From the IMG/VR virus record IMGVR_UViG_3300032322_001295, positions 23,878-87,877 of that record: a stretch of 64,000 nt of DNA; one strand, written 5' to 3'. A program made the position numbers and the translations under genes. Positions 1 through 64,000 of this stretch are shown piece after piece (the first letter of the stretch is position 1; each line of letters opens with the position of its first letter). Below the pieces are notes generated by a model. It did not search any database. It worked only from the letters and a program-made list of their open reading frames with translations, and had not been told where the DNA came from. The DNA is from a virus.

Positions 1-710
1 AGTTTTTCTACGTCAGCCGGCGCGTTCTCTAAGTTGTGTATATGCATCTTCTCGTTATGAGTTAGCATGATACATTCTGCGAGAACGTGCTTTTTTATTT
101 CATTATCTACAATATCATTGATTTGTTCAAACAGCTCTGTGTATAAAGCTTTTGATTCTGCCAATGCCAGTATAGGACTAAAGTTAATATGTACGTCATA
201 GCCTGCAGCATAAAAATCATTGATAGCCTTTATTCGGTCTACAATCTTTGATGTGTCTGGCTCAAGTATGTCGGATAGTGACTGAGGCATTAGAGAAAAT
301 CTAATCCTTATCTTTCTATTTGGATTATATTCTAGCAGCTTTTGATTGACATACTTTGTAGCAAATGTAGCCATAGAAATAGGATGCTCTACAAAGAAAT
401 CAAATATCTTCTGCCATTCATGATATTTCAAGTGCAAAGCAAAGTCTTCATTGCAAGAAATATCGTAGGTAGTGTACACTGGATGCGTCTGGTTAGGCTT
501 TTTAACTGGTGTAAATAAAGCATGCTTGTTAATGACATCTAGTATTTCATCTACGTTGGTAGCCACAGACAATCCTTCTGGCTTATTACGGCGCATGTAA
601 CAATAATGGCACTTATATAAACACCCATGAATAAAAGAAGGAGTAATGAAATCACTACTCCTTCCTGATGGTTTTATATCTAATGCTTTTCTAACTACTT
701 TTGTAATCAT
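1..710 (-). CDS. splB: Spore photoproduct lyase-like radical SAM protein (3' end truncated by the window edge)
   Basis: Not in the ORF track. Manual translation from the ATG at 710 (ATGA overlap with the upstream stop) gives MITKVVRKALDIKPSGRSSDFITPSFIHGCLYKCHYCYMRR...YDISCNEDFALH...ATFATKYVN...RIRFSLMP...GYDVHINFSP...MLTHN. This includes the CxxxCxxC radical-SAM motif and SPL-family motifs. Confidence 0.9.
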   Translation of the reverse strand, partial: MITKVVRKALDIKPSGRSSDFITPSFIHGCLYKCHYCYMRRNKPEGLSVATNVDEILDVINKHALFTPVKKPNQTHPVYTTYDISCNEDFALHLKYHEWQKIFDFFVEHPISMATFATKYVNQKLLEYNPNRKIRIRFSLMPQSLSDILEPDTSKIVDRIKAINDFYAAGYDVHINFSPILALAESKALYTELFEQINDIVDNEIKKHVLAECIMLTHNEKMHIHNLENAPADVEK

Positions 711-1123
711 AGCTTTAGATTTTCTTTTACAATTTTGAATACTTCTTCTGTTTCTTCGTCAGCCCAAAATATAATTTCTTCTTCTTTATTGATATCCCAG
801 TTGTGTAGTTCAAATGACCTGTGCATTAGTTCATGAAAAATAAGTCTTACTGTTTCTACTGTATTATTACATCTACTAAGATTAATAAAAACAAAGAAAT
901 CATCACCATGCTCGTACTCAAAATTATCTTTTTCTGCTTCTGTTAAATGTACAGGAACATAGTTTGAAAAGCCTGCAATGTATGCCTGCTGTTTGTTGTT
1001 CTTGTGCATTACACACTCATCATATTTTAAACCGTGCATTTCTCTTTCACCATAGTAAGTAAAGATTTCACAAGGATCAAAGCTAAGAAGTAATGTATAG
1101 GTTTTGCGATTTATTTCTATCAT
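707..1123 (-). CDS. Small HExxH (zincin-like) protein
   Basis: IFHELMHRSF motif followed by an acidic EEE segment; packed in an operon with its neighbours. Confidence 0.6.
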   Translation of the reverse strand: MIEINRKTYTLLLSFDPCEIFTYYGEREMHGLKYDECVMHKNNKQQAYIAGFSNYVPVHLTEAEKDNFEYEHGDDFFVFINLSRCNNTVETVRLIFHELMHRSFELHNWDINKEEEIIFWADEETEEVFKIVKENLKL

Positions 1124-1124
1124 A

Positions 1125-1403
1125 CTAGTTGTGTTTAAAAGCTTTACACCAGTTTTTGTAGTTCATGTGTGTTTCGGGATGATCGATTGTATTGTAAAGC
1201 CAGTCGAGTATTCTTCCTGCTGGCTGCTTAGTATCTACATCATAACGTATGTCATCAAATCCAAAGTACATAACATCGCCAAAGCATGCTATTGTACCGA
1301 TTTCATTTGCTACCCACGATTCTAGAATCATGTCTTGCTTTTCGCAGAACGCATCCATATATGCTTCTACAATGGCTTTGTATTTAGTCTTTAAGTTGCT
1401 CAT
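1125..1403 (-). CDS. Hypothetical phage protein
   Basis: ORF track; tightly packed in the minus-strand operon. Confidence 0.75.
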   Translation of the reverse strand: MSNLKTKYKAIVEAYMDAFCEKQDMILESWVANEIGTIACFGDVMYFGFDDIRYDVDTKQPAGRILDWLYNTIDHPETHMNYKNWCKAFKHN

Positions 1404-1569
1404 TGAGTTGTTTTATTACGTCTTTAAATCCAAATGGAAAACAAGTATGTTCCCAAAGATAGAAATCACATTGTTCGTCAGACCAGTCGGGCCTAAAATG
1501 TTTCACCCAATCTTTATATGAAGTTTTGTTTGCAATATCCATTGCCATTTCAATTGTTAGTTCTGTCAT
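1384..1569 (-). CDS. Hypothetical phage protein
   Basis: ORF track; AT-rich leader; overlaps the next gene. Confidence 0.7.
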   Translation of the reverse strand: MTELTIEMAMDIANKTSYKDWVKHFRPDWSDEQCDFYLWEHTCFPFGFKDVIKQLNEQLKD

Positions 1570-1594
1570 TGTGTTGTGTTTTATAGTTAAAAAG

Positions 1595-1688
1595 TAGTCC
1601 TGACAGGATTCGAACCTGTAACGTACATCTCATATCTTTGATGCAAGCACTTGATAATAGTTGCGTCTACCAATTCCGCCACAGGACT
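1595..1688 (-). tRNA. tRNA-Leu-like RNA with an aberrant or absent anticodon arm (pseudo-tRNA or tRNA mimic)
   Basis: Reverse complement reads AGTCCTG-TGGCGGAATTGGTAGACGC-[43 nt]-ACAGG-TTCGAAT-CCTGT-CAGGACT-A. It has a perfect 7-bp acceptor stem, a Leu-type D arm, a perfect T arm and discriminator A, but no canonical 5-bp/7-nt anticodon arm. Confidence 0.75.
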
Positions 1689-1695
1689 ATTAAAA

Positions 1696-1789
1696 AAGAA
1701 CACACTTCTGGAGCTTCACCAGCCTTCTAGTATACATTGTACCTCTCAGTTAAGAGTCAGCACTGAGCTTTCTTACTTTGTGTGTTCTT
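1696..1789 (-). ncRNA. Structured tRNA-like small RNA
   Basis: Closing stem AAGAACACAC/GTGTGTTCTT (10 bp), internal stem CTCAGT/ACTGAG, and a T-arm-like CTGG-TGAAGCT-CCAG next to the 3' strand. Confidence 0.55.
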
Positions 1790-1794
1790 AAAAA

Positions 1795-1870
1795 TTGCTG
1801 TCTTTCCAGCTGTCAGGTTAGTTTTTTGTTCAGCGGCCTGCCTGTCTGGAACTCTACCAAAACCAAGTAT
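1795..1870 (-). ncRNA. Phage ncRNA ending in TGACAGCTGGAAAGACAGC (resembles the skipping-rope RNA motif)
   Basis: 3' module TGACA-GCTG-GAAAGA-CAGC; an upstream TTCCAG is complementary to CTGGAA. The family resemblance is from memory and was not searched. Confidence 0.45.
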
Positions 1871-1971
1871 CAATAAGTAAAAATGCGTTTTTAAATTATC
1901 CCCTGAACGCTAACAGTGGCAACATACGATTTGCAATACTTAGTAGTATTATCTTCGTTCCATGCTCAGCG

Positions 1972-2175
1972 CTAAGCAGAGGGCTTGTAGGTTTCATTGT
2001 AGTAGGTTTCAGGTTCATTCTCCACATAAGGATGAAAAAACTTATATTGAAAAGCATCTATTATCTGCTGCTTTTCAAGTTCTAATGCTTGTTCAATTAA
2101 TGGTAAAATCCATCCATTATTTTCTAAAAGATTAGCTTCTTGTACTAACCATTCTACTGCTGTCTGTTTAGGCAT
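1972..2175 (-). CDS. Conserved small Bacteroidota-phage protein (KQTAVEWL...EKQQIIDA...YYNETY type)
   Basis: Recognisable motif pattern common in aquatic Bacteroidota phages. Confidence 0.75.
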   Translation of the reverse strand: MPKQTAVEWLVQEANLLENNGWILPLIEQALELEKQQIIDAFQYKFFHPYVENEPETYYNETYKPSA

Positions 2176-2177
2176 AA

Positions 2178-2462
2178 CTAATAGTTTGATTGTTCATCTA
2201 ATAATGCTTCCTGTAGCCATTCATCCATAGCCTCCCAGTCCATTCCAAATATTTCTTCTGTTTCTTGATCTGTCTTGTACTCTCCATCTACATAGAAGTC
2301 AAGAATCTCAAAGTATGCTTCTTCATCCGGTTCTTCTGGTACGCCTAAGCTATCGCGATAACCTTTACAAAATGGATGATATTGATAATCAAAACTAATT
2401 TTTCTTTCTACTCCGTTTACATCTTCTTTGTAGAATATTGCTTCCGATTTATAACTTTTCAT
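2178..2462 (-). CDS. Hypothetical acidic protein
   Basis: ORF track; operon packing. Confidence 0.75.
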   Translation of the reverse strand: MKSYKSEAIFYKEDVNGVERKISFDYQYHPFCKGYRDSLGVPEEPDEEAYFEILDFYVDGEYKTDQETEEIFGMDWEAMDEWLQEALLDEQSNY

Positions 2463-2859
2463 TTTTCTGCATGTTTTGTCTGTTATAAGCTACATATGAT
2501 AGCTTTACACATTCTTCTGTGAACCAATCTATTTGTTCTTGTGGCATCTTGGATATCAAACCAAATACCGTTGTTGCAGCGGCTACGTTATTAAACGATA
2601 TGTCCTGCAAAATATCGATGTCTTGTTGTTTTGTTGCTTTTGCAAAGATGTTATCTAATAAATAAGTAGCACTTGTCTGCATGTTTTTGAACATCATTTT
2701 ATGCTCATGTTTTAATGTATCTACACCAATCTGTGCAATACAATATTTAACAGTGTTTAATGATGTAAGTAGCATATAGTAATGCTCTTTTCTTATTTGA
2801 TATTCTTCTTTTGTTAGCTCAACTTTTATTTTAACTCTTTTTGCAACTAACTTACTCAT
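2449..2859 (-). CDS. Hypothetical protein
   Basis: ORF track; overlapping start and stop codons. Confidence 0.75.
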   Translation of the reverse strand: MSKLVAKRVKIKVELTKEEYQIRKEHYYMLLTSLNTVKYCIAQIGVDTLKHEHKMMFKNMQTSATYLLDNIFAKATKQQDIDILQDISFNNVAAATTVFGLISKMPQEQIDWFTEECVKLSYVAYNRQNMQKNEKL

Positions 2860-3121
2860 ACTTTAGATGTTTCTTTGCAATCCTACTCATCCAAGCTGTT
2901 AATCTATATTGCCCAACAAACTCTTCGCTATCTGTTATTTCAAATCTCACCACAAAATCTCCAGTAGATTCGTCAAGATAAATATCTTCAATAGTCACTC
3001 CAATGTTAGCGGATGACTCTTCCATATCACGCCGAAACGCCGATATATTGTTGATTAGAGACCTCTCGTCAAAATAAGCAGGTTTTAAAAGGCTTATTTC
3101 TACAGCTTTAATTTTTAGCAT
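2852..3121 (-). CDS. Hypothetical protein
   Basis: ORF track; TAATG coupling. Confidence 0.75.
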   Translation of the reverse strand: MLKIKAVEISLLKPAYFDERSLINNISAFRRDMEESSANIGVTIEDIYLDESTGDFVVRFEITDSEEFVGQYRLTAWMSRIAKKHLKYE

Positions 3122-3333
3122 TACTTTTCTTTTATTACTCTAACAATAGTTTTCTCTGCATAAATATTATTATCCCAATCGCATTCATTATCCGGCAATG
3201 ATGTTGTTAGTCCCGCAGAAGACATAGCGACATGTTTTTCTGCCCATTCTTTTGCTTCGTATAATGATTTAGGACCTACAAATGTGTATTCTACATTGAA
3301 AGTGTACCTAACTTTTACTTTGTATCTGTCCAT
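3121..3333 (-). CDS. Hypothetical protein
   Basis: ORF track; operon packing. Confidence 0.7.
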   Translation of the reverse strand: MDRYKVKVRYTFNVEYTFVGPKSLYEAKEWAEKHVAMSSAGLTTSLPDNECDWDNNIYAEKTIVRVIKEK

Positions 3334-3854
3334 AGCTTTTTAAGATTGCTGATTGATTTGTTAAGACGCATTGGGTTTCTCCAGATTGATTCACATAAGA
3401 TAATGTAATCACTATTGTTTAAAGGGTTTACTAGGTAAACATCAGTTTGCTCTTCCAATATTTCATACTTGTATCGTTTAACTTCATACAATAATATTTC
3501 TCTTATTTCAGTGACATAATAAACCATAGAACCTATTTCAAAGTATTGCTCGTTGTTTTCCGACAAAACCTTGTTAAGATTATCAAGTAACTTACTTATG
3601 CCTTTTTTGGTGCCACACTCGTATAAAATATCATCTTTAGAAAACAGATGTTCTTGGCCGGAAGAAATCATTATTTTATTGGTATCAAAAGTATCTGTAT
3701 AAGTGTAAGATATAAGAAAGCTTTCAAAGAGAGTAGTTGTTTCGCTTTTATTGCTTTTACTCACTTTCTTATTCTTACCATTGGCAATGACAAGCTTTTG
3801 TTTAGAGCTTGTTGAATCTTTTACGCAATAGACACTACCCTTTTTGACGTTCAT
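3315..3854 (-). CDS. Hypothetical protein
   Basis: ORF track; 179 aa. Confidence 0.75.
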   Translation of the reverse strand: MNVKKGSVYCVKDSTSSKQKLVIANGKNKKVSKSNKSETTTLFESFLISYTYTDTFDTNKIMISSGQEHLFSKDDILYECGTKKGISKLLDNLNKVLSENNEQYFEIGSMVYYVTEIREILLYEVKRYKYEILEEQTDVYLVNPLNNSDYIILCESIWRNPMRLNKSISNLKKLWTDTK

Positions 3855-4068
3855 TTTCTAAGAATTCTTTTGTGTATTGCTCTACTTTATCGTAAGCAAA
3901 ATCAATATCCATTCTTACTTTTTCTTTATGAAGTTCTATAACTTTATCCGCATCATCGCTTATCAAACCTATTAAAGTTTGCAATCCGCGCATTTTACCT
4001 TCAAGATAAGTTATTGTTTCTTTCCAAGTTTGTAGCGTCTTGTGGTTTTCCATCTGGCTTTTGCTCAT
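3835..4068 (-). CDS. Hypothetical coiled-coil protein
   Basis: ORF track. Confidence 0.65.
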   Translation of the reverse strand: MSKSQMENHKTLQTWKETITYLEGKMRGLQTLIGLISDDADKVIELHKEKVRMDIDFAYDKVEQYTKEFLENERQKG

Positions 4069-4450
4069 AATATTCTTCTATAAAATGTAAAAAGTTTTTA
4101 ACAAACCATTCTTTGTGTTCTTCGGGAAACTCAACGAAATCAGCAGATCCATAAACTGTGTTGTTTGCTCGTAACATATACCAACAAGCCATATAATCAC
4201 GGCCGTCTTTTGGTTTGTATGTCATGACTTCAAAGTAACCTTTGTCAAATGTAAAAGACTGTGACCACATCTCTACTTCATTGATTACACAATTTGGAGT
4301 ATCATGGCGCATAATATTAAATGAGCTTATCTCCCAGGCTTCATCTGTTACAGCTTCGTAACCAACAAGCTTAACATAGTACATAAAGTCGATAAAGTCA
4401 TCGACAGTTTTCTCCGATTCAATGTATTTTTTTAAGTTAATATATTGCAT
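4001..4450 (-). CDS. Hypothetical protein
   Basis: ORF track 4001..4510; the ATG at 4450 (MQYINL) avoids overlap with the upstream gene. Confidence 0.7.
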   Translation of the reverse strand: MQYINLKKYIESEKTVDDFIDFMYYVKLVGYEAVTDEAWEISSFNIMRHDTPNCVINEVEMWSQSFTFDKGYFEVMTYKPKDGRDYMACWYMLRANNTVYGSADFVEFPEEHKEWFVKNFLHFIEEYYEQKPDGKPQDATNLERNNNLS

Positions 4451-4461
4451 TAAACATTGTA

Positions 4462-4737
4462 TTAAACATCTGAAAACAAGTCTTTTTCTTTTGGCTTGAA
4501 TACAGGCCAAGGATACTCCTTACCATTTTTTACCCAACAGATAACATCTTTGAGATCATACACTTCATAGCCTTTATCAAAAAACATGTCAAGCAGACAT
4601 TCGTTGTCATTTATTTCGTAAGCTCTTAGTAATCTGCCACATTTGGGTTTACCTGTGCCATGACATTTGACTTTCAGATAAACCCCTGTGGCTTTAGCTA
4701 TTTTATAACATTTATCTCTATATTGACGTAAGTTCAT
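4462..4737 (-). CDS. Hypothetical protein
   Basis: ATG at 4737 (MNLRQY) lies directly after a TAnnTTTG element. Confidence 0.65.
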   Translation of the reverse strand: MNLRQYRDKCYKIAKATGVYLKVKCHGTGKPKCGRLLRAYEINDNECLLDMFFDKGYEVYDLKDVICWVKNGKEYPWPVFKPKEKDLFSDV

Positions 4738-4741
4738 CCTA

Positions 4742-4794
4742 CAAAAATACAATACAAAAAGATCAATACATAGAACACTAATACGGCAAATATA
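4742..4794 (-). promoter_or_regulatory. Two Bacteroidota-type -7 promoter elements (TAnnTTTG)
   Basis: TATATTTG at 4794-4787 and TATTTTTG at 4749-4742, in an intergenic gap. Confidence 0.55.
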
Positions 4795-4832
4795 ATTAAT
4801 CTTTTATACATTTTTTGTACATTTTAAGATGT

Positions 4833-5453
4833 TTATATGATACTATTGTCAACAAAAGAATAATACCCATCAATAGTAATAATCAAATGTTCTAGTAGTT
4901 TTAAATCAAGTAATAAAGCTGCGTCTTTTATCTTTCTTGTAAGCGTAATATCGTCTTGTGATGGATTCATACTACCACTAGGATGATTGTGCGCAATGAT
5001 AAAACTAGACACACGATTGTGTTCTAGTATTTTCTTGAACAATATCTTTGTGTCAACAACTGTTGCAGATACACCACCTTTAGAAATTTGTATTGGCTTG
5101 CAAATAGCGACATTATTTCTAGTCAATGGTAAGAAATAAAACTCTTCATGATTTAATAGGCCCATAAACTTAAAATACTGATAGCAATCTTGACTTCTAG
5201 TTATCTGAGCGTTATTTATGTCGGCCGGTACAATATTCTTTGCTATGTGAAGCTTTCTGGCGCCAGTTTTACTCATGCCAATCTTTATATAATCTTCTTC
5301 AGATGCAATCAAAGCGACATACTCATTGGAAAAATGGCCATATAGTTTTTCAGTATCCTTGACGCCGATAAGCTCTTGGATAAGTTCTTTATTTGGCTTT
5401 TTGTAGTCTGCTTCGCTTTCTCTGAATATCATAACTCCTGTGAAATCTTCCAA
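4833..5453 (-). CDS. radC: RadC family JAB-domain protein
   Basis: EEFYFLPL...ISKGGVSATVVD...FIIAHNHPSGSMNPSQDDITLT...LLEHLII: canonical RadC HNHPSG...S..D motif. Confidence 0.92.
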   Translation of the reverse strand: MEDFTGVMIFRESEADYKKPNKELIQELIGVKDTEKLYGHFSNEYVALIASEEDYIKIGMSKTGARKLHIAKNIVPADINNAQITRSQDCYQYFKFMGLLNHEEFYFLPLTRNNVAICKPIQISKGGVSATVVDTKILFKKILEHNRVSSFIIAHNHPSGSMNPSQDDITLTRKIKDAALLLDLKLLEHLIITIDGYYSFVDNSII

Positions 5454-6055
5454 AATGATAATGCTTTTTCCTCTGTTGACTCTTTTAATCTTTCAACAGC
5501 GTTAATGTAAAGATAATGAGGAGAATTGACAAATTCACCAGTTTTCATGTTCAAATAACAGATATGCTCATCAAGTGTATCAAAAGTAGCCTCATCATGA
5601 ACCAACTCTACGTATGGTTTGGTCCTGATATGATTGTCGCTGATAATCTCACCGGAAAAGCATTTGTTAAGTACATACCGATTAAAATTTCTGCTATCTT
5701 TTTTGCTGTACGCAAACACGTTTACTCCATCAGTAACACTGGCAAACTTAGATGCCATGTCCTGCACGTTAGTAATTGGTGCGCTCATTACAATACTGCC
5801 ACCTCTAACAACTGCTATGTAAACAGGAGTTGCTATTGATGTGTGATGTACATAATGAAGATACCAATCCCTGGGATCTGTATGCTGCGTAATGTAGTTC
5901 TCGAAATCCCTGATATTCTTTTCGAATAGTTGATTGAGAAACAAGTTTTGCTGAAATACTGACAAGCCGTCAAAAGAAACAGCTGGGCCGCCGTATACAA
6001 CGACAGCCACAGCAATATTTCTGTTTTGAAACTTGTTAAAAGGAAATGTTTCCAT
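5429..6055 (-). CDS. Hypothetical protein
   Basis: 208-aa ORF translationally coupled to the ParB gene. Confidence 0.8.
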   Translation of the reverse strand: METFPFNKFQNRNIAVAVVVYGGPAVSFDGLSVFQQNLFLNQLFEKNIRDFENYITQHTDPRDWYLHYVHHTSIATPVYIAVVRGGSIVMSAPITNVQDMASKFASVTDGVNVFAYSKKDSRNFNRYVLNKCFSGEIISDNHIRTKPYVELVHDEATFDTLDEHICYLNMKTGEFVNSPHYLYINAVERLKESTEEKALSFWKISQEL

Positions 6056-8094
6056 TAGCTAATAACTTGGTATTTATTCTTATCGTTTTTGTAAGCAAAT
6101 GCTGTTTTGAAGTTAAAGCATTCTTTCACTTTCGTAAAGAACGAAACAAACATTGCTTTTCTTCTCTGCTCTGTATCACTAGACTTTATGATGCCTTTAA
6201 TATCAAATGTCTGTAGCGTAGCATTTGCATTAACAAAGTTATACTCATGCATTAAACTAGCAAGTTCTCTCATTTTGGCATTTAAATCAGTTCCATTTAA
6301 AGTTTCCTCTTTAGTTGCAGCATTAAACATTTCAGTGCCTTTTTCCTGACAAAGTTCTATCATTTTAAGACCAGCAATCATACTATCTGTATCAGCATCA
6401 TCATCAATAGTGCTTAGTATTTGATTTACTAGATTCTTAACACGCATTCTCATGATGAACTCACTGCCTTTATATGGAATACCAATGTTCTTGCAAATGT
6501 AAGTAAGCAATGCTTCGTCGGCTTCATCAATAGAATTATAGATACTTTTGCCTGTTTCGTATACATTGATATAGCACATATCTACAACAAACTTGCGTCT
6601 TGCTTTAGCATCATCGTCAATCTCTTCAGATCTTTCTGTTGCTTTCTCAGTCATATCTGCACGCTTAAGTTCAATAGAACTGTATTCATTCTCGTATTCT
6701 TTCTCCAAATCAATGTTATTGTCTTTAAAGAACATAGTAAGAACATTAGGAGTATAGGATGCCATTGTCATCAGATTAGCTTGTAGAAACACAGTCATCG
6801 CATAAGATGCACCAGCTTTTTCAACAAGGTCTGCGCCATTGCTAATGCTGTCACCAAGTAAATGCTCAATGCAATTACTTAAAGCATTGTTGATGTGCAT
6901 ACCTTTAAAGAAAGCAAGTACAGCATAGTCTAAAGTTGCTCCATCTTGATTAAGTTGCTTCATCAATCTAAACACAACATCTTTCCTTGCTTGCTCTTTC
7001 AAGCTTGTAATCTTACGATTAACACGCTCAATAGCAGCATCTTGCTTTTTCTCAACATAACTTTCTTCTGCTTTGACACTTTCAATCAAAGATGGCTTGA
7101 CAAAGAACTTAATATTGCCATCATAATCCCAGCAAGCAACTTCTTCAGGATGTGTACCCATAGCGCATGATATATATCCCGTTATGTCATATCTGTCAAC
7201 AACTTTGAGTTTGTTTTCATCGATAAACTTTTCCCAATATGCCCTTGATCTAGCTTTTGTTGCATAAATATCAGATGTTCTAGGTCTATCAAACATATTA
7301 CCTACGTTGATGTACCATTTCTCTTCTTTGATATTTGGATGCACATTGCCATCTAAATCAACAAAGCTTTCTTCTGGAACACTTTCAGATATTTCCGGCA
7401 TGCAATAGTTAGACAATCTTACTATTTCTCTATCATCAAGAGCTTCACCTTCTGTATGCAAATCACGATCATAAATCTCGTCAACAATCAATTTTTGTAC
7501 AGCATCAGGCATATCGCACAATGCAGTAGCGCCAGACTCGTCGATAACACCTTCAAAGCAAAGCTTTATAGCTTCTTTGTTTAATGCCGCTATCTTGCGA
7601 AGTGATGTTGCTCTATTTACAGAAATACCAAGCTGACTAGCAATCTTTGGCAATGTCACACCTTTAACAGCAACAGCCTGTCTGATTGCATGGGCCAATG
7701 TAATAAAATGCTGCTCACTGCGAAGTACATTTTCAGTCAATGAATCGACAATGTTAATGCCATCCATAATATAAACTGGGATTTCTGCAGTAGCATCAAT
7801 CTCTTTACACAAATCTTCATAACGAGTAACAAAAGCCATTGCTCGGGTGTAGCCGGCACGAACAACATACTTGCCTTTTACTTGCTCGCAGATGATTGGC
7901 TGCAGCAATAAAGAACCAGTCTTTTTGTAGGTCTCAACCATTGAAACATACATTTTATCAATAGCATCACCATACGGAGTAGCATCATTTACATCATAAT
8001 CTATGCCAGCAAATCTAGGATTAGGTATAGAAAAGTCAAGCAAATCTGGAGTTACTTTCAACATTTCGTTTTTAATTTTAATATTAGAAGCCAT
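6055..8094 (-). CDS. parB: ParB/RepB/Spo0J family protein with a long C-terminal extension
   Basis: PNPR...LLQPII...VVRAGYTRAMA (GxxRxxA CTPase motif)...TENVLR...TLPKIASQLGISVNRATS (HTH); 679 aa. Confidence 0.85.
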   Translation of the reverse strand: MASNIKIKNEMLKVTPDLLDFSIPNPRFAGIDYDVNDATPYGDAIDKMYVSMVETYKKTGSLLLQPIICEQVKGKYVVRAGYTRAMAFVTRYEDLCKEIDATAEIPVYIMDGINIVDSLTENVLRSEQHFITLAHAIRQAVAVKGVTLPKIASQLGISVNRATSLRKIAALNKEAIKLCFEGVIDESGATALCDMPDAVQKLIVDEIYDRDLHTEGEALDDREIVRLSNYCMPEISESVPEESFVDLDGNVHPNIKEEKWYINVGNMFDRPRTSDIYATKARSRAYWEKFIDENKLKVVDRYDITGYISCAMGTHPEEVACWDYDGNIKFFVKPSLIESVKAEESYVEKKQDAAIERVNRKITSLKEQARKDVVFRLMKQLNQDGATLDYAVLAFFKGMHINNALSNCIEHLLGDSISNGADLVEKAGASYAMTVFLQANLMTMASYTPNVLTMFFKDNNIDLEKEYENEYSSIELKRADMTEKATERSEEIDDDAKARRKFVVDMCYINVYETGKSIYNSIDEADEALLTYICKNIGIPYKGSEFIMRMRVKNLVNQILSTIDDDADTDSMIAGLKMIELCQEKGTEMFNAATKEETLNGTDLNAKMRELASLMHEYNFVNANATLQTFDIKGIIKSSDTEQRRKAMFVSFFTKVKECFNFKTAFAYKNDKNKYQVIS

Positions 8095-8105
8095 ACAAAT
8101 GGTTT

Positions 8106-8140
8106 AAAAAGTAGCCTGCACACAGTTTCCTTGTGCAGGC
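8106..8140 (-). terminator. Intrinsic terminator
   Basis: GCCTGCACA...TGTGCAGGC stem followed by TACTTTTT on the minus strand. Confidence 0.65.
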
Positions 8141-8155
8141 ATTGTGAAATAATAT

Positions 8156-8557
8156 TTAGAACGGTAGATCTACAACCGGTTCTTCTTGTGAACAAATCCA
8201 AGAGCCTGATTCATAGTACCAGCCTTCAACCCATGTTGCTTTGTAGCGAACAGTAGACTTTTCAAGCTTAGTGTTGTTGTCAGTCCACTTTTCAAGCTTA
8301 GGCAGTACTCGAACAACAGCCATCTGCTTTTGCATTACAATGTCTTTTATTTGTCTCACAAGCTTTTCGCCATAGGCAATGCAGTTAGCATAATATGGAT
8401 CACTTTCTTGCTTGTTGCCATCTTTGTCTTTCCATACATCTTTGATGAGGATAACAAACTTTACACCAGGTCCTCTTTCAGTTGAAAAGTCTTCTACTTT
8501 AGTGTCAAGGATTTTACCCGACAATTGTGTGCCAGGAAGATACTTCTGTGTTTTCAT
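8156..8557 (-). CDS. ssb: Single-stranded DNA-binding protein (OB fold)
   Basis: SSB-like pattern (WKDKDGNKQE...YANCIAYGE...LEKWTD), acidic C-terminal DLPF tail, located near the ERF gene. Confidence 0.7.
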   Translation of the reverse strand: MKTQKYLPGTQLSGKILDTKVEDFSTERGPGVKFVILIKDVWKDKDGNKQESDPYYANCIAYGEKLVRQIKDIVMQKQMAVVRVLPKLEKWTDNNTKLEKSTVRYKATWVEGWYYESGSWICSQEEPVVDLPF

Positions 8558-8559
8558 GA

Positions 8560-9468
8560 TTAAAATATTAAATTTGGAATAACTTGTTTAGATAATACTC
8601 CAGCATCGTGTAATAAAAGAAGCACCGTAAACAGTCCTCTTCTCGTAAATGATGGATAAGTTGTGTTTTTGTCTGCATCATGTATGTTGACTCCAAAACC
8701 ATATGCTACAAACTCTTTAGCAAGAAAGTAGTTGTTTTTGTAGTTTGCATCATTCATATCTTGTATAATGATGCCATGCTCTACCAAAACTTTCATTGTG
8801 TCTCGCAGTAATACTTTGTACTTATTGAACAAGAACTTATGAAAATCTAGCACATGGGTGTCTTTCTCAAAGTTCTCAACAATAGTTTTATTGTCTTCGC
8901 ACATAGCACGGTAGGTCTTTATAGTTAGTCCGTACTCTCTGTAAAATGAATCTTCTTCGACCTCAGTATGTATTCTTTCAAGCAGCTTAGATCTTCTGTT
9001 CTTTAACTCTTTATCTTCTTCGACATCTTTCTGCTTCTCAACATAAGTCTTAGGTACTATTACTGTTGTTTCTACAATATCTTTACGATATGCATTCTTT
9101 AGCATCGTAGTAAATATCTTTTCGAGATACAACTTCATGTCGTAGTTACACCAAGTGTACATCTGTGCAAGCCAAAGATGTGATACAACATAGTAGCACA
9201 TATCAGCTTTAGAGAATACACAGGCCATAGTAATGGTTCTGCCAATCTTATTGAGTTCTATATTTGTTTCCGCTATAAACTCATCTTTTGGCACCCAGTT
9301 ACAAGCAAGTATGTAAGAGCTACAAACAAGAGGACATTCGATGTACAAATGCCCTCCAATAAATTTGTGTCTGTATTGCTTTGTAAAGCTCCTAAGCATA
9401 GAATCTTTGACTATCTTAGGCTTTGGCTCTTTAATTACCTTTGGCTTTTCAGCAGGCTTTCTACCCAT
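8560..9468 (-). CDS. DNA-binding protein with an antirepressor (KilAC/ANT)-like C-terminus
   Basis: C-terminal ...FLAKEFVAYGFG...TYPSFTRRGLFTV resembles the KilAC 'T.VT.KG' pattern; Lys-rich N-terminus. Confidence 0.45.
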   Translation of the reverse strand: MGRKPAEKPKVIKEPKPKIVKDSMLRSFTKQYRHKFIGGHLYIECPLVCSSYILACNWVPKDEFIAETNIELNKIGRTITMACVFSKADMCYYVVSHLWLAQMYTWCNYDMKLYLEKIFTTMLKNAYRKDIVETTVIVPKTYVEKQKDVEEDKELKNRRSKLLERIHTEVEEDSFYREYGLTIKTYRAMCEDNKTIVENFEKDTHVLDFHKFLFNKYKVLLRDTMKVLVEHGIIIQDMNDANYKNNYFLAKEFVAYGFGVNIHDADKNTTYPSFTRRGLFTVLLLLHDAGVLSKQVIPNLIF

Positions 9469-10270
9469 GTTTGTGCTTAGCATGTTTTACAATATGCTCT
9501 CTTCTGATGTCATCTACAACAAAGTAATTAAATTTACCCAAAGTGTGAGTGTAAATATACTTGTTGTATAGTAGCGTAGCGCCATTCTTTTTCCAGTTGG
9601 CAAGTATACCATCCAAATGAGTAGCTATAATTGCACCATCGCCTCCATAGAGCATGGTTTGTATAGCTTCTTCAGTTGGATATTGAGCGTTAATGCGCTC
9701 TGGAACATCAACTGTAGGCTTAGGAAGTGTAACTACCTCAGTCTTTGGTGATATCTTTGGCGTTTCAATATCCATGCTGTGAATCTTGTCGGTATCTTCG
9801 CCAGTAGGCACCATAAAGATATTTAACAAGAAATACTTCATAGCGTAAGTCATAGCCTTACCCGGAGATTTATCTTGTGAGTCAATACCATGGCCCGATG
9901 ATTGGCCCTCAATGTGTGCACCTGATGTGTGATAAAGCCTAAAAGTAAACACAATATCAGAGAATATTTGTTGCTTTTGCTTTACAGCACCAGTTTTAGA
10001 ATACGGATCTAGCTCTTGCCAACGCTCATGCTTGGTTTCTTTCTGTATTTCAATAGGAACACAGATAAGACCATGAGTAATCATGCTTTTTCTTATTTCA
10101 TTTCTTACTTTTTCGTCTGAAATGCCCTTATAAGAACCAGAGCCAGTACCAACAGTGTCATCTTTCTGAAGATAGTTTACCTCAGACATTACATTGAGGA
10201 CTGCCTCAATCAGTTGTATTTCTGGTGTCTTTTCTTCTGATGATTGTTTCGAGATTTCTGTCTTCGCCAT
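9461..10270 (-). CDS. erf: ERF family single-strand annealing protein
   Basis: VMSEVNYLQKD...YKGIS...GHGIDSQDKSPGKAMTYAMKYFLLNIFMVPTGEDTD: ERF signature. Confidence 0.88.
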   Translation of the reverse strand: MAKTEISKQSSEEKTPEIQLIEAVLNVMSEVNYLQKDDTVGTGSGSYKGISDEKVRNEIRKSMITHGLICVPIEIQKETKHERWQELDPYSKTGAVKQKQQIFSDIVFTFRLYHTSGAHIEGQSSGHGIDSQDKSPGKAMTYAMKYFLLNIFMVPTGEDTDKIHSMDIETPKISPKTEVVTLPKPTVDVPERINAQYPTEEAIQTMLYGGDGAIIATHLDGILANWKKNGATLLYNKYIYTHTLGKFNYFVVDDIRREHIVKHAKHKHG

Positions 10271-10559
10271 ATCTTCTTGCGTAACTGATTGTAAAATATT
10301 TGATTTTAGAATTCTTCATTGCAGTAAATGACACTTCAACATTGTTCCTGATGCAATGAGATACAGACTTAAAGATATCATGCAGCATTACGCTACATAT
10401 ATTTTCCATGTCTTTGTCAGGTACAAGCATATCGTAGTTTAGGAAAAGTCTTTCAAACTTATCTTTGTGCTTAGCATACAAATACTTTCCGTATTCCCGT
10501 GCCGGCATTTCAGCATGATTAGACCTTGCCAGCCTACGGCGTATCATATCAAGTCCCAT
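10206..10559 (-). CDS. Hypothetical protein
   Basis: ORF track; operon packing. Confidence 0.65.
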   Translation of the reverse strand: MGLDMIRRRLARSNHAEMPAREYGKYLYAKHKDKFERLFLNYDMLVPDKDMENICSVMLHDIFKSVSHCIRNNVEVSFTAMKNSKIKYFTISYARRYGEDRNLETIIRRKDTRNTTD

Positions 10560-11419
10560 AGTGCTTTATAGAAACTTATTGGTTCGTTAACAAACATTTT
10601 CTTTATTTCGGCATGCTCAGGAGTGTATATCTTATTTGTAATTATGATATTTTCTTTGTCATTGATCCAAGATTCTAAATTCTTTTGAATGAAACCTTTT
10701 AACGACAAAATATATTCCTCAGGAGTATTACCATCTTTACATTCCCAAAGATACAAAAACCATTTTTTAATGATAAATAAAAATCCATTGTACTGTGCAT
10801 CATCACGTTCTTTGCCAGAACTATTTGTAGCTCCGTTTATACGTAATGCTGCATTGATCATAGTATCTTTAGTTGCCCATTTGTCGCCTTTCTCAAACCT
10901 GGACCACGCAAGCGCAAACAAACGAACTATTTCGCCTGGCTTTCTGTAATCTTTAGTAGGTTTAATGTTAAATAGCGTTTCAATGTCATCAACAAAGGTT
11001 TCTATTTTGTCCTGATCCCAATCAGAAAACTCAATAGTATTCTCATTGATTACAAGATAGGCATACTCATCATATTTGTAATGGTATTCACAATCTTTGG
11101 CTACCGGTATGTATTTTAGTCCGATGTATTGATAATAAATATCAACAATGCCCTCTATTTCTGATGTCCAGTATAGGTCTTTTGGACAGGTAACAAGTTT
11201 GTTTTTGATAAAATAATTGTACAGATTATTTTCTACAGTACCATAATTATTATCAAACTTTACATCAAACTTTTGGCAGATAGACATAACAACATCTTCT
11301 GTTTTATGTTCTGCTTTTTCATCTACAATAATTGACAAAAAGTAAAGGGCATTATATCTTTTTAGTGATAAATGCCCTTTTGTACAATTACTTGCGCTAT
11401 AAACAATACTATTCATCAA
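10544..11419 (-). CDS. Hypothetical protein
   Basis: 291-aa ORF in the operon. Confidence 0.8.
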   Translation of the reverse strand: MMNSIVYSASNCTKGHLSLKRYNALYFLSIIVDEKAEHKTEDVVMSICQKFDVKFDNNYGTVENNLYNYFIKNKLVTCPKDLYWTSEIEGIVDIYYQYIGLKYIPVAKDCEYHYKYDEYAYLVINENTIEFSDWDQDKIETFVDDIETLFNIKPTKDYRKPGEIVRLFALAWSRFEKGDKWATKDTMINAALRINGATNSSGKERDDAQYNGFLFIIKKWFLYLWECKDGNTPEEYILSLKGFIQKNLESWINDKENIIITNKIYTPEHAEIKKMFVNEPISFYKALWDLI

Positions 11420-12269
11420 GATTTGCTAGATTATAAGAGTTAATAATATGCCTCAACTCAGCTACATATCTGCTAGTAACGCCATCACTTGCTGGCCATG
11501 CACAAGCACTTGCATAAAGATAACCACCTTTATCAGCGAGTTTTTTGGAGTCCGACGCAAGCATACGATTATCACTACATCCACAGATAGCAGCAAGCCA
11601 GGCTTCTCTTTTGTTTGGAATATTTATCAGTCTTGGTGCATAAGTTTTATTTAGCAGCTGCACATGATTCCACATAGACCACCAACGAGATTCATACTTA
11701 CGAAAATGATAACTTATAGTCTTGCCATTTATATCTTTATCATAGGCTTTTACACTACCAGATATACCACGCGATGTTTCCGTTTTACCACCCATATGAC
11801 CAAATAAGTTATTGGCAACATTTGCTAGTCTACTGGTGCCGTAACCTGATTCAAGAATAGCTTGTGCTGCAATAATACTAGCAGGAATATTAAACTTAGC
11901 AGACAAATCTTTAGCATTCTTAGATATGTCATCTACAAATGCTTGTCTTTCTTTGCCTATTCTAGTTTTTAGTCTTGCAAGCTTTTCTTGATCGCCTTTT
12001 AAATGACTGCCTTGAAACTCACTACTTGACATATACCCACGCTTAGACCATCCATCTTCATCATATCCAACATCAGGATATAACTCATCGGCACCGGCAT
12101 GTATGTGCTTATGTTCAACAGGTTCTCTGCTAATCATTTTTCCATTGGAATGACTTCTTTCAGCTACGCTAGTCTTGTAATCTATTGCTTTTTCTGTTGG
12201 TTCTTCTACTATGCAGTAAGCTACAATAGTAACCACTAGCATAAATAAAGACACATTGAATGTTTTCAT
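11409..12269 (-). CDS. GH73/FlgJ-type glucosaminidase (peptidoglycan hydrolase) with an N-terminal membrane anchor
   Basis: PASIIAAQAILESGYGTSRLA...NNLFG...FRKYES motifs; hydrophobic N-terminus VSLFMLVVTIVAYCIV. Confidence 0.88.
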   Translation of the reverse strand: MKTFNVSLFMLVVTIVAYCIVEEPTEKAIDYKTSVAERSHSNGKMISREPVEHKHIHAGADELYPDVGYDEDGWSKRGYMSSSEFQGSHLKGDQEKLARLKTRIGKERQAFVDDISKNAKDLSAKFNIPASIIAAQAILESGYGTSRLANVANNLFGHMGGKTETSRGISGSVKAYDKDINGKTISYHFRKYESRWWSMWNHVQLLNKTYAPRLINIPNKREAWLAAICGCSDNRMLASDSKKLADKGGYLYASACAWPASDGVTSRYVAELRHIINSYNLANLDE

Positions 12270-12994
12270 AACTTTGCCATTAAAGCTGTTAAGGAATTGG
12301 AACTCTTCTCGCGTTCTTCAGCAAACACTGGTGAAGTTTCCTTTCTTACGGTATTCAAGCTATCTATACCGGCAACAAACATAGTATAGCGCTGTGTGCC
12401 GACAAGCTTTTTCATCTTACGTTTGCCTTCAGCACAGATAGCTAACCGCCATTTATCTGCTAGTTTTAGATCAGTAGCAACATATAGCAATCCTTTAGGA
12501 CTATCGTAACCTCTAATGCCATATATCACATCAAGTACATATTGAATATGGAATGACAGTTCTGGATAGTACAGTTCATTGTCTTCATCTTTAACAGATG
12601 GATAAAACATACAGCTAAGTATGTCAGATTCTTGCTGTGGCGTAATGAAAGCCATGTCCTGTATTTCTTTATTGTCAACGCTAAACAATGGTGCCTTGCC
12701 TGCTTCTATGATACTGTCAATACATAACCACATAGGAACAACAGTTTCTATTGGTTCGAAATAGATATCACATAGTGCTACTTTGAATACTGGGTCTGCA
12801 TACCTTACCTTAATAGTCCAAGGAGCGATAAGATACACCTTTTCTAAGAATAACATAGCTATAAGATTATCAAGCTCTTGAAATGTTCTTATACAATCAA
12901 AACCAAAAGAACGCAGCAAAGAGTTCCGCTCTACTGCGTCCAATGGTATGACGTTCTTGTCAGAAAGGAGTTTTAGTAACTCCCGTAACGACAT
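12266..12994 (-). CDS. Hypothetical protein
   Basis: 242-aa ORF. Confidence 0.75.
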   Translation of the reverse strand: MSLRELLKLLSDKNVIPLDAVERNSLLRSFGFDCIRTFQELDNLIAMLFLEKVYLIAPWTIKVRYADPVFKVALCDIYFEPIETVVPMWLCIDSIIEAGKAPLFSVDNKEIQDMAFITPQQESDILSCMFYPSVKDEDNELYYPELSFHIQYVLDVIYGIRGYDSPKGLLYVATDLKLADKWRLAICAEGKRKMKKLVGTQRYTMFVAGIDSLNTVRKETSPVFAEEREKSSNSLTALMAKL

Positions 12995-13793
12995 TGTGTG
13001 CTGACTTGATATGTTCTATGATGCTGCTATAAGTTGACAAAGCCTGCTGCGCTTCCTTGTGATGCTTAACATCTTGGTAAAGCTTATGCGGTATGTCTTT
13101 CAGCGTATCTTTGTATATTTCGAAATACCAGTTAAGTGGATCGAAATAACGTATCTGCTTATGCTCACGCATCTTGAAGAAGTTATCTATATTTGGCACC
13201 AAGTGTGCTTTCTTAGACTTCAATAGTTCAAGCTTCTTTCCTTCGAAGTTCAGTTGCATATCCATAGTATACATCAACCTGTTACGGATAAGCTGAATGT
13301 TATTCTGTGTCTGATCTGACATCTTATACAACAAGTTTACTGCTAGCTTAAGCACACCAAGTGTTACCGGCTTAGTTGCTACTTTCTCATAGTAGTTCTC
13401 TAGTTGCATAGCCATACGAAAGCATTTGCCTGATGTGTTGCCCATACGAGCGATAAGCTCAAACGTAGGTAGAAAGTTCATTTCTTTCAGTTGCTGCTCC
13501 TGGCCCGAAATACTAAGTACATTTTCAGCATCATCTGTATCTAATAGATGACTTGCAGTATGTGCTGTATGCTCTGACTGTGAATAGTATATTGGATCTA
13601 CACCAACAAGAGAGTTTTCCCAAGTAAGCATCTCTTCTGGTTGTAGGCTGATATACGTTTCTAATAGTCTTGCAGCGTTGTCAGTCTGAAATCCAATAAG
13701 ATTCTGACTGATAGAGAAGTGATCACCGCGCTCGGTATCACCCATAAACGATGCAAGGACTTCAGCTATTCTTTTTTGTTCCTGCTTTTTCAT
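12960..13793 (-). CDS. Hypothetical protein
   Basis: 277-aa ORF with an ATGA overlap. Confidence 0.8.
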   Translation of the reverse strand: MKKQEQKRIAEVLASFMGDTERGDHFSISQNLIGFQTDNAARLLETYISLQPEEMLTWENSLVGVDPIYYSQSEHTAHTASHLLDTDDAENVLSISGQEQQLKEMNFLPTFELIARMGNTSGKCFRMAMQLENYYEKVATKPVTLGVLKLAVNLLYKMSDQTQNNIQLIRNRLMYTMDMQLNFEGKKLELLKSKKAHLVPNIDNFFKMREHKQIRYFDPLNWYFEIYKDTLKDIPHKLYQDVKHHKEAQQALSTYSSIIEHIKSAHNVVTGVTKTPF

Positions 13794-14269
13794 GATATTC
13801 TTAAACTTATGTTTTCAACAATTGATGCACCAGGTATATCTTGACCATCAAGAATGGCATTCCTAATATCAGTTTTACTTGGCTCACGTTTAAACCGGCA
13901 ATAAATGTCAGGTATGAGTGAATCATCACTGATTTCTACTGCTTTACTTTTAGTAGTTGCAATCTTTACAAGAGCTGTTTTAACAGGACCAAACGCAATA
14001 ACATTCTGCAACATACGATCTTTAAGCACTTCAACTGATTTATCATATTGCTGTGCCTTTTTAAGTAATCTATGAGCTTCTTCGCGCAATAGTTCTGACT
14101 GTGCTTTGAGACTTTTTACAACGAACGAATAGTCTTGTAATTTTTTGTCTCTTTCTTGTTCAGCTATTTCAAGCTGTTCTAGTAAAAAATCTGGAATTTC
14201 TCCACCGTTGTCCTCTATGGATGTTTGGATAAGAAATAACTCCTGACTGATTTCAAATAGATTTGCCAT
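13790..14269 (-). CDS. Siphovirus Gp157 family protein
   Basis: Start at 14269 (MANLFEIS); coiled coil followed by KAVEISDDSLIPDIY...EPSKTDIRNAILDGQDIPGASIVENISLRI, typical of Gp157. Confidence 0.85.
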   Translation of the reverse strand: MANLFEISQELFLIQTSIEDNGGEIPDFLLEQLEIAEQERDKKLQDYSFVVKSLKAQSELLREEAHRLLKKAQQYDKSVEVLKDRMLQNVIAFGPVKTALVKIATTKSKAVEISDDSLIPDIYCRFKREPSKTDIRNAILDGQDIPGASIVENISLRIS

Positions 14270-14610
14270 TAAAATACGTTGTTTTCGATAATTACTGAAT
14301 TGATTAGTTCTGGGTTCAATGTAAACATATGACCATCTGATGTTAATACATACCAATCATCTTTAAAGCCTTGAACTATTTTACCTTGATTGCCATTGTA
14401 AGTAACTATGTCACCATCACGATATCTGTATGGCACACCATAAACAATAGCATCTTGCTTTAGCCAAACATTTTTGTCATTTTCGCTTGAATATAACCAG
14501 AGATCACCATCGGTATCCATTTTAAGGCTTTTGATATCAAAAGCTAAGAATACTTGATCACCTTCTCTGTAGTTTCTTTCGGACAACTCCGATGCTTTAA
14601 ACTTTTCCAT
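14269..14610 (-). CDS. Hypothetical protein (tandem SH3/KOW-like beta repeats)
   Basis: YREGDQV and YRDGDIV repeats. Confidence 0.65.
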   Translation of the reverse strand: MEKFKASELSERNYREGDQVFLAFDIKSLKMDTDGDLWLYSSENDKNVWLKQDAIVYGVPYRYRDGDIVTYNGNQGKIVQGFKDDWYVLTSDGHMFTLNPELINSVIIENNVF

Positions 14611-14627
14611 AATTGAATGTTGTTAAT

Positions 14628-14662
14628 AAAAATGCCTGCAAACTCGTTAGATCTACAGGCAT
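14628..14662 (-). terminator. Intrinsic terminator
   Basis: ATGCCTGTAGA...TTTGCAGGCAT stem followed by a T-tract on the minus strand. Confidence 0.6.
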
Positions 14663-14677
14663 AGGTTATAAAATAAT

Positions 14678-15166
14678 TTAATTCTTGCTAATACAATCAA
14701 AAGTATTCATTAACTTTGTAGCAATCTCATCGCTTAGATCTTCTTGAACATAACCACTGCTTGTATAAACACGCATGGTCTTTATCTTTTTAGTTCTAAA
14801 CTGAATAAGATTGTATTCATTGCCAAAGTTACCACCAAAGTAAATAACAAAGCTACCTTTGCAGTTAAAGTCATTGACGTTAGTCATAGTAAGTCTTGTG
14901 TCATCATCAAACAATACCTGTAGTTTAGCATTTTTCTCAATGCATTTGCTTGGACCACCTACAACATCAATACTCCAGATAAGAATACTTGGCTTAAGAA
15001 AGTCTATAACAAATCCTTTATCACCGGATGCCGATATAGCAATACGTTTTTTGATAGTCTTTGTAGATTTGTCTTCCATCTTATCGTAATGTACATCAAG
15101 CATATCACAATCTTGAGCGAATAATGATGCCGACAAAAGCATAAGAATGCTAATCAATACTTTCAT
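14678..15166 (-). CDS. Secreted protein with a Sec signal peptide
   Basis: Start at 15166: MKVLISILMLLSASLFA-QDCD, a Bacteroidota-style signal peptide with Gln at +1. Confidence 0.75.
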   Translation of the reverse strand: MKVLISILMLLSASLFAQDCDMLDVHYDKMEDKSTKTIKKRIAISASGDKGFVIDFLKPSILIWSIDVVGGPSKCIEKNAKLQVLFDDDTRLTMTNVNDFNCKGSFVIYFGGNFGNEYNLIQFRTKKIKTMRVYTSSGYVQEDLSDEIATKLMNTFDCISKN

Positions 15167-15380
15167 TGTTACGGTTTTTAATATGTTCTTCAATAAGTTC
15201 CTTGATAGATCCATAAGCAAGCTCCCACTCATGCGTGGGAGATGCGCCTTCATCTATCTCATCTATTGCAAGCGTTACGAAATCTAGTATATCATGTTTT
15301 AGTGCAGGATATTCAGATATCATTTGCATTGCATAGTCGTTTACAATTTTTCTGTTCATTTGTACCCAATCATTGCGCAT
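15150..15380 (-). CDS. Hypothetical protein
   Basis: ORF track. Confidence 0.65.
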   Translation of the reverse strand: MRNDWVQMNRKIVNDYAMQMISEYPALKHDILDFVTLAIDEIDEGASPTHEWELAYGSIKELIEEHIKNRNNESID

Positions 15381-15955
15381 AGAGGTCCCAAAATATCTGC
15401 TACAAGCATAACTGCTTTAGCTTTGGGTCTAGCGTTGTCATTTAATCCATTTAACCCTTTGTTTAATGAAGGATACGATGGCATAATGGTATTCCATTTT
15501 CCTAATATGCAACTACTACTAATAGCATTGCATTCTTCCTGAATGTTATCAGTTTTCAATGTACCTGTTCTGTCTACAACATTATATGCTTTGGTCATAG
15601 CAGCACTAAGCTCTTTACCATTACGCTTATAACTATGCGCTATAGTCATAACAGCGCTCATATTCTTTTTACTTATAGGTTCATATCTCTTACGCGCTAG
15701 CTCTACAAACAATGCAGAGATGTAATGAGATAAATAGCTGAATCCAAACTGCTTTCCCTGGTACTCATAGTCCCATTTGTAATGAAAGAAGTTTCTATGC
15801 TTTGCTTGCAAGCCGGCAAACTTACGGACAATAGCAGAGCATGCATCAACAATAACTTGCTTTTCTTCTTTAGTAGCCAGCTCACCTTCAAAGATTTCTT
15901 TAGCCTCAATAAGTTGAGCTGAAAACTTATCGATTGTTTCTTGAATATCGTTCAC
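15356..15955 (-). CDS. Hypothetical protein
   Basis: 199-aa ORF with a GTG start after an AT-rich leader. Confidence 0.75.
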   Translation of the reverse strand: MNDIQETIDKFSAQLIEAKEIFEGELATKEEKQVIVDACSAIVRKFAGLQAKHRNFFHYKWDYEYQGKQFGFSYLSHYISALFVELARKRYEPISKKNMSAVMTIAHSYKRNGKELSAAMTKAYNVVDRTGTLKTDNIQEECNAISSSCILGKWNTIMPSYPSLNKGLNGLNDNARPKAKAVMLVADILGPLCAMIGYK

Positions 15956-15979
15956 GATTTATAATTTTAATAATAAAAT

Positions 15980-16005
15980 AAAAAGGGCAGCTATTACAGC
16001 TGCCC
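15980..16005 (-). terminator. Intrinsic terminator
   Basis: GGGCAGCT-N5-AGCTGCCC stem followed by a T-tract. Confidence 0.75.
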
Positions 16006-16036
16006 CAACACACTATAAACACAAATAAACACTAGT

Positions 16037-16519
16037 CTAATCTTCAATCTCGTAATGGTGTACACGCTGGTACTCATCATCACGCATAACTTTTACATTA
16101 TTATTGCCTTGTAACTGTGCAACAGCGCATTCGTATGGTATAATATACCCATACTTATTAAAGTACACAGGCTTATTAACTAAGTCTTCACCAGATGTAT
16201 ATTTGTATCCGGTAAACTCTATTGTTTCTACATAAGCTTGTATAAAAGATGATAAATCTCTTAAAACTATTTCAGGCTTTATGTCGCTAAACACTGCAAG
16301 ACATTCAACTAAGTCTTTACTCTTAGCTAATGCTTCAAGATTATGGTATGCAATGATAGTGTCATACTGTCCTAGATCTTCTTCAGGAACAGCAATAGAT
16401 ACATGTACTTCCATAAGATTGTTATCACGCTGTCCAAATAAAGTACAAGCGTTCATTAGTAATACGATAACCGCAACAATCACAGCGTTTACCATATAGT
16501 TGTCATAATTATTTTTCAT
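16037..16519 (-). CDS. Exported or membrane-anchored protein (possible lipoprotein)
   Basis: Hydrophobic segment VIVAVIVLLMNAC near the N-terminus. Confidence 0.6.
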   Translation of the reverse strand: MKNNYDNYMVNAVIVAVIVLLMNACTLFGQRDNNLMEVHVSIAVPEEDLGQYDTIIAYHNLEALAKSKDLVECLAVFSDIKPEIVLRDLSSFIQAYVETIEFTGYKYTSGEDLVNKPVYFNKYGYIIPYECAVAQLQGNNNVKVMRDDEYQRVHHYEIED

Positions 16520-16520
16520 G

Positions 16521-16862
16521 TTAGATAAATGTTTTAAATGAAATAAGATTTTTTATCTCTTCAATACTACTCACTGCATCAGCATCGCCGCCATCATCGT
16601 CTTTGTTACTGCCGATGATAAGAGCATTGCCAATCAGCTGTTGTGCGCCCCAACTATTTCCTGGTACGTTTATAATAAAACCATTTCTATTTGTTGTAAA
16701 AATAGCTTCATCATCTACATACATGTAGTCGCCATTGTCAAAAGAATAACCTCCAGTTATGATATCACAACCTATAAGACTGCGAATCTCCCTAAAGTCA
16801 TTGCCTGTAATCCTGGCTTCAAATATTTCTTTTTTATCGCTATCAATAAATATGGCTCTCAT
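16521..16862 (-). CDS. DUF3846-like protein
   Basis: MRAIFID...IRSLIGCD...GDYMYVDDEA...LIGNALIIG pattern; start at 16862. Confidence 0.7.
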   Translation of the reverse strand: MRAIFIDSDKKEIFEARITGNDFREIRSLIGCDIITGGYSFDNGDYMYVDDEAIFTTNRNGFIINVPGNSWGAQQLIGNALIIGSNKDDDGGDADAVSSIEEIKNLISFKTFI

Positions 16863-16864
16863 AA

Positions 16865-17062
16865 TTAGTCTTCTTTGTATACATGAGACACACAAAAACA
16901 CAGTGTCATCATGATAAGTAAACTAATAAATACCAACACTTTGGTTATAAAAGTTTGGTATACAGCTGTCTCTTGTAAATGGTAGGCAAACAAAAATGCC
17001 ATATTACCAAAGAACAGACCCATTGCAGTCATAAATATTTTTACTATTAGCGCTGTTTTCAT
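16865..17062 (-). CDS. Small membrane protein with two TM helices
   Basis: Two hydrophobic stretches. Confidence 0.6.
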   Translation of the reverse strand: MKTALIVKIFMTAMGLFFGNMAFLFAYHLQETAVYQTFITKVLVFISLLIMMTLCFCVSHVYKED

Positions 17063-17680
17063 TTATCTATTTATTAAATAATGTTTGAATAATTTTTCCA
17101 TCACATCATGCTTGTTTTTAAAGGTCATCATATATGTACCTCTGGAGTAGCTTAAATCATCTATACTGTATGTCAACTCATCGTTGTGAACATCACTCCA
17201 ATGATTTGGAATAGAAGCCTCACAACAAATAAAATTAGACAATGTGTGTTTCTTAACAACTAAGTTAAAGCTAAACGTATGTTCATATATGTTATCAACA
17301 GTAAAATGTGATACATTAACAAACTTGCTTACTTTAAACCTAATGTCAATCTTTTCAGTGCTACCATCAAAAGATTTAGTGTGACCTCTTTCTATTGGTT
17401 TAGCTGTACATAGAAAACCTGGACAATTAAATACACTTTCTCTGTTATCTCTATATAACTCTTCAAGTGAATAAAAAGATACAAGTATTTCTTTTCTGTA
17501 TAAGTCAAACATATGCTCCATAATTTTGATAGCAAATGATTTAGTTAAGTCATAATTAAAATCACCTTTGTCGGTGCCTTCTTCATAACCAAACTGCTCT
17601 TTTGCTAGCATCTCAGCATATCCTTTCTTGTTGTTATCATGAGAAAACATGAGTTCAACAATCATACTAATGTCTAACAT
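17063..17680 (-). CDS. Hypothetical early protein
   Basis: 205-aa ORF. Confidence 0.75.
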   Translation of the reverse strand: MLDISMIVELMFSHDNNKKGYAEMLAKEQFGYEEGTDKGDFNYDLTKSFAIKIMEHMFDLYRKEILVSFYSLEELYRDNRESVFNCPGFLCTAKPIERGHTKSFDGSTEKIDIRFKVSKFVNVSHFTVDNIYEHTFSFNLVVKKHTLSNFICCEASIPNHWSDVHNDELTYSIDDLSYSRGTYMMTFKNKHDVMEKLFKHYLINR

Positions 17681-18216
17681 ATAGTTTGTTTTAAAAATAA
17701 AATAATATTATTTACAAAAGTATCGCCAGTAACTGATGTCGTTATATCTCCATCCTGGATTTCATAACGACATTCTGATAAGTTTAAATCAGACCTGTAT
17801 ACGTCATAGCTCCTTACTATATCTAGTGAAAGTAATAACCTGTAAGATGAGTTAAACCAGATGGTAAGTACAACTGACATACGCTCATGTATTATCATTC
17901 TACTTCCACTGTCAAAATCTGTACAGTAATTATATTCATCAACAATATCGTAATGAATATTGCCACAAACAAAATGCTTTCTATCACCTTCAAAGTATCC
18001 AAGGCTATACTGATCATCACAGGATATATCTGAACACTTGATTGCATGTAATACTAAAGCTTCTGCTATGCAACTAATGTATAGTTCAATAGCACTATCT
18101 CTTGTATCAGCATCTGCATCATCTATGATAGATTTCAGTAACAACAAAGATAGCTCCACATCATCAGCCAAGAATAATGTAGAGCATCTCTTTATCATAT
18201 CATTTAGTTCTTGCAT
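17674..18216 (-). CDS. Hypothetical early protein
   Basis: The ORF track extends to 18327, but that upstream part is hairpin-rich; the ATG at 18216 (MQELNDM) is preferred. Confidence 0.65.
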   Translation of the reverse strand: MQELNDMIKRCSTLFLADDVELSLLLLKSIIDDADADTRDSAIELYISCIAEALVLHAIKCSDISCDDQYSLGYFEGDRKHFVCGNIHYDIVDEYNYCTDFDSGSRMIIHERMSVVLTIWFNSSYRLLLSLDIVRSYDVYRSDLNLSECRYEIQDGDITTSVTGDTFVNNIILFLKQTIC

Positions 18217-18288
18217 GCCGGACCAATGCATGCGAAGAACCCAAGAACAAAACCTACTAATGTAGGCAAGTGGGCCCAGTAATAATAA

Positions 18289-18324
18289 AGGAATACTGAC
18301 AACCCAATGGTCATCAGTATCCCC
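18289..18324 (-). terminator. Long hairpin or terminator
   Basis: GGGGATACTGATGACC-ATTG-GGTTGTCAGTATTCCT followed by TTATTATT. Confidence 0.55.
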
Positions 18325-18330
18325 CAATTG

Positions 18331-18630
18331 TTAGAGATAAACTGTTTCACGTTGTACATTTTTAACAAACGCTTGAAAAACTCTTATTGACTCATCAATA
18401 CCAGGAAGAGTGTTAAACATATAAATATCTTCTACGTTGTTGTTTTTATCTACGTAGATTTTTACTCCGACTTGACCAAATCCGTAGATTCGGTAACTTA
18501 TTATGTAATGCCCCTCATCTTCTTTATACTTCCCATCTTCCCATAGATTAAGTTGGTACTGTGTACCATCGTTAGGAAATAACTCTTCCATTTTATTTAA
18601 TACCTCAGTTCTTAATTCTTGATAGTTCAT
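18331..18630 (-). CDS. Hypothetical early protein
   Basis: 99-aa ORF preceded by copy 1 of the conserved hairpin element. Confidence 0.75.
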   Translation of the reverse strand: MNYQELRTEVLNKMEELFPNDGTQYQLNLWEDGKYKEDEGHYIISYRIYGFGQVGVKIYVDKNNNVEDIYMFNTLPGIDESIRVFQAFVKNVQRETVYL

Positions 18631-18636
18631 AACTAT

Positions 18637-18686
18637 TATACTCTTGTCATCCTCACATAGGCTCGAGTTCTACCTATACGCTTGTT
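18637..18686 (-). repeat. Conserved leader hairpin element, copy 1
   Basis: AACAAG-CGTATAGG-TAGAACTCGAG-CCTATGTG-AGGATGACAAGAGTATA, 6 nt before the ATG at 18630. Confidence 0.85.
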
Positions 18687-18697
18687 AGTTATTTGTT

Positions 18698-18910
18698 TTA
18701 TATTGTTATTTCTGCTGGGTTCATGCAAAGCATGACATCCCACTCTTGACCGTAGTCAGAAAAAACTAAACTGTATGGTTCGCGTTCGTAATACTGAACA
18801 CCATTCCAAGAAAAAAGCATACAGCCTTCTTCGTCCCTGATTTGCAATCCATTATCATCAACACATGGAAGCAAACATTTAAGAGGGACATATTGTCCTG
18901 TCTGTGTCAT
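18698..18910 (-). CDS. Hypothetical early protein
   Basis: 70-aa ORF preceded by copy 2 of the conserved hairpin element. Confidence 0.7.
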   Translation of the reverse strand: MTQTGQYVPLKCLLPCVDDNGLQIRDEEGCMLFSWNGVQYYEREPYSLVFSDYGQEWDVMLCMNPAEITI

Positions 18911-18915
18911 ACTTA

Positions 18916-18965
18916 TATACTCTTGTCATCCTTACACGTGCTCGAGCTCTACACGCATACTTGTT
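18916..18965 (-). repeat. Conserved leader hairpin element, copy 2
   Basis: AACAAG-TATGCGTG-TAGAGCTCGAG-CACGTGTA-AGGATGACAAGAGTATA, 5 nt before the ATG at 18910. Confidence 0.85.
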
Positions 18966-19038
18966 TTTTTAAATGATTTGTTGTTTCTTACTGGATAGTA
19001 CATACTACCCTCGCACCTGTAAACTCAGGTTGTTATTC

Positions 19039-19248
19039 TTAATCTTCTAGTTTACGCACGTTCACATACGTTACTACAGTATCACCACTATTATCTGTAT
19101 CTAGAAGTTGATTCCAGATATAATCTGCAACTTTTTCCGCGTTCTCTTCAAGTACATATACACTGTGAAGATTGTCATTTAAATAAATACCATAAGAAAA
19201 TGGTGTTAAATAATCAAAAGATAACTTTTCCATAATACTAGTGACCAT
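19039..19248 (-). CDS. Hypothetical early protein
   Basis: ORF track; 69 aa. Confidence 0.6.
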   Translation of the reverse strand: MVTSIMEKLSFDYLTPFSYGIYLNDNLHSVYVLEENAEKVADYIWNQLLDTDNSGDTVVTYVNVRKLED

Positions 19249-19437
19249 TCTTTATAGGGCATTTGAGTCATTTCCCTTGTTGTGAAAAATATATAAAGTG
19301 TAGATATAATCACCTATAATAAAACCCACGCAATCACTTACAATATTAGTATGTATAACACTAATAGAGTTGTGCGATATGATGTAGAGTAGAGTAATGC
19401 GCAGCAGATGGTAGCCACTCACACCTTTTCTCTATCA

Positions 19438-19453
19438 TGTTCCACGTGGAACA
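19438..19453. promoter_or_regulatory. parS: parS centromere-like site
   Basis: Perfect 16-bp palindrome TGTTCCACGTGGAACA matching the bacterial chromosomal parS consensus; intergenic. Confidence 0.88.
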
Positions 19454-19539
19454 ATAGCACTAACAGTCTGACAGTCAACGCTATATGTAAATCATTATCT
19501 AATATTTTGTTATCTTACTAACAGTAGTATGAACCTTTT

Positions 19540-19570
19540 AAAAAAACCCCACGCCCGAAGGCGCAGGGAT
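19540..19570 (-). terminator. Intrinsic terminator
   Basis: ATCCCTGCGCC-TTCG-GGCGTGGGGT followed by a T-run, directly after the stop of 19576..19938. Confidence 0.85.
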
Positions 19571-19575
19571 TTTTC

Positions 19576-19938
19576 TTACTTCTTCTTCTTAGTAGTAGTT
19601 TTGACCACTACTTCTTTCTTTTCTTCTTCTTCTTCAGGAAGTCTAGTCTCGACGACAGCTTTGTTGTTGATGGTGACGAATAACTCCTCACCAGTTTCAA
19701 ATACAAACTCTTGTTCGTCTAGGAAATCTTCTAGGATTCCATCTTTACGTAATTGGTCTATCAACTGATAGGCACCAATGGTACCCTTATCAGTCAAGAT
19801 ACACTGCGAAGCTTTCTGCCCCCAAGTGCCTTTTCCCAATAACTTTACAAGATGTTCCCCTTCTTTCATGAATAGAGGAGAGTTCTTTTCTCCTTTTTCA
19901 ATGATTTCTGTAACCTTTCCTAATGATACCTTGCTCAT
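19576..19938 (-). CDS. Hypothetical protein; monocistronic first gene left of the strand switch
   Basis: 120 aa, has its own terminator, Glu/Lys-rich tail. Confidence 0.8.
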   Translation of the reverse strand: MSKVSLGKVTEIIEKGEKNSPLFMKEGEHLVKLLGKGTWGQKASQCILTDKGTIGAYQLIDQLRKDGILEDFLDEQEFVFETGEELFVTINNKAVVETRLPEEEEEKKEVVVKTTTKKKK

Positions 19939-20033
19939 AATACATGAAATTAAAAAGTTAGATAATGATTTAACGCGGGGGTACGATACATTAAGTGCCC
20001 TCCCGTCTTTTTTCTTTTTCCTCTACCAAAAAC

Positions 20034-20062
20034 TTGCATAAAACGTGCTATCTGTGTATATT
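20034..20062 (+). promoter_or_regulatory. Putative rightward promoter
   Basis: TTGCAT-N17-TATATT, 36 nt upstream of the ATG at 20099. Confidence 0.45.
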
Positions 20063-20098
20063 GTGCCATTATTCATTCACTATTAAATCTATATTATT

Positions 20099-20602
20099 AT
20101 GCAGACTAGGATAAATTATTATGTAAGGACTACTACTGGTGGTCATATAAAGTTGGGTACTTTGGTTACGACTAAAGATTGCAAGGTACTGGGGGTAGTT
20201 GAGGAGGTTGGAAGATTACTGGGGATAGATGGGTGGAACTGTTACGAGGTTAATGGCAAGATGGTTGTTGATGGTCCTGGTATTCCTACTGATATTGTAT
20301 ATGATTTTGTTGTTAATCATACTGGTCAGTCTATGAGTTTGAGGTATGATAATAGTATTGATATTAGTGGGTTTGTTGTACCGAAGATAGGGGGGTATAA
20401 ATATGTTGCACCGGTTGTTGGTGATGAGGTTGTTGAGGTAGAGGCTGGTCCTGCTCCGAGTGAGAGTGTTGGGATGTTGAAAGAGCCTGATTATAGTAAG
20501 ATGAAGAAGGCTGAGTTGTTGGAGATATTGGGTGATGACGGCGATGGTAAGTTGAGTAAGGCAGAGTTGATAGAAATTATTGTTAACAAGTTAAAGAAGT
20601 AG
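20099..20602 (+). CDS. Protein with a C-terminal Rho-N/HeH-like nucleic acid-binding motif
   Basis: DYSKMKKAELLEIL...KLSKAELIEII. Confidence 0.65.
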   Translation: MQTRINYYVRTTTGGHIKLGTLVTTKDCKVLGVVEEVGRLLGIDGWNCYEVNGKMVVDGPGIPTDIVYDFVVNHTGQSMSLRYDNSIDISGFVVPKIGGYKYVAPVVGDEVVEVEAGPAPSESVGMLKEPDYSKMKKAELLEILGDDGDGKLSKAELIEIIVNKLKK

Positions 20603-20606
20603 GATT

Positions 20607-20909
20607 ATGATGTCTATATTAGAATATTTGGAATGGCGTGGTGTTAATATTGATGACCATGAGGAGCGTATGTGGTGGATTGGCTGGGAGGACGCTCATT
20701 GTATGGGCAGGAGTTATGATGGCTGGAGGGATTTGAGTAGTAGTGCAGATGGCCGTTATGAGAAGTTTGCTGCATTGGTTGTTGATTACTTGCTTTATTG
20801 TAAGGTTGCTGTTGAGAATGTTAGTAATCATTATGTTTTTAATGAGCCGGGGGTGTCTTATGAGGAAGTGATTGTTGGTAGTCAGAGAGGAGGGTCTTGT
20901 CATGAATAG
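20607..20909 (+). CDS. Hypothetical protein
   Basis: ORF track; operon packing. Confidence 0.65.
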   Translation: MMSILEYLEWRGVNIDDHEERMWWIGWEDAHCMGRSYDGWRDLSSSADGRYEKFAALVVDYLLYCKVAVENVSNHYVFNEPGVSYEEVIVGSQRGGSCHE

Positions 20910-21234
20910 GTCCTTACTTGTTTTTGGTAGTATTACTGCTTTGAGTTTATTGTTTACGGCGATGCAGATAGCCTTCATCAGGTATAGTGTTGTTAAGGCT
21001 GACAAGTTAAATGATCAGGTTACTAAGGTTATGAATGACTTACGTGTTTTAGAAGCTGAGGTTAGGGTAAGGGATAGTATGTTGGTCAAGAGTATTGAAA
21101 GTAGTTATCAGAAGATAGAGGAACTGACAGAGATTCGGAAGATGAACCAGAAGCAGATTGATAGTTTGAAGTTGGAGATTGAAAGTGACCTTGATGTTAT
21201 TGATGAGTATAAAAAAGATATGTTAACTTGGTAA
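20902..21234 (+). CDS. Membrane-anchored coiled-coil protein (i-spanin-like)
   Basis: ATG at 20902; N-terminal TM segment LLVFGSITALSLLFTAMQIAFI followed by a coiled coil. Confidence 0.55.
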   Translation: MNRSLLVFGSITALSLLFTAMQIAFIRYSVVKADKLNDQVTKVMNDLRVLEAEVRVRDSMLVKSIESSYQKIEELTEIRKMNQKQIDSLKLEIESDLDVIDEYKKDMLTW

Positions 21235-21244
21235 ATTTTTTGGA

Positions 21245-21706
21245 ATGAAAACGCTAATATTTGTTTTGATGTCTTGTTCTTTGTTTGCTCAGCTAGAAAC
21301 TATTAAGGTTTATGATGGGTTAGACATTTCTTACTTGACAAGAAAAGATACTGTGCTTATGTCGTTACGTAAATGGAATGATGTTGTAGGTATTCTTAGG
21401 GTACAGAATACTGCTATTGTAGATTACAAGTCTTTGTCTGGTAAGTATGAGAAAGATATTAGGGATGCAGAGTTACTGATCACTGAGTACAAGGGTATAG
21501 TTAAGAATCTTGATGAAAGGGTAAACATATACCAGGGGGCGTACAACATGAGTACTGATAAGATAGTTGAGTTAAATAATCTTTGGCAGCAGGGCATGAA
21601 ATATGCAAATAATGAGCGAAAAAGAGGTATCTTTATAGGGACAACCTGGGGCATTATTGGAGGTTTTGCTGCAGGGATTATTACATCAGTTATTTTATTT
21701 AAGTGA
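21245..21706 (+). CDS. Signal peptide + coiled coil + C-terminal hydrophobic segment (spanin-like)
   Basis: MKTLIFVLMSCSLFAQ...coiled coil...GIFIGTTWGIIGGFAAGIITSVILFK. Confidence 0.55.
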   Translation: MKTLIFVLMSCSLFAQLETIKVYDGLDISYLTRKDTVLMSLRKWNDVVGILRVQNTAIVDYKSLSGKYEKDIRDAELLITEYKGIVKNLDERVNIYQGAYNMSTDKIVELNNLWQQGMKYANNERKRGIFIGTTWGIIGGFAAGIITSVILFK

Positions 21707-21707
21707 G

Positions 21708-22124
21708 ATGATAGACGGATATAGAATTTACTTGGACATTGAACCTATGGGTGCTGTACGTACTACGCAAAAGCAGATGTTTAGCGATAAGCGTTACAAG
21801 AAGTATCAGACTTGGAAGGATAACATTTTATTGCTTTGGATTGCAGAACTTATAAAGCTAGGGTTTAAGCCAGAAGAGTTTAAGTTTGACGAAATTAAAA
21901 GTATTGATTTTGTTGTTACTGTTCCTAATGGAAAGAACCTTAGTAAAAAGGTAAAGCAGGAAAGAGAAGATCGTATTGGTAGGCCTCATAAAATAAAGCC
22001 TGACATAGACAATATGTTAAAAGCTTTTATGGATGCTTTGATGAGAGAAGACAGTCACGTTCACACTATTGGTAGAACTCGTAAAGTCTGGGGCGAACAT
22101 GGGCATATAGTTGTGGTTATATAA
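21708..22124 (+). CDS. rusA: RusA-like Holliday junction resolvase
   Basis: EPMGAVR...PHKIKPDIDNMLKAFMDALMREDSHV...KVWG signature. Confidence 0.9.
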   Translation: MIDGYRIYLDIEPMGAVRTTQKQMFSDKRYKKYQTWKDNILLLWIAELIKLGFKPEEFKFDEIKSIDFVVTVPNGKNLSKKVKQEREDRIGRPHKIKPDIDNMLKAFMDALMREDSHVHTIGRTRKVWGEHGHIVVVI

Positions 22125-22147
22125 ATGGTTTTTAGATTATTAGTGAT

Positions 22148-22178
22148 GGCCTGAGCGTAAAATCTCGGGCTTTTTTTT
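22148..22178 (+). terminator. Intrinsic terminator
   Basis: GGCCTGAG-CGTAAAAT-CTCGGGCT followed by a T-run. Confidence 0.8.
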
Positions 22179-22224
22179 GTTATTATAAATAAATGTGTTA
22201 TGTTCGCACTATAAAAGCGATTCT

Positions 22225-22776
22225 ATGTTTTATCTTAATATGGGAGAAGTATGTGTTACTCCTGCAGGACAAACGGTACCGGAATACGTAGCTGTTAAAG
22301 GTGAGTTTCCAAAAGAGGTAAAGTTTGCACAGGTGATTACTTACATTTACTTTGTCTATACCAAGAAAGATAACCCTTACTGGCAACTGCCACCGGTAGA
22401 AAGAAGAGAGCAGGTCACTGCAAACTACGGACTGTTTAAAGACTGGTCCAACTGGAAAAACATAGAGAAAACGGAACAGGTTATTAACCTGATTGATTTC
22501 TACAAAAGAATACAGTTGTCCGAAAACGATCTGAATGTCGATATGTTTAAGGCTAAAGCAGAGCACTGGAGAAAGATGTTAATGAGTCTTGACAATACTC
22601 CTGAGGAAGAACTGCAGATATCTAAAGCATTAGAAGTATCTACTAGGTTGTGCGAAGAGTTTAAACTAAAATCTGAAATGGAAACTGGTAACGAGGAACA
22701 GGAAGGATTGTCATTGTATTTATTTGAGATTCCTGAGAATAAAAAACCGTATCACGCAAGAATGAAAATAAGTTAA
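22225..22776 (+). CDS. Conserved crAss-like protein, possibly terminase small subunit
   Basis: YIYFVY...NPY...ERREQV pattern, helical; first gene of the late block. ATG at 22225, alternative GTG at 22195. Confidence 0.45.
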   Translation: MFYLNMGEVCVTPAGQTVPEYVAVKGEFPKEVKFAQVITYIYFVYTKKDNPYWQLPPVERREQVTANYGLFKDWSNWKNIEKTEQVINLIDFYKRIQLSENDLNVDMFKAKAEHWRKMLMSLDNTPEEELQISKALEVSTRLCEEFKLKSEMETGNEEQEGLSLYLFEIPENKKPYHARMKIS

Positions 22777-22777
22777 T

Positions 22778-23356
22778 ATGGGATTATTCAACCATCATAG
22801 TGATTCTGTTATGTTTAACAATCCTTGTCCTCCGGGTTGTGAAACTTGCTGTCCGTTAGATATACAATTGACATTTGACCCTATTACAAACATACTTACA
22901 TTAACGTACATTTACGATGATGCTACTGTAGTTAGAACTGTAGATCTATCTCATGATTTTGACTTAGAACTTATTTTAAATGGTACAATACTTGAACTTA
23001 CTGGAGAGCATGACGAAACGCAAGTGTTAACATCTGTAGATTTAGCACCAATTATTCCTGTACGTGGTCCATTATGTTATTGCGAAGACAACTTAGTTTA
23101 TTATGATGCTTCTGGTACATTGCTACTAACTGAATACATAATAGTTGTTATCACAGATGGATTAACTTTAACACTACCAGCTACACCGGTATTAGGACAG
23201 ATGTATAAAGTTTATTGTACTGTGCCGGGAACAACAGTAAATGGTAACGTAGGACAAACAATATCTGGTAGTGGAACTTCTGTTAGTATGATACTTGGAG
23301 ATGGAATGATATTTCAATACATTAAAACAAATCAGTGGGGCGTTATAAATCTATAA
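22778..23356 (+). CDS. Virion fibre or decoration protein with a Cys-rich N-terminus
   Basis: CPPGCETCCP; TVDL/SVDL fibre repeats; C-terminal TLTLPATPVLGQ...W domain typical of fibre proteins. Confidence 0.6.
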   Translation: MGLFNHHSDSVMFNNPCPPGCETCCPLDIQLTFDPITNILTLTYIYDDATVVRTVDLSHDFDLELILNGTILELTGEHDETQVLTSVDLAPIIPVRGPLCYCEDNLVYYDASGTLLLTEYIIVVITDGLTLTLPATPVLGQMYKVYCTVPGTTVNGNVGQTISGSGTSVSMILGDGMIFQYIKTNQWGVINL

Positions 23357-23360
23357 TCAT

Positions 23361-23849
23361 ATGAGTTTATTTTCAACAATACAGGTGTACGAGCAGGATG
23401 GCGCTATAGTATTTAAAATTCCTGCAGACCCGGCACCATATGCTGCATTCCCAAAAGGATCTGTTAAGGTTCGAAACTATGGAGTTTCAGGCTTTTTATT
23501 TGAGCGTGAAGCAGATAATGCAGACATTGCTTTTGTAGAAGAAGCAAATAATATATTAGATATTACTTCTACACCATATGGCGCAACAAGAGATGATGTG
23601 TATGAATTGCTATATCCTGTTTTGTCAACTACGTCAATGCTAGATGAACTTTCTACCTTGGCTAACTTTGACATGATTCCGGGTAACAATATTGATATTA
23701 CTTATTACACTGGTGTTAATGCTGGAAATCCTAGTGGTAATACTAACAATATTTATACTATTGTTTATTCAACAGGTGCGACTGTAGTAGCGACAAAAAC
23801 CTTATCGTATAATGCTGCTGATAATGTTATTAGCGTAATCACAACTTAA
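23361..23849 (+). CDS. Putative structural (fibre-associated) protein
   Basis: Beta-rich C-terminus VVATKTLSYNAADNVISV; located in the fibre cluster. Confidence 0.55.
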   Translation: MSLFSTIQVYEQDGAIVFKIPADPAPYAAFPKGSVKVRNYGVSGFLFEREADNADIAFVEEANNILDITSTPYGATRDDVYELLYPVLSTTSMLDELSTLANFDMIPGNNIDITYYTGVNAGNPSGNTNNIYTIVYSTGATVVATKTLSYNAADNVISVITT

Positions 23850-23850
23850 T

Positions 23851-25170
23851 ATGGCGTATAAATTTAATCCCGTAACTGGCAAACTTGATTATTACGGTGC
23901 AGGAAATCTTTCAACTGTATTAGGAAATGGTAATACATCGGGTCCTAACGATATAGATTTTGATTCTGGTAGAGGTGTGTTTTTTGATAATGCTTCTAGA
24001 ATAAAAGAAGGAACTACTGATGCTGGAAATGGTGGAGGTAAAGGAATAGCTTTATTTTGCTCTATTGATTACGAGTTAAAATGGGAAGCAGGTAGATTGT
24101 ATGTAATTCAACAAGGTGGTTTTATTATTAGACACTCTTTGTATAATTTTAATATTATACCGACTGCTGCCGATGATTCTACAAAAGGCTATCAGATTGG
24201 ATCCTTGTGGACTTTAGACGATGGTTCTGTTTATTATTGCGCAGACAATACAATGGGGGCAGCGATTTGGGCATTGCAGCAAAATGCAGTTTCGACTTTG
24301 GACCAAGTTTTAGGATCTGGCAATACAGCTAATAATAAATCAATAATTGATATCGATTTTTTGGATTTTGCAACATCATTGGGACATACAGTTGCAGAAA
24401 GTGAGCTTACTTGGAATGATACTGACGGAACCTTGGATTTAGGTCTCAAAGGTGGTTTAATCAATAAGGTTGGTCAGCAATTAGTAGTTCGTGCAAGAAA
24501 TACAAGCGGTTCTTTAATTAGTAAGGGCAGCGTTGTAAAGGTGGTTGGAGTAGCAGGAGGATTTATAGGTATAAACTTGGCACAAGCAGACAATGACACA
24601 AATAGCGCAACAGCATTTGGTATTGTTTCCGAAGACATCGCAAATAATTCTAATGGGTTTGTCACAATCAACGGGATTGTTCACGGAGTTAATACTAATG
24701 CTTATACAGAAGGAGATATTTTGTATCTTAGTCCAACTACACCAGGAGAAATAACAAATGTTAAACCAGTCTCTCCGTCTCACATTGTTATTGTCGGATA
24801 TGTAGCAAAGAAAAGCGCAACAGATGGACATATTTTGCTACATGTTCAGAATGGCTATGAGCTTGATGAGTTGCATAATGTGTTAATAACAACGCCTGAG
24901 AATGGCAATTTTTTAGAGTATAACGGCACACTTTGGGTTAATCGTGGCATTATATATACGGTTGAGTTGATGGATGCATTAACGGTAGATTTTTACGCTC
25001 CATACGATTTAAAAATAAACACAACTACAAATATCAAAAATGCTCCGACAATTACAATTCAAGACGATGGCGCTGCTTATACTTTGACAAATACTATTGC
25101 AGTAGGTAGTAAAATTACGGTAACGGCATCGGTTGCAGGGGTTACAAATCTAAACATAACAAAAGCATAA
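23851..25170 (+). CDS. Tail or head fibre protein
   Basis: MAYKFNPVTGKLD N-terminus; two TL..VL..GN repeats; ARNTSGSLISKGSVV...GYELDELHNV...LEYNGTLWVN fibre modules. Confidence 0.8.
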   Translation: MAYKFNPVTGKLDYYGAGNLSTVLGNGNTSGPNDIDFDSGRGVFFDNASRIKEGTTDAGNGGGKGIALFCSIDYELKWEAGRLYVIQQGGFIIRHSLYNFNIIPTAADDSTKGYQIGSLWTLDDGSVYYCADNTMGAAIWALQQNAVSTLDQVLGSGNTANNKSIIDIDFLDFATSLGHTVAESELTWNDTDGTLDLGLKGGLINKVGQQLVVRARNTSGSLISKGSVVKVVGVAGGFIGINLAQADNDTNSATAFGIVSEDIANNSNGFVTINGIVHGVNTNAYTEGDILYLSPTTPGEITNVKPVSPSHIVIVGYVAKKSATDGHILLHVQNGYELDELHNVLITTPENGNFLEYNGTLWVNRGIIYTVELMDALTVDFYAPYDLKINTTTNIKNAPTITIQDDGAAYTLTNTIAVGSKITVTASVAGVTNLNITKA

Positions 25171-25172
25171 CT

Positions 25173-25793
25173 ATGGACACATATATAAAAGCAGTTCCTC
25201 CAAGCAGCAGTAGAAGCACCGCACAGCTAATGAAAACAGGGCAAACTGTAAGTCAACAAACAGGTGACGATGGTGACTTGGAAGCAGGTAGAAATGTAGA
25301 TTTTACTACATTAGCTGAAAATAATCCTTTTGGAAATACAAACAGATTTACAAGTACAACTGGAAATCAAACATATACAAATACTATAATTATAGATTGG
25401 TCAACTTATAATGGAAACACAGTTTTAGGTTGGAGTAATACATTGAGAGGAGGCACAAGTGCAACTTGGTCGCAAAATATTTCAGCATCATTGCTGTTAA
25501 ACATAGGTGGTTTTTCTTCAGGTTGGAGAATACCAAATATTACTGAATTATTATCAATTATTAGTTTTGGCTTTAATCCTGCTACTTATGTTTTTAATTT
25601 TTTAAATTATAGCCCTTTTAATATTTTAGCAAATTTAAGTACCTCAAGTAGAGCAAGCACAAATACTGTTTATAAAATAAATGTTTCATCAGGTTCAAGT
25701 CCAGCAGCATTTTCGATTGTTGATAGATTTTCTCAAACTAACAGTTATATAGCTTGTAGAACTTTTACAGTAACAGGAACAACACTTTCATAA
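25173..25793 (+). CDS. DUF1566 (Lcl C-terminal, C-type lectin-like) protein; putative receptor-binding protein
   Basis: KTGQTVS...GDDGDLEAGR...GWRIPNITELLSI motifs. Confidence 0.75.
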   Translation: MDTYIKAVPPSSSRSTAQLMKTGQTVSQQTGDDGDLEAGRNVDFTTLAENNPFGNTNRFTSTTGNQTYTNTIIIDWSTYNGNTVLGWSNTLRGGTSATWSQNISASLLLNIGGFSSGWRIPNITELLSIISFGFNPATYVFNFLNYSPFNILANLSTSSRASTNTVYKINVSSGSSPAAFSIVDRFSQTNSYIACRTFTVTGTTLS

Positions 25794-25810
25794 CATAAAA
25801 AAATAATACA

Positions 25811-26044
25811 ATGACATACAAGTTTCCACAATTTAATATTGAAATTATAGACCCTTCAGTATTAGTTAGTTTAAATACAATACAAGATAGAGCTCTTGAT
25901 AAACTTTTATCTGTTTTTGTTATCCTAACAACAGATACGGCAGAATTTGGAGTTATTGCTGAAAATATGCCATATGTAAATACTTGGGAAGATAGCGACA
26001 TTCCCGATATGGTTAATATTTGGTTAGCTCAATACGAAGTATAA
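25811..26044 (+). CDS. Putative fibre assembly chaperone
   Basis: Small acidic protein directly after the fibre genes. Confidence 0.5.
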   Translation: MTYKFPQFNIEIIDPSVLVSLNTIQDRALDKLLSVFVILTTDTAEFGVIAENMPYVNTWEDSDIPDMVNIWLAQYEV

Positions 26045-26054
26045 AAAATCTGTT

Positions 26055-26264
26055 ATGTTAGGCGGTATCTTAGATGAAGAAGAAAAATTATATTTGTCTG
26101 ATAAATTTTATGATGAATATAAGCCATTTACTCCTATGTTAGATGCAGAAGATAATTGGATATTACCATTGTATCAAATATTTGAAAACAAAAATATAGA
26201 CTGTTGGTGGGTAAAGCATTTGTCAATAGTTGAGTTTAAGTCACATAATAAATATCAAAATTAA
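26055..26264 (+). CDS. Small hypothetical protein
   Basis: FTPMLDAEDNWIL...CWWVKHL pattern seen near fibre genes. Confidence 0.6.
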   Translation: MLGGILDEEEKLYLSDKFYDEYKPFTPMLDAEDNWILPLYQIFENKNIDCWWVKHLSIVEFKSHNKYQN

Positions 26265-26265
26265 A

Positions 26266-26565
26266 ATGAAATCCTTATTGTTACAAGTACCCCAAGAGAT
26301 AAGCTATCTTACTAACTATGGCATTTTAGGTGTTTTCGCTATTCTCATGATTGGCGTCATATATTTTATGGGAAAACAGTTTTTGGCTTTGCATAAAAAA
26401 AACGAAGCAAGAATACAGGAGTTAGAAAAACGACATGACCAATATATGACAGAAGATCGTGTAAGACTCATTGATACAGTAAATAGTAACAATAATGTTA
26501 TCGAAAACAACACAGCAATGATGAAAAAACTTCTTCACCTTGTCGAAAGACTAGAAAAAAACTAA
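26266..26565 (+). CDS. Holin-like protein (BhlA/UviB-type, one TM helix + coiled coil)
   Basis: ATG at 26266; NYGILGVFAILMIGVIYFM TM segment followed by a coiled coil. Confidence 0.6.
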   Translation: MKSLLLQVPQEISYLTNYGILGVFAILMIGVIYFMGKQFLALHKKNEARIQELEKRHDQYMTEDRVRLIDTVNSNNNVIENNTAMMKKLLHLVERLEKN

Positions 26566-26570
26566 CTAAT

Positions 26571-26849
26571 ATGTTTAACTTCCTTAAAGAAAGCACCGAC
26601 GTATCTAGCATGCGAGTAACATTGTTTATAGGAACACTATGTATATGTCTTTTGACTATTGGTGTTTTTATTTATTTAATGATTCACGCTGTTAAGTGCA
26701 CAGACATTGACTGGTCAGGTATGTCAATCTTTTTGACTAGTTTGGCTGCATTTACCGGAACGCTATTGTACGGAAAAGTACAGCAAAAAAAAGTAGAAAA
26801 ATCTCATCTTGACAATCAAAATATAGAACAAAATGGCCAGAATGTTTAA
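26571..26849 (+). CDS. Holin-like protein with two TM helices
   Basis: SSMRV...TM...TM...GKVQQKKVE pattern. Confidence 0.65.
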   Translation: MFNFLKESTDVSSMRVTLFIGTLCICLLTIGVFIYLMIHAVKCTDIDWSGMSIFLTSLAAFTGTLLYGKVQQKKVEKSHLDNQNIEQNGQNV

Positions 26850-27276
26850 CTCAAACAAAGTACGTTCTTTCTTTCAAAAGAAAAAACAAATATTTGTAGA
26901 TGGTTGCTGCGAAGTTACAGAACCTTGTTGCCCTAATGTAGTTTTAGGAAGATATAAAGTTTATTTTGATGATGGCACTATTCCAGTAGAAATTACTGAT
27001 GGACTTTCGTTTTATAAAACACTTGCAAATGGAACAAAATGGGTATTTTATTTAGAAACTATAGGACCGGTTGATGTTGATATTATTAATATACTTGTTA
27101 CACCATCTGTACTTAATACAGTTGTAAATACTCCTGGCACTGCTGTATATCCACCAGGTTTAGGTTTTTATCCTATAATTCAATCTGGTGTTGGTTTTGC
27201 TGGAGGCAACTTTACAGTTACAATTGTAACAGATAGCGGAAACTTTACTTTTACTGCAAACATAACAATGATATAA
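26833..27276 (+). CDS. Putative virion decoration protein (Cys-rich N-terminus + Ig-like beta domain)
   Basis: GCCEVTEPCCP followed by a beta-rich domain. Confidence 0.5.
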   Translation: MARMFNSNKVRSFFQKKKQIFVDGCCEVTEPCCPNVVLGRYKVYFDDGTIPVEITDGLSFYKTLANGTKWVFYLETIGPVDVDIINILVTPSVLNTVVNTPGTAVYPPGLGFYPIIQSGVGFAGGNFTVTIVTDSGNFTFTANITMI

Positions 27277-27278
27277 TT

Positions 27279-27776
27279 ATGGCAATATTTTCTAAAAACG
27301 CTAACCGCGCTGCTTTATTTGGCAAGCAAAAACTATATGACAAATGCTGCACTCCAGAGGTAGAAGAGTGTTGCTATTCAACAGATCCTTTACCAAGACC
27401 TCCAGCTCCTCCATGTCAAGAATGTGGAATGAATATAGATAAGTTTATGATAATAGATGGAGTAGAATATGAAATTGGAACTCCTGGTTTATCTTTTGAC
27501 ATATCATTGTTACCATTTACTATTGAAGTGTATTTTGAAAATAAAAATCCTTTATGTAATGCAAATTTTCAAGGAAGAATAACAGGAGACACAAGTGAAC
27601 CAAATGTAACTATTAATACACTAGGATTATCAGTAATAGCGCCAAATTCTATTGAACTAGTAGCAACAGTAAATGTAACTAATGGAGTCATTGCAGGAAC
27701 ATATTCTTTTTCTATTTATTATAAGCTTTGTGATGATAATTATGTTGCAACACAATCATTTGAAATAACTGATTAA
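27279..27776 (+). CDS. Putative virion decoration protein (Cys-rich N-terminus + Ig-like beta domain)
   Basis: KCCTPEVEECCY...CQEC followed by ...AGTYSFSIYY, an Ig-like strand pattern. Confidence 0.5.
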   Translation: MAIFSKNANRAALFGKQKLYDKCCTPEVEECCYSTDPLPRPPAPPCQECGMNIDKFMIIDGVEYEIGTPGLSFDISLLPFTIEVYFENKNPLCNANFQGRITGDTSEPNVTINTLGLSVIAPNSIELVATVNVTNGVIAGTYSFSIYYKLCDDNYVATQSFEITD

Positions 27777-27778
27777 TA

Positions 27779-29920
27779 ATGGCAAATAACGTCATAGACA
27801 TTGCCGGATATAAAATAAATGCTCAATCAAATATTATTCTTGATGGCACTAAACCAGTCAACAAAAGATATTATAGATCTTCTTTGTTGCCTGAGAACAT
27901 ATCCTGCTATGACGACCACATGTGTAAGTTTCAAAACGTAGAGTTGTTTCAGCCAGTTATTTATGACCTTGACAACCCTATGCCAAAATACAATCGCGCG
28001 TGGGAAGTATATGACAATCCAAATATTAAAAAGAAAAAATTGATACGTATTAACTTTCCAAGGCATTACATGGAATGGTGGTACGAGCAGCGCAGAAGAT
28101 GTATCGATGGTTACACTACTGGCGGTGTATATCTTACTGGGGCAAACTATTGGTATTTAAACTTTTGGCGCATTAAGACTAAAGAGAAAGGTGCCGGTCT
28201 TATACCGCCAAGGTTTATTGACATGGACAAAGAGTTTTTTGATTTACTAGAACAAGCAAAAACAAATGACAAAAACTTATTATGCCTTAAGCGACGTCAG
28301 ATTGGTTTTACAGAAAAAATGGCAGCGTTATGCGCGCTCGAAGCATTACTATATCCATCATCGCAGACGCTAATAGTTGCTGGTCTTGATGATTACGCTA
28401 TTAACTGTTTCAATAAAGTTGTTATGGGTATTGATGCTTTGTCGCCATACTCACAAGAGCAATCAGGCAGAGAGTTCTTTAAGCGTAAGCTAAAAGATAT
28501 TCCCCAATATGTTAAGTTTGGCTTTGAAGCAACAAGTGTACAGAAAGGATATTTGTCAGAGATATTTGCCATCACTACTAAAGACAACGCACAAGCCGCA
28601 TCTGGTAAATCTCCTACCTTAGTGTTTATGGAAGAAGCTGGTATCAATCCGCTTTTAAAGCGTGTGTACAATATGATACAGCCATCTATTGAAGAAAATG
28701 GTAAACAAAATGGGCGTATTAATGTCATAGTTGGTACCGGTGGTGAAATGAAAAAAGGTGTAGCAGATCTTATGGATATGTTTTACAAACCAGACAAGTA
28801 TAATCTTTTGGCAGTGCAAAACATTTATGAGCCTGGCGCAGAAAATACAAGATGTTGTCCGTTTTTTCCTGCGTGGTATTTTTATGTTATGGATAACGAT
28901 GGCAATAGCTATAAAGAACCATCATTAGAACTTATTAAGCAGAAGCGTAAAAAGATTGGTAACAACAAAAAGGATTTGCACGAAAACAAAACACAGATGC
29001 CATTAACTCCAACTGAGGCGTTTAGTTCATCTGGATTGTCACCATTCAATACAGAAAAGTTAGAAAGGCAATTGCAAAAGTTATTGTCTGAAGAGTGGGA
29101 AGATAAGTTACAGCAAGGTAAGTTTGAAGAAATAGTAGAGAATAGTAAAATAGTTGGTGTGCGTTGGATTGCAGCGCCAATGGGCATGGAAGATGCAATA
29201 GATCATGAGGGTGACTTTATGTATCCATTTATTATTGTTGAACATCCTGATAGGCCCGAACACGTAAGTTCTGTTGGATATGAATATTACACTGGTTCTG
29301 GAAATATTCAAGGTTTGTATGGTGCCGGCACTGACTCTTACGATAAAGACGAAGCAAACGCATCAGATTCTGAAGGTTCATTTGTTGTGATGAAAGGATA
29401 TCACTCATCAAACAAAACATCAATGATGCCTGTTGCTAGATTGACATGGCGCCCGGTAAAGAAAGAAAAGTTTTACAAACAGACAGCATTGGCTTGTATG
29501 TATTATGGCGATTGCGAGAACTTGATAGAGTGGTCAAACATTGCTATTTTTGACTGGTACAAAAATAATGACTTTGACCATTTGTTGAAAGAAAGGCCCG
29601 AAATAGCTTATGCTACAATAAAGGATAGTAAAGTAAATAATAGATTTGGTGTTGACCCTAATACTAAACCGGTATGGATTGAACACTTTTCATCTTATGT
29701 GGAAGATTATGCAGACAATATATATGACCTTGTAATAGTTCAAAAGCTAAGAGATTTTCGCTCTAAAGATCATAACTGTGACATTACCATATCAGTTATG
29801 TTAGCATATGAAGGTATATTGGATGACATAAAAAAAGGTTATGATAAGGTGGTAGAGTCAACAAATAGTATTATGTTTACAGGATTTATGAAAAGAAACG
29901 GCAGATTACAAAGAGTATGA
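27779..29920 (+). CDS. terL: Terminase large subunit
   Basis: WWYEQRRRCIDGY...YWYLNF; Walker A LKRRQIGFT; Walker B VFMEEAG; GTGG; nuclease AGTDSYD. The pattern is crAss-like. Confidence 0.96.
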   Translation: MANNVIDIAGYKINAQSNIILDGTKPVNKRYYRSSLLPENISCYDDHMCKFQNVELFQPVIYDLDNPMPKYNRAWEVYDNPNIKKKKLIRINFPRHYMEWWYEQRRRCIDGYTTGGVYLTGANYWYLNFWRIKTKEKGAGLIPPRFIDMDKEFFDLLEQAKTNDKNLLCLKRRQIGFTEKMAALCALEALLYPSSQTLIVAGLDDYAINCFNKVVMGIDALSPYSQEQSGREFFKRKLKDIPQYVKFGFEATSVQKGYLSEIFAITTKDNAQAASGKSPTLVFMEEAGINPLLKRVYNMIQPSIEENGKQNGRINVIVGTGGEMKKGVADLMDMFYKPDKYNLLAVQNIYEPGAENTRCCPFFPAWYFYVMDNDGNSYKEPSLELIKQKRKKIGNNKKDLHENKTQMPLTPTEAFSSSGLSPFNTEKLERQLQKLLSEEWEDKLQQGKFEEIVENSKIVGVRWIAAPMGMEDAIDHEGDFMYPFIIVEHPDRPEHVSSVGYEYYTGSGNIQGLYGAGTDSYDKDEANASDSEGSFVVMKGYHSSNKTSMMPVARLTWRPVKKEKFYKQTALACMYYGDCENLIEWSNIAIFDWYKNNDFDHLLKERPEIAYATIKDSKVNNRFGVDPNTKPVWIEHFSSYVEDYADNIYDLVIVQKLRDFRSKDHNCDITISVMLAYEGILDDIKKGYDKVVESTNSIMFTGFMKRNGRLQRV

Positions 29921-32535
29921 TATACGGAGAGTTTTATCCAGTGCCATTAGAGAGCTTACCAAAAGACGAGCAGGAAAAATATGCTAAGTCTTTAATGGAT
30001 AGCTATATAGAACAGAATCACAGGGATGGTGGGCTTCAAATGAATGTGCCACTTGAAAGCACTTCTGTTCGTTCTCGCATGGACAAAATAACCTATTGCC
30101 GCGCTCTTTGGAATAACGAACTTGATGATGCAAGGTTTGGTTATCTGTACAATAAGATAGACAAGCAGGTTCATGACAGTCAATCTGGAATAGATGATAT
30201 TATTACTCTTGAGATGCCTGCACGTGTACGTAACATTCCAATAGTAAGACCAAAGCTACAAGCACTTATATCTGAAGAAATGTCAAGACCTGTTGTTACC
30301 AAAGTAATTGGAATGACAGATGAAATAGTTGGCAAGAAATTAGAAAACATTAAGAATGACATTTTAGATAAGCAACTGCAAAAGATAAAGCAGAATCAAC
30401 TTATAAATGCTACCAATCGAGCTTTGCTACAAATGCAACAGCAAATGATGCAGCAGTTAGCGCAGGATCCTCAGGCGCAACAGATGATTATTCAGATGCA
30501 AGTTGAATTAGAGCATTTGCAAAACTTACTACAAAATGACATTGTAATAACAGGTGAAGAAGTAAGAAGAATCAGAGAATATTATCAGTATTCACATAAA
30601 GAGTTTGAGGAAAAGCTTTGTTCGCAAGCATTAGAAGAGTTTGTAGACAGCAAAAGGTTACGACACTTAATGAATAACTTCTTTGAGGAAATGATGATTA
30701 CCGGTGAACCTATTTGGTATTGCGACTGGGAGCCTGGATTATCTGAACCCGAAGTTAGACTAATAAGACCTGAATATCTTTGGTATCAAGCAAACGAAGC
30801 GGCAAAGTATTTACACGAACTAGACTGGATAGTAGAATATAGTCCAATGTCAATAGGACAAGTTATTCAATATTACGGAGCAGACATAACAGAAGAAAAC
30901 TTAGAAACATTAAGAAGCGAGTTTCCAATGTTTTCGCAAGATGCGTGGTACAGAACAAATCTTACTAACTTTCCAGATGGCAGTCCATCGGGTTGGTATA
31001 GTGGTAATGATTATTTGTACTCACACCAAGTAGACACTTATAAAGTAAATTGGAAAGAACAAGTTGAAGTTTATGCATTGTATTCAGAAAACAAAAACTA
31101 TACTCCCTACTTCTCGGAGAAGCCGCCTTTCGTTAAATTCCTCACGCCGGAAGAGTATAAAGATCTTACTGCCACAGAATCAAAAAGAAAACGTCTTGAA
31201 AAAAAAGGACAGAAAATACTTAAAGCATATCGTGTTGACAGATGGTCAGGTGTCCGAATAGGAACAATGACTTACATTAAAATAAAAAAACATGATTTTC
31301 AATATCGCACTCATGACAGGCTTTCAGACATTGCGTTACCATACATAGGATTTGCTAACAACAGATTCTATAAAGCATATTCTCCGTTATGGGAAACTAA
31401 AGACATTCAGGAACTGTACAACATACTGCATTATCAAGAAGAACTCTTGATTGCATTATCTGGTGTTAAAGGTATTATTTATGACCTATCGCAAATGCCA
31501 AGCGGTATGACACCACAAGAGGTAATGTACTACATGAAACAAGGTCTTGGTTTGATCGAAACGGTTAAACCAAATGGTAAAGCAGTACGTACTTCTTTTA
31601 ATCAGTTTGCTACATACGATATGACTGTATCTCCTGCAATACAATCAATAATGATTATTAAGGAATCACTCAATACATTAGCTGGTGAGATTACTGGGGT
31701 AACAAGACAAAAGACAGGACAGGTACTTGCATCAGATCAAGTAGGTACATCGCAAATGGCATTGGCGCAATCTAATGTTGTTACTGAGTATTACTTTATG
31801 AAAACCGATGAACTAAATGAACTTTTATTTACTAGACTTTGTAACATATTTCCATACGCATACGCGGAAGGTAAGCGTGGTATGTACGTAGTAGGCAAAG
31901 AAAGACAAGAAATACTAAACATACAAAAAGATCAATTGAAAGGAGAGTTTAGAACTATAGTAAACTCAGGTAGCAAAGAACGTGAGATAATGCGTACGGC
32001 AAAACAGATGGCTCAGATGAAGTTCCAACAAGGACAGATAGGTGCTTCTGATTTTCTTGATTTACTAGATACTGATACTATGTTTGAAATGCGCAAACTA
32101 TTAAAAGATGCAGAACAACGCGTATTAGAAACTACTCAAAAAATGCAAAGCGATTCTGCAGAACAACAGAAACAAGCACAGATAGAAGTTGAGCAAATGA
32201 AGATGCAGATGCAACAACAAATAGCACAAATGTCTAGTCAAGTTGAAGGGCAACTATTACAACTTAAAGGACAAATAGACTTGCAAAAAGAGCAAATGAA
32301 AATACAAAACGCACAGACTCAAATGCAAGTACAACAACAAGCAGAACAACAAAAATTAGAAATAGAACAAGAAAAAGTAGAAAACGAGAAACAAGTTGAG
32401 TTAGCTTATCTTAACTTTGCATATACAGAACTCGAGGTTAATGCGACGAACCAACGAGCACAGATGCTGATAAATAGAGCGAAAACAGCACTAGAAATGA
32501 AATCGTCCGCTAAAAAAGAACGTGTAAAAGACTAA
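29917..32535 (+). CDS. Portal protein
   Basis: Directly follows TerL; 872 aa; RNIPIVRPKLQALISEE...RP; GVTRQKTGQ...QVG motif; Gln-rich C-terminus. Confidence 0.92.
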   Translation: MIYGEFYPVPLESLPKDEQEKYAKSLMDSYIEQNHRDGGLQMNVPLESTSVRSRMDKITYCRALWNNELDDARFGYLYNKIDKQVHDSQSGIDDIITLEMPARVRNIPIVRPKLQALISEEMSRPVVTKVIGMTDEIVGKKLENIKNDILDKQLQKIKQNQLINATNRALLQMQQQMMQQLAQDPQAQQMIIQMQVELEHLQNLLQNDIVITGEEVRRIREYYQYSHKEFEEKLCSQALEEFVDSKRLRHLMNNFFEEMMITGEPIWYCDWEPGLSEPEVRLIRPEYLWYQANEAAKYLHELDWIVEYSPMSIGQVIQYYGADITEENLETLRSEFPMFSQDAWYRTNLTNFPDGSPSGWYSGNDYLYSHQVDTYKVNWKEQVEVYALYSENKNYTPYFSEKPPFVKFLTPEEYKDLTATESKRKRLEKKGQKILKAYRVDRWSGVRIGTMTYIKIKKHDFQYRTHDRLSDIALPYIGFANNRFYKAYSPLWETKDIQELYNILHYQEELLIALSGVKGIIYDLSQMPSGMTPQEVMYYMKQGLGLIETVKPNGKAVRTSFNQFATYDMTVSPAIQSIMIIKESLNTLAGEITGVTRQKTGQVLASDQVGTSQMALAQSNVVTEYYFMKTDELNELLFTRLCNIFPYAYAEGKRGMYVVGKERQEILNIQKDQLKGEFRTIVNSGSKEREIMRTAKQMAQMKFQQGQIGASDFLDLLDTDTMFEMRKLLKDAEQRVLETTQKMQSDSAEQQKQAQIEVEQMKMQMQQQIAQMSSQVEGQLLQLKGQIDLQKEQMKIQNAQTQMQVQQQAEQQKLEIEQEKVENEKQVELAYLNFAYTELEVNATNQRAQMLINRAKTALEMKSSAKKERVKD

Positions 32536-32539
32536 GAAC

Positions 32540-33673
32540 ATGGAAAACGAAAACAACTTTGTAGACACATCGGGTGCAGATTTTGCCACTCAGTTTAAAG
32601 CTCCTGATATGGATTTTCAGGATGACTTCTTTGGTGACGAAGGATTACAAGAACAAGATGATGTTCAAGAAAACTTTGATGAGTTTGATAATCCAATCGA
32701 TAATGACGATAATGATTATCAAAACAATAATAATGATAACAATTCTGAAAATACTACTGGAAACCCGGTATTAGATTCTTATTTGCAATGGGCCATAGAA
32801 AGAAATATCGATGTAAGAAATCAAGGCATTGATGTAGATAACTTTGATGCCGATGCAATGGATAAATTAGTAGGTGAATACTATATCCAAAAGAAACTTG
32901 GTGGCGTAGACCCTCGCATAGCAGAACTATCTGAGCAAGGTATAAGTCTTGACGAGTACATGCAGCATAAAAACTATTTGCAAGGTATTGCCAATCAAGA
33001 TCCAGTACAGTTGTACAAGGCATCAATGTATGACCATTTGCTTAAATCAGAATCGCAACTAGGTTCTATTAACGTAGATCAATATGGTAATCCTGATGAT
33101 GCAAGTATGAGATATCTTGTAAATGAAGTAGAGCGTAGAGTACAAAATATGAATCCAGATGCTATTAAACAGAGAGGACAGCAGATTCAACAGTCTTACA
33201 TGCAGGAAATAAATAGACTTCCTGATAACTTAATTCAGCAACAACAACAGAAATATACATCCGAACTTCAGAGGTATAACACCGAAGTCGAAGAGCTTAC
33301 AAGTTTATTTAAAGATAGGCTTTCAAAAAGTGATAATCTTGTCATTGACTTCTCAGGCCAGTCCGAGAAAGATGATTTTATCAATTATATGAAACAGAAT
33401 CTTGAAATACACAATTATCAAGGTCAGCAGGTGGTGCCCCTGTTACACCGATTGCAAAACGACGCTGAATATTTGGCCACTACTATGAGGTTGTTGCACA
33501 TGCACGATAAAGGTTATTTCACAGACTTGAAAAATATGGAGCGCAACGCTGCATTCAAAAAGTTAAGTGTAACACCAGTATTGAGCAAAAACTCTAAACA
33601 ACAATCAACGGGCGGACCTGGAAAGTATGTAGATACATCTGACCCGAATTATTTAAAAAGATTTAAACGCTAA
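32540..33673 (+). CDS. Acidic scaffold-like protein (conserved crAss-like gene upstream of the MCP)
   Basis: D/N-rich N-terminus, helical C-terminus, located between portal and MCP. Confidence 0.6.
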   Translation: MENENNFVDTSGADFATQFKAPDMDFQDDFFGDEGLQEQDDVQENFDEFDNPIDNDDNDYQNNNNDNNSENTTGNPVLDSYLQWAIERNIDVRNQGIDVDNFDADAMDKLVGEYYIQKKLGGVDPRIAELSEQGISLDEYMQHKNYLQGIANQDPVQLYKASMYDHLLKSESQLGSINVDQYGNPDDASMRYLVNEVERRVQNMNPDAIKQRGQQIQQSYMQEINRLPDNLIQQQQQKYTSELQRYNTEVEELTSLFKDRLSKSDNLVIDFSGQSEKDDFINYMKQNLEIHNYQGQQVVPLLHRLQNDAEYLATTMRLLHMHDKGYFTDLKNMERNAAFKKLSVTPVLSKNSKQQSTGGPGKYVDTSDPNYLKRFKR

Positions 33674-33678
33674 AAAAA

Positions 33679-35241
33679 ATGGGACTCGAAAAGTTTGGCG
33701 TAGCCGGACGAGTTGTTGTAGGTAATCCACGTGATTTGACTAACTTCAAAATGACAGACTACAATAACCTCCGCAATATCGCAGCAGTTCGCCCTGACGT
33801 TATTCAGGGACTATTCAAACATTTTTCTGAAAGAACAGGTATGATTACCGAGCTTCTTTATTACATGAAAAGTAACTACGATCCAACTGTAGAAAGATTT
33901 AAGCAACAGAACTTTGGTCAGCAAAAATCAGCATGGGCAAAGAACTTCAAGATGCTTAACAATCTTGAATACGCTTGGTGTTCTCCTGCACCTTCAGGAT
34001 GGGTGTATCGTATTACTACTGCTCCTGACGATGACAATGGTTTTGTTGGTCGTTACCATCGTGAGTTTTACTTTAATGTAAACAAACAACTTGGTGACAA
34101 AGATGATGTATTATTGCTTGCCGATGGTACTACACAAATCATCATTACCAAACAACCAGAAGCACAAGCTGACGGAACACTTCGCATTCGTGCAAGACTT
34201 CTTACTAAAGAAGGAGAATGGGGTCAAGCTATTCCAATATACTTACTTGAAGTAGGTCAAGAAGTATCACCTCCTATCTACAACATGAAGCCTGAAGCAT
34301 CAGAGCATGGTAGCAAAAGCCGTGTATCTTTTGGCGAATGGCATCGTGGTTGGATGACAACTATGCGTTGGGAATGGAACATCACAGGTCATGCTGCTCA
34401 CGTTAAAACCGACAAATCTCCAATGGGTATCGTTTACACAAACGACAAAGGAGAAATCGAGAATTACTGGACAGAAACTTGGAGATACCAAATGTGGAAA
34501 AATGCTTACGAGCATATGGACAATCAGTTGTTCTGGGGTATGTCATACACCGACAATGAAGGTCGCTTCCAAAAAGATGAGCGTGGCTACCGCTATTACT
34601 CTGGTATGGGTATCTATCATCAGGCAAATCGCCGTTTAAAGCGCGAGTATGTCAAGATGAATGATTTTTCTATCCTTGATGACCTTATCAAAGGCATGTA
34701 CAATGATTCAATCGAAACTGGTGTTAAGCCTGAGATTTTCTTATGTGCTGGCCTTGAATTAAGAACTGACATTGACCGTTTGATTCGTAATGAGTTCAAA
34801 GGTTCTCCTGAGGTTCTTTACTTTGATGGCAAAGGAAACTACCAAGCTGGTGGCACTGGCAATGAAACTATGGGTATTCGTTCTAATTTCCGTTACTACG
34901 AAACTCCTGCAGGTAAAATAATCGTATCAGATTGTCCATATTTTGACAGAAAAGGTATGCCAAGCACTCGTACAAGCGAAGGTAATCGTGAGCAATCTCA
35001 TCGTGGTATTTTGGTTAACCTTGCTAAAATGCGTGGTGGTCAAGATGCAATGACTATGGTTACTCTACAAGGCCGTCAAAATGTTGTTGGTAAAGTACAC
35101 GGTATGTCAGATCCTGGACCCGGTGGTGCATTAACAACTACAGCTGACGTACAAGGTGAGCACATGCTTACAATGCAGGGTATTGCTTTGCATAACCCTA
35201 ACTGTATGGCAGAGCTTAAACTTGCTCGCGGTCGTCGATAG
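33679..35241 (+). CDS. Major capsid protein (HK97 fold, crAss-like)
   Basis: 520 aa; synteny; codon bias of a highly expressed gene; motifs MTTMRWEWNITG, DNQLFWG, YYSGMGIYHQ and FRYYETPAG. Confidence 0.9.
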   Translation: MGLEKFGVAGRVVVGNPRDLTNFKMTDYNNLRNIAAVRPDVIQGLFKHFSERTGMITELLYYMKSNYDPTVERFKQQNFGQQKSAWAKNFKMLNNLEYAWCSPAPSGWVYRITTAPDDDNGFVGRYHREFYFNVNKQLGDKDDVLLLADGTTQIIITKQPEAQADGTLRIRARLLTKEGEWGQAIPIYLLEVGQEVSPPIYNMKPEASEHGSKSRVSFGEWHRGWMTTMRWEWNITGHAAHVKTDKSPMGIVYTNDKGEIENYWTETWRYQMWKNAYEHMDNQLFWGMSYTDNEGRFQKDERGYRYYSGMGIYHQANRRLKREYVKMNDFSILDDLIKGMYNDSIETGVKPEIFLCAGLELRTDIDRLIRNEFKGSPEVLYFDGKGNYQAGGTGNETMGIRSNFRYYETPAGKIIVSDCPYFDRKGMPSTRTSEGNREQSHRGILVNLAKMRGGQDAMTMVTLQGRQNVVGKVHGMSDPGPGGALTTTADVQGEHMLTMQGIALHNPNCMAELKLARGRR

Positions 35242-35258
35242 TATTTATTAACTTAAAA

Positions 35259-36458
35259 GTGAAACAGATTATGAACAATGCAATTTTTTATCCAAAACAA
35301 CACGAAGAACTTTTAAGAAAGGCAGGACTACTTGGAACTGGTTTTCTTGAAGTCAGAGCGGTACAAAGGTACAAAATACAAAATGTTAGCGAAGATGGTA
35401 TTACTTTTCGTGAAGAGAAAAGACCTGAAATAGATGACATAGCAACAGGCAATACATCACCAGTTTTTGACAGTTCTGGTTTGATTGCTGGCTATTGGGC
35501 AAATGGTCTCACATCGGAAGAAAAGAGAATCATTAACGAGGAGTGTGGTGTTCCATTCTTTTATTTGAATGAGCCAAACAATCCACTAACAGGAAAGCCT
35601 TACCACCCTGACACAGTTCTTTCTTTAAACGAAGGGCAACTTTTTAATCTTTCTAATCCGCGCGATGTAGCTTATGTGCGTGTTCTTTTTGAGGTTGTAT
35701 CTACAATCGGCAAAGACAAGCAAGAAGCTATGGACCATGGAGCATTCTTTTATTTCTTTTCTAAAGAAGAAGAAAAGCAGGAGAAAGAGAAAGAAATAAA
35801 AAAGAGAAAAGGTGCTGCTGCACTCATTGACAAACTTAGCAAAAAACAGAAACGTGACTGTGTAAGAATACTTATTCTTGATGGTGACTATCCTGCCGAT
35901 CCTTATATTAATGAAGACATTGCTGAGGAAATCTTTGATGAGGTTGCATTTTCTATGCCTTACGAAGTGTTGCGTGCTTATGATACTGAAAAGAAAGAAA
36001 ACTATATTTGTGCTAAAGCATTGATACATTCAGGTCATATTGAAGCAAATAGTATTGATGGTCCATACTTTAAAAACCCAACGGTTTATGGACAGAAAAC
36101 ACATCTTGCTGATAGCTTAAGCGAACTGATGGTTAAAATCGATACGCATTTTGACTTGATGAAAGCTTACAGGGAACTTGAAGGTATTGTTGTTGGCGAA
36201 AACAGAATCGAAAAAGAAAGATTCATTCGTGACGCTGCATCTGTATCGTTTCTTTCCAAACATGGACTTTATGAAAAAGGAGAACAACCTAATGTTGCAG
36301 TTGTAGCAAAAAAGCAAGTTCCGGCAAATTTAAAGTTTATGAATGTAAAGCAGTTGATTGACTACATGGATAATGAAAATATTGTTCATGATTTCACAGA
36401 AAACTCAAACCTTAAGGAAGCAAAGGAATATCTGACTAACTACATCGATAATCAATAA
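35259..36458 (+). CDS. Conserved crAss-like structural-block protein (follows the MCP)
   Basis: Synteny; FNLSNPRD motif; C-terminal HeH-like segment. Confidence 0.6.
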   Translation: MKQIMNNAIFYPKQHEELLRKAGLLGTGFLEVRAVQRYKIQNVSEDGITFREEKRPEIDDIATGNTSPVFDSSGLIAGYWANGLTSEEKRIINEECGVPFFYLNEPNNPLTGKPYHPDTVLSLNEGQLFNLSNPRDVAYVRVLFEVVSTIGKDKQEAMDHGAFFYFFSKEEEKQEKEKEIKKRKGAAALIDKLSKKQKRDCVRILILDGDYPADPYINEDIAEEIFDEVAFSMPYEVLRAYDTEKKENYICAKALIHSGHIEANSIDGPYFKNPTVYGQKTHLADSLSELMVKIDTHFDLMKAYRELEGIVVGENRIEKERFIRDAASVSFLSKHGLYEKGEQPNVAVVAKKQVPANLKFMNVKQLIDYMDNENIVHDFTENSNLKEAKEYLTNYIDNQ

Positions 36459-37180
36459 TGGTCCCAGTAGTTGAAGTATATAAGGCGGTACTTGCTGAAC
36501 TAAAGCATTACAATACCACTAGCATGACACCTGATGAGTTTAACTATCACATCTGGATAGCTACGCTAGAGTATGTCAAGAATAGGTATTGGGCCCACGA
36601 ACAGCATCAAAAACAGATAGACGATCTGTCTGTCATAAAGGTTGTAACAGATGGCATTGCAGGATTTCCTGCTCCATTGGTAAACCTTGGTCCTGCTGTT
36701 GCCGGCCAAGAATACGTACAACTTCCCGCCAACTATCTTCATCTATTGGCTGTATCTGTCAAGGTAAAGTATAAAAACCAACCTTGCGAAGTTGATAACA
36801 CTATATCTGGGTATATTTCTGCTACTCACTTGAAAGATGATTTTAGATTTACCATTGAAGATGACTATTACAAGAAGCCGTCTGCCGAATGGCCAAATCT
36901 TTACTACGATCAAAGAGGAAACAGACTTACATTCAGATGTGGAGACAGTATAGTTCAAGATGTAAAGATTGCATATTTACGATTGCCACAGCGTATAAAC
37001 TTTGATGTAACAAATCAAAACAATGTAAACTCAGAGTTTGCATGGCCTCAGACGCTTGAGATTGTAAAGCATTGTGTAATCTCTTATCTTGAAACCATTA
37101 AAGACCCAAGAGTACAGTCAATGCTTCCGATAACTGAAAGAAATTTTTTACAAACACCCCCGCCTAACGTACCAACGTAG
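36458..37180 (+). CDS. Tail ring or adaptor protein
   Basis: QIDDLSVI...LPANYLHLL...YLRLPQ...SEF...EIVKHCV: crAss-like ring-protein pattern. Confidence 0.75.
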   Translation: MVPVVEVYKAVLAELKHYNTTSMTPDEFNYHIWIATLEYVKNRYWAHEQHQKQIDDLSVIKVVTDGIAGFPAPLVNLGPAVAGQEYVQLPANYLHLLAVSVKVKYKNQPCEVDNTISGYISATHLKDDFRFTIEDDYYKKPSAEWPNLYYDQRGNRLTFRCGDSIVQDVKIAYLRLPQRINFDVTNQNNVNSEFAWPQTLEIVKHCVISYLETIKDPRVQSMLPITERNFLQTPPPNVPT

Positions 37181-37199
37181 CGGTAAATAATTTAATAAC

Positions 37200-38375
37200 A
37201 TGCAAAGTAATGCTCAAAAACTTTGGATCCCGAATCCAAACGCAGGTACACTAGTGGATGTTGAAGCACTACAAGGGCCTGATTTTGCAAATGAAGTGCG
37301 TATTGTAGACCAAATCTCAATACTATCTACATCTGTAACACGTTGCCAAAAGGTTTGCGCATCACCATGTGAAGAAAACATCTGGACTATTGAGTTCGGT
37401 GATGTTGACTTTGGTGATTGCAATGCTTGCGGCAAATCAGTAGGATTTACTCTGTTGCTTAACAGAAATCCTGATTTTGATAATCAAACGTATTTTGAAT
37501 ACAATCAACGTAGGCAGTATGTTTACCAAGGTAATCTTTCTGGCGTAGTAACAGGTGTTGACCTTGCTACATGGTTTGAAAGTTACATCAATGACTTGAT
37601 TAATCAAAACGATCAACACGATCAGTTTTTGGTAAGCGTAACAAGAAGCACTGATACTCTTACACTTACGTTTCCATGTTCTGGTCTTATTGCATACAGT
37701 TTGATTGGTATATATCAGTTACCAAACAACAATCTTGCAACTGCAGAAATACCAGTATTTACTGAAACGCAAGAAGCAGTAGAAGCTGTATTGAGCCGCG
37801 AAAAACTACTTCAGCAGTTTCCACAAGAAATCGGTCACGTATTTGGAGAAGCTCCACGCGACCAATGGATGTGGTGCCAGACTGTTTGCGTTATTACACT
37901 GAGAGGTTGTATTGATGCTTGCAGTAACTTCTTTGATAATCAGAATAGCGGTCATCTACATACCGGCGCAACTCCATTTGATTTGTTGCTTTACGTAGAT
38001 AGTTCTGCCCCTGGTTTTGCTGATTTCATTGCAGCATTAAATAACTTGTTCCCTAATGCTTGTGACCTTGATACTCTTCCAGGTTTTCAATCTGGTGTAC
38101 AAGGACCATTAACTGGCATTGATATTACATCTATTGTTGATAACATTGATGCTGTAAATGGTACACTTATCAATGTTACTATTGGTTCATTGTCATTCAG
38201 TGTAACAGCTACAAGTGGAGCTGACATAGCTTCTGAAATTGATGCATTGTTTGGTGTAGGAACAGCAGCAACATATTCTGCTCCCGACATTTCATTTGGT
38301 GTGCCTCTTGATAACTTTGGTTCAACTGCTGTTATCAGCATTGTATCTGATCCAGTTAACTACGTAGGCGAGTAA
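37200..38375 (+). CDS. Putative auxiliary capsid or other structural protein
   Basis: Synteny with the crAss-like structural block; beta-rich; several Cys residues. Confidence 0.55.
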   Translation: MQSNAQKLWIPNPNAGTLVDVEALQGPDFANEVRIVDQISILSTSVTRCQKVCASPCEENIWTIEFGDVDFGDCNACGKSVGFTLLLNRNPDFDNQTYFEYNQRRQYVYQGNLSGVVTGVDLATWFESYINDLINQNDQHDQFLVSVTRSTDTLTLTFPCSGLIAYSLIGIYQLPNNNLATAEIPVFTETQEAVEAVLSREKLLQQFPQEIGHVFGEAPRDQWMWCQTVCVITLRGCIDACSNFFDNQNSGHLHTGATPFDLLLYVDSSAPGFADFIAALNNLFPNACDLDTLPGFQSGVQGPLTGIDITSIVDNIDAVNGTLINVTIGSLSFSVTATSGADIASEIDALFGVGTAATYSAPDISFGVPLDNFGSTAVISIVSDPVNYVGE

Positions 38376-38794
38376 TGATGATACTGAGCGAGACCTTGTT
38401 CTTTTCTGTCTTAGTTTCGCTTTTTACACAGGGTTTGAGTGCCGCTGCCAACAACGGCGGCATTCTATACCCGATTAAAGCGTGGATGGAAAATATATCT
38501 AGGTCAAAAAAACTAGACAACAAAAAGATAGAAATATCTGGTTACAAGGAAGTAAGAAGACGACAATACCAATCTTCAGAGTGGATTAACCCGGCATTGC
38601 AAAAGCTTGAACTATTACATCTTTACCGCAATCTTTGGCACAAGCCATTGCTGACATGTATGGTATGTATGTCTTCTTTTTATGGAACATTGATTTACTG
38701 GATTATGTATAACCAGTACCCATTATATATTTGGATTCTAGGTATTCCGATATCATCAGCAATAACTGTATTAACCCATAAACTACGAACATGA
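38375..38794 (+). CDS. Membrane protein with a CxxC motif (DUF1360-like)
   Basis: TM segments and KPLLTCMVCMSSFYG. Confidence 0.6.
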   Translation: MMILSETLFFSVLVSLFTQGLSAAANNGGILYPIKAWMENISRSKKLDNKKIEISGYKEVRRRQYQSSEWINPALQKLELLHLYRNLWHKPLLTCMVCMSSFYGTLIYWIMYNQYPLYIWILGIPISSAITVLTHKLRT

Positions 38795-39420
38795 GTTTTC
38801 AAAGCCTTGAAGCAGTAACATCAAGATTGATGAATGACTTGATAGCTGTTTATGACGATACAAGATTAAACAGAAAGATAGTACGCGATAAAGTGCTTGT
38901 TGCAAGGGCAAATATTTTATCTAAGTATCTTCGTCAAAATCTTGGTTCTATTGCGGGTCAATACTACAATCAGTGTTGCTTCGAGGTAAATTGTGAACCT
39001 GTGTGCCCGGGTGCGCCAGTAACTGTCATCAGAGGAAAGATACCAGAGCTTCTTGCTCAATTAGGTAGAAGAGCATTAAAGTATCTTGGTACCGTAGATG
39101 GCAAGCATCCTTTTGAATGGCGCGATGAATCAAGTACAGAGTTTGTAAGTTATGCCCAGTTTGGTTGTGATAGAAAGAATCCGTACTTTGTTCTTACTGG
39201 ACAAAAAGTTGATGTATATGACTTGCCAACAGTAGACACAAAGATACTTATGGTAAAAGGAATATTTGCAGACCCATTTGCATGTGGTTGTCCTGAAGAT
39301 GATGTGTTTGTGCCGGCCGATCACATAGATGAAATAGAACAACAAATCAAAGTAGATTTATCGACATTCTTAATACAAAGAAGAATCGATAAAATGAACA
39401 ATACAAATAGCGACAACTAA
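38791..39420 (+). CDS. Tail ring protein
   Basis: YDDTRLNRKIV...RANI...MVKGIFADP...PADHIDEIE...D: ring-protein pattern. Confidence 0.7.
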   Translation: MSFQSLEAVTSRLMNDLIAVYDDTRLNRKIVRDKVLVARANILSKYLRQNLGSIAGQYYNQCCFEVNCEPVCPGAPVTVIRGKIPELLAQLGRRALKYLGTVDGKHPFEWRDESSTEFVSYAQFGCDRKNPYFVLTGQKVDVYDLPTVDTKILMVKGIFADPFACGCPEDDVFVPADHIDEIEQQIKVDLSTFLIQRRIDKMNNTNSDN

Positions 39421-39869
39421 TGCCAGGAATACAAAAAAACTTAAAGTACAATGACTTGTACGTTGAAGCACAAAAAAACTATGTTACTACAGATCCTTTT
39501 GGTAAAAGGTATATTATTTATCAAGGTATGCAATTTAAGTTTGATTCATACGAAGACATAGAGGTTGGATGCGGATGTGGTGGAGTAGCAAAAGAAGTTT
39601 TAAGACATTACAATATAAATGCATTTGCTACTTGCAAAGAAGGAGAATACTTATGGCCGACTCCAAAAGGTTCTAATCTGATGCTTGTAGTAACATCAAA
39701 ATACTTTGTCGAAACCGATTCTTTAAAATATCCACCTGTAAAAAGCGCTTACGAAGACGAAACATCAGGAAAGGATGTAGATTTATTTACACCACCATGG
39801 AAAAGATCAATACCGAGAGAGGGGGGACTGTGGTATACAGACCCTTGGGAATCACAAAAAGGAAGTTAA
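39420..39869 (+). CDS. Hypothetical protein with a GCGCGG motif
   Basis: ORF track; TAATG coupling. Confidence 0.65.
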   Translation: MPGIQKNLKYNDLYVEAQKNYVTTDPFGKRYIIYQGMQFKFDSYEDIEVGCGCGGVAKEVLRHYNINAFATCKEGEYLWPTPKGSNLMLVVTSKYFVETDSLKYPPVKSAYEDETSGKDVDLFTPPWKRSIPREGGLWYTDPWESQKGS

Positions 39870-40507
39870 CAACAAGGAAAAGAGCCTATAGAAATCACGG
39901 AACAAACTATAATATAAGAAGAAAAAGGTATAAGCTAAATAGAAAGATTGATAATTTTGATAACATAAACTATAGGATATTTTTTGACGAAAACAACTGG
40001 GATTACGACCAAAAAAGAAACCTACATCGAGCAGTACGCATTGGAAAGTTAGGTAGGTTTATGAAGCGGAAATGGTTGCCAGATACAGATACACAGCCAA
40101 AGGGAATGTTCGAAAGAAAGAAGAAAAAGTTTGTAATGTACTTGGCTGATTTGTTGATAAAGTTGCTGATTGATGATATGGTAGAAACAGGCAACAAGAT
40201 TACATTTGCAGCAACTAAAACAAATAATCGTACACTTGAAGGATATTTTAAAATAGGAGTGTTTAAAGATAAAGGTATTTTTACTAACTTTGAGAATCTT
40301 ATTCTTTCAATAGTTCCAGGAACGATAGAGCGCATTTCAGATTATTATCCATTAGTGATACTAGAAAACGAACTAAAAAGAAAGCTAAAGAACGCGTACA
40401 TTCTTAAAAAAAGAGAATATGAAAGTATTGACATACAGGAACGTATTGCAGCGCATAACAGACTTAGCGGACTTTATAGACGTGTCGTCAAATCTCCCAA
40501 GAATTAA
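39797..40507 (+). CDS. Basic protein, possibly IHF/HU-like (true start uncertain)
   Basis: Very Lys/Arg-rich; LIDDMVETGNKITF...GYFKI resembles the IHF-like protein of the crAss structural block. Confidence 0.5.
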   Translation: MEKINTERGGTVVYRPLGITKRKLTTRKRAYRNHGTNYNIRRKRYKLNRKIDNFDNINYRIFFDENNWDYDQKRNLHRAVRIGKLGRFMKRKWLPDTDTQPKGMFERKKKKFVMYLADLLIKLLIDDMVETGNKITFAATKTNNRTLEGYFKIGVFKDKGIFTNFENLILSIVPGTIERISDYYPLVILENELKRKLKNAYILKKREYESIDIQERIAAHNRLSGLYRRVVKSPKN

Positions 40508-41060
40508 GAGATTGATTTATAAGTGTGCAATAGATTCTAGAGCTGCAATATCAATGATTACAAAAGCTGCTGTGCCTGTTCAAGTAACAAATGGCATTGG
40601 CGAACTCCCATGCGACTTACTTAGATTGTTACGAGCGTACGGAGATAATAGTCATGGCGCCAGAACTGGTGATGCAATGGAGTCAACAAGATTAAAATCT
40701 TTCGGCCGTTACGATAAAACAAACACACATATTAAACCATCTTGGTTAAGAGAGGGAACTATTTATATTGATTACTATGCCGTACCTACAGTAGAAGTAA
40801 TGGATGAAAATGGACAGAGTTGCCAAGAGATACAGATATCTCCAAGTCAGTTAGATTATTGTGCTTATGAAGTAATAAGAATACTTGCGCGCGATGAACT
40901 TGTTAGAGGTAAAATGCGACCAGATGTATATGGATTGTTTGAAGAAGAAGCTGCTAATCATTTTCAAGTAGCAATAGGTGACACAAGACAACTCAGTATT
41001 GATGATATGGAAAGCACAGCATGGATGCTGCGTAATGCTCAGTTTTTTAACTTAAGATAA
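40419..41060 (+). CDS. Tail tubular or ring protein
   Basis: GELPCDLLRL...IKPSWLREGTIYIDYYAVP...DENG; lies immediately upstream of the muzzle gene. Confidence 0.75.
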   Translation: MKVLTYRNVLQRITDLADFIDVSSNLPRIKRLIYKCAIDSRAAISMITKAAVPVQVTNGIGELPCDLLRLLRAYGDNSHGARTGDAMESTRLKSFGRYDKTNTHIKPSWLREGTIYIDYYAVPTVEVMDENGQSCQEIQISPSQLDYCAYEVIRILARDELVRGKMRPDVYGLFEEEAANHFQVAIGDTRQLSIDDMESTAWMLRNAQFFNLR

Positions 41061-44000
41061 ATGGCACAGCCCACTGTAAACAGATTCTATAAGGGCTTAA
41101 ACTCAGATATGAGCCTTACCGATAGATCACAAGATATTTATCTTGACGGTCATAACATAAGGCTTGCTCGTAGGGAAGAAGGAACTCTTTGGGCCGCAAA
41201 CATTAGAGGTAACGAAGAAACATTTCAACTTAAAGAAAATTACGTTCCAATAGGGTCTGTCGAGTTTGATGGATTTCTTTTTATCTTTTCATACAATCCA
41301 TCTACAAGTTTTTGTGAGATTGGTTCTTATCCTTCACCTGACCCAACAACAAACTATATAACTAGAGATTACAGGCCATTAAGAAACTATACTGCTCAAA
41401 TATATATACCAGACATTGACGAGTCATGCCTTGTATCAACGGTTACCAATCTTGGCGAGTTTACTACTCCATTACTTGAATTTAAATGCGACAAACCATT
41501 GCGCGTTGAAGCAAGGTTAGATTTTGATGGTTCTGTTAATCTTTACTGGACTGACGATAATCTGCCCTGGCGAAGCGTTAATAATGGATTTGTACTAAGA
41601 ACTGGTGCGCCAAATAATCGATACGTAACTGCCGGCATGATACAGTCTGGCTACATAAATGGCATTAATGAAAACTCTAATCACCCAATAGTAGATTTTC
41701 AAAACTATGGTTCTGGAAGTTTAAAAGTAGGTAACTATTTTTTCTTTGTCAGATACACAGACTTAAACTATTTAACAACATCTTTTCTTAGTCAATCTGG
41801 GCCAGTTCCATTATTTGTAAGTAATAATGCAGGAGTTGCAGTTGTAACATTTAGCGGAGAATCAGATAGTATTTCTAATAAGTCTGTTAATCTTTTAGTG
41901 TCTGGCCTTGATGTCAATATACCATTTATAGAGATTGGTTACATACGTTATTTTGGTCAAGATACTTTTGAATGTTTTCTTATTGATAAGAGATTTAGCA
42001 TAAACGGTAATCCGCAAGTAGGAGTAAACATTACCGGTAACGAACCACTTATAGCACTTACTATTGATGAACTAGTCTTATATAAACCAAGCGATGCGCT
42101 TTATTGCAAAGACATAGCACAAGCATTTAATACATTTTTTATTGCAAATACTAGAGGCCCTGTATTAGATCATCCTGATTTGCGTAAGTTTATGTGTGCA
42201 CTTACTTTATCAGAAAACTATGAAAACAATGGCCCGGCCGATGAAATAAGAACTGATGTAAATAATAATCCGTACTCTATTGATGGAAACGATACAGAAG
42301 AAAAAGTAGGTTATTTCTCTGGTGAAACATATTGCTTTGCCATTGTACCCGTATTTAAAGGTGGATTTACTGGACTGCCATATCCAATGACAGGTTATGA
42401 CAACTACCTTGGTTTAATGTCAAATAGTAATAACCAGGGTACATTTAGATTTAGAAGATACTTTAATGCACCAGCATACGATGGCACAAATACTTTTATA
42501 AAAGGAATTAATGTAAATACATCTGGCGCTGCAACTATTTATAACACATCGTTATGGTTGCAAGAAAATCTTGAAGGTGTATATGTAACAAGAGCAGAGC
42601 GCAAACCAAATCTTTTGTTTCAAGGACTTAGTCTTCGTTGTTACAATGGTAAGATGAATCCAAATCCACAAAAAGAAAACTTAGATTTTTGGGATTATTT
42701 ACAAGATGGTACTACTGGAGTAATACCATTAAATGGTCAATTTTCTCTTGCAACTGAAGAAAATTGGTATACTGATAGATTAATGCCTTTGTTTGAACCA
42801 GCAACTTATATGTTTCAAAGTCAAACAAGAAGATGGGATAATATATTACAACCATTTACTCCATTAGGTGATATTTTTAAATGGTTTCATTATGCTAGGC
42901 CTTATAATATGAAACAAAGAAATGACTTTGTTGATGCTAATAGTTTAGCAATATTTTCATCTGATTATTATATAGGTAGAGAAAATGTTCCAGATAATTC
43001 TTATATTGAATTGTTAGCTACAACACAATATGCAAATCATTGGAACAGAGAATCATCTTCATTAAATCCTATTGCAATAAACAATAGATCGGCTATAGGA
43101 AACTGGAAACAAAGTGCAACAGACCCTGGACCAACAATACCATTATGGGAAGATTATGATCCTGTTTATAATTTTGCATCTGCACCTAATAAAGGTGTTG
43201 TACAAACATTTTTAGGGTATAATCAAAATGGATTAAATTTAGTTGCACCAGAAGGATTTAACGCTAATTGTTTAAATATAGTTGGTTGGACTGCAGTGCC
43301 AAATACAAGATTTGTTTCTCGTTATGACGAAGGTAAAATAGCAAGTCAAGATGGTTTTTACTATTATGAAATAGGACTTATTGGGGCGCCTAATCAAAAA
43401 AATATTGAGATAAGTTTGCCAGTAGCAACTCCTGATTATGTTGCTATAACAAATGCTCTTGCATATAATGCACCATTCGGAACAGAATATAATCATTTTA
43501 TAGATTCTTGGAATAGATCAATAGTTAACACTTACATAGCAAATCCAAACACATTAAACTATACTGATTTTTACGATTTTAAAAATACAGAGTTTTATCC
43601 AATAGGTAAGTTTCAAAACATAACAGATTTTTTAGCATCAGCGCAACATACTTATTACCGTGGAGATTGTATTGTTTCAAGAACATATCTGAAACTACAA
43701 AATGGCAGTAATGAAAATATAAGTCAATATTTTTATGATGTTCTTGCAAATGTAGAAGGAATTGGTAACTCTACAGTAGTTGATAGAACAAATGCAGAAG
43801 AAGCAACAGAGGCATTACAAAAAGGTTATGGTCATTGGGTAAGTGTTGTAACTGAAAACAAATACAATCCTAATTATAGATATGAGTTAGGCCGTAACTA
43901 TTTCTATCCAAAGACTAACCCATTAAATCCTGGTATTGACTTTGCTTGGATATATGATAGTCCAGAAAGTTTCTTTTACAACAAAGGAATGTCGGAATAC

Positions 44001-45161
44001 TTGGGCCCGCGTGCAGGAGTGGGTATTGATTTGTTACAACCATTGAGTGACAACAGATTTCCTACAAGAATAAGACCTAGCCTCAAACATATCTTTGGTG
44101 CCGTTCGTGATGGGTATAGACAGTTTGTGCCGGCCGATGCAAAAGACTTTGATTACGAAGCTGGAGAAATACAAGCATTAGCCGTAATGTTTGATTATTT
44201 GTATTCTTTTCAGAATAGAGCAATAAACCTTCATCCTATTAACGAACGTGTCACACAGCAAAGTACAGCAGGCAGCACAGCCATATTAGGACAATCTACT
44301 GGACTTACCGAATACAGACAAGTTATCAAAAGAGGATATGGCACTCAGCATAGGTTTGGTGTTATAAAAGCTAATCAGGCATTGTATTGCATTGACTGGA
44401 ATAAACGTGCAGTGCTTAGAGTTGCCGGTGGCGAAGTTCAAATGCTTGATGTAGAAAAAGGTGTACAGTCATGGTTTAGAAGAATAGTTGCACTTGGTTC
44501 TACTGGATATAGCGATGCGCTTGAAATATTACCAAACGCTCACACGTGCGGGCTAGGCATACATGGTGTATACAATAGAAAGTATAAGGAAGTTATTTGG
44601 ACATTAAAACTTGGCGAAGAAACAAAGACTATTGCTTTCTCAGAAGAAATGGACACATTTTTAGGAACACATGGGTACAAGCCAAATATGTATGCACAGG
44701 TAGAAGAAGACCTTTATAGTTTTGTTGACAATAAAGCCTGGTTTCATGACGTCAAAGATAAGTACGACAACTTTTATAACATCCAAGATATTTGGAAAAT
44801 AAAAGTATCTGTTGCCGAGGGAGCAGAGATTACTAAGCATTATGACAACATCGTTATTACAAGTAACAATAGAGTGTTTAGTGCTATTAAGTTTGAAACG
44901 CAACATCAGGTAGCAGAACAAAGGCCATTCCAAACAACAAACGAGTTTTGGTACGCGCCGACATACAGAGAAAACGAATGGCGATTACCGATACGTAGGG
45001 CAGACAACATCAAGGAACCGGAACTAAACATTTACGATGACTTTGGATTTGACAAAACACCCATGCGCGGGCGATATCTTATTATAGAACTAGAATACGA
45101 TGGCGAAAAAGAACTTTGGGTAAGAGAACTAATGACTTATTTTAACCTTTCATTTGCATAG
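41061..45161 (+). CDS. Tail stabilization or muzzle protein (P22 gp10-like)
   Basis: 1366 aa; N-terminal NRFYKGLNSD; GETYCFAIV; YRGDC; GYGTQH; C-terminal MRGRYLIIELEY. Confidence 0.88.
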   Translation: MAQPTVNRFYKGLNSDMSLTDRSQDIYLDGHNIRLARREEGTLWAANIRGNEETFQLKENYVPIGSVEFDGFLFIFSYNPSTSFCEIGSYPSPDPTTNYITRDYRPLRNYTAQIYIPDIDESCLVSTVTNLGEFTTPLLEFKCDKPLRVEARLDFDGSVNLYWTDDNLPWRSVNNGFVLRTGAPNNRYVTAGMIQSGYINGINENSNHPIVDFQNYGSGSLKVGNYFFFVRYTDLNYLTTSFLSQSGPVPLFVSNNAGVAVVTFSGESDSISNKSVNLLVSGLDVNIPFIEIGYIRYFGQDTFECFLIDKRFSINGNPQVGVNITGNEPLIALTIDELVLYKPSDALYCKDIAQAFNTFFIANTRGPVLDHPDLRKFMCALTLSENYENNGPADEIRTDVNNNPYSIDGNDTEEKVGYFSGETYCFAIVPVFKGGFTGLPYPMTGYDNYLGLMSNSNNQGTFRFRRYFNAPAYDGTNTFIKGINVNTSGAATIYNTSLWLQENLEGVYVTRAERKPNLLFQGLSLRCYNGKMNPNPQKENLDFWDYLQDGTTGVIPLNGQFSLATEENWYTDRLMPLFEPATYMFQSQTRRWDNILQPFTPLGDIFKWFHYARPYNMKQRNDFVDANSLAIFSSDYYIGRENVPDNSYIELLATTQYANHWNRESSSLNPIAINNRSAIGNWKQSATDPGPTIPLWEDYDPVYNFASAPNKGVVQTFLGYNQNGLNLVAPEGFNANCLNIVGWTAVPNTRFVSRYDEGKIASQDGFYYYEIGLIGAPNQKNIEISLPVATPDYVAITNALAYNAPFGTEYNHFIDSWNRSIVNTYIANPNTLNYTDFYDFKNTEFYPIGKFQNITDFLASAQHTYYRGDCIVSRTYLKLQNGSNENISQYFYDVLANVEGIGNSTVVDRTNAEEATEALQKGYGHWVSVVTENKYNPNYRYELGRNYFYPKTNPLNPGIDFAWIYDSPESFFYNKGMSEYLGPRAGVGIDLLQPLSDNRFPTRIRPSLKHIFGAVRDGYRQFVPADAKDFDYEAGEIQALAVMFDYLYSFQNRAINLHPINERVTQQSTAGSTAILGQSTGLTEYRQVIKRGYGTQHRFGVIKANQALYCIDWNKRAVLRVAGGEVQMLDVEKGVQSWFRRIVALGSTGYSDALEILPNAHTCGLGIHGVYNRKYKEVIWTLKLGEETKTIAFSEEMDTFLGTHGYKPNMYAQVEEDLYSFVDNKAWFHDVKDKYDNFYNIQDIWKIKVSVAEGAEITKHYDNIVITSNNRVFSAIKFETQHQVAEQRPFQTTNEFWYAPTYRENEWRLPIRRADNIKEPELNIYDDFGFDKTPMRGRYLIIELEYDGEKELWVRELMTYFNLSFA

Positions 45162-45163
45162 CT

Positions 45164-48100
45164 ATGCCTCCATTTATTACGCACAACGGACAAACTGGAT
45201 ATTTTCAGAATGGTGTATTTGTTCCAGCAACACAAGAGCAGTACAATAATCAAATGTCGATGTACAATCAGTTTGGTAATAATCCATTTGTATCTGCACA
45301 ACAAACATTTACACAACAGCAGCAATCTATTCAACAAGGTGTAATAAAACCACCTACTGCAGGTCCATTGAGTAATGAACAAAAAGTATCTATAGCGCAA
45401 GGAGATGCAACATCAACAAACCAGTATAACCCACAAGACAAGTTAAACTATGAGTTTACAGATAAAGGTTTAGGATTTAAAGCTGGCAATCAGTTTTATC
45501 CTAGCACCGCTATGACTGCAGGTGGAATGCCTTTAATAGGAAGTCCATATATGGGCAAAACATTAAATGCTTATGATTTAGCAAAAGAAGATAGCTCTAA
45601 ATACGGCAATCCATATTTGGCTTTACAAAATCAACTTATAAATAATCCTATGCCCGGGATGTCAAATACAACTATTCCAACACAAGCACAAGTAACAGTA
45701 CCTCAAACAACAGGAGTAACAGAAGTAATTCCAACATCAACAACAGAACAAGCAGGAGGTGGAAACTGGTTGACAAATATGTTCAATAGACCATCCGTAG
45801 AAGGAGTGCCAGCTGCAGAAAATATTGCTGACAATGGACTAAAAAGTGATGTGTTAGGTGATTGGGGAAAAATGGGATTTAATGGTAAAGAGTTTTTTAA
45901 AAGCGATAAAGGTCAAGCAACATCAGCAATAGCTGGAGCAGGAGTAGGTTTAATATCTGGACTTGCTAAAGCAGGGATGCAAGATAAGTACGACCCTAGA
46001 GTAGGTATGTCAAAACCTAACTTAGGTGGAAATCTTTTTGGCGATGCAACATTTACACAAGTAGGTCTTAATCCTGCTCTTATGGCGGCTACAGGTGGGA
46101 TCTCAGCACTTGTTGGTGGTGGTGTTGACTTAATCAAAAATGCTGTTAAGTACACCAAACAAAAAGATCGATACGAAAACAAAAAGCTTGCAACAGATAC
46201 TATGCAGAGCATTGACGACGCAAGAGAAAATATGAAGCCAGATTATACTGGTTATGCTAGAAGTGGAACTCAAGTAAATCCATATTTAAAAGCACAGTAT
46301 GGAACAAAAGCAATAGTCGAAGGGAAAGAAATGGATATTGATAGTGATGAATACAGAAGACTATACAATTCTGGAAATCTTATGAGAGTTGATGAAGGAG
46401 GAATGCCTACAATGACTACTGAAGAAGTGGTTGTTACGGATCAAATGACTGATCACACTAGAAAGCAAAGAGAGATTCAAAAAGAAAGAGATGCGCAAGG
46501 GTTAAATTACAACTGGAGTTCTGGTTCTAACAATCCTTATATGAGTCAACTGCAAAGTACTGTACCTACTGGAATAAACTCAACAGTTCCTAGCGTTCCA
46601 CCATTTCAACCAATATTTAATCCTGAAGACGATTATTTAAAAAATTATGTTGGAAAATCATTAGGTGAACAACCTTTTATATTTAGCTCTAAATCAGAAG
46701 TAGGAATGGGCTATAATAACTTTGGTAATAATACATGGATGTCAAGTAATCTTGGAACTGTAGACGATAGTCCAACTATTATGGGTCATTTATCTACTCG
46801 TTATAAAAATAATGATGCTTATAAAGTTAGTTTAGAAAATAATGACATTCCATCTTTATATTTCTTTTATAAAGATTTAAGTAAAGAAAAAAATTGGCAA
46901 GAAGACGTTGGCGTTTCAGCAATGAAATATTATGATTCTAGAAATGAATTAATGGATATGGGTGATTCTTATGAAAGAGAGGGTAGGTTTATAGATGATA
47001 TTGTTAAAAAACAAGGTTATGGGCATAATCTTGTAATGGATGAAAATGGAGATAAACTTATTAGAAGTTTTACTGCTGATAAAGATAAATTTATGGGTTC
47101 TGTCACATTGACTCCAGAAATGTATAAAGCAATACTTGAAGCTCCAAATCAAACAGAAGCAAAGCGTAGATTAATGCAAATGGCCAAAATACCACAAGAT
47201 GTAGATATGGATAAACTTTTTATTCATATGAACCTAAGTAGACCAAGATATTTATCTTCTTATTTAAAAGCAAAAACAGTAAATCCTAATTCTGTAAAAA
47301 ATTGGCATGATGTACCTCCTGGCAATATTTATATTAATAGAGTATTTCAAAATAGAACACAGCCAACAAGTTATCATAATGAAACTAGACTTAAACAAAA
47401 TAGACTAGGTGGTATGGTGCAAAATCCGTATTTAAAAGCTCAATATGGCACTGAAGTTATAGTTGATGGTAAAAAAATAAATACAGATAGTAAGGAATAT
47501 AGAGATATGTATGCTTCTGGCAATCTAATAAATGTAGACAAAGATGGCATTCCTATAAGATGGTCTGGCGAAGAAGCAGTTGTTACAGCACAAATGACAG
47601 ACACTCCATCATATAATTGGGGTACAGGATACGCACCAAAACAAACTGTTTTAAAAACTGATAATAATGCTTACTCTGTAGGAACTACAATGCCATCTAA
47701 ATCATGGGCACAAGTAAGGCCAGAAAATATAAATTTTAATTTAGAAACAGATGAAGGTAAAAAAAACGAAGCAGTTTTTAGAGCAAAAGAAACAATGAAA
47801 GCTATTAAAGATAGTGAAGGATATAAACAAACATTAGAAAATGTTATCAATGAATCTGAATATATATTAGATGATGATCAAAAAAATATATCTTCAGATT
47901 ATATGTTTGTTCCTGGTAGCAAAAAATATCCACATATAGGTATTGTTGATAATGATTATTTAAAAGAAAAAGAACAATCATTATATGATTATCAGTTTAA
48001 CAATCCTTATGGTCTTTTTTATGATTTAGAAAAACAAAGAAATCAAAATGTTGATTATAAAAAAGTTGGTGTATTAAGTCAAAAAGAAGCAGATGAACAA

Positions 48101-48805
48101 GGTGTTTTAGGATACATGATGTCACATCAAATAAATAATACATATGATAAAAAACGCAATCCAGAATATCATTTTATAAAAGATATTATGATGGTAAACG
48201 ATCATAATATGGATGAAAACATAGCAACAGCTGTTGAAGAAATAGAACATTATCAACAATTTAGACCATATAAGGATGAAATGAAACCATATCGTAGTCC
48301 ATACATTAATAATCCTGGTAAAATGCATAATATGACACCTTTTGAAAGTAAAACAATAAGAGAATACAATACATCACATTGGGATTATTTGCAATTGCCT
48401 TATGAAACTGCTGCTAAAAAAAGAGCATCTGAAGTGTATTTTATAAATGAAGGCATGCTTCAACCTGGTGAAAAAATGAATCAAAAACATTATGATTATT
48501 TAGAAAAAGAATATAATAAATGGCTTAATGGTGAAAAAACTTTTGTTCCAAATAATGTTTTACAATATTATGATTTATCAGAACCTAGTTTTAATCAAGG
48601 TTGGGATATTTTTGATGAATATCGTAAAGAAGCTAAAGATGAAGGAGTTGATATAGAGTCATATAATAAAGCATTATTAGATGAAAAAAATCAAAGCAAA
48701 GCAATACAAAATGCAAGAAAAAAAAGAGCAAATAACTTTATTATGTTATCTAAACTTTTAGCACAAAACAATAAAAATTTTTATGATGATAAATCAATAT
48801 CTTAA
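45164..48805 (+). CDS. Modular virion cargo or ejection protein with a duplicated module and a C-terminal zincin-like domain
   Basis: 1213 aa following the muzzle gene; Gly/Ala-rich hydrophobic segment; two NPYLKAQYG modules; EEIEH...YLQLPYETAA. Confidence 0.7.
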   Translation: MPPFITHNGQTGYFQNGVFVPATQEQYNNQMSMYNQFGNNPFVSAQQTFTQQQQSIQQGVIKPPTAGPLSNEQKVSIAQGDATSTNQYNPQDKLNYEFTDKGLGFKAGNQFYPSTAMTAGGMPLIGSPYMGKTLNAYDLAKEDSSKYGNPYLALQNQLINNPMPGMSNTTIPTQAQVTVPQTTGVTEVIPTSTTEQAGGGNWLTNMFNRPSVEGVPAAENIADNGLKSDVLGDWGKMGFNGKEFFKSDKGQATSAIAGAGVGLISGLAKAGMQDKYDPRVGMSKPNLGGNLFGDATFTQVGLNPALMAATGGISALVGGGVDLIKNAVKYTKQKDRYENKKLATDTMQSIDDARENMKPDYTGYARSGTQVNPYLKAQYGTKAIVEGKEMDIDSDEYRRLYNSGNLMRVDEGGMPTMTTEEVVVTDQMTDHTRKQREIQKERDAQGLNYNWSSGSNNPYMSQLQSTVPTGINSTVPSVPPFQPIFNPEDDYLKNYVGKSLGEQPFIFSSKSEVGMGYNNFGNNTWMSSNLGTVDDSPTIMGHLSTRYKNNDAYKVSLENNDIPSLYFFYKDLSKEKNWQEDVGVSAMKYYDSRNELMDMGDSYEREGRFIDDIVKKQGYGHNLVMDENGDKLIRSFTADKDKFMGSVTLTPEMYKAILEAPNQTEAKRRLMQMAKIPQDVDMDKLFIHMNLSRPRYLSSYLKAKTVNPNSVKNWHDVPPGNIYINRVFQNRTQPTSYHNETRLKQNRLGGMVQNPYLKAQYGTEVIVDGKKINTDSKEYRDMYASGNLINVDKDGIPIRWSGEEAVVTAQMTDTPSYNWGTGYAPKQTVLKTDNNAYSVGTTMPSKSWAQVRPENINFNLETDEGKKNEAVFRAKETMKAIKDSEGYKQTLENVINESEYILDDDQKNISSDYMFVPGSKKYPHIGIVDNDYLKEKEQSLYDYQFNNPYGLFYDLEKQRNQNVDYKKVGVLSQKEADEQGVLGYMMSHQINNTYDKKRNPEYHFIKDIMMVNDHNMDENIATAVEEIEHYQQFRPYKDEMKPYRSPYINNPGKMHNMTPFESKTIREYNTSHWDYLQLPYETAAKKRASEVYFINEGMLQPGEKMNQKHYDYLEKEYNKWLNGEKTFVPNNVLQYYDLSEPSFNQGWDIFDEYRKEAKDEGVDIESYNKALLDEKNQSKAIQNARKKRANNFIMLSKLLAQNNKNFYDDKSIS
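46277..47602 (+). repeat. Duplicated ~60-aa module (copies at 46277-46453 and 47423-47602)
   Basis: NPYLKAQYGTKAIVEGKEMDIDSDEYRRLYNSGNL...EEVVVTDQMTD versus NPYLKAQYGTEVIVDGKKINTDSKEYRDMYASGNL...EEAVVTAQMTD. Confidence 0.9.
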
Positions 48806-48808
48806 ATA

Positions 48809-51800
48809 ATGAATCCATATCTAAACAGAAAAGCTATTGTTAGCAAAAGAGGACAATGGGATTATCCAAGACAAGATACTATTGTTCCTACTCCTAATGG
48901 AAGCATAACAATGCAAGGAGTTAACTATCCTGTGTACGGACAAGATGAAACCGGATATGGACAAATGATGTATCCAAATAAAGAATATCAGTTTCCTGGC
49001 AAAATGGTTTATGAGACACCAATGATGTCAGTTGGTGGCATTGCTAGTATAAATCCTGTAGATCCAGTTGATCCTATTGAAGCGGAAAAAAGAACACAAA
49101 TGCTTCAAATGTATAATGAAGAACTTCAAAAAGCAAAAAATAAAGTTAGCAGCGATGCTTTTAAAAATAAGTTTGCATACGAAGGCAAAATGTCAGGATG
49201 GAATGAAAGTGAAATAGAACAAGAAAGAAATAACAGAATAGCAAACTACGATAACATAGATTATCAATACGACAATTTTAATGATTTATTTACTGAAAAA
49301 CCAAGTGTAAGAGGTTTAATAAAACCTGATTTTAAGTATTCAACAATGGGTAAAATAATTGACCCAAACGATCCATCAAAAGGTTACGCATTATCAGTAG
49401 AAAAACAAAATAAAACTAAAGTTGGTATTAACCCTAGTTTATTGCAGTTTCCAAATATTGCAAGGTCTGCTATGCAGCATGAAATAGGTGGACATATTGG
49501 TGATGTTGCTTCTCCAAATGATAAAAGCCCTTTAGAATATTATGGAGATAATAAAGGTACACCTTTTTATGCTCCAGTATGGAATCATACACCTTTTGCT
49601 TTACAAACAATAAAAGAAAATACAGTACCTCATCCTTATTACTCTATGCCTACTGAAGTAAAAGCAGGCAAAAGACAGGTAGAAAACTTATTAGAAAATG
49701 CTCCTATTGATAAAGTAAACTTTAATAAAGCATGGAAATATGGAGACGATGTTAGTTTGGATCATTTTAAATACATTATAAATCCTCAACAATACAGCGA
49801 TAATCCAAATGATTTTAAAAATGAAGAATCTGACATGATGCTTAAATCTATTTATGGAGAAGATAGAGTCAAAAAAGGAAGAGATTTTACAGAAGATGAA
49901 ATAAACGAAGGATATAAGAAGTTTAAAAATTTAATGATTCTTGCACAAAATCAAAAATCTATGTTAAACAACAACAAAAATCCATACGCAATTACTGCAA
50001 AAAATGGTGCTATGATTAAACGCGCCGATGGTTCATATTCTGAACGCGGACTATGGGATAATATTAGAGCAAACAAAGGTTCTGGAAAAAAACCAACAGA
50101 ACAAATGCTTGAACAAGAAAAAAAGATTAAAAAACAAGAAATGGGAAATGGTGGAAAAACAAACCAACATTTTAATAAGTTTAGACCCGGTGGAAAGCCA
50201 GAAGGAGATCCTGAAGATCAAGATTTTTTATTTCCTTTTTTATCTGGATTAGCTTCTAATGTACAAAAAGGTTTAAACTATGGATTATCGCAAGGAGCAA
50301 ATGCATTAAACGCTCTTGGTACTGCAGGAGAAACTTTAAAGAAATATCAACAAGTACCAACTCAACAACCAAATACAGGTGGCTATTCATGGGGGCCATC
50401 TATGCCTACACAAGTTGTAGAAACATATGGTTCTGAACACAGTCAAACACAACCTTCTAAAGTTGGTTTTAAAGGAGATTATAATAATATTATGCCTGGT
50501 AATCAATTATTGCAAACAGCAAACAAAGCAGTTGGAGATGTTGGTTCATTTATATTAAGTGCTACTGGAGAACTATTTAATACTCCATTTGCACTTGCTA
50601 ACGAATCTTTTAGAGATTTAAGTGGAAAATCTGCAAACTATCAAAGCGCATTACCAGATCCTACACGAATAGCATTAAACGCATCTGGAAACAGTAATTT
50701 AGTAAAAGAACAACAAAAAACATTAACTGATGTAATTGGAATAGACAGAGCAACAAATCCTTATGGTGCATTACTTGGTGATATTCTTACTCCTACATTA
50801 CCTATAGCTGCATTAGGAAAAGCAATGAATACTACTAACGCTATTAAAAACACACCAAAAGCAACAGGATTAACAAATGCAATAGATAATCCAATGCTTT
50901 TTTTCAATAATGCTAGTAAATCATTAACAAAAAATCAACTTCCTGAACAATATCAAAATGCATCAACTAATAGTATTTTAGATATATTAAACTTTAGGCC
51001 AAGAATACCTACAGAACCAGTATTACCAATAAATTCACAAGTTACTCCTTCTGTTACTCCTCCTGTTACTATTCCTTTTAATAGAAGAACATTACAAGAA
51101 ATAAATGAATCTAGAAATTATCATGCTGATCTATTTAATAGAGGTATTATTGATCACTCTATTTATGATCAACTTGAAGCAAATGCAATATTGAATGTAG
51201 TGCCACAAGGAGTTAATGCAGAAGAATACGGAAGATTTGTACAAAGCGGAAAATTATATGCACCATTAAATAATCCAAATGCAGGTAATATAGCTAATGA
51301 AAAATATCTTGATAATGTTAGTATGTTATTACAAGAAATGGAAAATCGTTTGCCATTGTTAAGACCAGGTTCTAGTTATACTCAATCTGAAATAGCAGAT
51401 CAACTTAGTAATGTTCAAAGTTATTTTCAAAATAGACCATCACTATTATCAGTAAATGATTTTGATAATTTAACTGTAGGAGCTAATCCAAGTAATCAAT
51501 ATGCAGGTCAATTTCAAAATTATATTCAAAGATTACAAAATGCATCTAATAACTTATCAAATCAACTAGCACCACCTCCAACAACAATAAATATACCTAG
51601 TTCTTTAACAGGACAAAATTTTAATAGTCAAATAATAAACTCTATAAATCCACAAACATTACGAGGATTAACTACTACTACTTTACAAGGAAGAATAAAC
51701 AATGCATTGTCATCAATAGGTAATGTAGTTACTAATATTAATCAATCATTAGGTAAGAAATTTTTCCCTAAAAAGGCAGACTGGACATTTACTGATTCTG

Positions 51801-53386
51801 AAAAAAGAATAAATGAAATGCTTAAAGAAGGATTAGGTATTAAAAAAACAAATGATGAAATATATGTTAAAGCTAAAGGAAGGCAAGGATATGATGGTGG
51901 ATATTATGATATATTTATTAAAGAAGCAGATGGATCATATTCAAAAATGGGTGATATAAGTTTTAGTGTTGTATCACCAGGAAAACAAACAAAACAAAAA
52001 ACATTTACAGAAGGAATTGCCGATATTCTTAAAGGAAAAAAAGAAGAAAAACAAGTTGGTCCTATACTTTATAAAGGTACAGATTTTCCATATTCTAACA
52101 AACCTTTACTTGAAAAAGCAGATACTGCTCTTGGAGCAGAAGTAGTTCAAGCGGTTAAAAAAACATTAAAAGAACAAGGAGGAAAAATGCAAAGTTCTAA
52201 TAATCATTTTTCTCCAGGAAGAATAAGATATATTCATGACTTTAAAAAAGGTAGAGTTGATTTAATTGAAGCAACTCCAGAAAAAAGAGCATTAATTGAT
52301 AAAACTCTTAATGCTGTTGAAGGTAAAACTAAACAAGATTGGATAGATTATTTTTTTGAAAATGAACATGATTTTGAATGGGGCAAACCTAGAGCTGGTA
52401 AAGAAGATGAATGGAGAGCTCTTCAAGGAGTGAGATGGGAATATAAAAAGTTTGGAGGTGTAATTAACCCATATTTGCAAGCACGTTCTGGTACCTATGT
52501 TAAATCATCAAATAAAAAAGTAAACTGTGACTGCGGTTGGTCATGGGATATTTCTGATGGAGGCAGTGATCCTTACAAATGTCACAAATGCGGTAACGAT
52601 AATAGTTATAAAAAAGCACAATTTGGTTTTCAATTAGAAAATAATAAAGAAGATGCTATGAATGAAATCGATAGAAATGTCGGTTACATTATGAAGGGTA
52701 AAGAAATACCTACTGGAATTAGTATGACAAAATTAAATCCAAATGAAGAATATACATATCAACAATGGGTAAAAGGATTAACTCCAAATTTAAGACATTC
52801 AGCAGGAGATAAAAACTATGATATGCGTGGTGCTTGGCAAGTAGGTGAACAACCAGAGTTATTTTATAATGATGAACAAGGTAATTTTCAATCAGCTCAT
52901 CCTATAGATGTAACACAAGAAAGAAGTATATATGAACCACATTTGTTTTCTAGAAATCCATTTACTGGTAAGTCTTTAAAAGGGCCTAATCATCCATCAT
53001 TTATGCATGCTCTTGAAGGAGACATTAAATCTGGAGGCAAAGTAAAAATGGATTTAAAAAGTGGCGATATGTTTACTTATAGCAAAGGCGGTGAGTCCGA
53101 TTTAGTACCTGTAGAAGTAGAACGTAGCGAGCGCATTTATGACCCAAAAGGTAACTTACTTAAAGAGATTCCAGCGGATGCTCCTACTCACGAAGAAGGC
53201 GGTGTTAAGCTACATCTTAGACCCGGCACACTAGTATTTCCAAAGAAATATTATAAGGCCTTAGATGCTGCAAGTGGACTTCCAGAGTTTAATAAAATCA
53301 AAGAGAAGATGTTAGATAACGCAGAAAAAGCTTATCTTCGTGGTGAGCCTTATTCATCAGGCGGTAGAAGAGATTATACAGCATAA
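48809..53386 (+). CDS. Modular multidomain virion cargo protein
   Basis: 1525 aa; zincin-like HEIGGH...PTEVKA, Zn-ribbon CDCGWSW...CHKCG, YDMRG...PNHPSF module and EVERSE...THEEGG module, separated by xxG(G) motifs. Confidence 0.75.
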   Translation: MNPYLNRKAIVSKRGQWDYPRQDTIVPTPNGSITMQGVNYPVYGQDETGYGQMMYPNKEYQFPGKMVYETPMMSVGGIASINPVDPVDPIEAEKRTQMLQMYNEELQKAKNKVSSDAFKNKFAYEGKMSGWNESEIEQERNNRIANYDNIDYQYDNFNDLFTEKPSVRGLIKPDFKYSTMGKIIDPNDPSKGYALSVEKQNKTKVGINPSLLQFPNIARSAMQHEIGGHIGDVASPNDKSPLEYYGDNKGTPFYAPVWNHTPFALQTIKENTVPHPYYSMPTEVKAGKRQVENLLENAPIDKVNFNKAWKYGDDVSLDHFKYIINPQQYSDNPNDFKNEESDMMLKSIYGEDRVKKGRDFTEDEINEGYKKFKNLMILAQNQKSMLNNNKNPYAITAKNGAMIKRADGSYSERGLWDNIRANKGSGKKPTEQMLEQEKKIKKQEMGNGGKTNQHFNKFRPGGKPEGDPEDQDFLFPFLSGLASNVQKGLNYGLSQGANALNALGTAGETLKKYQQVPTQQPNTGGYSWGPSMPTQVVETYGSEHSQTQPSKVGFKGDYNNIMPGNQLLQTANKAVGDVGSFILSATGELFNTPFALANESFRDLSGKSANYQSALPDPTRIALNASGNSNLVKEQQKTLTDVIGIDRATNPYGALLGDILTPTLPIAALGKAMNTTNAIKNTPKATGLTNAIDNPMLFFNNASKSLTKNQLPEQYQNASTNSILDILNFRPRIPTEPVLPINSQVTPSVTPPVTIPFNRRTLQEINESRNYHADLFNRGIIDHSIYDQLEANAILNVVPQGVNAEEYGRFVQSGKLYAPLNNPNAGNIANEKYLDNVSMLLQEMENRLPLLRPGSSYTQSEIADQLSNVQSYFQNRPSLLSVNDFDNLTVGANPSNQYAGQFQNYIQRLQNASNNLSNQLAPPPTTINIPSSLTGQNFNSQIINSINPQTLRGLTTTTLQGRINNALSSIGNVVTNINQSLGKKFFPKKADWTFTDSEKRINEMLKEGLGIKKTNDEIYVKAKGRQGYDGGYYDIFIKEADGSYSKMGDISFSVVSPGKQTKQKTFTEGIADILKGKKEEKQVGPILYKGTDFPYSNKPLLEKADTALGAEVVQAVKKTLKEQGGKMQSSNNHFSPGRIRYIHDFKKGRVDLIEATPEKRALIDKTLNAVEGKTKQDWIDYFFENEHDFEWGKPRAGKEDEWRALQGVRWEYKKFGGVINPYLQARSGTYVKSSNKKVNCDCGWSWDISDGGSDPYKCHKCGNDNSYKKAQFGFQLENNKEDAMNEIDRNVGYIMKGKEIPTGISMTKLNPNEEYTYQQWVKGLTPNLRHSAGDKNYDMRGAWQVGEQPELFYNDEQGNFQSAHPIDVTQERSIYEPHLFSRNPFTGKSLKGPNHPSFMHALEGDIKSGGKVKMDLKSGDMFTYSKGGESDLVPVEVERSERIYDPKGNLLKEIPADAPTHEEGGVKLHLRPGTLVFPKKYYKALDAASGLPEFNKIKEKMLDNAEKAYLRGEPYSSGGRRDYTA

Positions 53387-53413
53387 AATCTATAACATTA
53401 AAAATATAAAGTC

Positions 53414-56260
53414 ATGACAAAATGTAAAGGCGGTTGCCAAATGAAAGCTGGTGGTAAAACCTGTGCAAAATGTGGATGTGATATGTCGCCAAAAAAAATG
53501 GCAAATGGTGGAGAAACGTATAAGTCAGGTGGAATGGCATGTATGAAATGCGGTGGCAAGATGCACAAGTCTGGTGGTACTATAAGTTCTTGTATGAAGT
53601 GCGGTGGCGGTAAATATACTTTTGGTGGTAAAACCGGATGGTCCAAAAAAAAAAATGATGTAAGCAAATATAAATCAGGTGGCATGACAAAACCAGTCTG
53701 TCCTCCTGGTTATATATTAAATGCAAAAGGAGAGTGTGTCATTGACACACAATATGCAATAGACCGTATGTATGAAAATGATAATAAACCTGATAAAGAA
53801 TATGACGTAAATGCTATTAAAAACAAAGTTCCGTTTAATCATAGTTTAGAATGGAATATAGCTGAAGCAATAGATCCAACAGGTATAACTTCTTGGCCTG
53901 ATGTTTATGAAACATGGACAGATAGAAAGTTAGATTATAATGATTTTACTGAACCATTAGGAGCATTGCCGTTAATAGGTAGATTAGGCAAAATTACTAA
54001 AGCTTTTAAAGGAGCTCCACCCAAAACAGTATACAATAAATGGTATGATGGCTTAGGTTTATTTGGCAATACAATTGATTCATCTCAAGATATTTATAAT
54101 GACAATATAAAACCTACTAAAAAATATCAATTTGGTGGAGTTGCAGATAATACTTTGATGACTAATGATGCAGAAATACAGTTAGGTAGAAATGCTATTA
54201 ATGCACCAGAACCAACTTATGATGCAAGTGTTATTTCTAATAAAAGCCCTATGCAAGTAACCGATAATGTTTCACAAGGAACAGAGCAACTTGGATATAA
54301 AGATATAGTAAAATCATTCCAGAAAAAAACTGTTGACAAGTCATTGCCAAATTGGGGTTATGCAAAACAAGAGCAAATAAAGTTAAATGAGTTGATTAGA
54401 AAAGATATATCTACTGGCAATGCAAAAATGGATTTACTTGTTGAAGATGATATAATAGGAGATAATACACTTAAAGCTATGCGTGCTTACGAATCAAGTG
54501 GAAATTACACAAGACCAGAGGGTTTTAAAGATAAGTGGCTTGCTGAGTACAAAAAGCAATGGGATAAAAATCAAAAAAGTAAATCATCGATAGAAAATCA
54601 GGAAACAGAAACACAAAGTCTTAACCCTAATGAATCTTCTGATATTTTTAGTTCTGACTGGGCAAAAAAACATTTTGGTGCAAACTTAAATACAAAAACA
54701 AGTACAACTCCTAAGGAAAAAGAATCATTTAATTTTCCATCAATGTCAGATGTTGTTTCTGGTATGCAAAGCGGAATCAATTATGGCGTAAATGCATTTG
54801 GTAATTTTATACAAGGTGCTGGAGAGTTTATTGAAAAATACCAAAACAAAAACGAACAAAAAGCAGAAAGCAAGTCGCAACTTGATGAAATGTATAATTT
54901 TTTTAATCAATTTAGTATAAAACCTACAAACAAACCAGTTGGATATGGAACAGTGTTAAGACCGGAAGAATCTAATACTAAAGTAAAAAGTATGGCCGGA
55001 AAATACTATGCAGAAAAATACTCTCAAAAAACAAGTGGTTGGCCAAAGTCTGCATTGATAAAAGAAGGTGGTATAGAAATAAGCGCTAAAGAATTAAAAA
55101 GAAAAGATTTAGATACATACTTTCCAATTTTTGGGATATCAAAAAGTAAAAAAGGCGTAAGAGCAACAGGTAGAGACAATTCATTATCTTTTTTTGATGC
55201 CGTAGAAAAAGAACAAACAAAAACAAAAGATGGCTCTATAAATACATCATTACAGTTTATAGATAAGTTGTTATCATCATCATCCAAAGCTATTGTAATA
55301 CCAAAACCTGGACAGACTTATGGTAGAGATTTAATGGATATTTATCTACAAGATCCTTATAATCCAGATAGATTTCATGCATTAGATAGTCTTGGAGTTG
55401 TAGAAGGAGAAGCTATATTTGGCAAAACTATAACACCTACTGAGGGAACATTATCAGAAAGACAAAAATTAATAAATAAACAAGCAGAAGAAAAAGGAGG
55501 TTTTAAATATTTAGATTCTCCATTTATATTTAGATATTTAAATAAAAATAAAAAAGAAAAACCTTTATCTTCTAACTTTGAAACACCTGAAACAGAAAAT
55601 GAAATAATCAGTCGACAAACATCAGACAATCAAAAGTATGGCAAGTTTATGAGTAGAGGAAAAGACATAGCAAATAGAACTGATGTAAAAAGAAACGCAG
55701 ACTCTGAATCTTTTTTTGCAGATTATGCAGAACCAAATTCTGTAATAATTGATATTGGATCCGCACTAGGAAATACAAATCCATCATTAGCTGGTATTTC
55801 AGTAAAAGAACTTGCAAGCAATCAATCTATTAAGAAAAAAGGTATAAAAGTAATAGCCACAGATATTCCTTCTGAAGTCAAAACATTTAAAATGCATCAA
55901 AGAAATAAACAAGCTTATGATATAGATTATTCAGAAGTTCCGGTTACATACAACACTCCAATAGATCAAATATTAAAATCAAAAGATTTAAATGACAAAG
56001 AAAATGTATATTTAAGATCAGCGAATAGTATCGATTTATTGATGAATCCAGAAGAAACTAAAGAACATTTTAAACATTTAGCAAGTACATTAAAAGACAA
56101 AAAAGTCACTTATGTATTTAATAATGTAATACTTGTGAAACCAAAAGGTTCTTCTGTTTTTAGCAAAATAGGAAACGTAAACAATGCAGCGTATGATCAC
56201 AATACAACTTCTTGGAAATTAAACGCAAATAGAAAACCATACACATTAACAAACATATAA
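53414..56260 (+). CDS. Modular cargo protein: xxGG-repeat N-terminus, PG-binding-like segment, C-terminal SAM-methyltransferase-like domain
   Basis: Nine xxGG motifs in the first 90 aa; LLVEDDIIGDNTLKAMRAY; VIIDIGSALG...VIATDI. Confidence 0.7.
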   Translation: MTKCKGGCQMKAGGKTCAKCGCDMSPKKMANGGETYKSGGMACMKCGGKMHKSGGTISSCMKCGGGKYTFGGKTGWSKKKNDVSKYKSGGMTKPVCPPGYILNAKGECVIDTQYAIDRMYENDNKPDKEYDVNAIKNKVPFNHSLEWNIAEAIDPTGITSWPDVYETWTDRKLDYNDFTEPLGALPLIGRLGKITKAFKGAPPKTVYNKWYDGLGLFGNTIDSSQDIYNDNIKPTKKYQFGGVADNTLMTNDAEIQLGRNAINAPEPTYDASVISNKSPMQVTDNVSQGTEQLGYKDIVKSFQKKTVDKSLPNWGYAKQEQIKLNELIRKDISTGNAKMDLLVEDDIIGDNTLKAMRAYESSGNYTRPEGFKDKWLAEYKKQWDKNQKSKSSIENQETETQSLNPNESSDIFSSDWAKKHFGANLNTKTSTTPKEKESFNFPSMSDVVSGMQSGINYGVNAFGNFIQGAGEFIEKYQNKNEQKAESKSQLDEMYNFFNQFSIKPTNKPVGYGTVLRPEESNTKVKSMAGKYYAEKYSQKTSGWPKSALIKEGGIEISAKELKRKDLDTYFPIFGISKSKKGVRATGRDNSLSFFDAVEKEQTKTKDGSINTSLQFIDKLLSSSSKAIVIPKPGQTYGRDLMDIYLQDPYNPDRFHALDSLGVVEGEAIFGKTITPTEGTLSERQKLINKQAEEKGGFKYLDSPFIFRYLNKNKKEKPLSSNFETPETENEIISRQTSDNQKYGKFMSRGKDIANRTDVKRNADSESFFADYAEPNSVIIDIGSALGNTNPSLAGISVKELASNQSIKKKGIKVIATDIPSEVKTFKMHQRNKQAYDIDYSEVPVTYNTPIDQILKSKDLNDKENVYLRSANSIDLLMNPEETKEHFKHLASTLKDKKVTYVFNNVILVKPKGSSVFSKIGNVNNAAYDHNTTSWKLNANRKPYTLTNI

Positions 56261-56273
56261 AATAATTACAACT

Positions 56274-58166
56274 ATGTTTCGCCCATTTCCAACTATGTAC
56301 AATCCGTTTTTAGTATCGGAACCAACTTATACAGCATCACAACAAACTGTTTATCCTCAAATGACAGGAGAAATAGAGGCTCAACTTTCAGATGCAAACA
56401 GATTGTACCCTAAAAATAATCCTGGTATTGATATAACTAAACAACCAGATCCACTTTATTCTATGGCAAACATAGGTATGCCGATTAGACCAAGAGAATA
56501 TAATCAACCAACTAAATTACAAGAACGACTTTCTAATTATTCTAATATTGTTAAAAACATTGAAGATGTAAAAAGTCCTTTTGCTTCTTATGGCGACATG
56601 AATAAAGAAGGTGTATTGTTACAAAAAGATATATCTACACCAGAGTATGATCAAATGACCGGTAATGTTGAAATTCCATATGTAATGGACTATACTCCAT
56701 TTGCATCTGAAGAAGAAATGAATAAGTTTTATAATCCTTCTATTCAAGAAGCTGAAATAGTTGGAAAATACTCAGAACCAATAGGACCAAAAAATTATAC
56801 ATATCAAACATTAGGACCAGAACCATACGAATATAGTAAAGAACCTATTGGTCCAATGCCATATGAATACAGTAAAGAACCAATAGGCCCTAAACCTTTT
56901 GAATACAGATATGATAAGCCAATTGGTCCAGAGCCATTTGATTATAGGTACGATAAACCAATAGGACCAGAACCTTTTGAGTATGAAAAAACAAGTCCTA
57001 ATACAGAAACAAACTTATTAACACAAACTCCTAAAAACAAGTTTGGCACTCCAGAGGCATATTATCTAGGTAAATCTATGCTTGATGCTACTGCACTTAT
57101 CAATAATATGGTACAGCCACAGCCACCATCTATGCAGATGAAAATACCTCATTACGAAAGACAAAGACTTAATCCGGAACCATACGATGCTATGCGCTCT
57201 CAGATGCGCGATCAAGGAACACAGGCATACAGACTACAAAGAGAAAACATATCGCAAGCAAGCGACCTTATGAAAGGATTAGCAGCTGTTACTTCAGGCA
57301 TTCAGCAAGGACTAATGCAAGTAGGTATGCAGCAGGCTGGCGCCGAGCAACAAATACAAGGTATCAATCAGCAGATATCTATGCAGGAGCAGCAGCAACA
57401 AACACAAATGCTAAATCAAGAATCTGCTACTAACTATCAGATACAACAACAAGCACAGCAATACAAAGACCAAATGGTATCTGCTCAGTTAGCAAGATTA
57501 GGAGATACTGCTGGCGCATATGCAAAGTATGTAAATATGAAAGATATTGTTAGCAAACAAGATGCTGTAAATAAAGCTGCTATTCAATCTACTAATGACA
57601 TTCAAAATGCAATGCTACAATATCAAATGCATAAAGATGCAATGGATTCAGATGAATATAAATCTGCATGGGCACAACATTGGACTAAAACACTAGATCA
57701 AATGTCTACAGATAAAATCAAAGACGAAAGGTTTGGTGCACTAAAAGAATATTATGGTGAAATGTCGCCAAAGTATAGTGACTATCAGAGAATAGCAATG
57801 GATCCTACATTTACTAAATCATACTATCAAAAGAAAAATGATTATGAAAACTTCCAAAGATTATACCCCGGTGGCGTAGCACCTGATAAAACAAAATATG
57901 CTAATGAAACTGATTATAATAATGCAGTTGCAGACTTCCAAAAAGCAGAAGCAAATAGTAAGGCATTTACTGAAGATAAATCATACAAACAGTTCGAACA
58001 GATGCAAGATTTTTGGACTGAAATAGGCAATGAACGCGATGAATCTGGTGAGCGAAAAAGATTTGCAGACCAGTACATGGGACAAAGAGGTTACTACACT
58101 ACAGAGCAACTATTAAAAACAGTGCAAGAGGCATTGGACCGAAGTAAGCAATCATTAGAAATATAG
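56274..58166 (+). CDS. Virion cargo protein with Pro-rich repeats and a Gln-rich coiled coil
   Basis: 630 aa; PIGPxPxEY repeats; Q/M-rich helical region like DNA-pilot or ejection proteins. Confidence 0.65.
   Translation: MFRPFPTMYNPFLVSEPTYTASQQTVYPQMTGEIEAQLSDANRLYPKNNPGIDITKQPDPLYSMANIGMPIRPREYNQPTKLQERLSNYSNIVKNIEDVKSPFASYGDMNKEGVLLQKDISTPEYDQMTGNVEIPYVMDYTPFASEEEMNKFYNPSIQEAEIVGKYSEPIGPKNYTYQTLGPEPYEYSKEPIGPMPYEYSKEPIGPKPFEYRYDKPIGPEPFDYRYDKPIGPEPFEYEKTSPNTETNLLTQTPKNKFGTPEAYYLGKSMLDATALINNMVQPQPPSMQMKIPHYERQRLNPEPYDAMRSQMRDQGTQAYRLQRENISQASDLMKGLAAVTSGIQQGLMQVGMQQAGAEQQIQGINQQISMQEQQQQTQMLNQESATNYQIQQQAQQYKDQMVSAQLARLGDTAGAYAKYVNMKDIVSKQDAVNKAAIQSTNDIQNAMLQYQMHKDAMDSDEYKSAWAQHWTKTLDQMSTDKIKDERFGALKEYYGEMSPKYSDYQRIAMDPTFTKSYYQKKNDYENFQRLYPGGVAPDKTKYANETDYNNAVADFQKAEANSKAFTEDKSYKQFEQMQDFWTEIGNERDESGERKRFADQYMGQRGYYTTEQLLKTVQEALDRSKQSLEI
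56775..56989 (+). repeat. Coding tandem repeat (about 6 units of 10-13 aa)
   Basis: EPIGPKNYTY-QTLGPEPYEYSK-EPIGPMPYEYSK-EPIGPKPFEYRYD-KPIGPEPFDYRYD-KPIGPEPFEYEK. Confidence 0.9.
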
Positions 58167-58232
58167 TAAAATATTTTTTTATTAACGCAGGCTTGTTTAT
58201 CTTTGAATGATCAAGCCTTTATTTATATAGAT

Positions 58233-61200
58233 ATGACATTCCCATCTTTCGTTACAACAGGCGGCACAGTCGACATTCCAACAGTACCTTTAGAAAGAAA
58301 GGCGCTTGATTTAACCCCTCTTATACAGCAGTTAATGATGAATAAAAAAGCATCATCAACTGGAACAACTGCTAAAGGAGATGAAAAAGATCCAGAAATA
58401 AAAGGTACAACTGGACAAACCGAACAATGGTACGACAACTATGCAAGAAATCAACAAGAAATAAAAAATCTTGTAAACTGGTATGGTACTGACGTAGTTA
58501 CTTCACGTCCTGAATACCGGAGATTGATTAATGAACAAAATGAAATTACTAATCCAGCTGTTAAACAAAGGCTTGAAAATAATAAACAAAGACTTGATGC
58601 ATACGATGCACTTGTAAAAGAAAAAGGAGCATCAGGTTTAATAAACATGGACATGCTTGGTAGAACTGGTGTAGGATTAGCGCATTCTGACTGGTCATAT
58701 TTTATGCAACGAGCTCAAACGCCTGAAGGATTAAAAGTAACTAGACCTGGTGAGTTTTCTTGGATGGAAGATTTTTCTTTTACTTCAGATATAGCAACAT
58801 TTGACGATGCATTAAAAGCGTTATATGAAAGATATGCTGGATTAGGAACAAGTGAATTTACAGATGGAGGTGGTTCCGATAATATATATCAAGATGTAAA
58901 AGATGATTGGGTGTTTTTAGTTACAGACCATAATACTTATGTTAAAACTAAAAAAAGTAATGATAATATTTATGGAGAAAATCCTAGACAAATAGGACAA
59001 TTAGAAGCAGTAAAACAACAAGCTTTGCAAAGAGCCTTTAGTGGTAGTTTTGGTAAAGGAATGGAAGGAGATGATATGGCAAGTGGTTTAGCTGGCAAGT
59101 TTTTATTATTAACATCAGAAACTGTACCTGCAAGTAAAGTTGGTCTTCCTGGAAATAAAAGTGTAAAAGCTATATTTCAAACTAAAGCTTTTAATGATGT
59201 ATTTACAGATGGTCAACCTAATCAAGGTGATTACTTAAACGAAAAAGGTGAAGTAAAAGAAGCAGAATACAAAAAAGCTGTGGAAGATTGGAATGCCAAA
59301 AATCAAGAAGCTGGTAAAAATTACTATAAAACACATGATGGATATTATTTTAAAGCAGGAACAAAAGATGAAAATGGAAATGATATTGGCGGAACATTAG
59401 ACCAAGATGCTTTGCTAGGAGATTATCAAAGATTTATATATGATATAGTAGACGCTGAAACTAATAAAAGATTAGTGACTGTTGATAGTTATAAATCAGA
59501 TCAAAACAAAACTGTTACAGCTCTTGATACTTGGCAACAAGATGCTAATGATAAAAAAGCAGCAGAATTAGATGTAGCCGCAGCAAATGAACAAAACTTT
59601 TCAGTTGGAGTTGCTACTAATCTTGGTATTTTAGAAAATGATTTTCAAAAATTATTTAATGGAGATGAAGAAGAGTACGGTGTATTTGAAATGTTAACTG
59701 ATATTTGGGATGGAGTAAAAAGTGGAGAGTTTCCTGATATAGCAAAAAAAGCTGCTGAAAAAAATGGTAAAGTTTTAACGCAAGATGATTTGAATCAAAT
59801 GACATTTGCAAGTATTTCTCCATTTGTAATCAACAAAGATCAAAATGGTAAAAAAACATATTTGCCTAATCCTGATTTTAGTGGAGAAAAAATAGATATA
59901 TATAAAGCTGCAATGAAAGAATACGCTATTAAAGAACAAGGGCTATCAGAATCTGCAGCAGAATCATACGCACAAAAGAAAACAGAAAAAGCCATTAACG
60001 CACATAAAACATTAAATGACAATTATATAGCTAAAGGCGTGCAAGGTATGACATCTTATGATGGCACCAAATCAACAATAGTTTATCAAGATGAAGAATT
60101 GATAGACTATATTAATAAAACATGGTTTGATGATGTTAATGGTAATAAAATAGGTAAAACTGCAGACGCTCTATTTAACAATCAACTAGTACAAGTAGGA
60201 ACAACAGTAGTTAATGGATCTCAATTATTTGGAAATGCATTTAGATATGAAGGAATATCAGAAGAGCATTCATTTGTTAATTTTGGATTAGCTGCTAATG
60301 CCGGAGCTAAAGCTAAATACGAAATGACGATTAATGGTGAAAAATATAAACCAGGCGCATTTATACATTTATCTGTTATTGATCAAATGACTCCAGAACA
60401 AGTTAAAGATTTTAATACTAAAGTTGATTATGGTTCAAATGGATATTGGAATGTTCAAGGAGGAATGGCTACGCAAAACTCAAAACCAAATAAAACAGGT
60501 AAAGTATATGGTATGGGCAAAAATTCTGAAATGCAGTTACACGCACTTTCAAGTAAACCCGGTGCTAATGCTATCGCAGAAAGTGGAACATCGATTACAT
60601 CTAATGTAACACTTATAGGCAAAGAAGCAGACGTATTAAAATATTGGAAAGAGAATGGAACAACACTTACAAGACAAATGCCAGCATACGCAAAGGATGA
60701 AAAGAAAAAAGAGATATGGGAAGAATCTGAAAAAGCGTTTAGTAAAGCAGAAGGAATAAGAGCCGCTAGAAGAGGAACCAATTCTGTTCAGGAACAAGTT
60801 GATGCTATTGCCACAAATGCCGGTATTACAAAAGGTTCTGCATCTTACAATAAACTGTTTCAAAAAATGAGCTCTCCTAAAACAAATGATGAAATAAAAG
60901 TTGCAATAGTAGACGCAATAGCAGAAAGCAGAGGCATGACAAGTTCTGCAAATTGGGACAAAAAACCAATACTTGTAGCAGAAACAATAGTAGATAGCAA
61001 AGGAAGAATAAAAGATTTTGCTAAATCTCAATTGTATTTACAAGAAGAAAAAAATAGTAAGGGAGAAAAACTATTAAGAGTAACATCTGCCGTAGAAGTA
61101 CAAGCACAAATGGCAGCCGCAAATAAAGTTAAGTCAAATCAAAAAATGTTAACTTATAATAATCAAAGAATAAATAAGCTTAATCAACAACAACAACCAC

Positions 61201-61238
61201 AAAGACAAATCATTGTAGATCCAATAACAGAAAAATAA
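58233..61238 (+). CDS. Large virion cargo protein
   Basis: About 1000 aa; ATG at 58233 (MTFPSF) preferred, preceded by TATCTTTG at 58198-58205; position ahead of the giant gene matches crAss-like cargo blocks. Confidence 0.7.
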   Translation: MTFPSFVTTGGTVDIPTVPLERKALDLTPLIQQLMMNKKASSTGTTAKGDEKDPEIKGTTGQTEQWYDNYARNQQEIKNLVNWYGTDVVTSRPEYRRLINEQNEITNPAVKQRLENNKQRLDAYDALVKEKGASGLINMDMLGRTGVGLAHSDWSYFMQRAQTPEGLKVTRPGEFSWMEDFSFTSDIATFDDALKALYERYAGLGTSEFTDGGGSDNIYQDVKDDWVFLVTDHNTYVKTKKSNDNIYGENPRQIGQLEAVKQQALQRAFSGSFGKGMEGDDMASGLAGKFLLLTSETVPASKVGLPGNKSVKAIFQTKAFNDVFTDGQPNQGDYLNEKGEVKEAEYKKAVEDWNAKNQEAGKNYYKTHDGYYFKAGTKDENGNDIGGTLDQDALLGDYQRFIYDIVDAETNKRLVTVDSYKSDQNKTVTALDTWQQDANDKKAAELDVAAANEQNFSVGVATNLGILENDFQKLFNGDEEEYGVFEMLTDIWDGVKSGEFPDIAKKAAEKNGKVLTQDDLNQMTFASISPFVINKDQNGKKTYLPNPDFSGEKIDIYKAAMKEYAIKEQGLSESAAESYAQKKTEKAINAHKTLNDNYIAKGVQGMTSYDGTKSTIVYQDEELIDYINKTWFDDVNGNKIGKTADALFNNQLVQVGTTVVNGSQLFGNAFRYEGISEEHSFVNFGLAANAGAKAKYEMTINGEKYKPGAFIHLSVIDQMTPEQVKDFNTKVDYGSNGYWNVQGGMATQNSKPNKTGKVYGMGKNSEMQLHALSSKPGANAIAESGTSITSNVTLIGKEADVLKYWKENGTTLTRQMPAYAKDEKKKEIWEESEKAFSKAEGIRAARRGTNSVQEQVDAIATNAGITKGSASYNKLFQKMSSPKTNDEIKVAIVDAIAESRGMTSSANWDKKPILVAETIVDSKGRIKDFAKSQLYLQEEKNSKGEKLLRVTSAVEVQAQMAAANKVKSNQKMLTYNNQRINKLNQQQQPQRQIIVDPITEK

Positions 61239-61240
61239 TT

Positions 61241-64000
61241 ATGGCAGGCGGAGACGAACAACAAAAACAACAATTCATAGATCCAATATCTTTAAGGCTT
61301 AACAATATTAATGAAAACGAAGCCAAAGAAATGGGATTTACAGTTGTTCCTATGACACTTGAAGAGAGCTTTCAAGTAAATAGACGAGCAATTGGAAACA
61401 TGAGTCCAATGCAATATCAAAAGCTATATCGAGAATCTATGGAAGAAGATATGTATGATGCTGCATGGAATAGAAGACTAGATCAAAATAGAGATGCAAC
61501 TTATGATTTTATGCAATCTACAGTAAGACCTGGTGAACAAAAACCAGGTTTGCCTATACAAGCACACCCTAAAGCATGGGGCATAAGTGCAGAAAATGCG
61601 TGGAAATATCAAAGTGAAGATTCTAATAAAAGATTATCACAAATAGGATATGAATATGGCTTAAATGGAACTAGAAGGCAAACGCTTAATAATGAACAAA
61701 TAGCTGAATCCAGGAAACAATATTGGGACCCAAAAGCTAATTTAGGCATGGGTGCATTTAAAAGCATTGAAACATACCAAAGATCTAATCATTTTGGTTC
61801 TCCTTATAGATTTGATGATGATGGTACTAAAAAAATGTTAGTAATGGATAATGCTAACAAAATGTGGGTTGAAGTTGACGAGGATGATGTTATTGCTGGT
61901 AATCAGTTAAGATCAACATGGGGTACAAAAGAAAAAGATTCTGGATTTTTTCAACATGTTTCCGATAGCTTTTATAATGGTGTTGTAGATTTAAGTTCTA
62001 ACATGTGGGGTAGTATGGTAGAATCAATGGGCACCATGGGTAAGTTTATGTCAGGAAGTGATGATGTAAACTCATGGCAAAAATGGGGTAGATCCGTTCA
62101 GAACTATGGCAATGCAAATAAATCTAAAATATCTGAAGCTGCAGAAAACGAAGGTATGTTTGGCTCTTGGAGAGCAGGATTTGGTACAGTAACTAATATG
62201 CTTCCACAACTTGCTGTACAAGCCGGTATTGGATATTTAACTGGTGGCGCATCTGCATACGTACAAGCTTTAGGTAAAGGTGGTCAGTTTGCCGCTAGAA
62301 TGATGAGTGGTGCTCCATATATGTTTGGTGCTATTTATGCTGCAAATGGAATGAATGAAGAAGGTAAAGCAGCAGGACTATCTGATAATGACAGGATGTT
62401 TATGAATCTGCTTGCTGGAGGTGCTGTGTTTGCTGCTGAAAAGTTTACATCAAAGTTTCTTGGTGCAACAGGTATAGCTGATGGATTTGCAAATAAAGCA
62501 AGTAGAGAGATTGTAGAGAAAAATATGGCTAAAGGTTATAGCGAAGTGACAAAAAAGTTTACTCCTACTATAATATCCAAAACAGCATCTAATGCAGAAA
62601 AAGAAGCTGCTAAAGAAGCAGCGTCATCTACACTTGGAAGATATTATCTTAATGGATTAAAAGCAGTCGTAACAACAGGAAATCTAGGTAAAAATTTAGG
62701 TCAAAATTTATTAAATGGAACACAAAGGTTATTAAGTGCACCAATACGTTTTGGCTATACAACTACACCAAAAACATTAATGGGTAGAACTAGAGGATTT
62801 GTTGCGTCTGCATGGGAAGAAGGATGGGAAGAAGAAATAGAAAAGCACATGAACTATTGGTTTAAAGAGGCATATAATGCAGGAATGATTGGCATTGATG
62901 GTCCTGATAAGTATGCTGCTCCTGGTAAAGGTATGTTTGACAACACAGTACATTCTAAACCTTATGATGAGTTTTTTGCTGGCGCTATTGGTGGTGGTAT
63001 TATGGGTGCTATATTTGGAGGTAGAATGAAAAGAAACTTTTCTGATAAAGTAGCCATAGAATATGCACTGCAATTTGGCGGTGATGCTGATAAAGCTGAT
63101 GCTGGATTATTAAATATGAAAGAAAGAATTGGACTTGATTCTAAAATCACAGATCCAAATGATAACTTTTTATCAATGTTTTCTGAAACAGAAAGAAAAG
63201 ATGTAAAAAGTAGAAACGATATAGCATTTGAAGCTTTAAGAGAAGATGTAAGAGCAGCATGTCAAATCATTAAAACATTTAAACTTACTGATGCTGATAA
63301 AATAGCTCGTATTGCCGGTGGTGATATGAGATTGGTAAATGACACAGTAGAAAATCTTGTTAACGCAAGAAAACTATCTACAGAAATAGAAGGATTAAAA
63401 AAACAACTTCAAGACACAAAACCTGAAGATGTAAACTACAAAGAACTAGAAAGGCAAATACAAGAAAAAGAAGTAGATTTAAAACAAGTAAGTAAACTTG
63501 CTGATGATGTATTGTCTGGAAAAGCTATTGAAAACTATAGAGCGCAAACATTTGTCCGTGGCTTGTTAGTAAATAATGAATACAATAATCTATACAATAG
63601 TATAGAAAGTGAAACGGATCCTGAAGTAAAAAGACAAAAAGCACAAAAAGCTTTTGATGATTCTATAGATAATGCGGAAAAAAGAGACTTGTGGAAAGAC
63701 CAAGAAAAAGCATTAAATCTTATTTACAATAGTAGAGAAATACTTGAACAGTTTAAGCAGTCAAAAGCTACAATAGAAGAAAGAACTAAGCAAAGTAATG
63801 ATTTTGTATCTGAGTTTGACTCTATTGATTTTAACAATCCTGATAGTATTAATGAAGTATTGCAAAAAGTAAATGGCAATCATCTTGAAGAAATTGTAGG
63901 TAAAAAGATTGACGACATTAGTAAAAAAATCAATGACGAAAGAGAAAAAATACAAAATGAACTTGATACTGATTTTAATTCGGTAAGAGATAAGTTTGGG
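61241..64000 (+). CDS. Giant virion cargo protein of the crAss-like RNAP/ejection block (3' end truncated by the window edge)
   Basis: Not in the ORF track because no stop codon occurs before the window end. ATG at 61241 gives MAGGDEQQKQQ...; Gly/Ala-rich hydrophobic helices and a WEEGWEEEIE motif as in crAss-like giant proteins. Confidence 0.8.
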   Translation, partial: MAGGDEQQKQQFIDPISLRLNNINENEAKEMGFTVVPMTLEESFQVNRRAIGNMSPMQYQKLYRESMEEDMYDAAWNRRLDQNRDATYDFMQSTVRPGEQKPGLPIQAHPKAWGISAENAWKYQSEDSNKRLSQIGYEYGLNGTRRQTLNNEQIAESRKQYWDPKANLGMGAFKSIETYQRSNHFGSPYRFDDDGTKKMLVMDNANKMWVEVDEDDVIAGNQLRSTWGTKEKDSGFFQHVSDSFYNGVVDLSSNMWGSMVESMGTMGKFMSGSDDVNSWQKWGRSVQNYGNANKSKISEAAENEGMFGSWRAGFGTVTNMLPQLAVQAGIGYLTGGASAYVQALGKGGQFAARMMSGAPYMFGAIYAANGMNEEGKAAGLSDNDRMFMNLLAGGAVFAAEKFTSKFLGATGIADGFANKASREIVEKNMAKGYSEVTKKFTPTIISKTASNAEKEAAKEAASSTLGRYYLNGLKAVVTTGNLGKNLGQNLLNGTQRLLSAPIRFGYTTTPKTLMGRTRGFVASAWEEGWEEEIEKHMNYWFKEAYNAGMIGIDGPDKYAAPGKGMFDNTVHSKPYDEFFAGAIGGGIMGAIFGGRMKRNFSDKVAIEYALQFGGDADKADAGLLNMKERIGLDSKITDPNDNFLSMFSETERKDVKSRNDIAFEALREDVRAACQIIKTFKLTDADKIARIAGGDMRLVNDTVENLVNARKLSTEIEGLKKQLQDTKPEDVNYKELERQIQEKEVDLKQVSKLADDVLSGKAIENYRAQTFVRGLLVNNEYNNLYNSIESETDPEVKRQKAQKAFDDSIDNAEKRDLWKDQEKALNLIYNSREILEQFKQSKATIEERTKQSNDFVSEFDSIDFNNPDSINEVLQKVNGNHLEEIVGKKIDDISKKINDEREKIQNELDTDFNSVRDKFG

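Follow-up and report, generated by a model that had tools for sequence, protein, structure and literature searches.

A candidate hairpin-leader module in front of exchangeable ORFans of freshwater crAss-like phages

Introduction

Phage translational operators include the coat-protein hairpin of MS2/R17, which is located at the start of the replicase gene, and the operators of T4 gene 32 and regA. The promoters of phage N4 are hairpins with stems of 5–7 bp and loops of 3 nt, and they are formed by the template strand. T4-type phages carry PeSL cassettes, in which a consensus sigma-70 early promoter is combined with a GC-rich terminating stem-loop and which are present in many copies (PMC2839356; PMC4122927). 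In phi14:2, a phage of the same order as the virus examined here, genes g070 and g075 have been named as having middle promoters (bioRxiv 10.1101/2020.03.07.982082); in the sequence upstream of their ATGs, we read the blocks AAACTTG and TAnnTTTG, separated by ~17–18 nt. Otherwise, early gene expression in crAss-like phages is largely obscure, and no promoter motif has been found for the RNA polymerase (RNAP) that they inject.

The window analyzed here is a 64,000-nt stretch of DNA, corresponding to bases 23878-87877 of the 87,877-bp IMG/VR virus record IMGVR_UViG_3300032322_001295 (34.5 per cent GC; 123-bp terminal repeat). An original prediction, made from the letters of the window, described two copies of a leader hairpin that share flanks and loop, have stems that differ in sequence and still pair, contain G-T wobbles that work only on the coding strand, and lie 5–6 nt before the ATGs of two early genes. 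Two roles were offered, a cis-acting RNA motif and an N4-style hairpin promoter. Below, we describe the element, its distribution and its genomic surroundings, and weigh these roles against several others.

Genome and gene neighborhood

The virus can be assigned to the crAss-like phages, since its terminase, portal and major capsid proteins match crAss-like PHROGs; the terminase is 26–29 per cent identical to Crassvirales terminases from Bacteroides, Flavobacterium and gut metagenomes. The gene starts of this genome have no Shine-Dalgarno sequences, which is what a host from the Bacteroidota would lead one to expect. The leftward (minus-strand) arm, ~20 kb long, encodes an ERF recombinase, a Gp157 protein, a glucosaminidase and many unknown proteins, and the remaining genome is read rightward. 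Both copies of the element are situated near the head of the leftward arm (Table 1), a position from which the genes behind them are presumably early.

The two genes that directly follow the copies encode ORFans of 70 and 99 amino acids (genes 2 and 3). The metagenomic homologs of gene 2 are 61–83 per cent identical to it, and gene 3 has two homolog clusters, at 78 and 61 per cent identity. Neither gene matched Pfam or PHROG, and neither has relatives in IMG/VR. Genes 2 and 3 are real genes with a few metagenomic relatives.

Table 1. Features of the element and its surroundings, numbered along the window unless another sequence is named (G000, this virus record)
Feature	Position	Strand	Remarks
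Element copy A	18965..18911	minus	AACAAG 18965-18960; 5' arm 18959-18952; loop 18951-18941; 3' arm 18940-18933; 17-mer 18932-18916; 5 nt; ATG 18910
Element copy B	18686..18632	minus	AACAAG 18686-18681; 5' arm 18680-18673; loop 18672-18662; 3' arm 18661-18654; 17-mer 18653-18637; 6 nt; ATG 18630
Gene 1	19039..19248	minus	69-aa variable ORF upstream of copy A; replaced in G001 and L017
Gene 2	18698..18910	minus	70-aa ORFan between copies A and B
Gene 3	18331..18630	minus	99-aa ORFan directly 3' of copy B
ORF after copy A of G000			MTQTGQ...
ORF after copy B of G000			MNYQEL...
ORF after the element in G001			MWVTQN...
ORF after the element in L017			MNKFEG...
ORF after element B in run X2			MRNVRN...
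120-aa ORF	19938..19576	minus	followed by a strong intrinsic terminator
Strong intrinsic terminator	19547..19568	minus	after the 120-aa ORF
16-nt perfect palindrome TGTTCCACGTGGAACA	19453..19438		in a block conserved in G000, G001 and L017
Sigma-70-like TTGTAA-16-TATTAT	19316..19343	minus	candidate promoter of the ORFan unit; consensus match
49-nt intergenic module	18993..19041	minus	two small hairpins and sigma-70-like TTTACA-17-TACTAT (19023..18995)
Intrinsic terminator	15984..16006	minus	closes the unit that carries the elements
Intrinsic terminator	14662..14632		further same-strand genes beyond
Giant ORF, 6,568 aa	G000:C1:133-19836	plus	upstream of the window; DQDVD at residue 3749

Anatomy of the element

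In both copies, the minus (sense) strand reads AACAAG, an 8-nt arm, TAGA(G/A)CTCGAG, a second 8-nt arm, the invariant 17-mer AGGATGACAAGAGTATA, 5–6 nt and the ATG, which gives a module of ~55 bases in total. The arms are TATGCGTG and CACGTGTA in copy A and CGTATAGG and CCTATGTG in copy B; the latter differ from the former and are fully paired. When the conserved U-G closing pair is counted, the stem has 9 bp and the loop is AGARCUCGA; otherwise, the stem has 8 bp and the loop 11 nt. All features named in the original prediction are thus present, with the ATG 5 nt away in copy A and 6 nt away in copy B.

The stems of the two copies differ at 10 of 16 positions and keep every pair, through four double compensatory and two one-sided changes, and each of the two stem alleles contains two G-U pairs. 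Outside the stem, the loop and flanks are identical at 33 of 34 positions. In an alignment of four copies, which includes two from related genomes, 100 per cent of the stem cells are paired, and its pairing and covariation values were reached in 1 of 500 shuffles. Pairing of eight out of eight positions across an 11-nt loop, with G-T allowed, occurs at ~6e-4 of genome positions, and the elements pass this test on the minus strand only; on the opposite (plus) strand, the stem pairing is not kept. The wobbles therefore work on the coding strand alone, as had been predicted. G-U pairs in RNA are better tolerated than G-T pairs in DNA. Free stem sequence with retained pairing, G-U pairs in the sense orientation only and an invariant loop with invariant flanks are together the signature of a structured RNA.

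The hairpins themselves are moderately weak, with RNA folding energies of ~-7.7 kcal/mol for copy A and -5.5 kcal/mol for copy B taken alone, and DNA folds of the sense strand of -1.9 to -3.0 kcal/mol; fold z-scores of the elements are ~0. The evidence for the structure is therefore its covariation and conservation rather than its thermodynamics, and, as there are only two stem alleles, the covariation amounts to one independent comparison. Fold predictions give the hairpin a probability of 0.65–0.98 in three of four contexts and leave about half of the leader unpaired; in the context of copy A of this genome, a competing fold wins and the pair probability of the hairpin is 0.1. The 17-mer and the spacer behind it are purine/A-rich and nearly free of C, are mostly unpaired in the predictions and reach the AUG in every context.

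These weak energies, the existence of two alleles only and a very narrow distribution (see below) are what would be expected of a sequence with no function of its own, that is, of a recent duplication or a hitch-hiking sequence with fortuitous stem complementarity. Such an origin is hard to reconcile with the ~6e-4 chance of complete pairing at a fixed register, with the confinement of changes to the stem, or with a copy A core that does not vary between genomes with non-homologous or 69–93 per cent identical flanks. We consider it barely plausible.

The strand on which the hairpin forms also bears on the second role that had been proposed, an N4-style promoter in which a single-stranded DNA hairpin, extruded from supercoiled DNA, would be recognized by the virion RNAP. 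A conserved loop and flanks around a variable stem follow the recognition logic of hairpin promoters, and gp66 of phi14:2 transcribes denatured but not native DNA in vitro (bioRxiv 10.1101/2020.03.07.982082). In addition, a giant ORF with a DQDVD motif, which may hold the RNAP, lies upstream of the window and may, through the terminal repeat, connect directly with window 61241-64000. Its DQDVD could be the metal-binding motif of a two-barrel RNAP, a possible assignment read from the motif itself; the ORF has no match in Pfam or PHROG, and a phmmer comparison of the suspected RNAP region with PDB sequences, phi14:2 gp66 included, gave no match. The anatomy of the element nevertheless speaks against an N4-style promoter. 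The complete pairing test is passed by the sense strand only, and on the template strand (the plus strand of the window) only 4–5 pairs remain in an unbroken row, each copy has two A-C mismatches and the loop measures 11 nt; as DNA, this strand folds at -1.5 to -2.6 kcal/mol with z ~0. Stem and loop, at 8–9 bp and 9–11 nt, are larger than the 5–7 bp and 3 nt of N4 promoters, and the element is preceded by other genes and by sigma-70-like modules instead of standing at the head of the arm. This option is accordingly very unlikely indeed.

Several smaller observations concern the loop and the leader. A 4-bp pairing between loop and leader, RCUC with GAGU, is possible, and the one variable loop base would give either an A-U or a G-U pair; it is too short to assess. 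CTCGAG occurs at 3 sites in 88 kb (window 18662, 18941 and 32431) against ~8 expected, and two of the three are the element loops; its scarcity elsewhere in the genome may reflect restriction avoidance. An AUG within the 17-mer was considered as the start of a conserved mini-ORF and rejected: it opens MTRV-stop in copy B, in L017 and in run X2, and in copy A and G001 it enters the main ORF in a different reading frame. An N-terminal extension of the downstream genes is likewise ruled out by in-frame stops 18 and 42 nt upstream.

Distribution and conservation

The 17-mer has two exact matches in the window, and these are also the only two in the whole 87,877-bp genome; by chance, ~0.26 matches would be expected even with three mismatches allowed. 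In IMG/VR, exact and gapped pattern scans returned a single relative (IMGVR_UViG_3300043773_000921, hereafter G001; 88.5 kb, 82–93 per cent identical to G000), the remaining matches being chance occurrences in coding DNA. A pattern scan of JGI/ENA metagenome contigs gave one true relative among 20 matches (Ga0181349_1000146, hereafter L017), and 17 matches in GTDB genomes were all due to chance in coding DNA, mostly of high-GC genomes. G001 and L017 carry one copy each. Both copies have the A-type stem, with a 50-nt core identical to that of copy A in G000, although homologous DNA near the element is only 69–93 per cent identical across the three. Copy A is covered by contigs of four lake or freshwater runs and copy B by a contig of one (run X2), and the related contigs come from lake and freshwater metagenomes.

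The novelty of the element withstood comparison with Rfam. At the gathering threshold, the only family found in the whole window was tRNA, located elsewhere, and at E<=10 nothing meaningful was found in window 18300-19600 or in the corresponding region of G001, the best match on the element being CRISPR-DR33 (15.5 bits, E 6.5). A covariance model (R1) built from the copies, a type of search that had been proposed as a way to find further covarying examples, was applied to all of G000, all of G001 and L017; it detected the copies already known, four in total, and no other site scored above 16 bits. Other routes to relatives yielded little. A 205-aa neighbor protein has 2 homolog clusters only, and none of 80 fetched loci encoding homologs of a 439-aa protein contained the element. 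The latter protein (window 23851-25170, plus strand) has >1,600 metagenomic homologs in many unrelated phage contigs and is 57 per cent identical to its G001 ortholog, in contrast to its neighbors, whose DNA is 82–93 per cent identical. Possibly, this protein is a virion or receptor-binding module that evolves fast and is widely exchanged.

With 1–2 copies per genome, and with the other genes of the leftward arm lacking it, the element is not a general early-gene leader. By its sequence and distribution, it appears to be a real and undescribed hairpin-leader module that is restricted to a narrow group of freshwater crAss-like phages.

Gene exchange at the element edges

Between window positions 19310 and 18349, G000, G001 and L017 are non-homologous except for the element and one 49-nt module. 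Five contexts of the element are followed by five different ORFs, and in each of them the module ends 5–6 nt before the ATG (Table 1). Homology breakpoints, contig joints and loose contig ends fall at window positions 18634, 18907/18914 and 18967/18969, which are the edges of the element. Different downstream genes and breakpoints at the edges make the element a conserved junction between interchangeable ORFans. In the copies of G001 and L017, an A-type hairpin is followed, ahead of the ATG, by a tail resembling that of copy B, and such chimeras are what recombination within the module would be expected to produce. As far as breakpoints can tell, the comparison of these genomes shows the element to be a crossover point for ORFan exchange. 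The exchange is probably carried out by the ERF-type annealing recombinase that the phage encodes.

A dedicated DNA recombination site, either attC-like or resembling the single-stranded hairpins of HUH nucleases and relaxases, would mobilize the bracketed gene directly. Such a site would account for a strand-specific hairpin whose structure is kept without its stem sequence, for conserved flanks, for the bracketing of gene 2 by two copies and for the breakpoints at the element edges. The flanks, however, form a direct ACAAG repeat instead of inverted RYYYAAC/GTTRRRY core sites, and the element is therefore not attC-like. Moreover, no integrase or HUH nuclease was recognized among the scanned neighbors, the close coupling to the ATG suggests a role in gene expression, and ordinary homologous exchange by the ERF recombinase suffices. 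We give this explanation very little credence.

Transcription context

On the minus strand, the 49-nt module is followed by copy A, gene 2, copy B, gene 3, a set of conserved genes and a terminator. Because a strong terminator lies upstream (19568..19547), the ORFan unit needs either a promoter of its own or read-through. Two sigma-70-like sequences are candidates (Table 1). Homology between G000 and G001 stops at 19310, just downstream of the first, TTGTAA-16-TATTAT. The second belongs to the 49-nt module, which is 94 per cent conserved between G000 and G001 behind non-homologous upstream genes and is also present in lake contigs; homology ends right after its -10-like hexamer. The sole G/A difference between the G000 and G001 modules leaves the second hairpin paired (G-U in one, A-U in the other). 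Sigma-70-like matches in the region are not commoner than in shuffled sequences, so the case for the two candidate promoters is one of conservation. Use of either one would place both elements within the mRNA.

The actual change of strand probably occurs near 19940-20098. In window 19529-20041, the 120-aa minus-strand ORF upstream of the terminator shares its wobble positions with two overlapping ORFs of the plus strand (79 and 87 aa), and codon-position analysis therefore does not separate them; the minus-strand ORF is preferred because the terminator comes after it. L017 has a different gene at this site, followed by the same kind of terminator. In G001, the element is separated from the 49-nt module by an insertion of 225 non-coding nt (L008:6754-6977; G001:32754-32977). 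This region folds better than shuffled sequences (z -2.7), contains another AACAAG followed by a hairpin and has no match in Rfam.

The arrangement of the unit also invites comparison with nut-like antitermination sites, in which an RNA hairpin and linear boxes load a phage factor onto RNAP. The element would then let RNAP read through the terminators at 16006..15984 and 14662..14632. Its linear box, hairpin with a sequence-specific loop and second linear box resemble boxA and boxB, and each relative has one copy near the start of the leftward unit, upstream of two terminators with same-strand genes beyond. A nut site needs no start codon nearby, though, and the module lies 5–6 nt from an ATG in five of five contexts; furthermore, the rightward arm has no copy, and neither an N-like or Q-like protein nor a boxA consensus was recognized. 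To our knowledge, nut-type systems have not been documented for Bacteroidota phages. We therefore regard antitermination as very unlikely.

Promoter and terminator signals

Several conventional signals were considered for the element and rejected. It is not an intrinsic terminator: the hairpin has two G-U pairs and no U-tract or T-run, and a terminator scan lists the real terminators nearby but not the element. It is not a host-type sigma-70 promoter either, as there is no -35 sequence at 16–18 nt and the TATAAT-like hexamer lies too near the ATG. Neither box of the Bacteroidota sigma-A promoter, as read upstream of g070 and g075 of phi14:2 (-33 TTG, ~19 nt ahead of -7 TAnnTTTG), is present in any copy or within 60 nt upstream of it.

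The main rival to an RNA role is a composite, PeSL-like cassette, in which the hairpin would end or protect the upstream RNA, and the 17-mer, with the loop and AACAAG possibly as its upstream blocks, would serve as a promoter specific to the phage. Either the injected virion RNAP or host RNAP together with a phage factor would recognize it, and the mRNA would be nearly leaderless. In favor of this possibility, variable 8-nt spacers divide the sequence into three invariant blocks that stand at a fixed distance from the ATG, and each copy comes after the stop codon of the upstream gene or after the conserved intergenic module. For the crAss-like virion RNAP, no promoter is known (bioRxiv 10.1101/2020.03.07.982082). 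Two other sequences also have a bearing on the short distance. In phi14:2, the -7 box of the mapped middle promoter of g070, TATATTTG, lies 5 nt before the ATG (L137:32140-32225), and in the present genome the ATG of a 91-aa ORF has a host-type -7 box, TATTTTTG, 4 nt upstream of it (window 4737-4756, minus strand). Given these two boxes, promoters abutting start codons do occur in this phage order, and mRNAs with no leader, or with almost none, may be widespread among these phages.

On the other side, a double-stranded DNA promoter needs neither complementary spacers nor G-T wobbles that work on one strand. The element contains no TAnnTTTG or TTG box and no -35 sequence at 16–18 nt, and only 3–4 nt separate its TATAAT-like hexamer from the ATG, a distance too short for a start of the sigma-70 type. 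The hairpin lacks a U-tract, unlike the real terminators of this lineage, which are GC-rich and have T-runs. There are only 1–2 copies per genome, and other genes of the arm have none; a sigma-70-like module already exists upstream of copy A; and the virion RNAP of this phage is so far represented by a candidate ORF. A hairpin combined with a phage-specific promoter is therefore, in our view, an unlikely explanation, if the strongest of the competitors.

Proposed role

We favor the interpretation of the module as a sense-strand RNA hairpin joined to an invariant unstructured leader, which together would serve accessory ORFans and double as a homology patch for cassette exchange, and we give it a probability of about 40 per cent. 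The first part would be a hairpin whose stem must pair and is free in sequence, with a fixed loop (AGARCUCGA) and fixed flanks (AACAAG and the 17-mer). The second would be the purine/A-rich, C-poor leader, which runs to 5–6 nt from the AUG and could be the translation initiation region of whichever ORF comes next; we suggest this function because the host uses no Shine-Dalgarno sequences. The fixed bases of loop and flanks may form a surface that a protein or the ribosome recognizes, and the hairpin might act in translational control, in processing, in mRNA stability or as an operator. Since the module is the only sequence common to otherwise unrelated ORFans, it would also be the patch of homology at which whole genes are gained, lost and replaced.

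Three observations agree with an RNA element: the pairing needs G-U and is kept on the sense strand only, no in-frame start exists upstream of the ATGs, and the unit is bounded by terminators (19568..19547 and 16006..15984) with candidate promoters upstream of the copies. Against it count the presence of two stem alleles only, the weakness of the hairpins and the competing fold at copy A of G000. Scans with Pfam and PHROG identified no RNA-binding protein in the operon, and the conserved loop and flanks with variable spacers could instead be a three-block DNA signal. The strand-specific covariation, the location inside a sense-strand transcription unit and the position next to a start codon lend support to the cis-acting RNA role in the original prediction, which would have the element act as RNA. 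Taken as a whole, that prediction is partly supported; it did not bring out that the element coincides with homology breakpoints between exchangeable ORFans, that the relatives have a single copy, or that the covariation derives from two alleles.

A bolder proposal would have the module recognized by machinery specific to the phage. It might be the first promoter or entry site to be defined for a crAss-like virion RNAP, which would read the hairpin and the fixed bases much as in N4, but on the other strand or in the nascent RNA, or an operator for a phage RNA-binding regulator of accessory early genes. We consider this proposal rather improbable.

Comparison with known systems

The element is a compact and precisely bounded candidate signal of ~50 nt, whose stem occurs in two natural alleles and whose loop and leader are invariant, in a group of phages whose early-gene signals are poorly described. 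Its general importance is limited for now by its narrow distribution and by the existence of two alleles only.

Compared with the operators of MS2/R17, T4 gene 32 and regA, the element is similar in that a hairpin with specific loop and flanks and a sequence-free stem lies near a start codon, an analogy that may or may not extend to function. The hairpin differs from those operators in lying 22–23 nt upstream, with the AUG outside it, and in having no known partner protein. With the N4 promoters of Schitoviridae, it has in common a hairpin signal with conserved bases and a variable stem in front of small genes of a phage thought to inject its RNAP; the sizes of stem and loop are different, however, and it is the non-template strand that forms the stable hairpin. 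The phi14:2 middle promoters come from the same phage order and show that a multi-block motif can sit ~5 nt from an ATG (P070), but the element has neither the AAACTTG nor the TAnnTTTG block.

The comparison with the PeSL cassettes of T4-type phages is the most extensive. In both systems, a short conserved composite motif with a stem-loop is repeated between small ORFans in a plastic region, and the crossover points of gene insertion, deletion and replacement between strains fall in the motif. The element departs from PeSLs in having no host-consensus promoter, a hairpin with G-U pairs and no U-tract in place of a terminator stem-loop, an invariant part that adjoins the ATG, and 1–2 copies per genome. 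That regulatory punctuation serves as a scaffold for the shuffling of phage genes is already known; what is new is the hairpin-leader module as a variant of it, which provides an example, outside the T4-type phages, of conserved regulatory punctuation as a scaffold for the exchange of accessory genes.

Follow-up and report, generated by a model that had tools for sequence, protein, structure and literature searches.

A recurrent Gly-Gly junction peptide at module boundaries in the probable cargo proteins of a freshwater crAss-like phage

Three consecutive giant ORFs (A, B and C) of a freshwater crAss-like phage are mosaics of modules whose boundaries carry a recurrent junction peptide of ~20 residues, x-[YF]-G-G-x-x-N-P-Y-L-x-K-[YF]-x-x-G-G. 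The motif pattern in such cargo ORFs is genuine and widespread, and is apparently undescribed. The peptide resembles an uncut hinge or docking handle more than a protease site, and we put the chances at about even that it is such a hinge or handle and, at the same time, the seam at which cassettes are exchanged. The window, i.e., the whole stretch of DNA that was analyzed, comprises 64,000 nt (positions 23,878 to 87,877 of IMG/VR record IMGVR_UViG_3300032322_001295).

The locus is anchored by the muzzle protein gene, and the cargo-type ORFs lie directly past it, which bears out the assignment to a crAss-like cargo locus in a preliminary description of this DNA.

41061..45161, + strand: crAss muzzle protein gene, the locus anchor (PF25731 crAss_MUZ, E 6.8e-41; PF25729)
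45164..48805, + strand: ORF A, 1213 aa, C1-like cargo protein, first gene past the muzzle gene
45911..46135, + strand: Gly-rich hydrophobic segments of A, residues 250–324 (Kyte-Doolittle peaks 1.2–1.5)
48809..53386, + strand: ORF B, 1525 aa, mosaic cargo protein with which 19 relatives share blocks only
53414..56260, + strand: ORF C, 948 aa, cargo protein

Judged by gene position, A, B and C of this uncultured phage are probably C1-type cargo (ejection) proteins that are carried in the particle and injected; the order of muzzle gene followed by cargo ORFs is also found in 42 related loci. The C1 protein (gp45) of Bacteroides phage crAss001 (Bayfield et al. 2023, PMC10172136; PDB 7QOG chain M) is likewise encoded directly past the muzzle gene, as is A, which begins at 45164 after the muzzle stop at 45161. 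Both proteins contain Gly-rich hydrophobic segments, around the predicted TM helix 136–158 in gp45 (PMC10172136) and N-terminally, in TM-like form, at residues 250–324 in A, and both resemble beads on a string, gp45 being thought to span from the tail barrel to the portal (PMC10172136). In contrast to crAss001, our phage encodes three proteins of this type, in which modules and motif copies are far more numerous, and there is no detectable sequence homology: Pfam and PHROG revealed none, phmmer against PDB chains including 7QOG_M returned nothing at E≤1, and BLAST of the B C-terminus against gp45 401–614 gave no similarity (E 4.4) that would back the idea of the conserved C-terminal module of B as the equivalent of gp45's portal-binding domain.

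ORF A has no match in Pfam, PHROG or PDB, and Pfam detected no known effector domain in A–C. Relatives of B carry ADPrib_exo_Tox, SLT and DUF5872, and ADP-ribosyltransferase (ART), SLT, YkuD and DUF5872 domains occur in relatives. Among GenBank phages, neither megablast with the locus nor tblastn with B, its first module M1 (see below) or P0042 gave a match, and cultured relatives were reached through the muzzle protein only. Fusion of A, B and C by stop-codon readthrough, for which they share a reading frame here, was ruled out because the frames of these ORFs differ in the related locus L002. The polyvalent proteins of phages and conjugative elements (Iyer, Burroughs, Anand, de Souza, Aravind 2017, PMC5512222) similarly unite many unrelated domains in one injected polypeptide with extensive mosaicism and rapid shuffling, as reflected here in block-wise homology and in the ADP-ribosyltransferase, SLT and zincin-like domains of relatives. 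In contrast, known effector domains are not detectable in A–C themselves, and a seam peptide is not described for polyvalent proteins (“linker” and “glycine” are absent from the text of PMC5512222). Podovirus ejection proteins (T7 gp14/15/16, P22 gp7/16/20; PMC10172136) are also packaged and extruded unfolded via the tail, and may carry peptidoglycan-cutting domains, to which the SLT domains in relatives here can be compared, whereas cassette mosaics with a common seam peptide are not known for them.

The motif is clearly overrepresented in the three ORFs. [YFM]..GG occurs 14 times in the 3686 aa of A–C and nine times in the 23219 aa of all other ORFs (3.8 vs 0.39 per 1000 aa; odds ratio 9.8, p 1.9e-7), so that this form is above chance against the rest of the proteome, and NPY is enriched ∼19-fold (9 vs 3; odds ratio 18.9, p 2.5e-6). 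Compared to shuffles of each protein, NPY is found five times in A (0.33 in shuffles) and four times in B (0.4), and [YFMA]..GG eight times in the whole of C (0.9), where a Cys-rich array holds most copies; the muzzle ORF has no copy of [YFMA]..GG. For plain GG, comparison with shuffles of A (9 vs 6.8) and B (13 vs 10.3) shows no enrichment beyond composition, indicating that the signal is the aromatic/Met-x-x-GG context and that glycine richness is not its cause. For the loosest form, [KR][YFMA]..G, enrichment is only weak (odds ratio 2.4). A set of 145 diverse proteins showed six-fold enrichment of the motif and a logo of [M/Y/F]-[Q/K/A/E]-x-G-G, with Lys enriched at −4 and −2, an aromatic residue or Met at −3, and Glu commonest at +1. 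In 42 non-identical crAss-like loci, the motif is 3.4–5.7-fold enriched in the first three ORFs past the muzzle gene (3.7, 6.5 and 3.1 per 1000 aa, respectively, vs 0.97 in the muzzle ORF and 0.36 upstream). A degenerate DNA pattern for NPYLxK[YF]xxGG matched in 2 IMG/VR stretches only.

All motif instances listed in the preliminary description for A, B and C were located where it had put them. It had also stated that several are preceded by NPY(L); instead, NPYL forms the middle of a composite junction that has a G(G) element on either side, and relatives can carry WL in its place. In A, YARSG (residues 364–368) and NRLGG (746–750) are each the first element of such a junction, and KAQYG (376–380 and 758–762) is the second.

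46253..46303, + strand: junction 1 of A, YARSG-TQV-NPYL-KAQYG, residues 364–380, with a homology breakpoint at residue 375
47399..47449, + strand: junction 2 of A, NRLGG-MVQ-NPYL-KAQYG, residues 746–762
47780..48787, + strand: C-terminal domain of A, residues 873–1208, a degenerate paralogue (EEIEH) of the zincin-like domain of B

A is a mosaic in comparison with L001–L003, P0016 and P0017. Junction 2 is followed by a 137-nt domain repeat that is 71% identical. The C-terminal domain was matched with an HMM from alignment A6, which itself includes this segment of A; independently of that HMM, A 1056–1207 resembles B 259–393 by BLAST (E 0.025), and the alignment agrees.

ORF B has motifs at residues 72–77 (MMSVGG), 396–400 (TAKNG), 444–449 (EMGNGG), 457–462 (KFRPGG), 1212–1217 (YKKFGG), 1224–1228 (QARSG), 1269–1273 (KAQFG), 1423–1428 (TYSKGG) and 1514–1519 (PYSSGG).

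48809..49039, + strand: mini-module M1, B residues 1–77, beginning with MNPYL and finishing with MMSVGG
49040..49990, + strand: zincin-like domain of B, residues 78–394, HEIGGH
49991..50194, + strand: M2 (B 395–449, ending EMGNGG) and KFRPGG 457–462; relatives break exactly at 449
52442..52627, + strand: YKKFGG-VI-NPYL-QARSG junction, CxC...CxxC zinc-ribbon-like module and KAQFG, B 1212–1273
53075..53383, + strand: TYSKGG seam and C-terminal module, B 1423–1525, ending PYSSGG plus 6 residues

The relatives of B share blocks only, as expected of a mosaic, and these blocks end at 77, 449 and 1428 and start at 1213 and 1424–1426. Modules begin directly after GG. Eight of the 19 breakpoint clusters in B lie ≤5 residues from a listed motif (1.7 expected, p 1.2e-4), which upholds the proposed placement of the motif at module boundaries. 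The C-terminal block is 94–100% identical in relatives whose remainder is ∼40% identical or unrelated, and homologues finish with PYSSGG plus 3 residues. M1 matches 286 IMG/VR stretches, M1 and M2 combined match 2965 representative clusters, and both are found at any position in proteins of 87–2600 aa. AlphaFold predicts M1 as a confident beta mini-domain (pLDDT 95–98 for residues 11–70, <50 for 76–86) with MMSVGG at its exit; Foldseek against PDB gave weak cupin-like or GGCX rows only, none at E≤0.001. Domain parsing thus agrees with the motif at the M1 boundary, to which the structural evidence is confined because B 1200–1525, modelled with a 15-sequence alignment, reached a pLDDT of 39. Single modules gave weak zinc-ribbon rows only in Pfam at E≤1. 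The zincin-like domain, which reads HEIEH/HESEH in relatives, has no Pfam match and its profile none among PDB sequences; the nearest named Atlas cluster, LPD23 at 0.82, is a lead only.

In ORF C, nine GG sites lie within residues 7–90, and KYQFGG stands at 237–242.

53414..53683, + strand: Cys-rich array with nine GG sites, C residues 1–90
53687..54139, + strand: inserted cassette, C residues 92–234, and downstream seam KYQFGG (237–242)
56274..56315, + strand: degenerate junction (MYNPFL) at the N-terminus of the next ORF (D)

In the array, motif copies spaced 7–8 residues apart alternate with conserved CxxC cysteines, and Cys 4, 8, 17, 20, 22, 43, 46, 60 and 63 as well as His 51 are invariant in three phages. 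The cassette is flanked by KYKSGG and KYQFGG; L002_C lacks it and has one RKYQAGG, to which both flanking copies align, and the same module is found in B-type proteins (P0010 1413–1493, L002_B 1447–1527). Homologous loci therefore show a cassette inserted between two motif copies, in line with the earlier idea that the payload grows by cassettes: it is precisely at the motif that modules have been acquired, dropped or transferred from one ORF to another.

ORFs in relatives can also start and stop inside the junction peptide, so that it is retained at the extreme N- and C-termini of some ORFs. Starts of this kind are MNPYLKKYNNGG and MGWLKKYQxGG, and ends are ..YGGWLKKYK, ..GGKTNPYLK (followed by MNPYL..) and ..LEFGG; L002_D begins with MKYNPYLQAQSG and finishes with LEFGG. 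N-terminal copies of 11–12 residues finish in GG, and C-terminal copies begin at GG.

The junction peptides also occur in crAss001 gp45, where they bracket the two cryo-EM-resolved pieces, helix 214–245 and domain 425–552, the latter built into ordered density at the portal (PMC10172136). AYGG-PLEF (207–214) just precedes the helix, NAFGG-WL-NTQGG (424–435) overlaps the start of the portal-bound domain, and FAYGG-DT-NPY (560–568) lies just past it. The published description of gp45 (PMC10172136) mentions neither the motif nor module exchange, and the crAss001 supplements hold no usable gel-band assignment for gp45.

An uncut hinge or docking handle fits this pattern best. A, B and C would each be a chain of small, independently folding modules, every module ending in [M/Y/F]-x-x-G-G and many joints carrying the ~20-residue [YF]GG-xx-NPYL-xK[YF]xxGG, and the junction peptide would remain in the mature protein. 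The Gly-Gly pair may act as a hinge that lets the beads fold, unfold and refold singly while they are threaded through portal and tail, and the aromatic and basic residues around it may form a short linear motif that serves as a handle for docking or packing against the portal, the inside of the capsid or another partner. Such a handle would account for the peptide at protein ends and in tandem arrays. Because every module has the same in-frame ends, any module can be exchanged between cargo genes, and comparison with relatives shows that modules can be inserted, lost or moved without harm to neighbouring folds. Neither role alone explains everything: ~20 conserved residues are not needed for a passive hinge, and 9–13 occurrences per protein are not needed for a handle. 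We somewhat favour a handle plus hinge over a passive hinge alone, counting in its support the ORF-end copies, which are kept where a hinge is unneeded. The peptide is no general packaging requirement, since cargo proteins without the motif are packaged (crAss001 gp46, and by position probably Fpv2 gp31/gp32). Tentatively, the peptide might even constitute a portable “load me” code, by which a module flanked by [YF]GG-(WL/NPYL)-xK[YF]xxGG is docked in capsid or portal and injected, and some lineages may in addition cut after Gly-Gly.

The preliminary description had offered a cleavage site or a loading tag. The tag, or handle, is still viable, whereas no positive evidence for cleavage emerged and several observations speak against it, among them the ordered gp45 copy and a Pfam scan of the genome that found no protease. 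Cleavage is thus disfavoured, and we consider it rather unlikely that the cargo consists of polyproteins cut after Gly-Gly, in the capsid or after ejection, to free modules, with the terminal copies as short pro-peptides. Clan CE cysteine proteases (adenovirus adenain, ASFV pS273R) process polyproteins at Gly-Gly-X, with the consensus (M/I/L)-X-G-G-X, cut after the second Gly, and a hydrophobic residue at P4. The junction shares with these sites a hydrophobic residue upstream of Gly-Gly and, probably, its presence in virion-internal proteins, and its P-side logo is position-specific and substrate-like. However, the register is different, as M/Y/F stand at P5 and Q/K/A/E at P4, and neither a clan CE nor any other protease was found in the source phage by Pfam, so that the suggested analogy to adenovirus and ASFV fails. 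T4 internal proteins carry a capsid-targeting sequence that is removed by the prohead protease gp21, and inner-body proteins of phiKZ are also processed. Although some ORFs here likewise begin with the junction, as a short terminal peptide on a probably packaged and injected protein, the peptide is mostly internal, also C-terminal and repeated, and no prohead protease family was found in the Pfam scans of the source phage. The terminal copies, ending in GG at the N-terminus and running from GG at the C-terminus, do resemble removable pro-peptides, but they persist at the extreme ORF termini, and sites 7–8 residues apart in C would free useless peptides. The 7490-aa polyprotein of the source phage, which would be most in need of processing, is not enriched in the motif (5 vs 3.1) and has no NPY.

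A candidate enzyme would be the zincin-like domain, which has the HExxH form in B-type proteins of close relatives, and zincins have been proposed to process polyvalent and crAss polyproteins (PMC5512222; bioRxiv 10.1101/2020.03.07.982082). However, here it departs from the canonical form (HEIGGH in B, EEIEH in A) and was matched in few close-relative loci only, among ORFs of 80 loci. Pfam peptidase families had no match in the 56 window ORFs, the 7490-aa ORF and 4 further ORFs, leaving no Pfam protease in any ORF of the 87.9-kb genome; the sole related fold was a RadC-like JAB domain, which was set aside as a Gly-Gly peptidase because it lies in the DNA-metabolism arm and RadC is argued to be without the ubiquitin-tail groove (Iyer et al., PMC5512222). 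Both resolved gp45 pieces fall within GG-delimited segments, which would suit cleavage, but the junction at 425–435 is ordered and continuous in the virion map, and the structural paper does not mention proteolysis (PMC10172136). This copy is degenerate and lacks the [YFM]xxGG aromatic, so that canonical copies could still be cut.

It appears improbable that the basic aromatic Gly-Gly peptides (K[YF]xxGGK, R[YF]GG) act as nucleic-acid or condensate “stickers” in the manner of RGG boxes or histone-tail motifs and thereby bind the packed DNA or keep the cargo together in a dense body close to the portal. The Lys at −4 and −2, the aromatic or Met at −3, the dense Lys/Gly/Cys array in C and the location of the crAss001 cargo zone among DNA layers (PMC10172136) would suit such a role, but Glu is commonest at +1 and the junction has a defined sequence and is not just a bias in composition. 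That the motif is a mere footprint of a DNA-level recombination signal or recent duplication, without a role in the protein, is most improbable and already largely refuted: modules are exchanged at the motif, and in L002 a stop/start is flanked on both sides by duplicated NPYL codons, but the copies differ at synonymous sites (4 differences within the 9 codons of NPYLKAQYG between junctions 1 and 2 of A), the only DNA repeat in junction-coding sequence is a 25-nt match of 88% identity, both indicating selection on the peptide, and conservation of the peptide extends over thousands of clusters at 50% identity and to crAss001.

Crassviruses rank among the most abundant phages known, and the question at stake is by what means several megadaltons of their cargo protein are chosen, packed and injected. 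Modular injected proteins are a known concept, and the value of the present finding lies in the motif and its testability rather than in the locus alone. A seam peptide common to about three thousand protein clusters and to the structurally solved gp45 of crAss001 provides a sequence handle on this question. It predicts the limits of modules in giant ORFs that otherwise defy annotation, accounts for the way in which ADP-ribosyltransferase, peptidoglycan-acting and unknown modules move from one cargo gene to another, and is directly testable in a cultured phage. If the “load me” code were true, the payload would evolve by cassette swapping, and that of a cultured crassvirus would be reprogrammable by design.

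The contig (87,877 bp, of which the window covers bases 23878-87877) carries a 123-bp overlap between its ends, compatible with a genome that is circular or terminally redundant. Pfam shows a Crass_capsid match upstream of the muzzle ORF, and six ORFs, A to F, lie downstream of it:

41061-45161: crAss muzzle protein (PF25731, E 6.8e-41; PF25729 also matched)
45164-48805: ORF A, 1213 aa
47780-48787: zincin-like paralogue, C-terminal domain of A
48809-53386: ORF B, 1525 aa
48809-49039: B residues 1-77, including mini-module M1 (residues 9-77; ~65 aa, all-beta)
49040-49990: zincin-like domain of B, residues 78-394
B residues 396-455: mini-module M2
53414-56260: ORF C, 948 aa
ORF D, 630 aa
ORF E, 1011 aa
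61241-64000 plus genome C1:124-19836 (locus L006): ORF F, one 7490-aa frame across the 123-bp terminal overlap

The presumed cargo proteins A, B and C have no match in Pfam, PHROG or PDB sequences, and no relatives among GenBank phages. They share one reading frame, A and B being separated only by TAA and a single further codon, and B and C by 27 nt; the shared frame is probably due to chance, since frame sharing is not conserved in the related locus L002. The leftward arm (window 1-20000, minus strand) encodes a RadC-like JAB domain, spore photoproduct lyase, ERF, Gp157 and RusA, and its Pfam summary contains no DNA polymerase family.

All copies of the xxG(G) motif listed in the preliminary description were found at their stated positions in A, B and C. 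Compared with the rest of the genome, both [YFM]..GG (14 copies in the 3686 aa of A-C vs. 9 in 23,219 aa elsewhere; odds ratio 9.8, p 1.9e-7) and NPY (9 vs. 3; odds ratio 18.9) are in excess. Unlike A-C, the giant ORF F shows no such excess (5 seam motifs vs. 3.1 expected, NPY 0). Per-protein shuffling, used as a composition control, put plain GG in A and B no higher than composition predicts, but NPY (5 vs. 0.33 for A, 4 vs. 0.4 for B) and, in C, [YFMA]..GG (8 vs. 0.9) higher, indicating that the signal is a specific peptide rather than glycine richness. Comparison of all NPY contexts in A-C and relatives yielded a composite junction of ~20 residues: x-[RK]-[YF]-G-G, two residues, N-P-Y-[LMI], then [KQ]-[AK]-x-[YSF]-x-G-(G/T). 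Thus, NPYL does not precede the motif, as initially described, but stands between two G(G) elements of one junction.

The proposed mosaic structure with motifs at module borders was borne out by breakpoints, a cassette insertion, ORF ends and a predicted structure. The 19 database relatives of B have only blocks in common with it. BLAST blocks end at residues 77 (after MMSVGG), 449 (after EMGNGG) and 1428 (after TYSKGG) and start at 1213 (YKKFGG) and 1424-1426; 8 of 19 breakpoint clusters fall 5 residues or less from a motif on the list (1.7 expected, p 1.2e-4). The corresponding count for all proteins compared, a redundant set, is 71 of 371 (15.5 expected). AlphaFold on B 1-104 (65-sequence alignment) predicts an all-beta domain with pLDDT 95-98 at residues 11-70, before confidence sinks to 61 and on to less than 50 at residues 76-86; MMSVGG (72-77) would therefore mark the exit of the M1 fold, and in relatives the following module begins directly after GG. 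M1 has no clear fold match in the PDB.

Comparison of homologous loci revealed module gain at the motif. Residues 1-91 and 235-479 of C match 1-93 and 85-378 of its counterpart L002_C, whose lone RKYQAGG aligns to both KYKSGG (85-90) and KYQFGG (237-242) of C. What these two copies enclose is an inserted cassette with a duplicated seam, which has moved between cargo genes; the module recurs in B-type proteins (P0010 1413-1493, L002_B 1447-1527). A further similarity, between B 469-520 (window 50213-50368) and C 435-483 (window 54716-54862; 37% identity, E 5e-5), suggests a module common to both; A 260-300 vs. B 469-520 was not significant (E 0.85).

The junction also caps whole proteins. B starts with MNPYL and ends with PYSSGG plus 6 residues, the N-terminal region of D reads ..MYNPFL, L002_A ends with ..RQGGKTNPYLK and is followed by an ORF beginning MNPYLNKK, and L002_D runs from MKYNPYLQAQSG to ..LEFGG. 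A second conserved tail, ..GG-x-[LV]-E-[FY]-[LI], closes many cargo ORFs of related phages (L012, L016, L037, L052, L071, L072, L077, L082, L084, L087), and the next ORF opens with M-x-x-K-V-R-I-K-K-x-P-K-A.

Searched by phmmer with B 1-530 as query, a set of 1.84 billion representative proteins yielded 2965 clusters (E<=1e-3), almost all matching via M1 and M2, two modules that are located anywhere within proteins 87-2600 aa long. Some of these proteins score for DUF5872; M2 of B itself has no Pfam match even at E<=1. In 145 matched proteins [YFM]..GG exceeds the shuffled level 6-fold (878 vs. 145; logo [M/Y/F]-[Q/K/A/E]-x-G-G), and many start with MGWLKKYQxGG and end with ..YGGWLKKYK, indicating that WL stands in for NPYL in the same junction. 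In dozens of crAss-like contigs (L008-L087), the first of the cargo ORFs that follow the muzzle gene begins with M1; a variant lacking the GG exit (ending ..FEIPHTAQYQ..) belongs to a different, small-ORF phage type (e.g., L018, L029, L030, L039). Of 80 M1-bearing IMG/VR loci, 42 that are not identical to one another show the crAss arrangement.

Motif density in the 42 loci (copies per 1000 aa; ratio over shuffles)
First ORF after muzzle: 3.7; 4.7
Second ORF after muzzle: 6.5; 5.7
Third ORF after muzzle: 3.1; 3.4
Muzzle ORF: 0.97; 1.5
Upstream virion genes: 0.36; 1.4

C has an N-terminal array (window 53414-53683) that differs partly in kind from the seam. Three phages share nine invariant cysteines and an invariant histidine there, and the array includes three CxxC pairs, indicating that some of the GGs in it are part of CxxCGG zinc-knuckle-like turns; this stretch is probably not just a linker array but a mini-domain that binds zinc.

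Cargo protein C1 of the cultured phage crAss001, gp45 (PMC10172136; PDB 7QOG chain M), has no sequence homology to A-C, yet contains the same junctions. With the resolved pieces as delimited by Bayfield et al. (PMC10172136), AYGG-PLEF (207-214) lies just ahead of helix 214-245, which binds the tail barrel, NAFGG-WL-NTQGG (424-435) right where the portal-bound domain 425-552 begins, and FAYGG-DT-NPY (560-568) just past it. YGGPLEF recalls the GG-x-[LV]-E-[FY]-[LI] tails of the related phages. The motif is absent from the cultured Flavobacterium phage Fpv2 and from crAss001 gp46, and is thus lineage- and protein-specific.

We favor an uncut junction, in which hinge and docking or packing handle would be combined in one peptide: ~20 residues are under selection, far above the need of a linker, the peptide persists both in arrays and at the ends of proteins, the portal-bound piece of gp45 has one ordered copy, and neither a cleavage enzyme nor a cleavage product is in evidence. 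The cassette build of the preliminary description was borne out; its cleavage reading is disfavored. Cleavage after GG would account for the two separate densities of gp45 and for the copies at protein ends, which would then be pro-peptides. However, gp45 425-552 is modelled as one ordered segment (PMC10172136), so junction 424-435 is uncut in the mature particle, although this degenerate copy lacks the [YFM]xxGG aromatic and does not settle the canonical ones.

Pfam detected no peptidase family in 56 other ORFs of the window, in F (scanned as three pieces) or in the four ORFs that remained, the RadC-like JAB domain of the DNA-metabolism arm being the only peptidase-related fold; F, with HEISH at residue 2473 and HEFAH at 6082, gave only a weak ResIII match. 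A zincin has been proposed as processing enzyme for polyvalent proteins (PMC5512222), and B 78-394, aligned with relatives and the C-terminal domain of A, is a candidate zincin. The domain is conserved; its motif is HEIEH or HESEH in L002 and L009, HEIGGH or HEFSGH, one residue longer by insertion, in this phage (HEIGGH in B) and the relatives closest to it, and EEIEH in A. It finds no support in Pfam or PDB, is non-canonical here and, among ORFs of the 80 loci, is matched only in the few loci belonging to close relatives. The neighboring A and B bear paralogous zincin-like domains, and the relatives P0006 and P0007 have a further HEIGH copy at residue 854. Taken together, we regard cleavage as unlikely.

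A DNA-binding or "sticker" role of the peptide is weaker still and appears doubtful. A pure DNA-recombination footprint is very improbable, since synonymous differences (4 in the 9 codons of the two NPYLKAQYG copies in A; same codon at 20 of 37 identical residues of the whole repeat) and scant DNA repeats (a 137-nt domain duplication at 71% identity is the only real one in the region, the best motif-coding match being 25 nt at 88%) indicate conservation at the peptide level.

Injected multi-domain proteins are already known as polyvalent proteins (PMC5512222), crAss cargo proteins (PMC10172136) and a crAss RNAP polyprotein, which was described as "likely cleaved" (bioRxiv 10.1101/2020.03.07.982082). 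Our literature search found no published description of this seam peptide, and the words "linker" and "glycine" do not occur in the polyvalent-protein paper (PMC5512222). A-C have a modular, cassette-like build joined by a seam that may serve as hinge and handle. The domains co-occurring with M1 and M2 (DUF5754, DUF5872, YkuD, DUF3597, SLT, LysM) and those of B relatives (ADPrib_exo_Tox, SLT, DUF5872) fit ejection proteins with host targets and the cell wall as sites of action.
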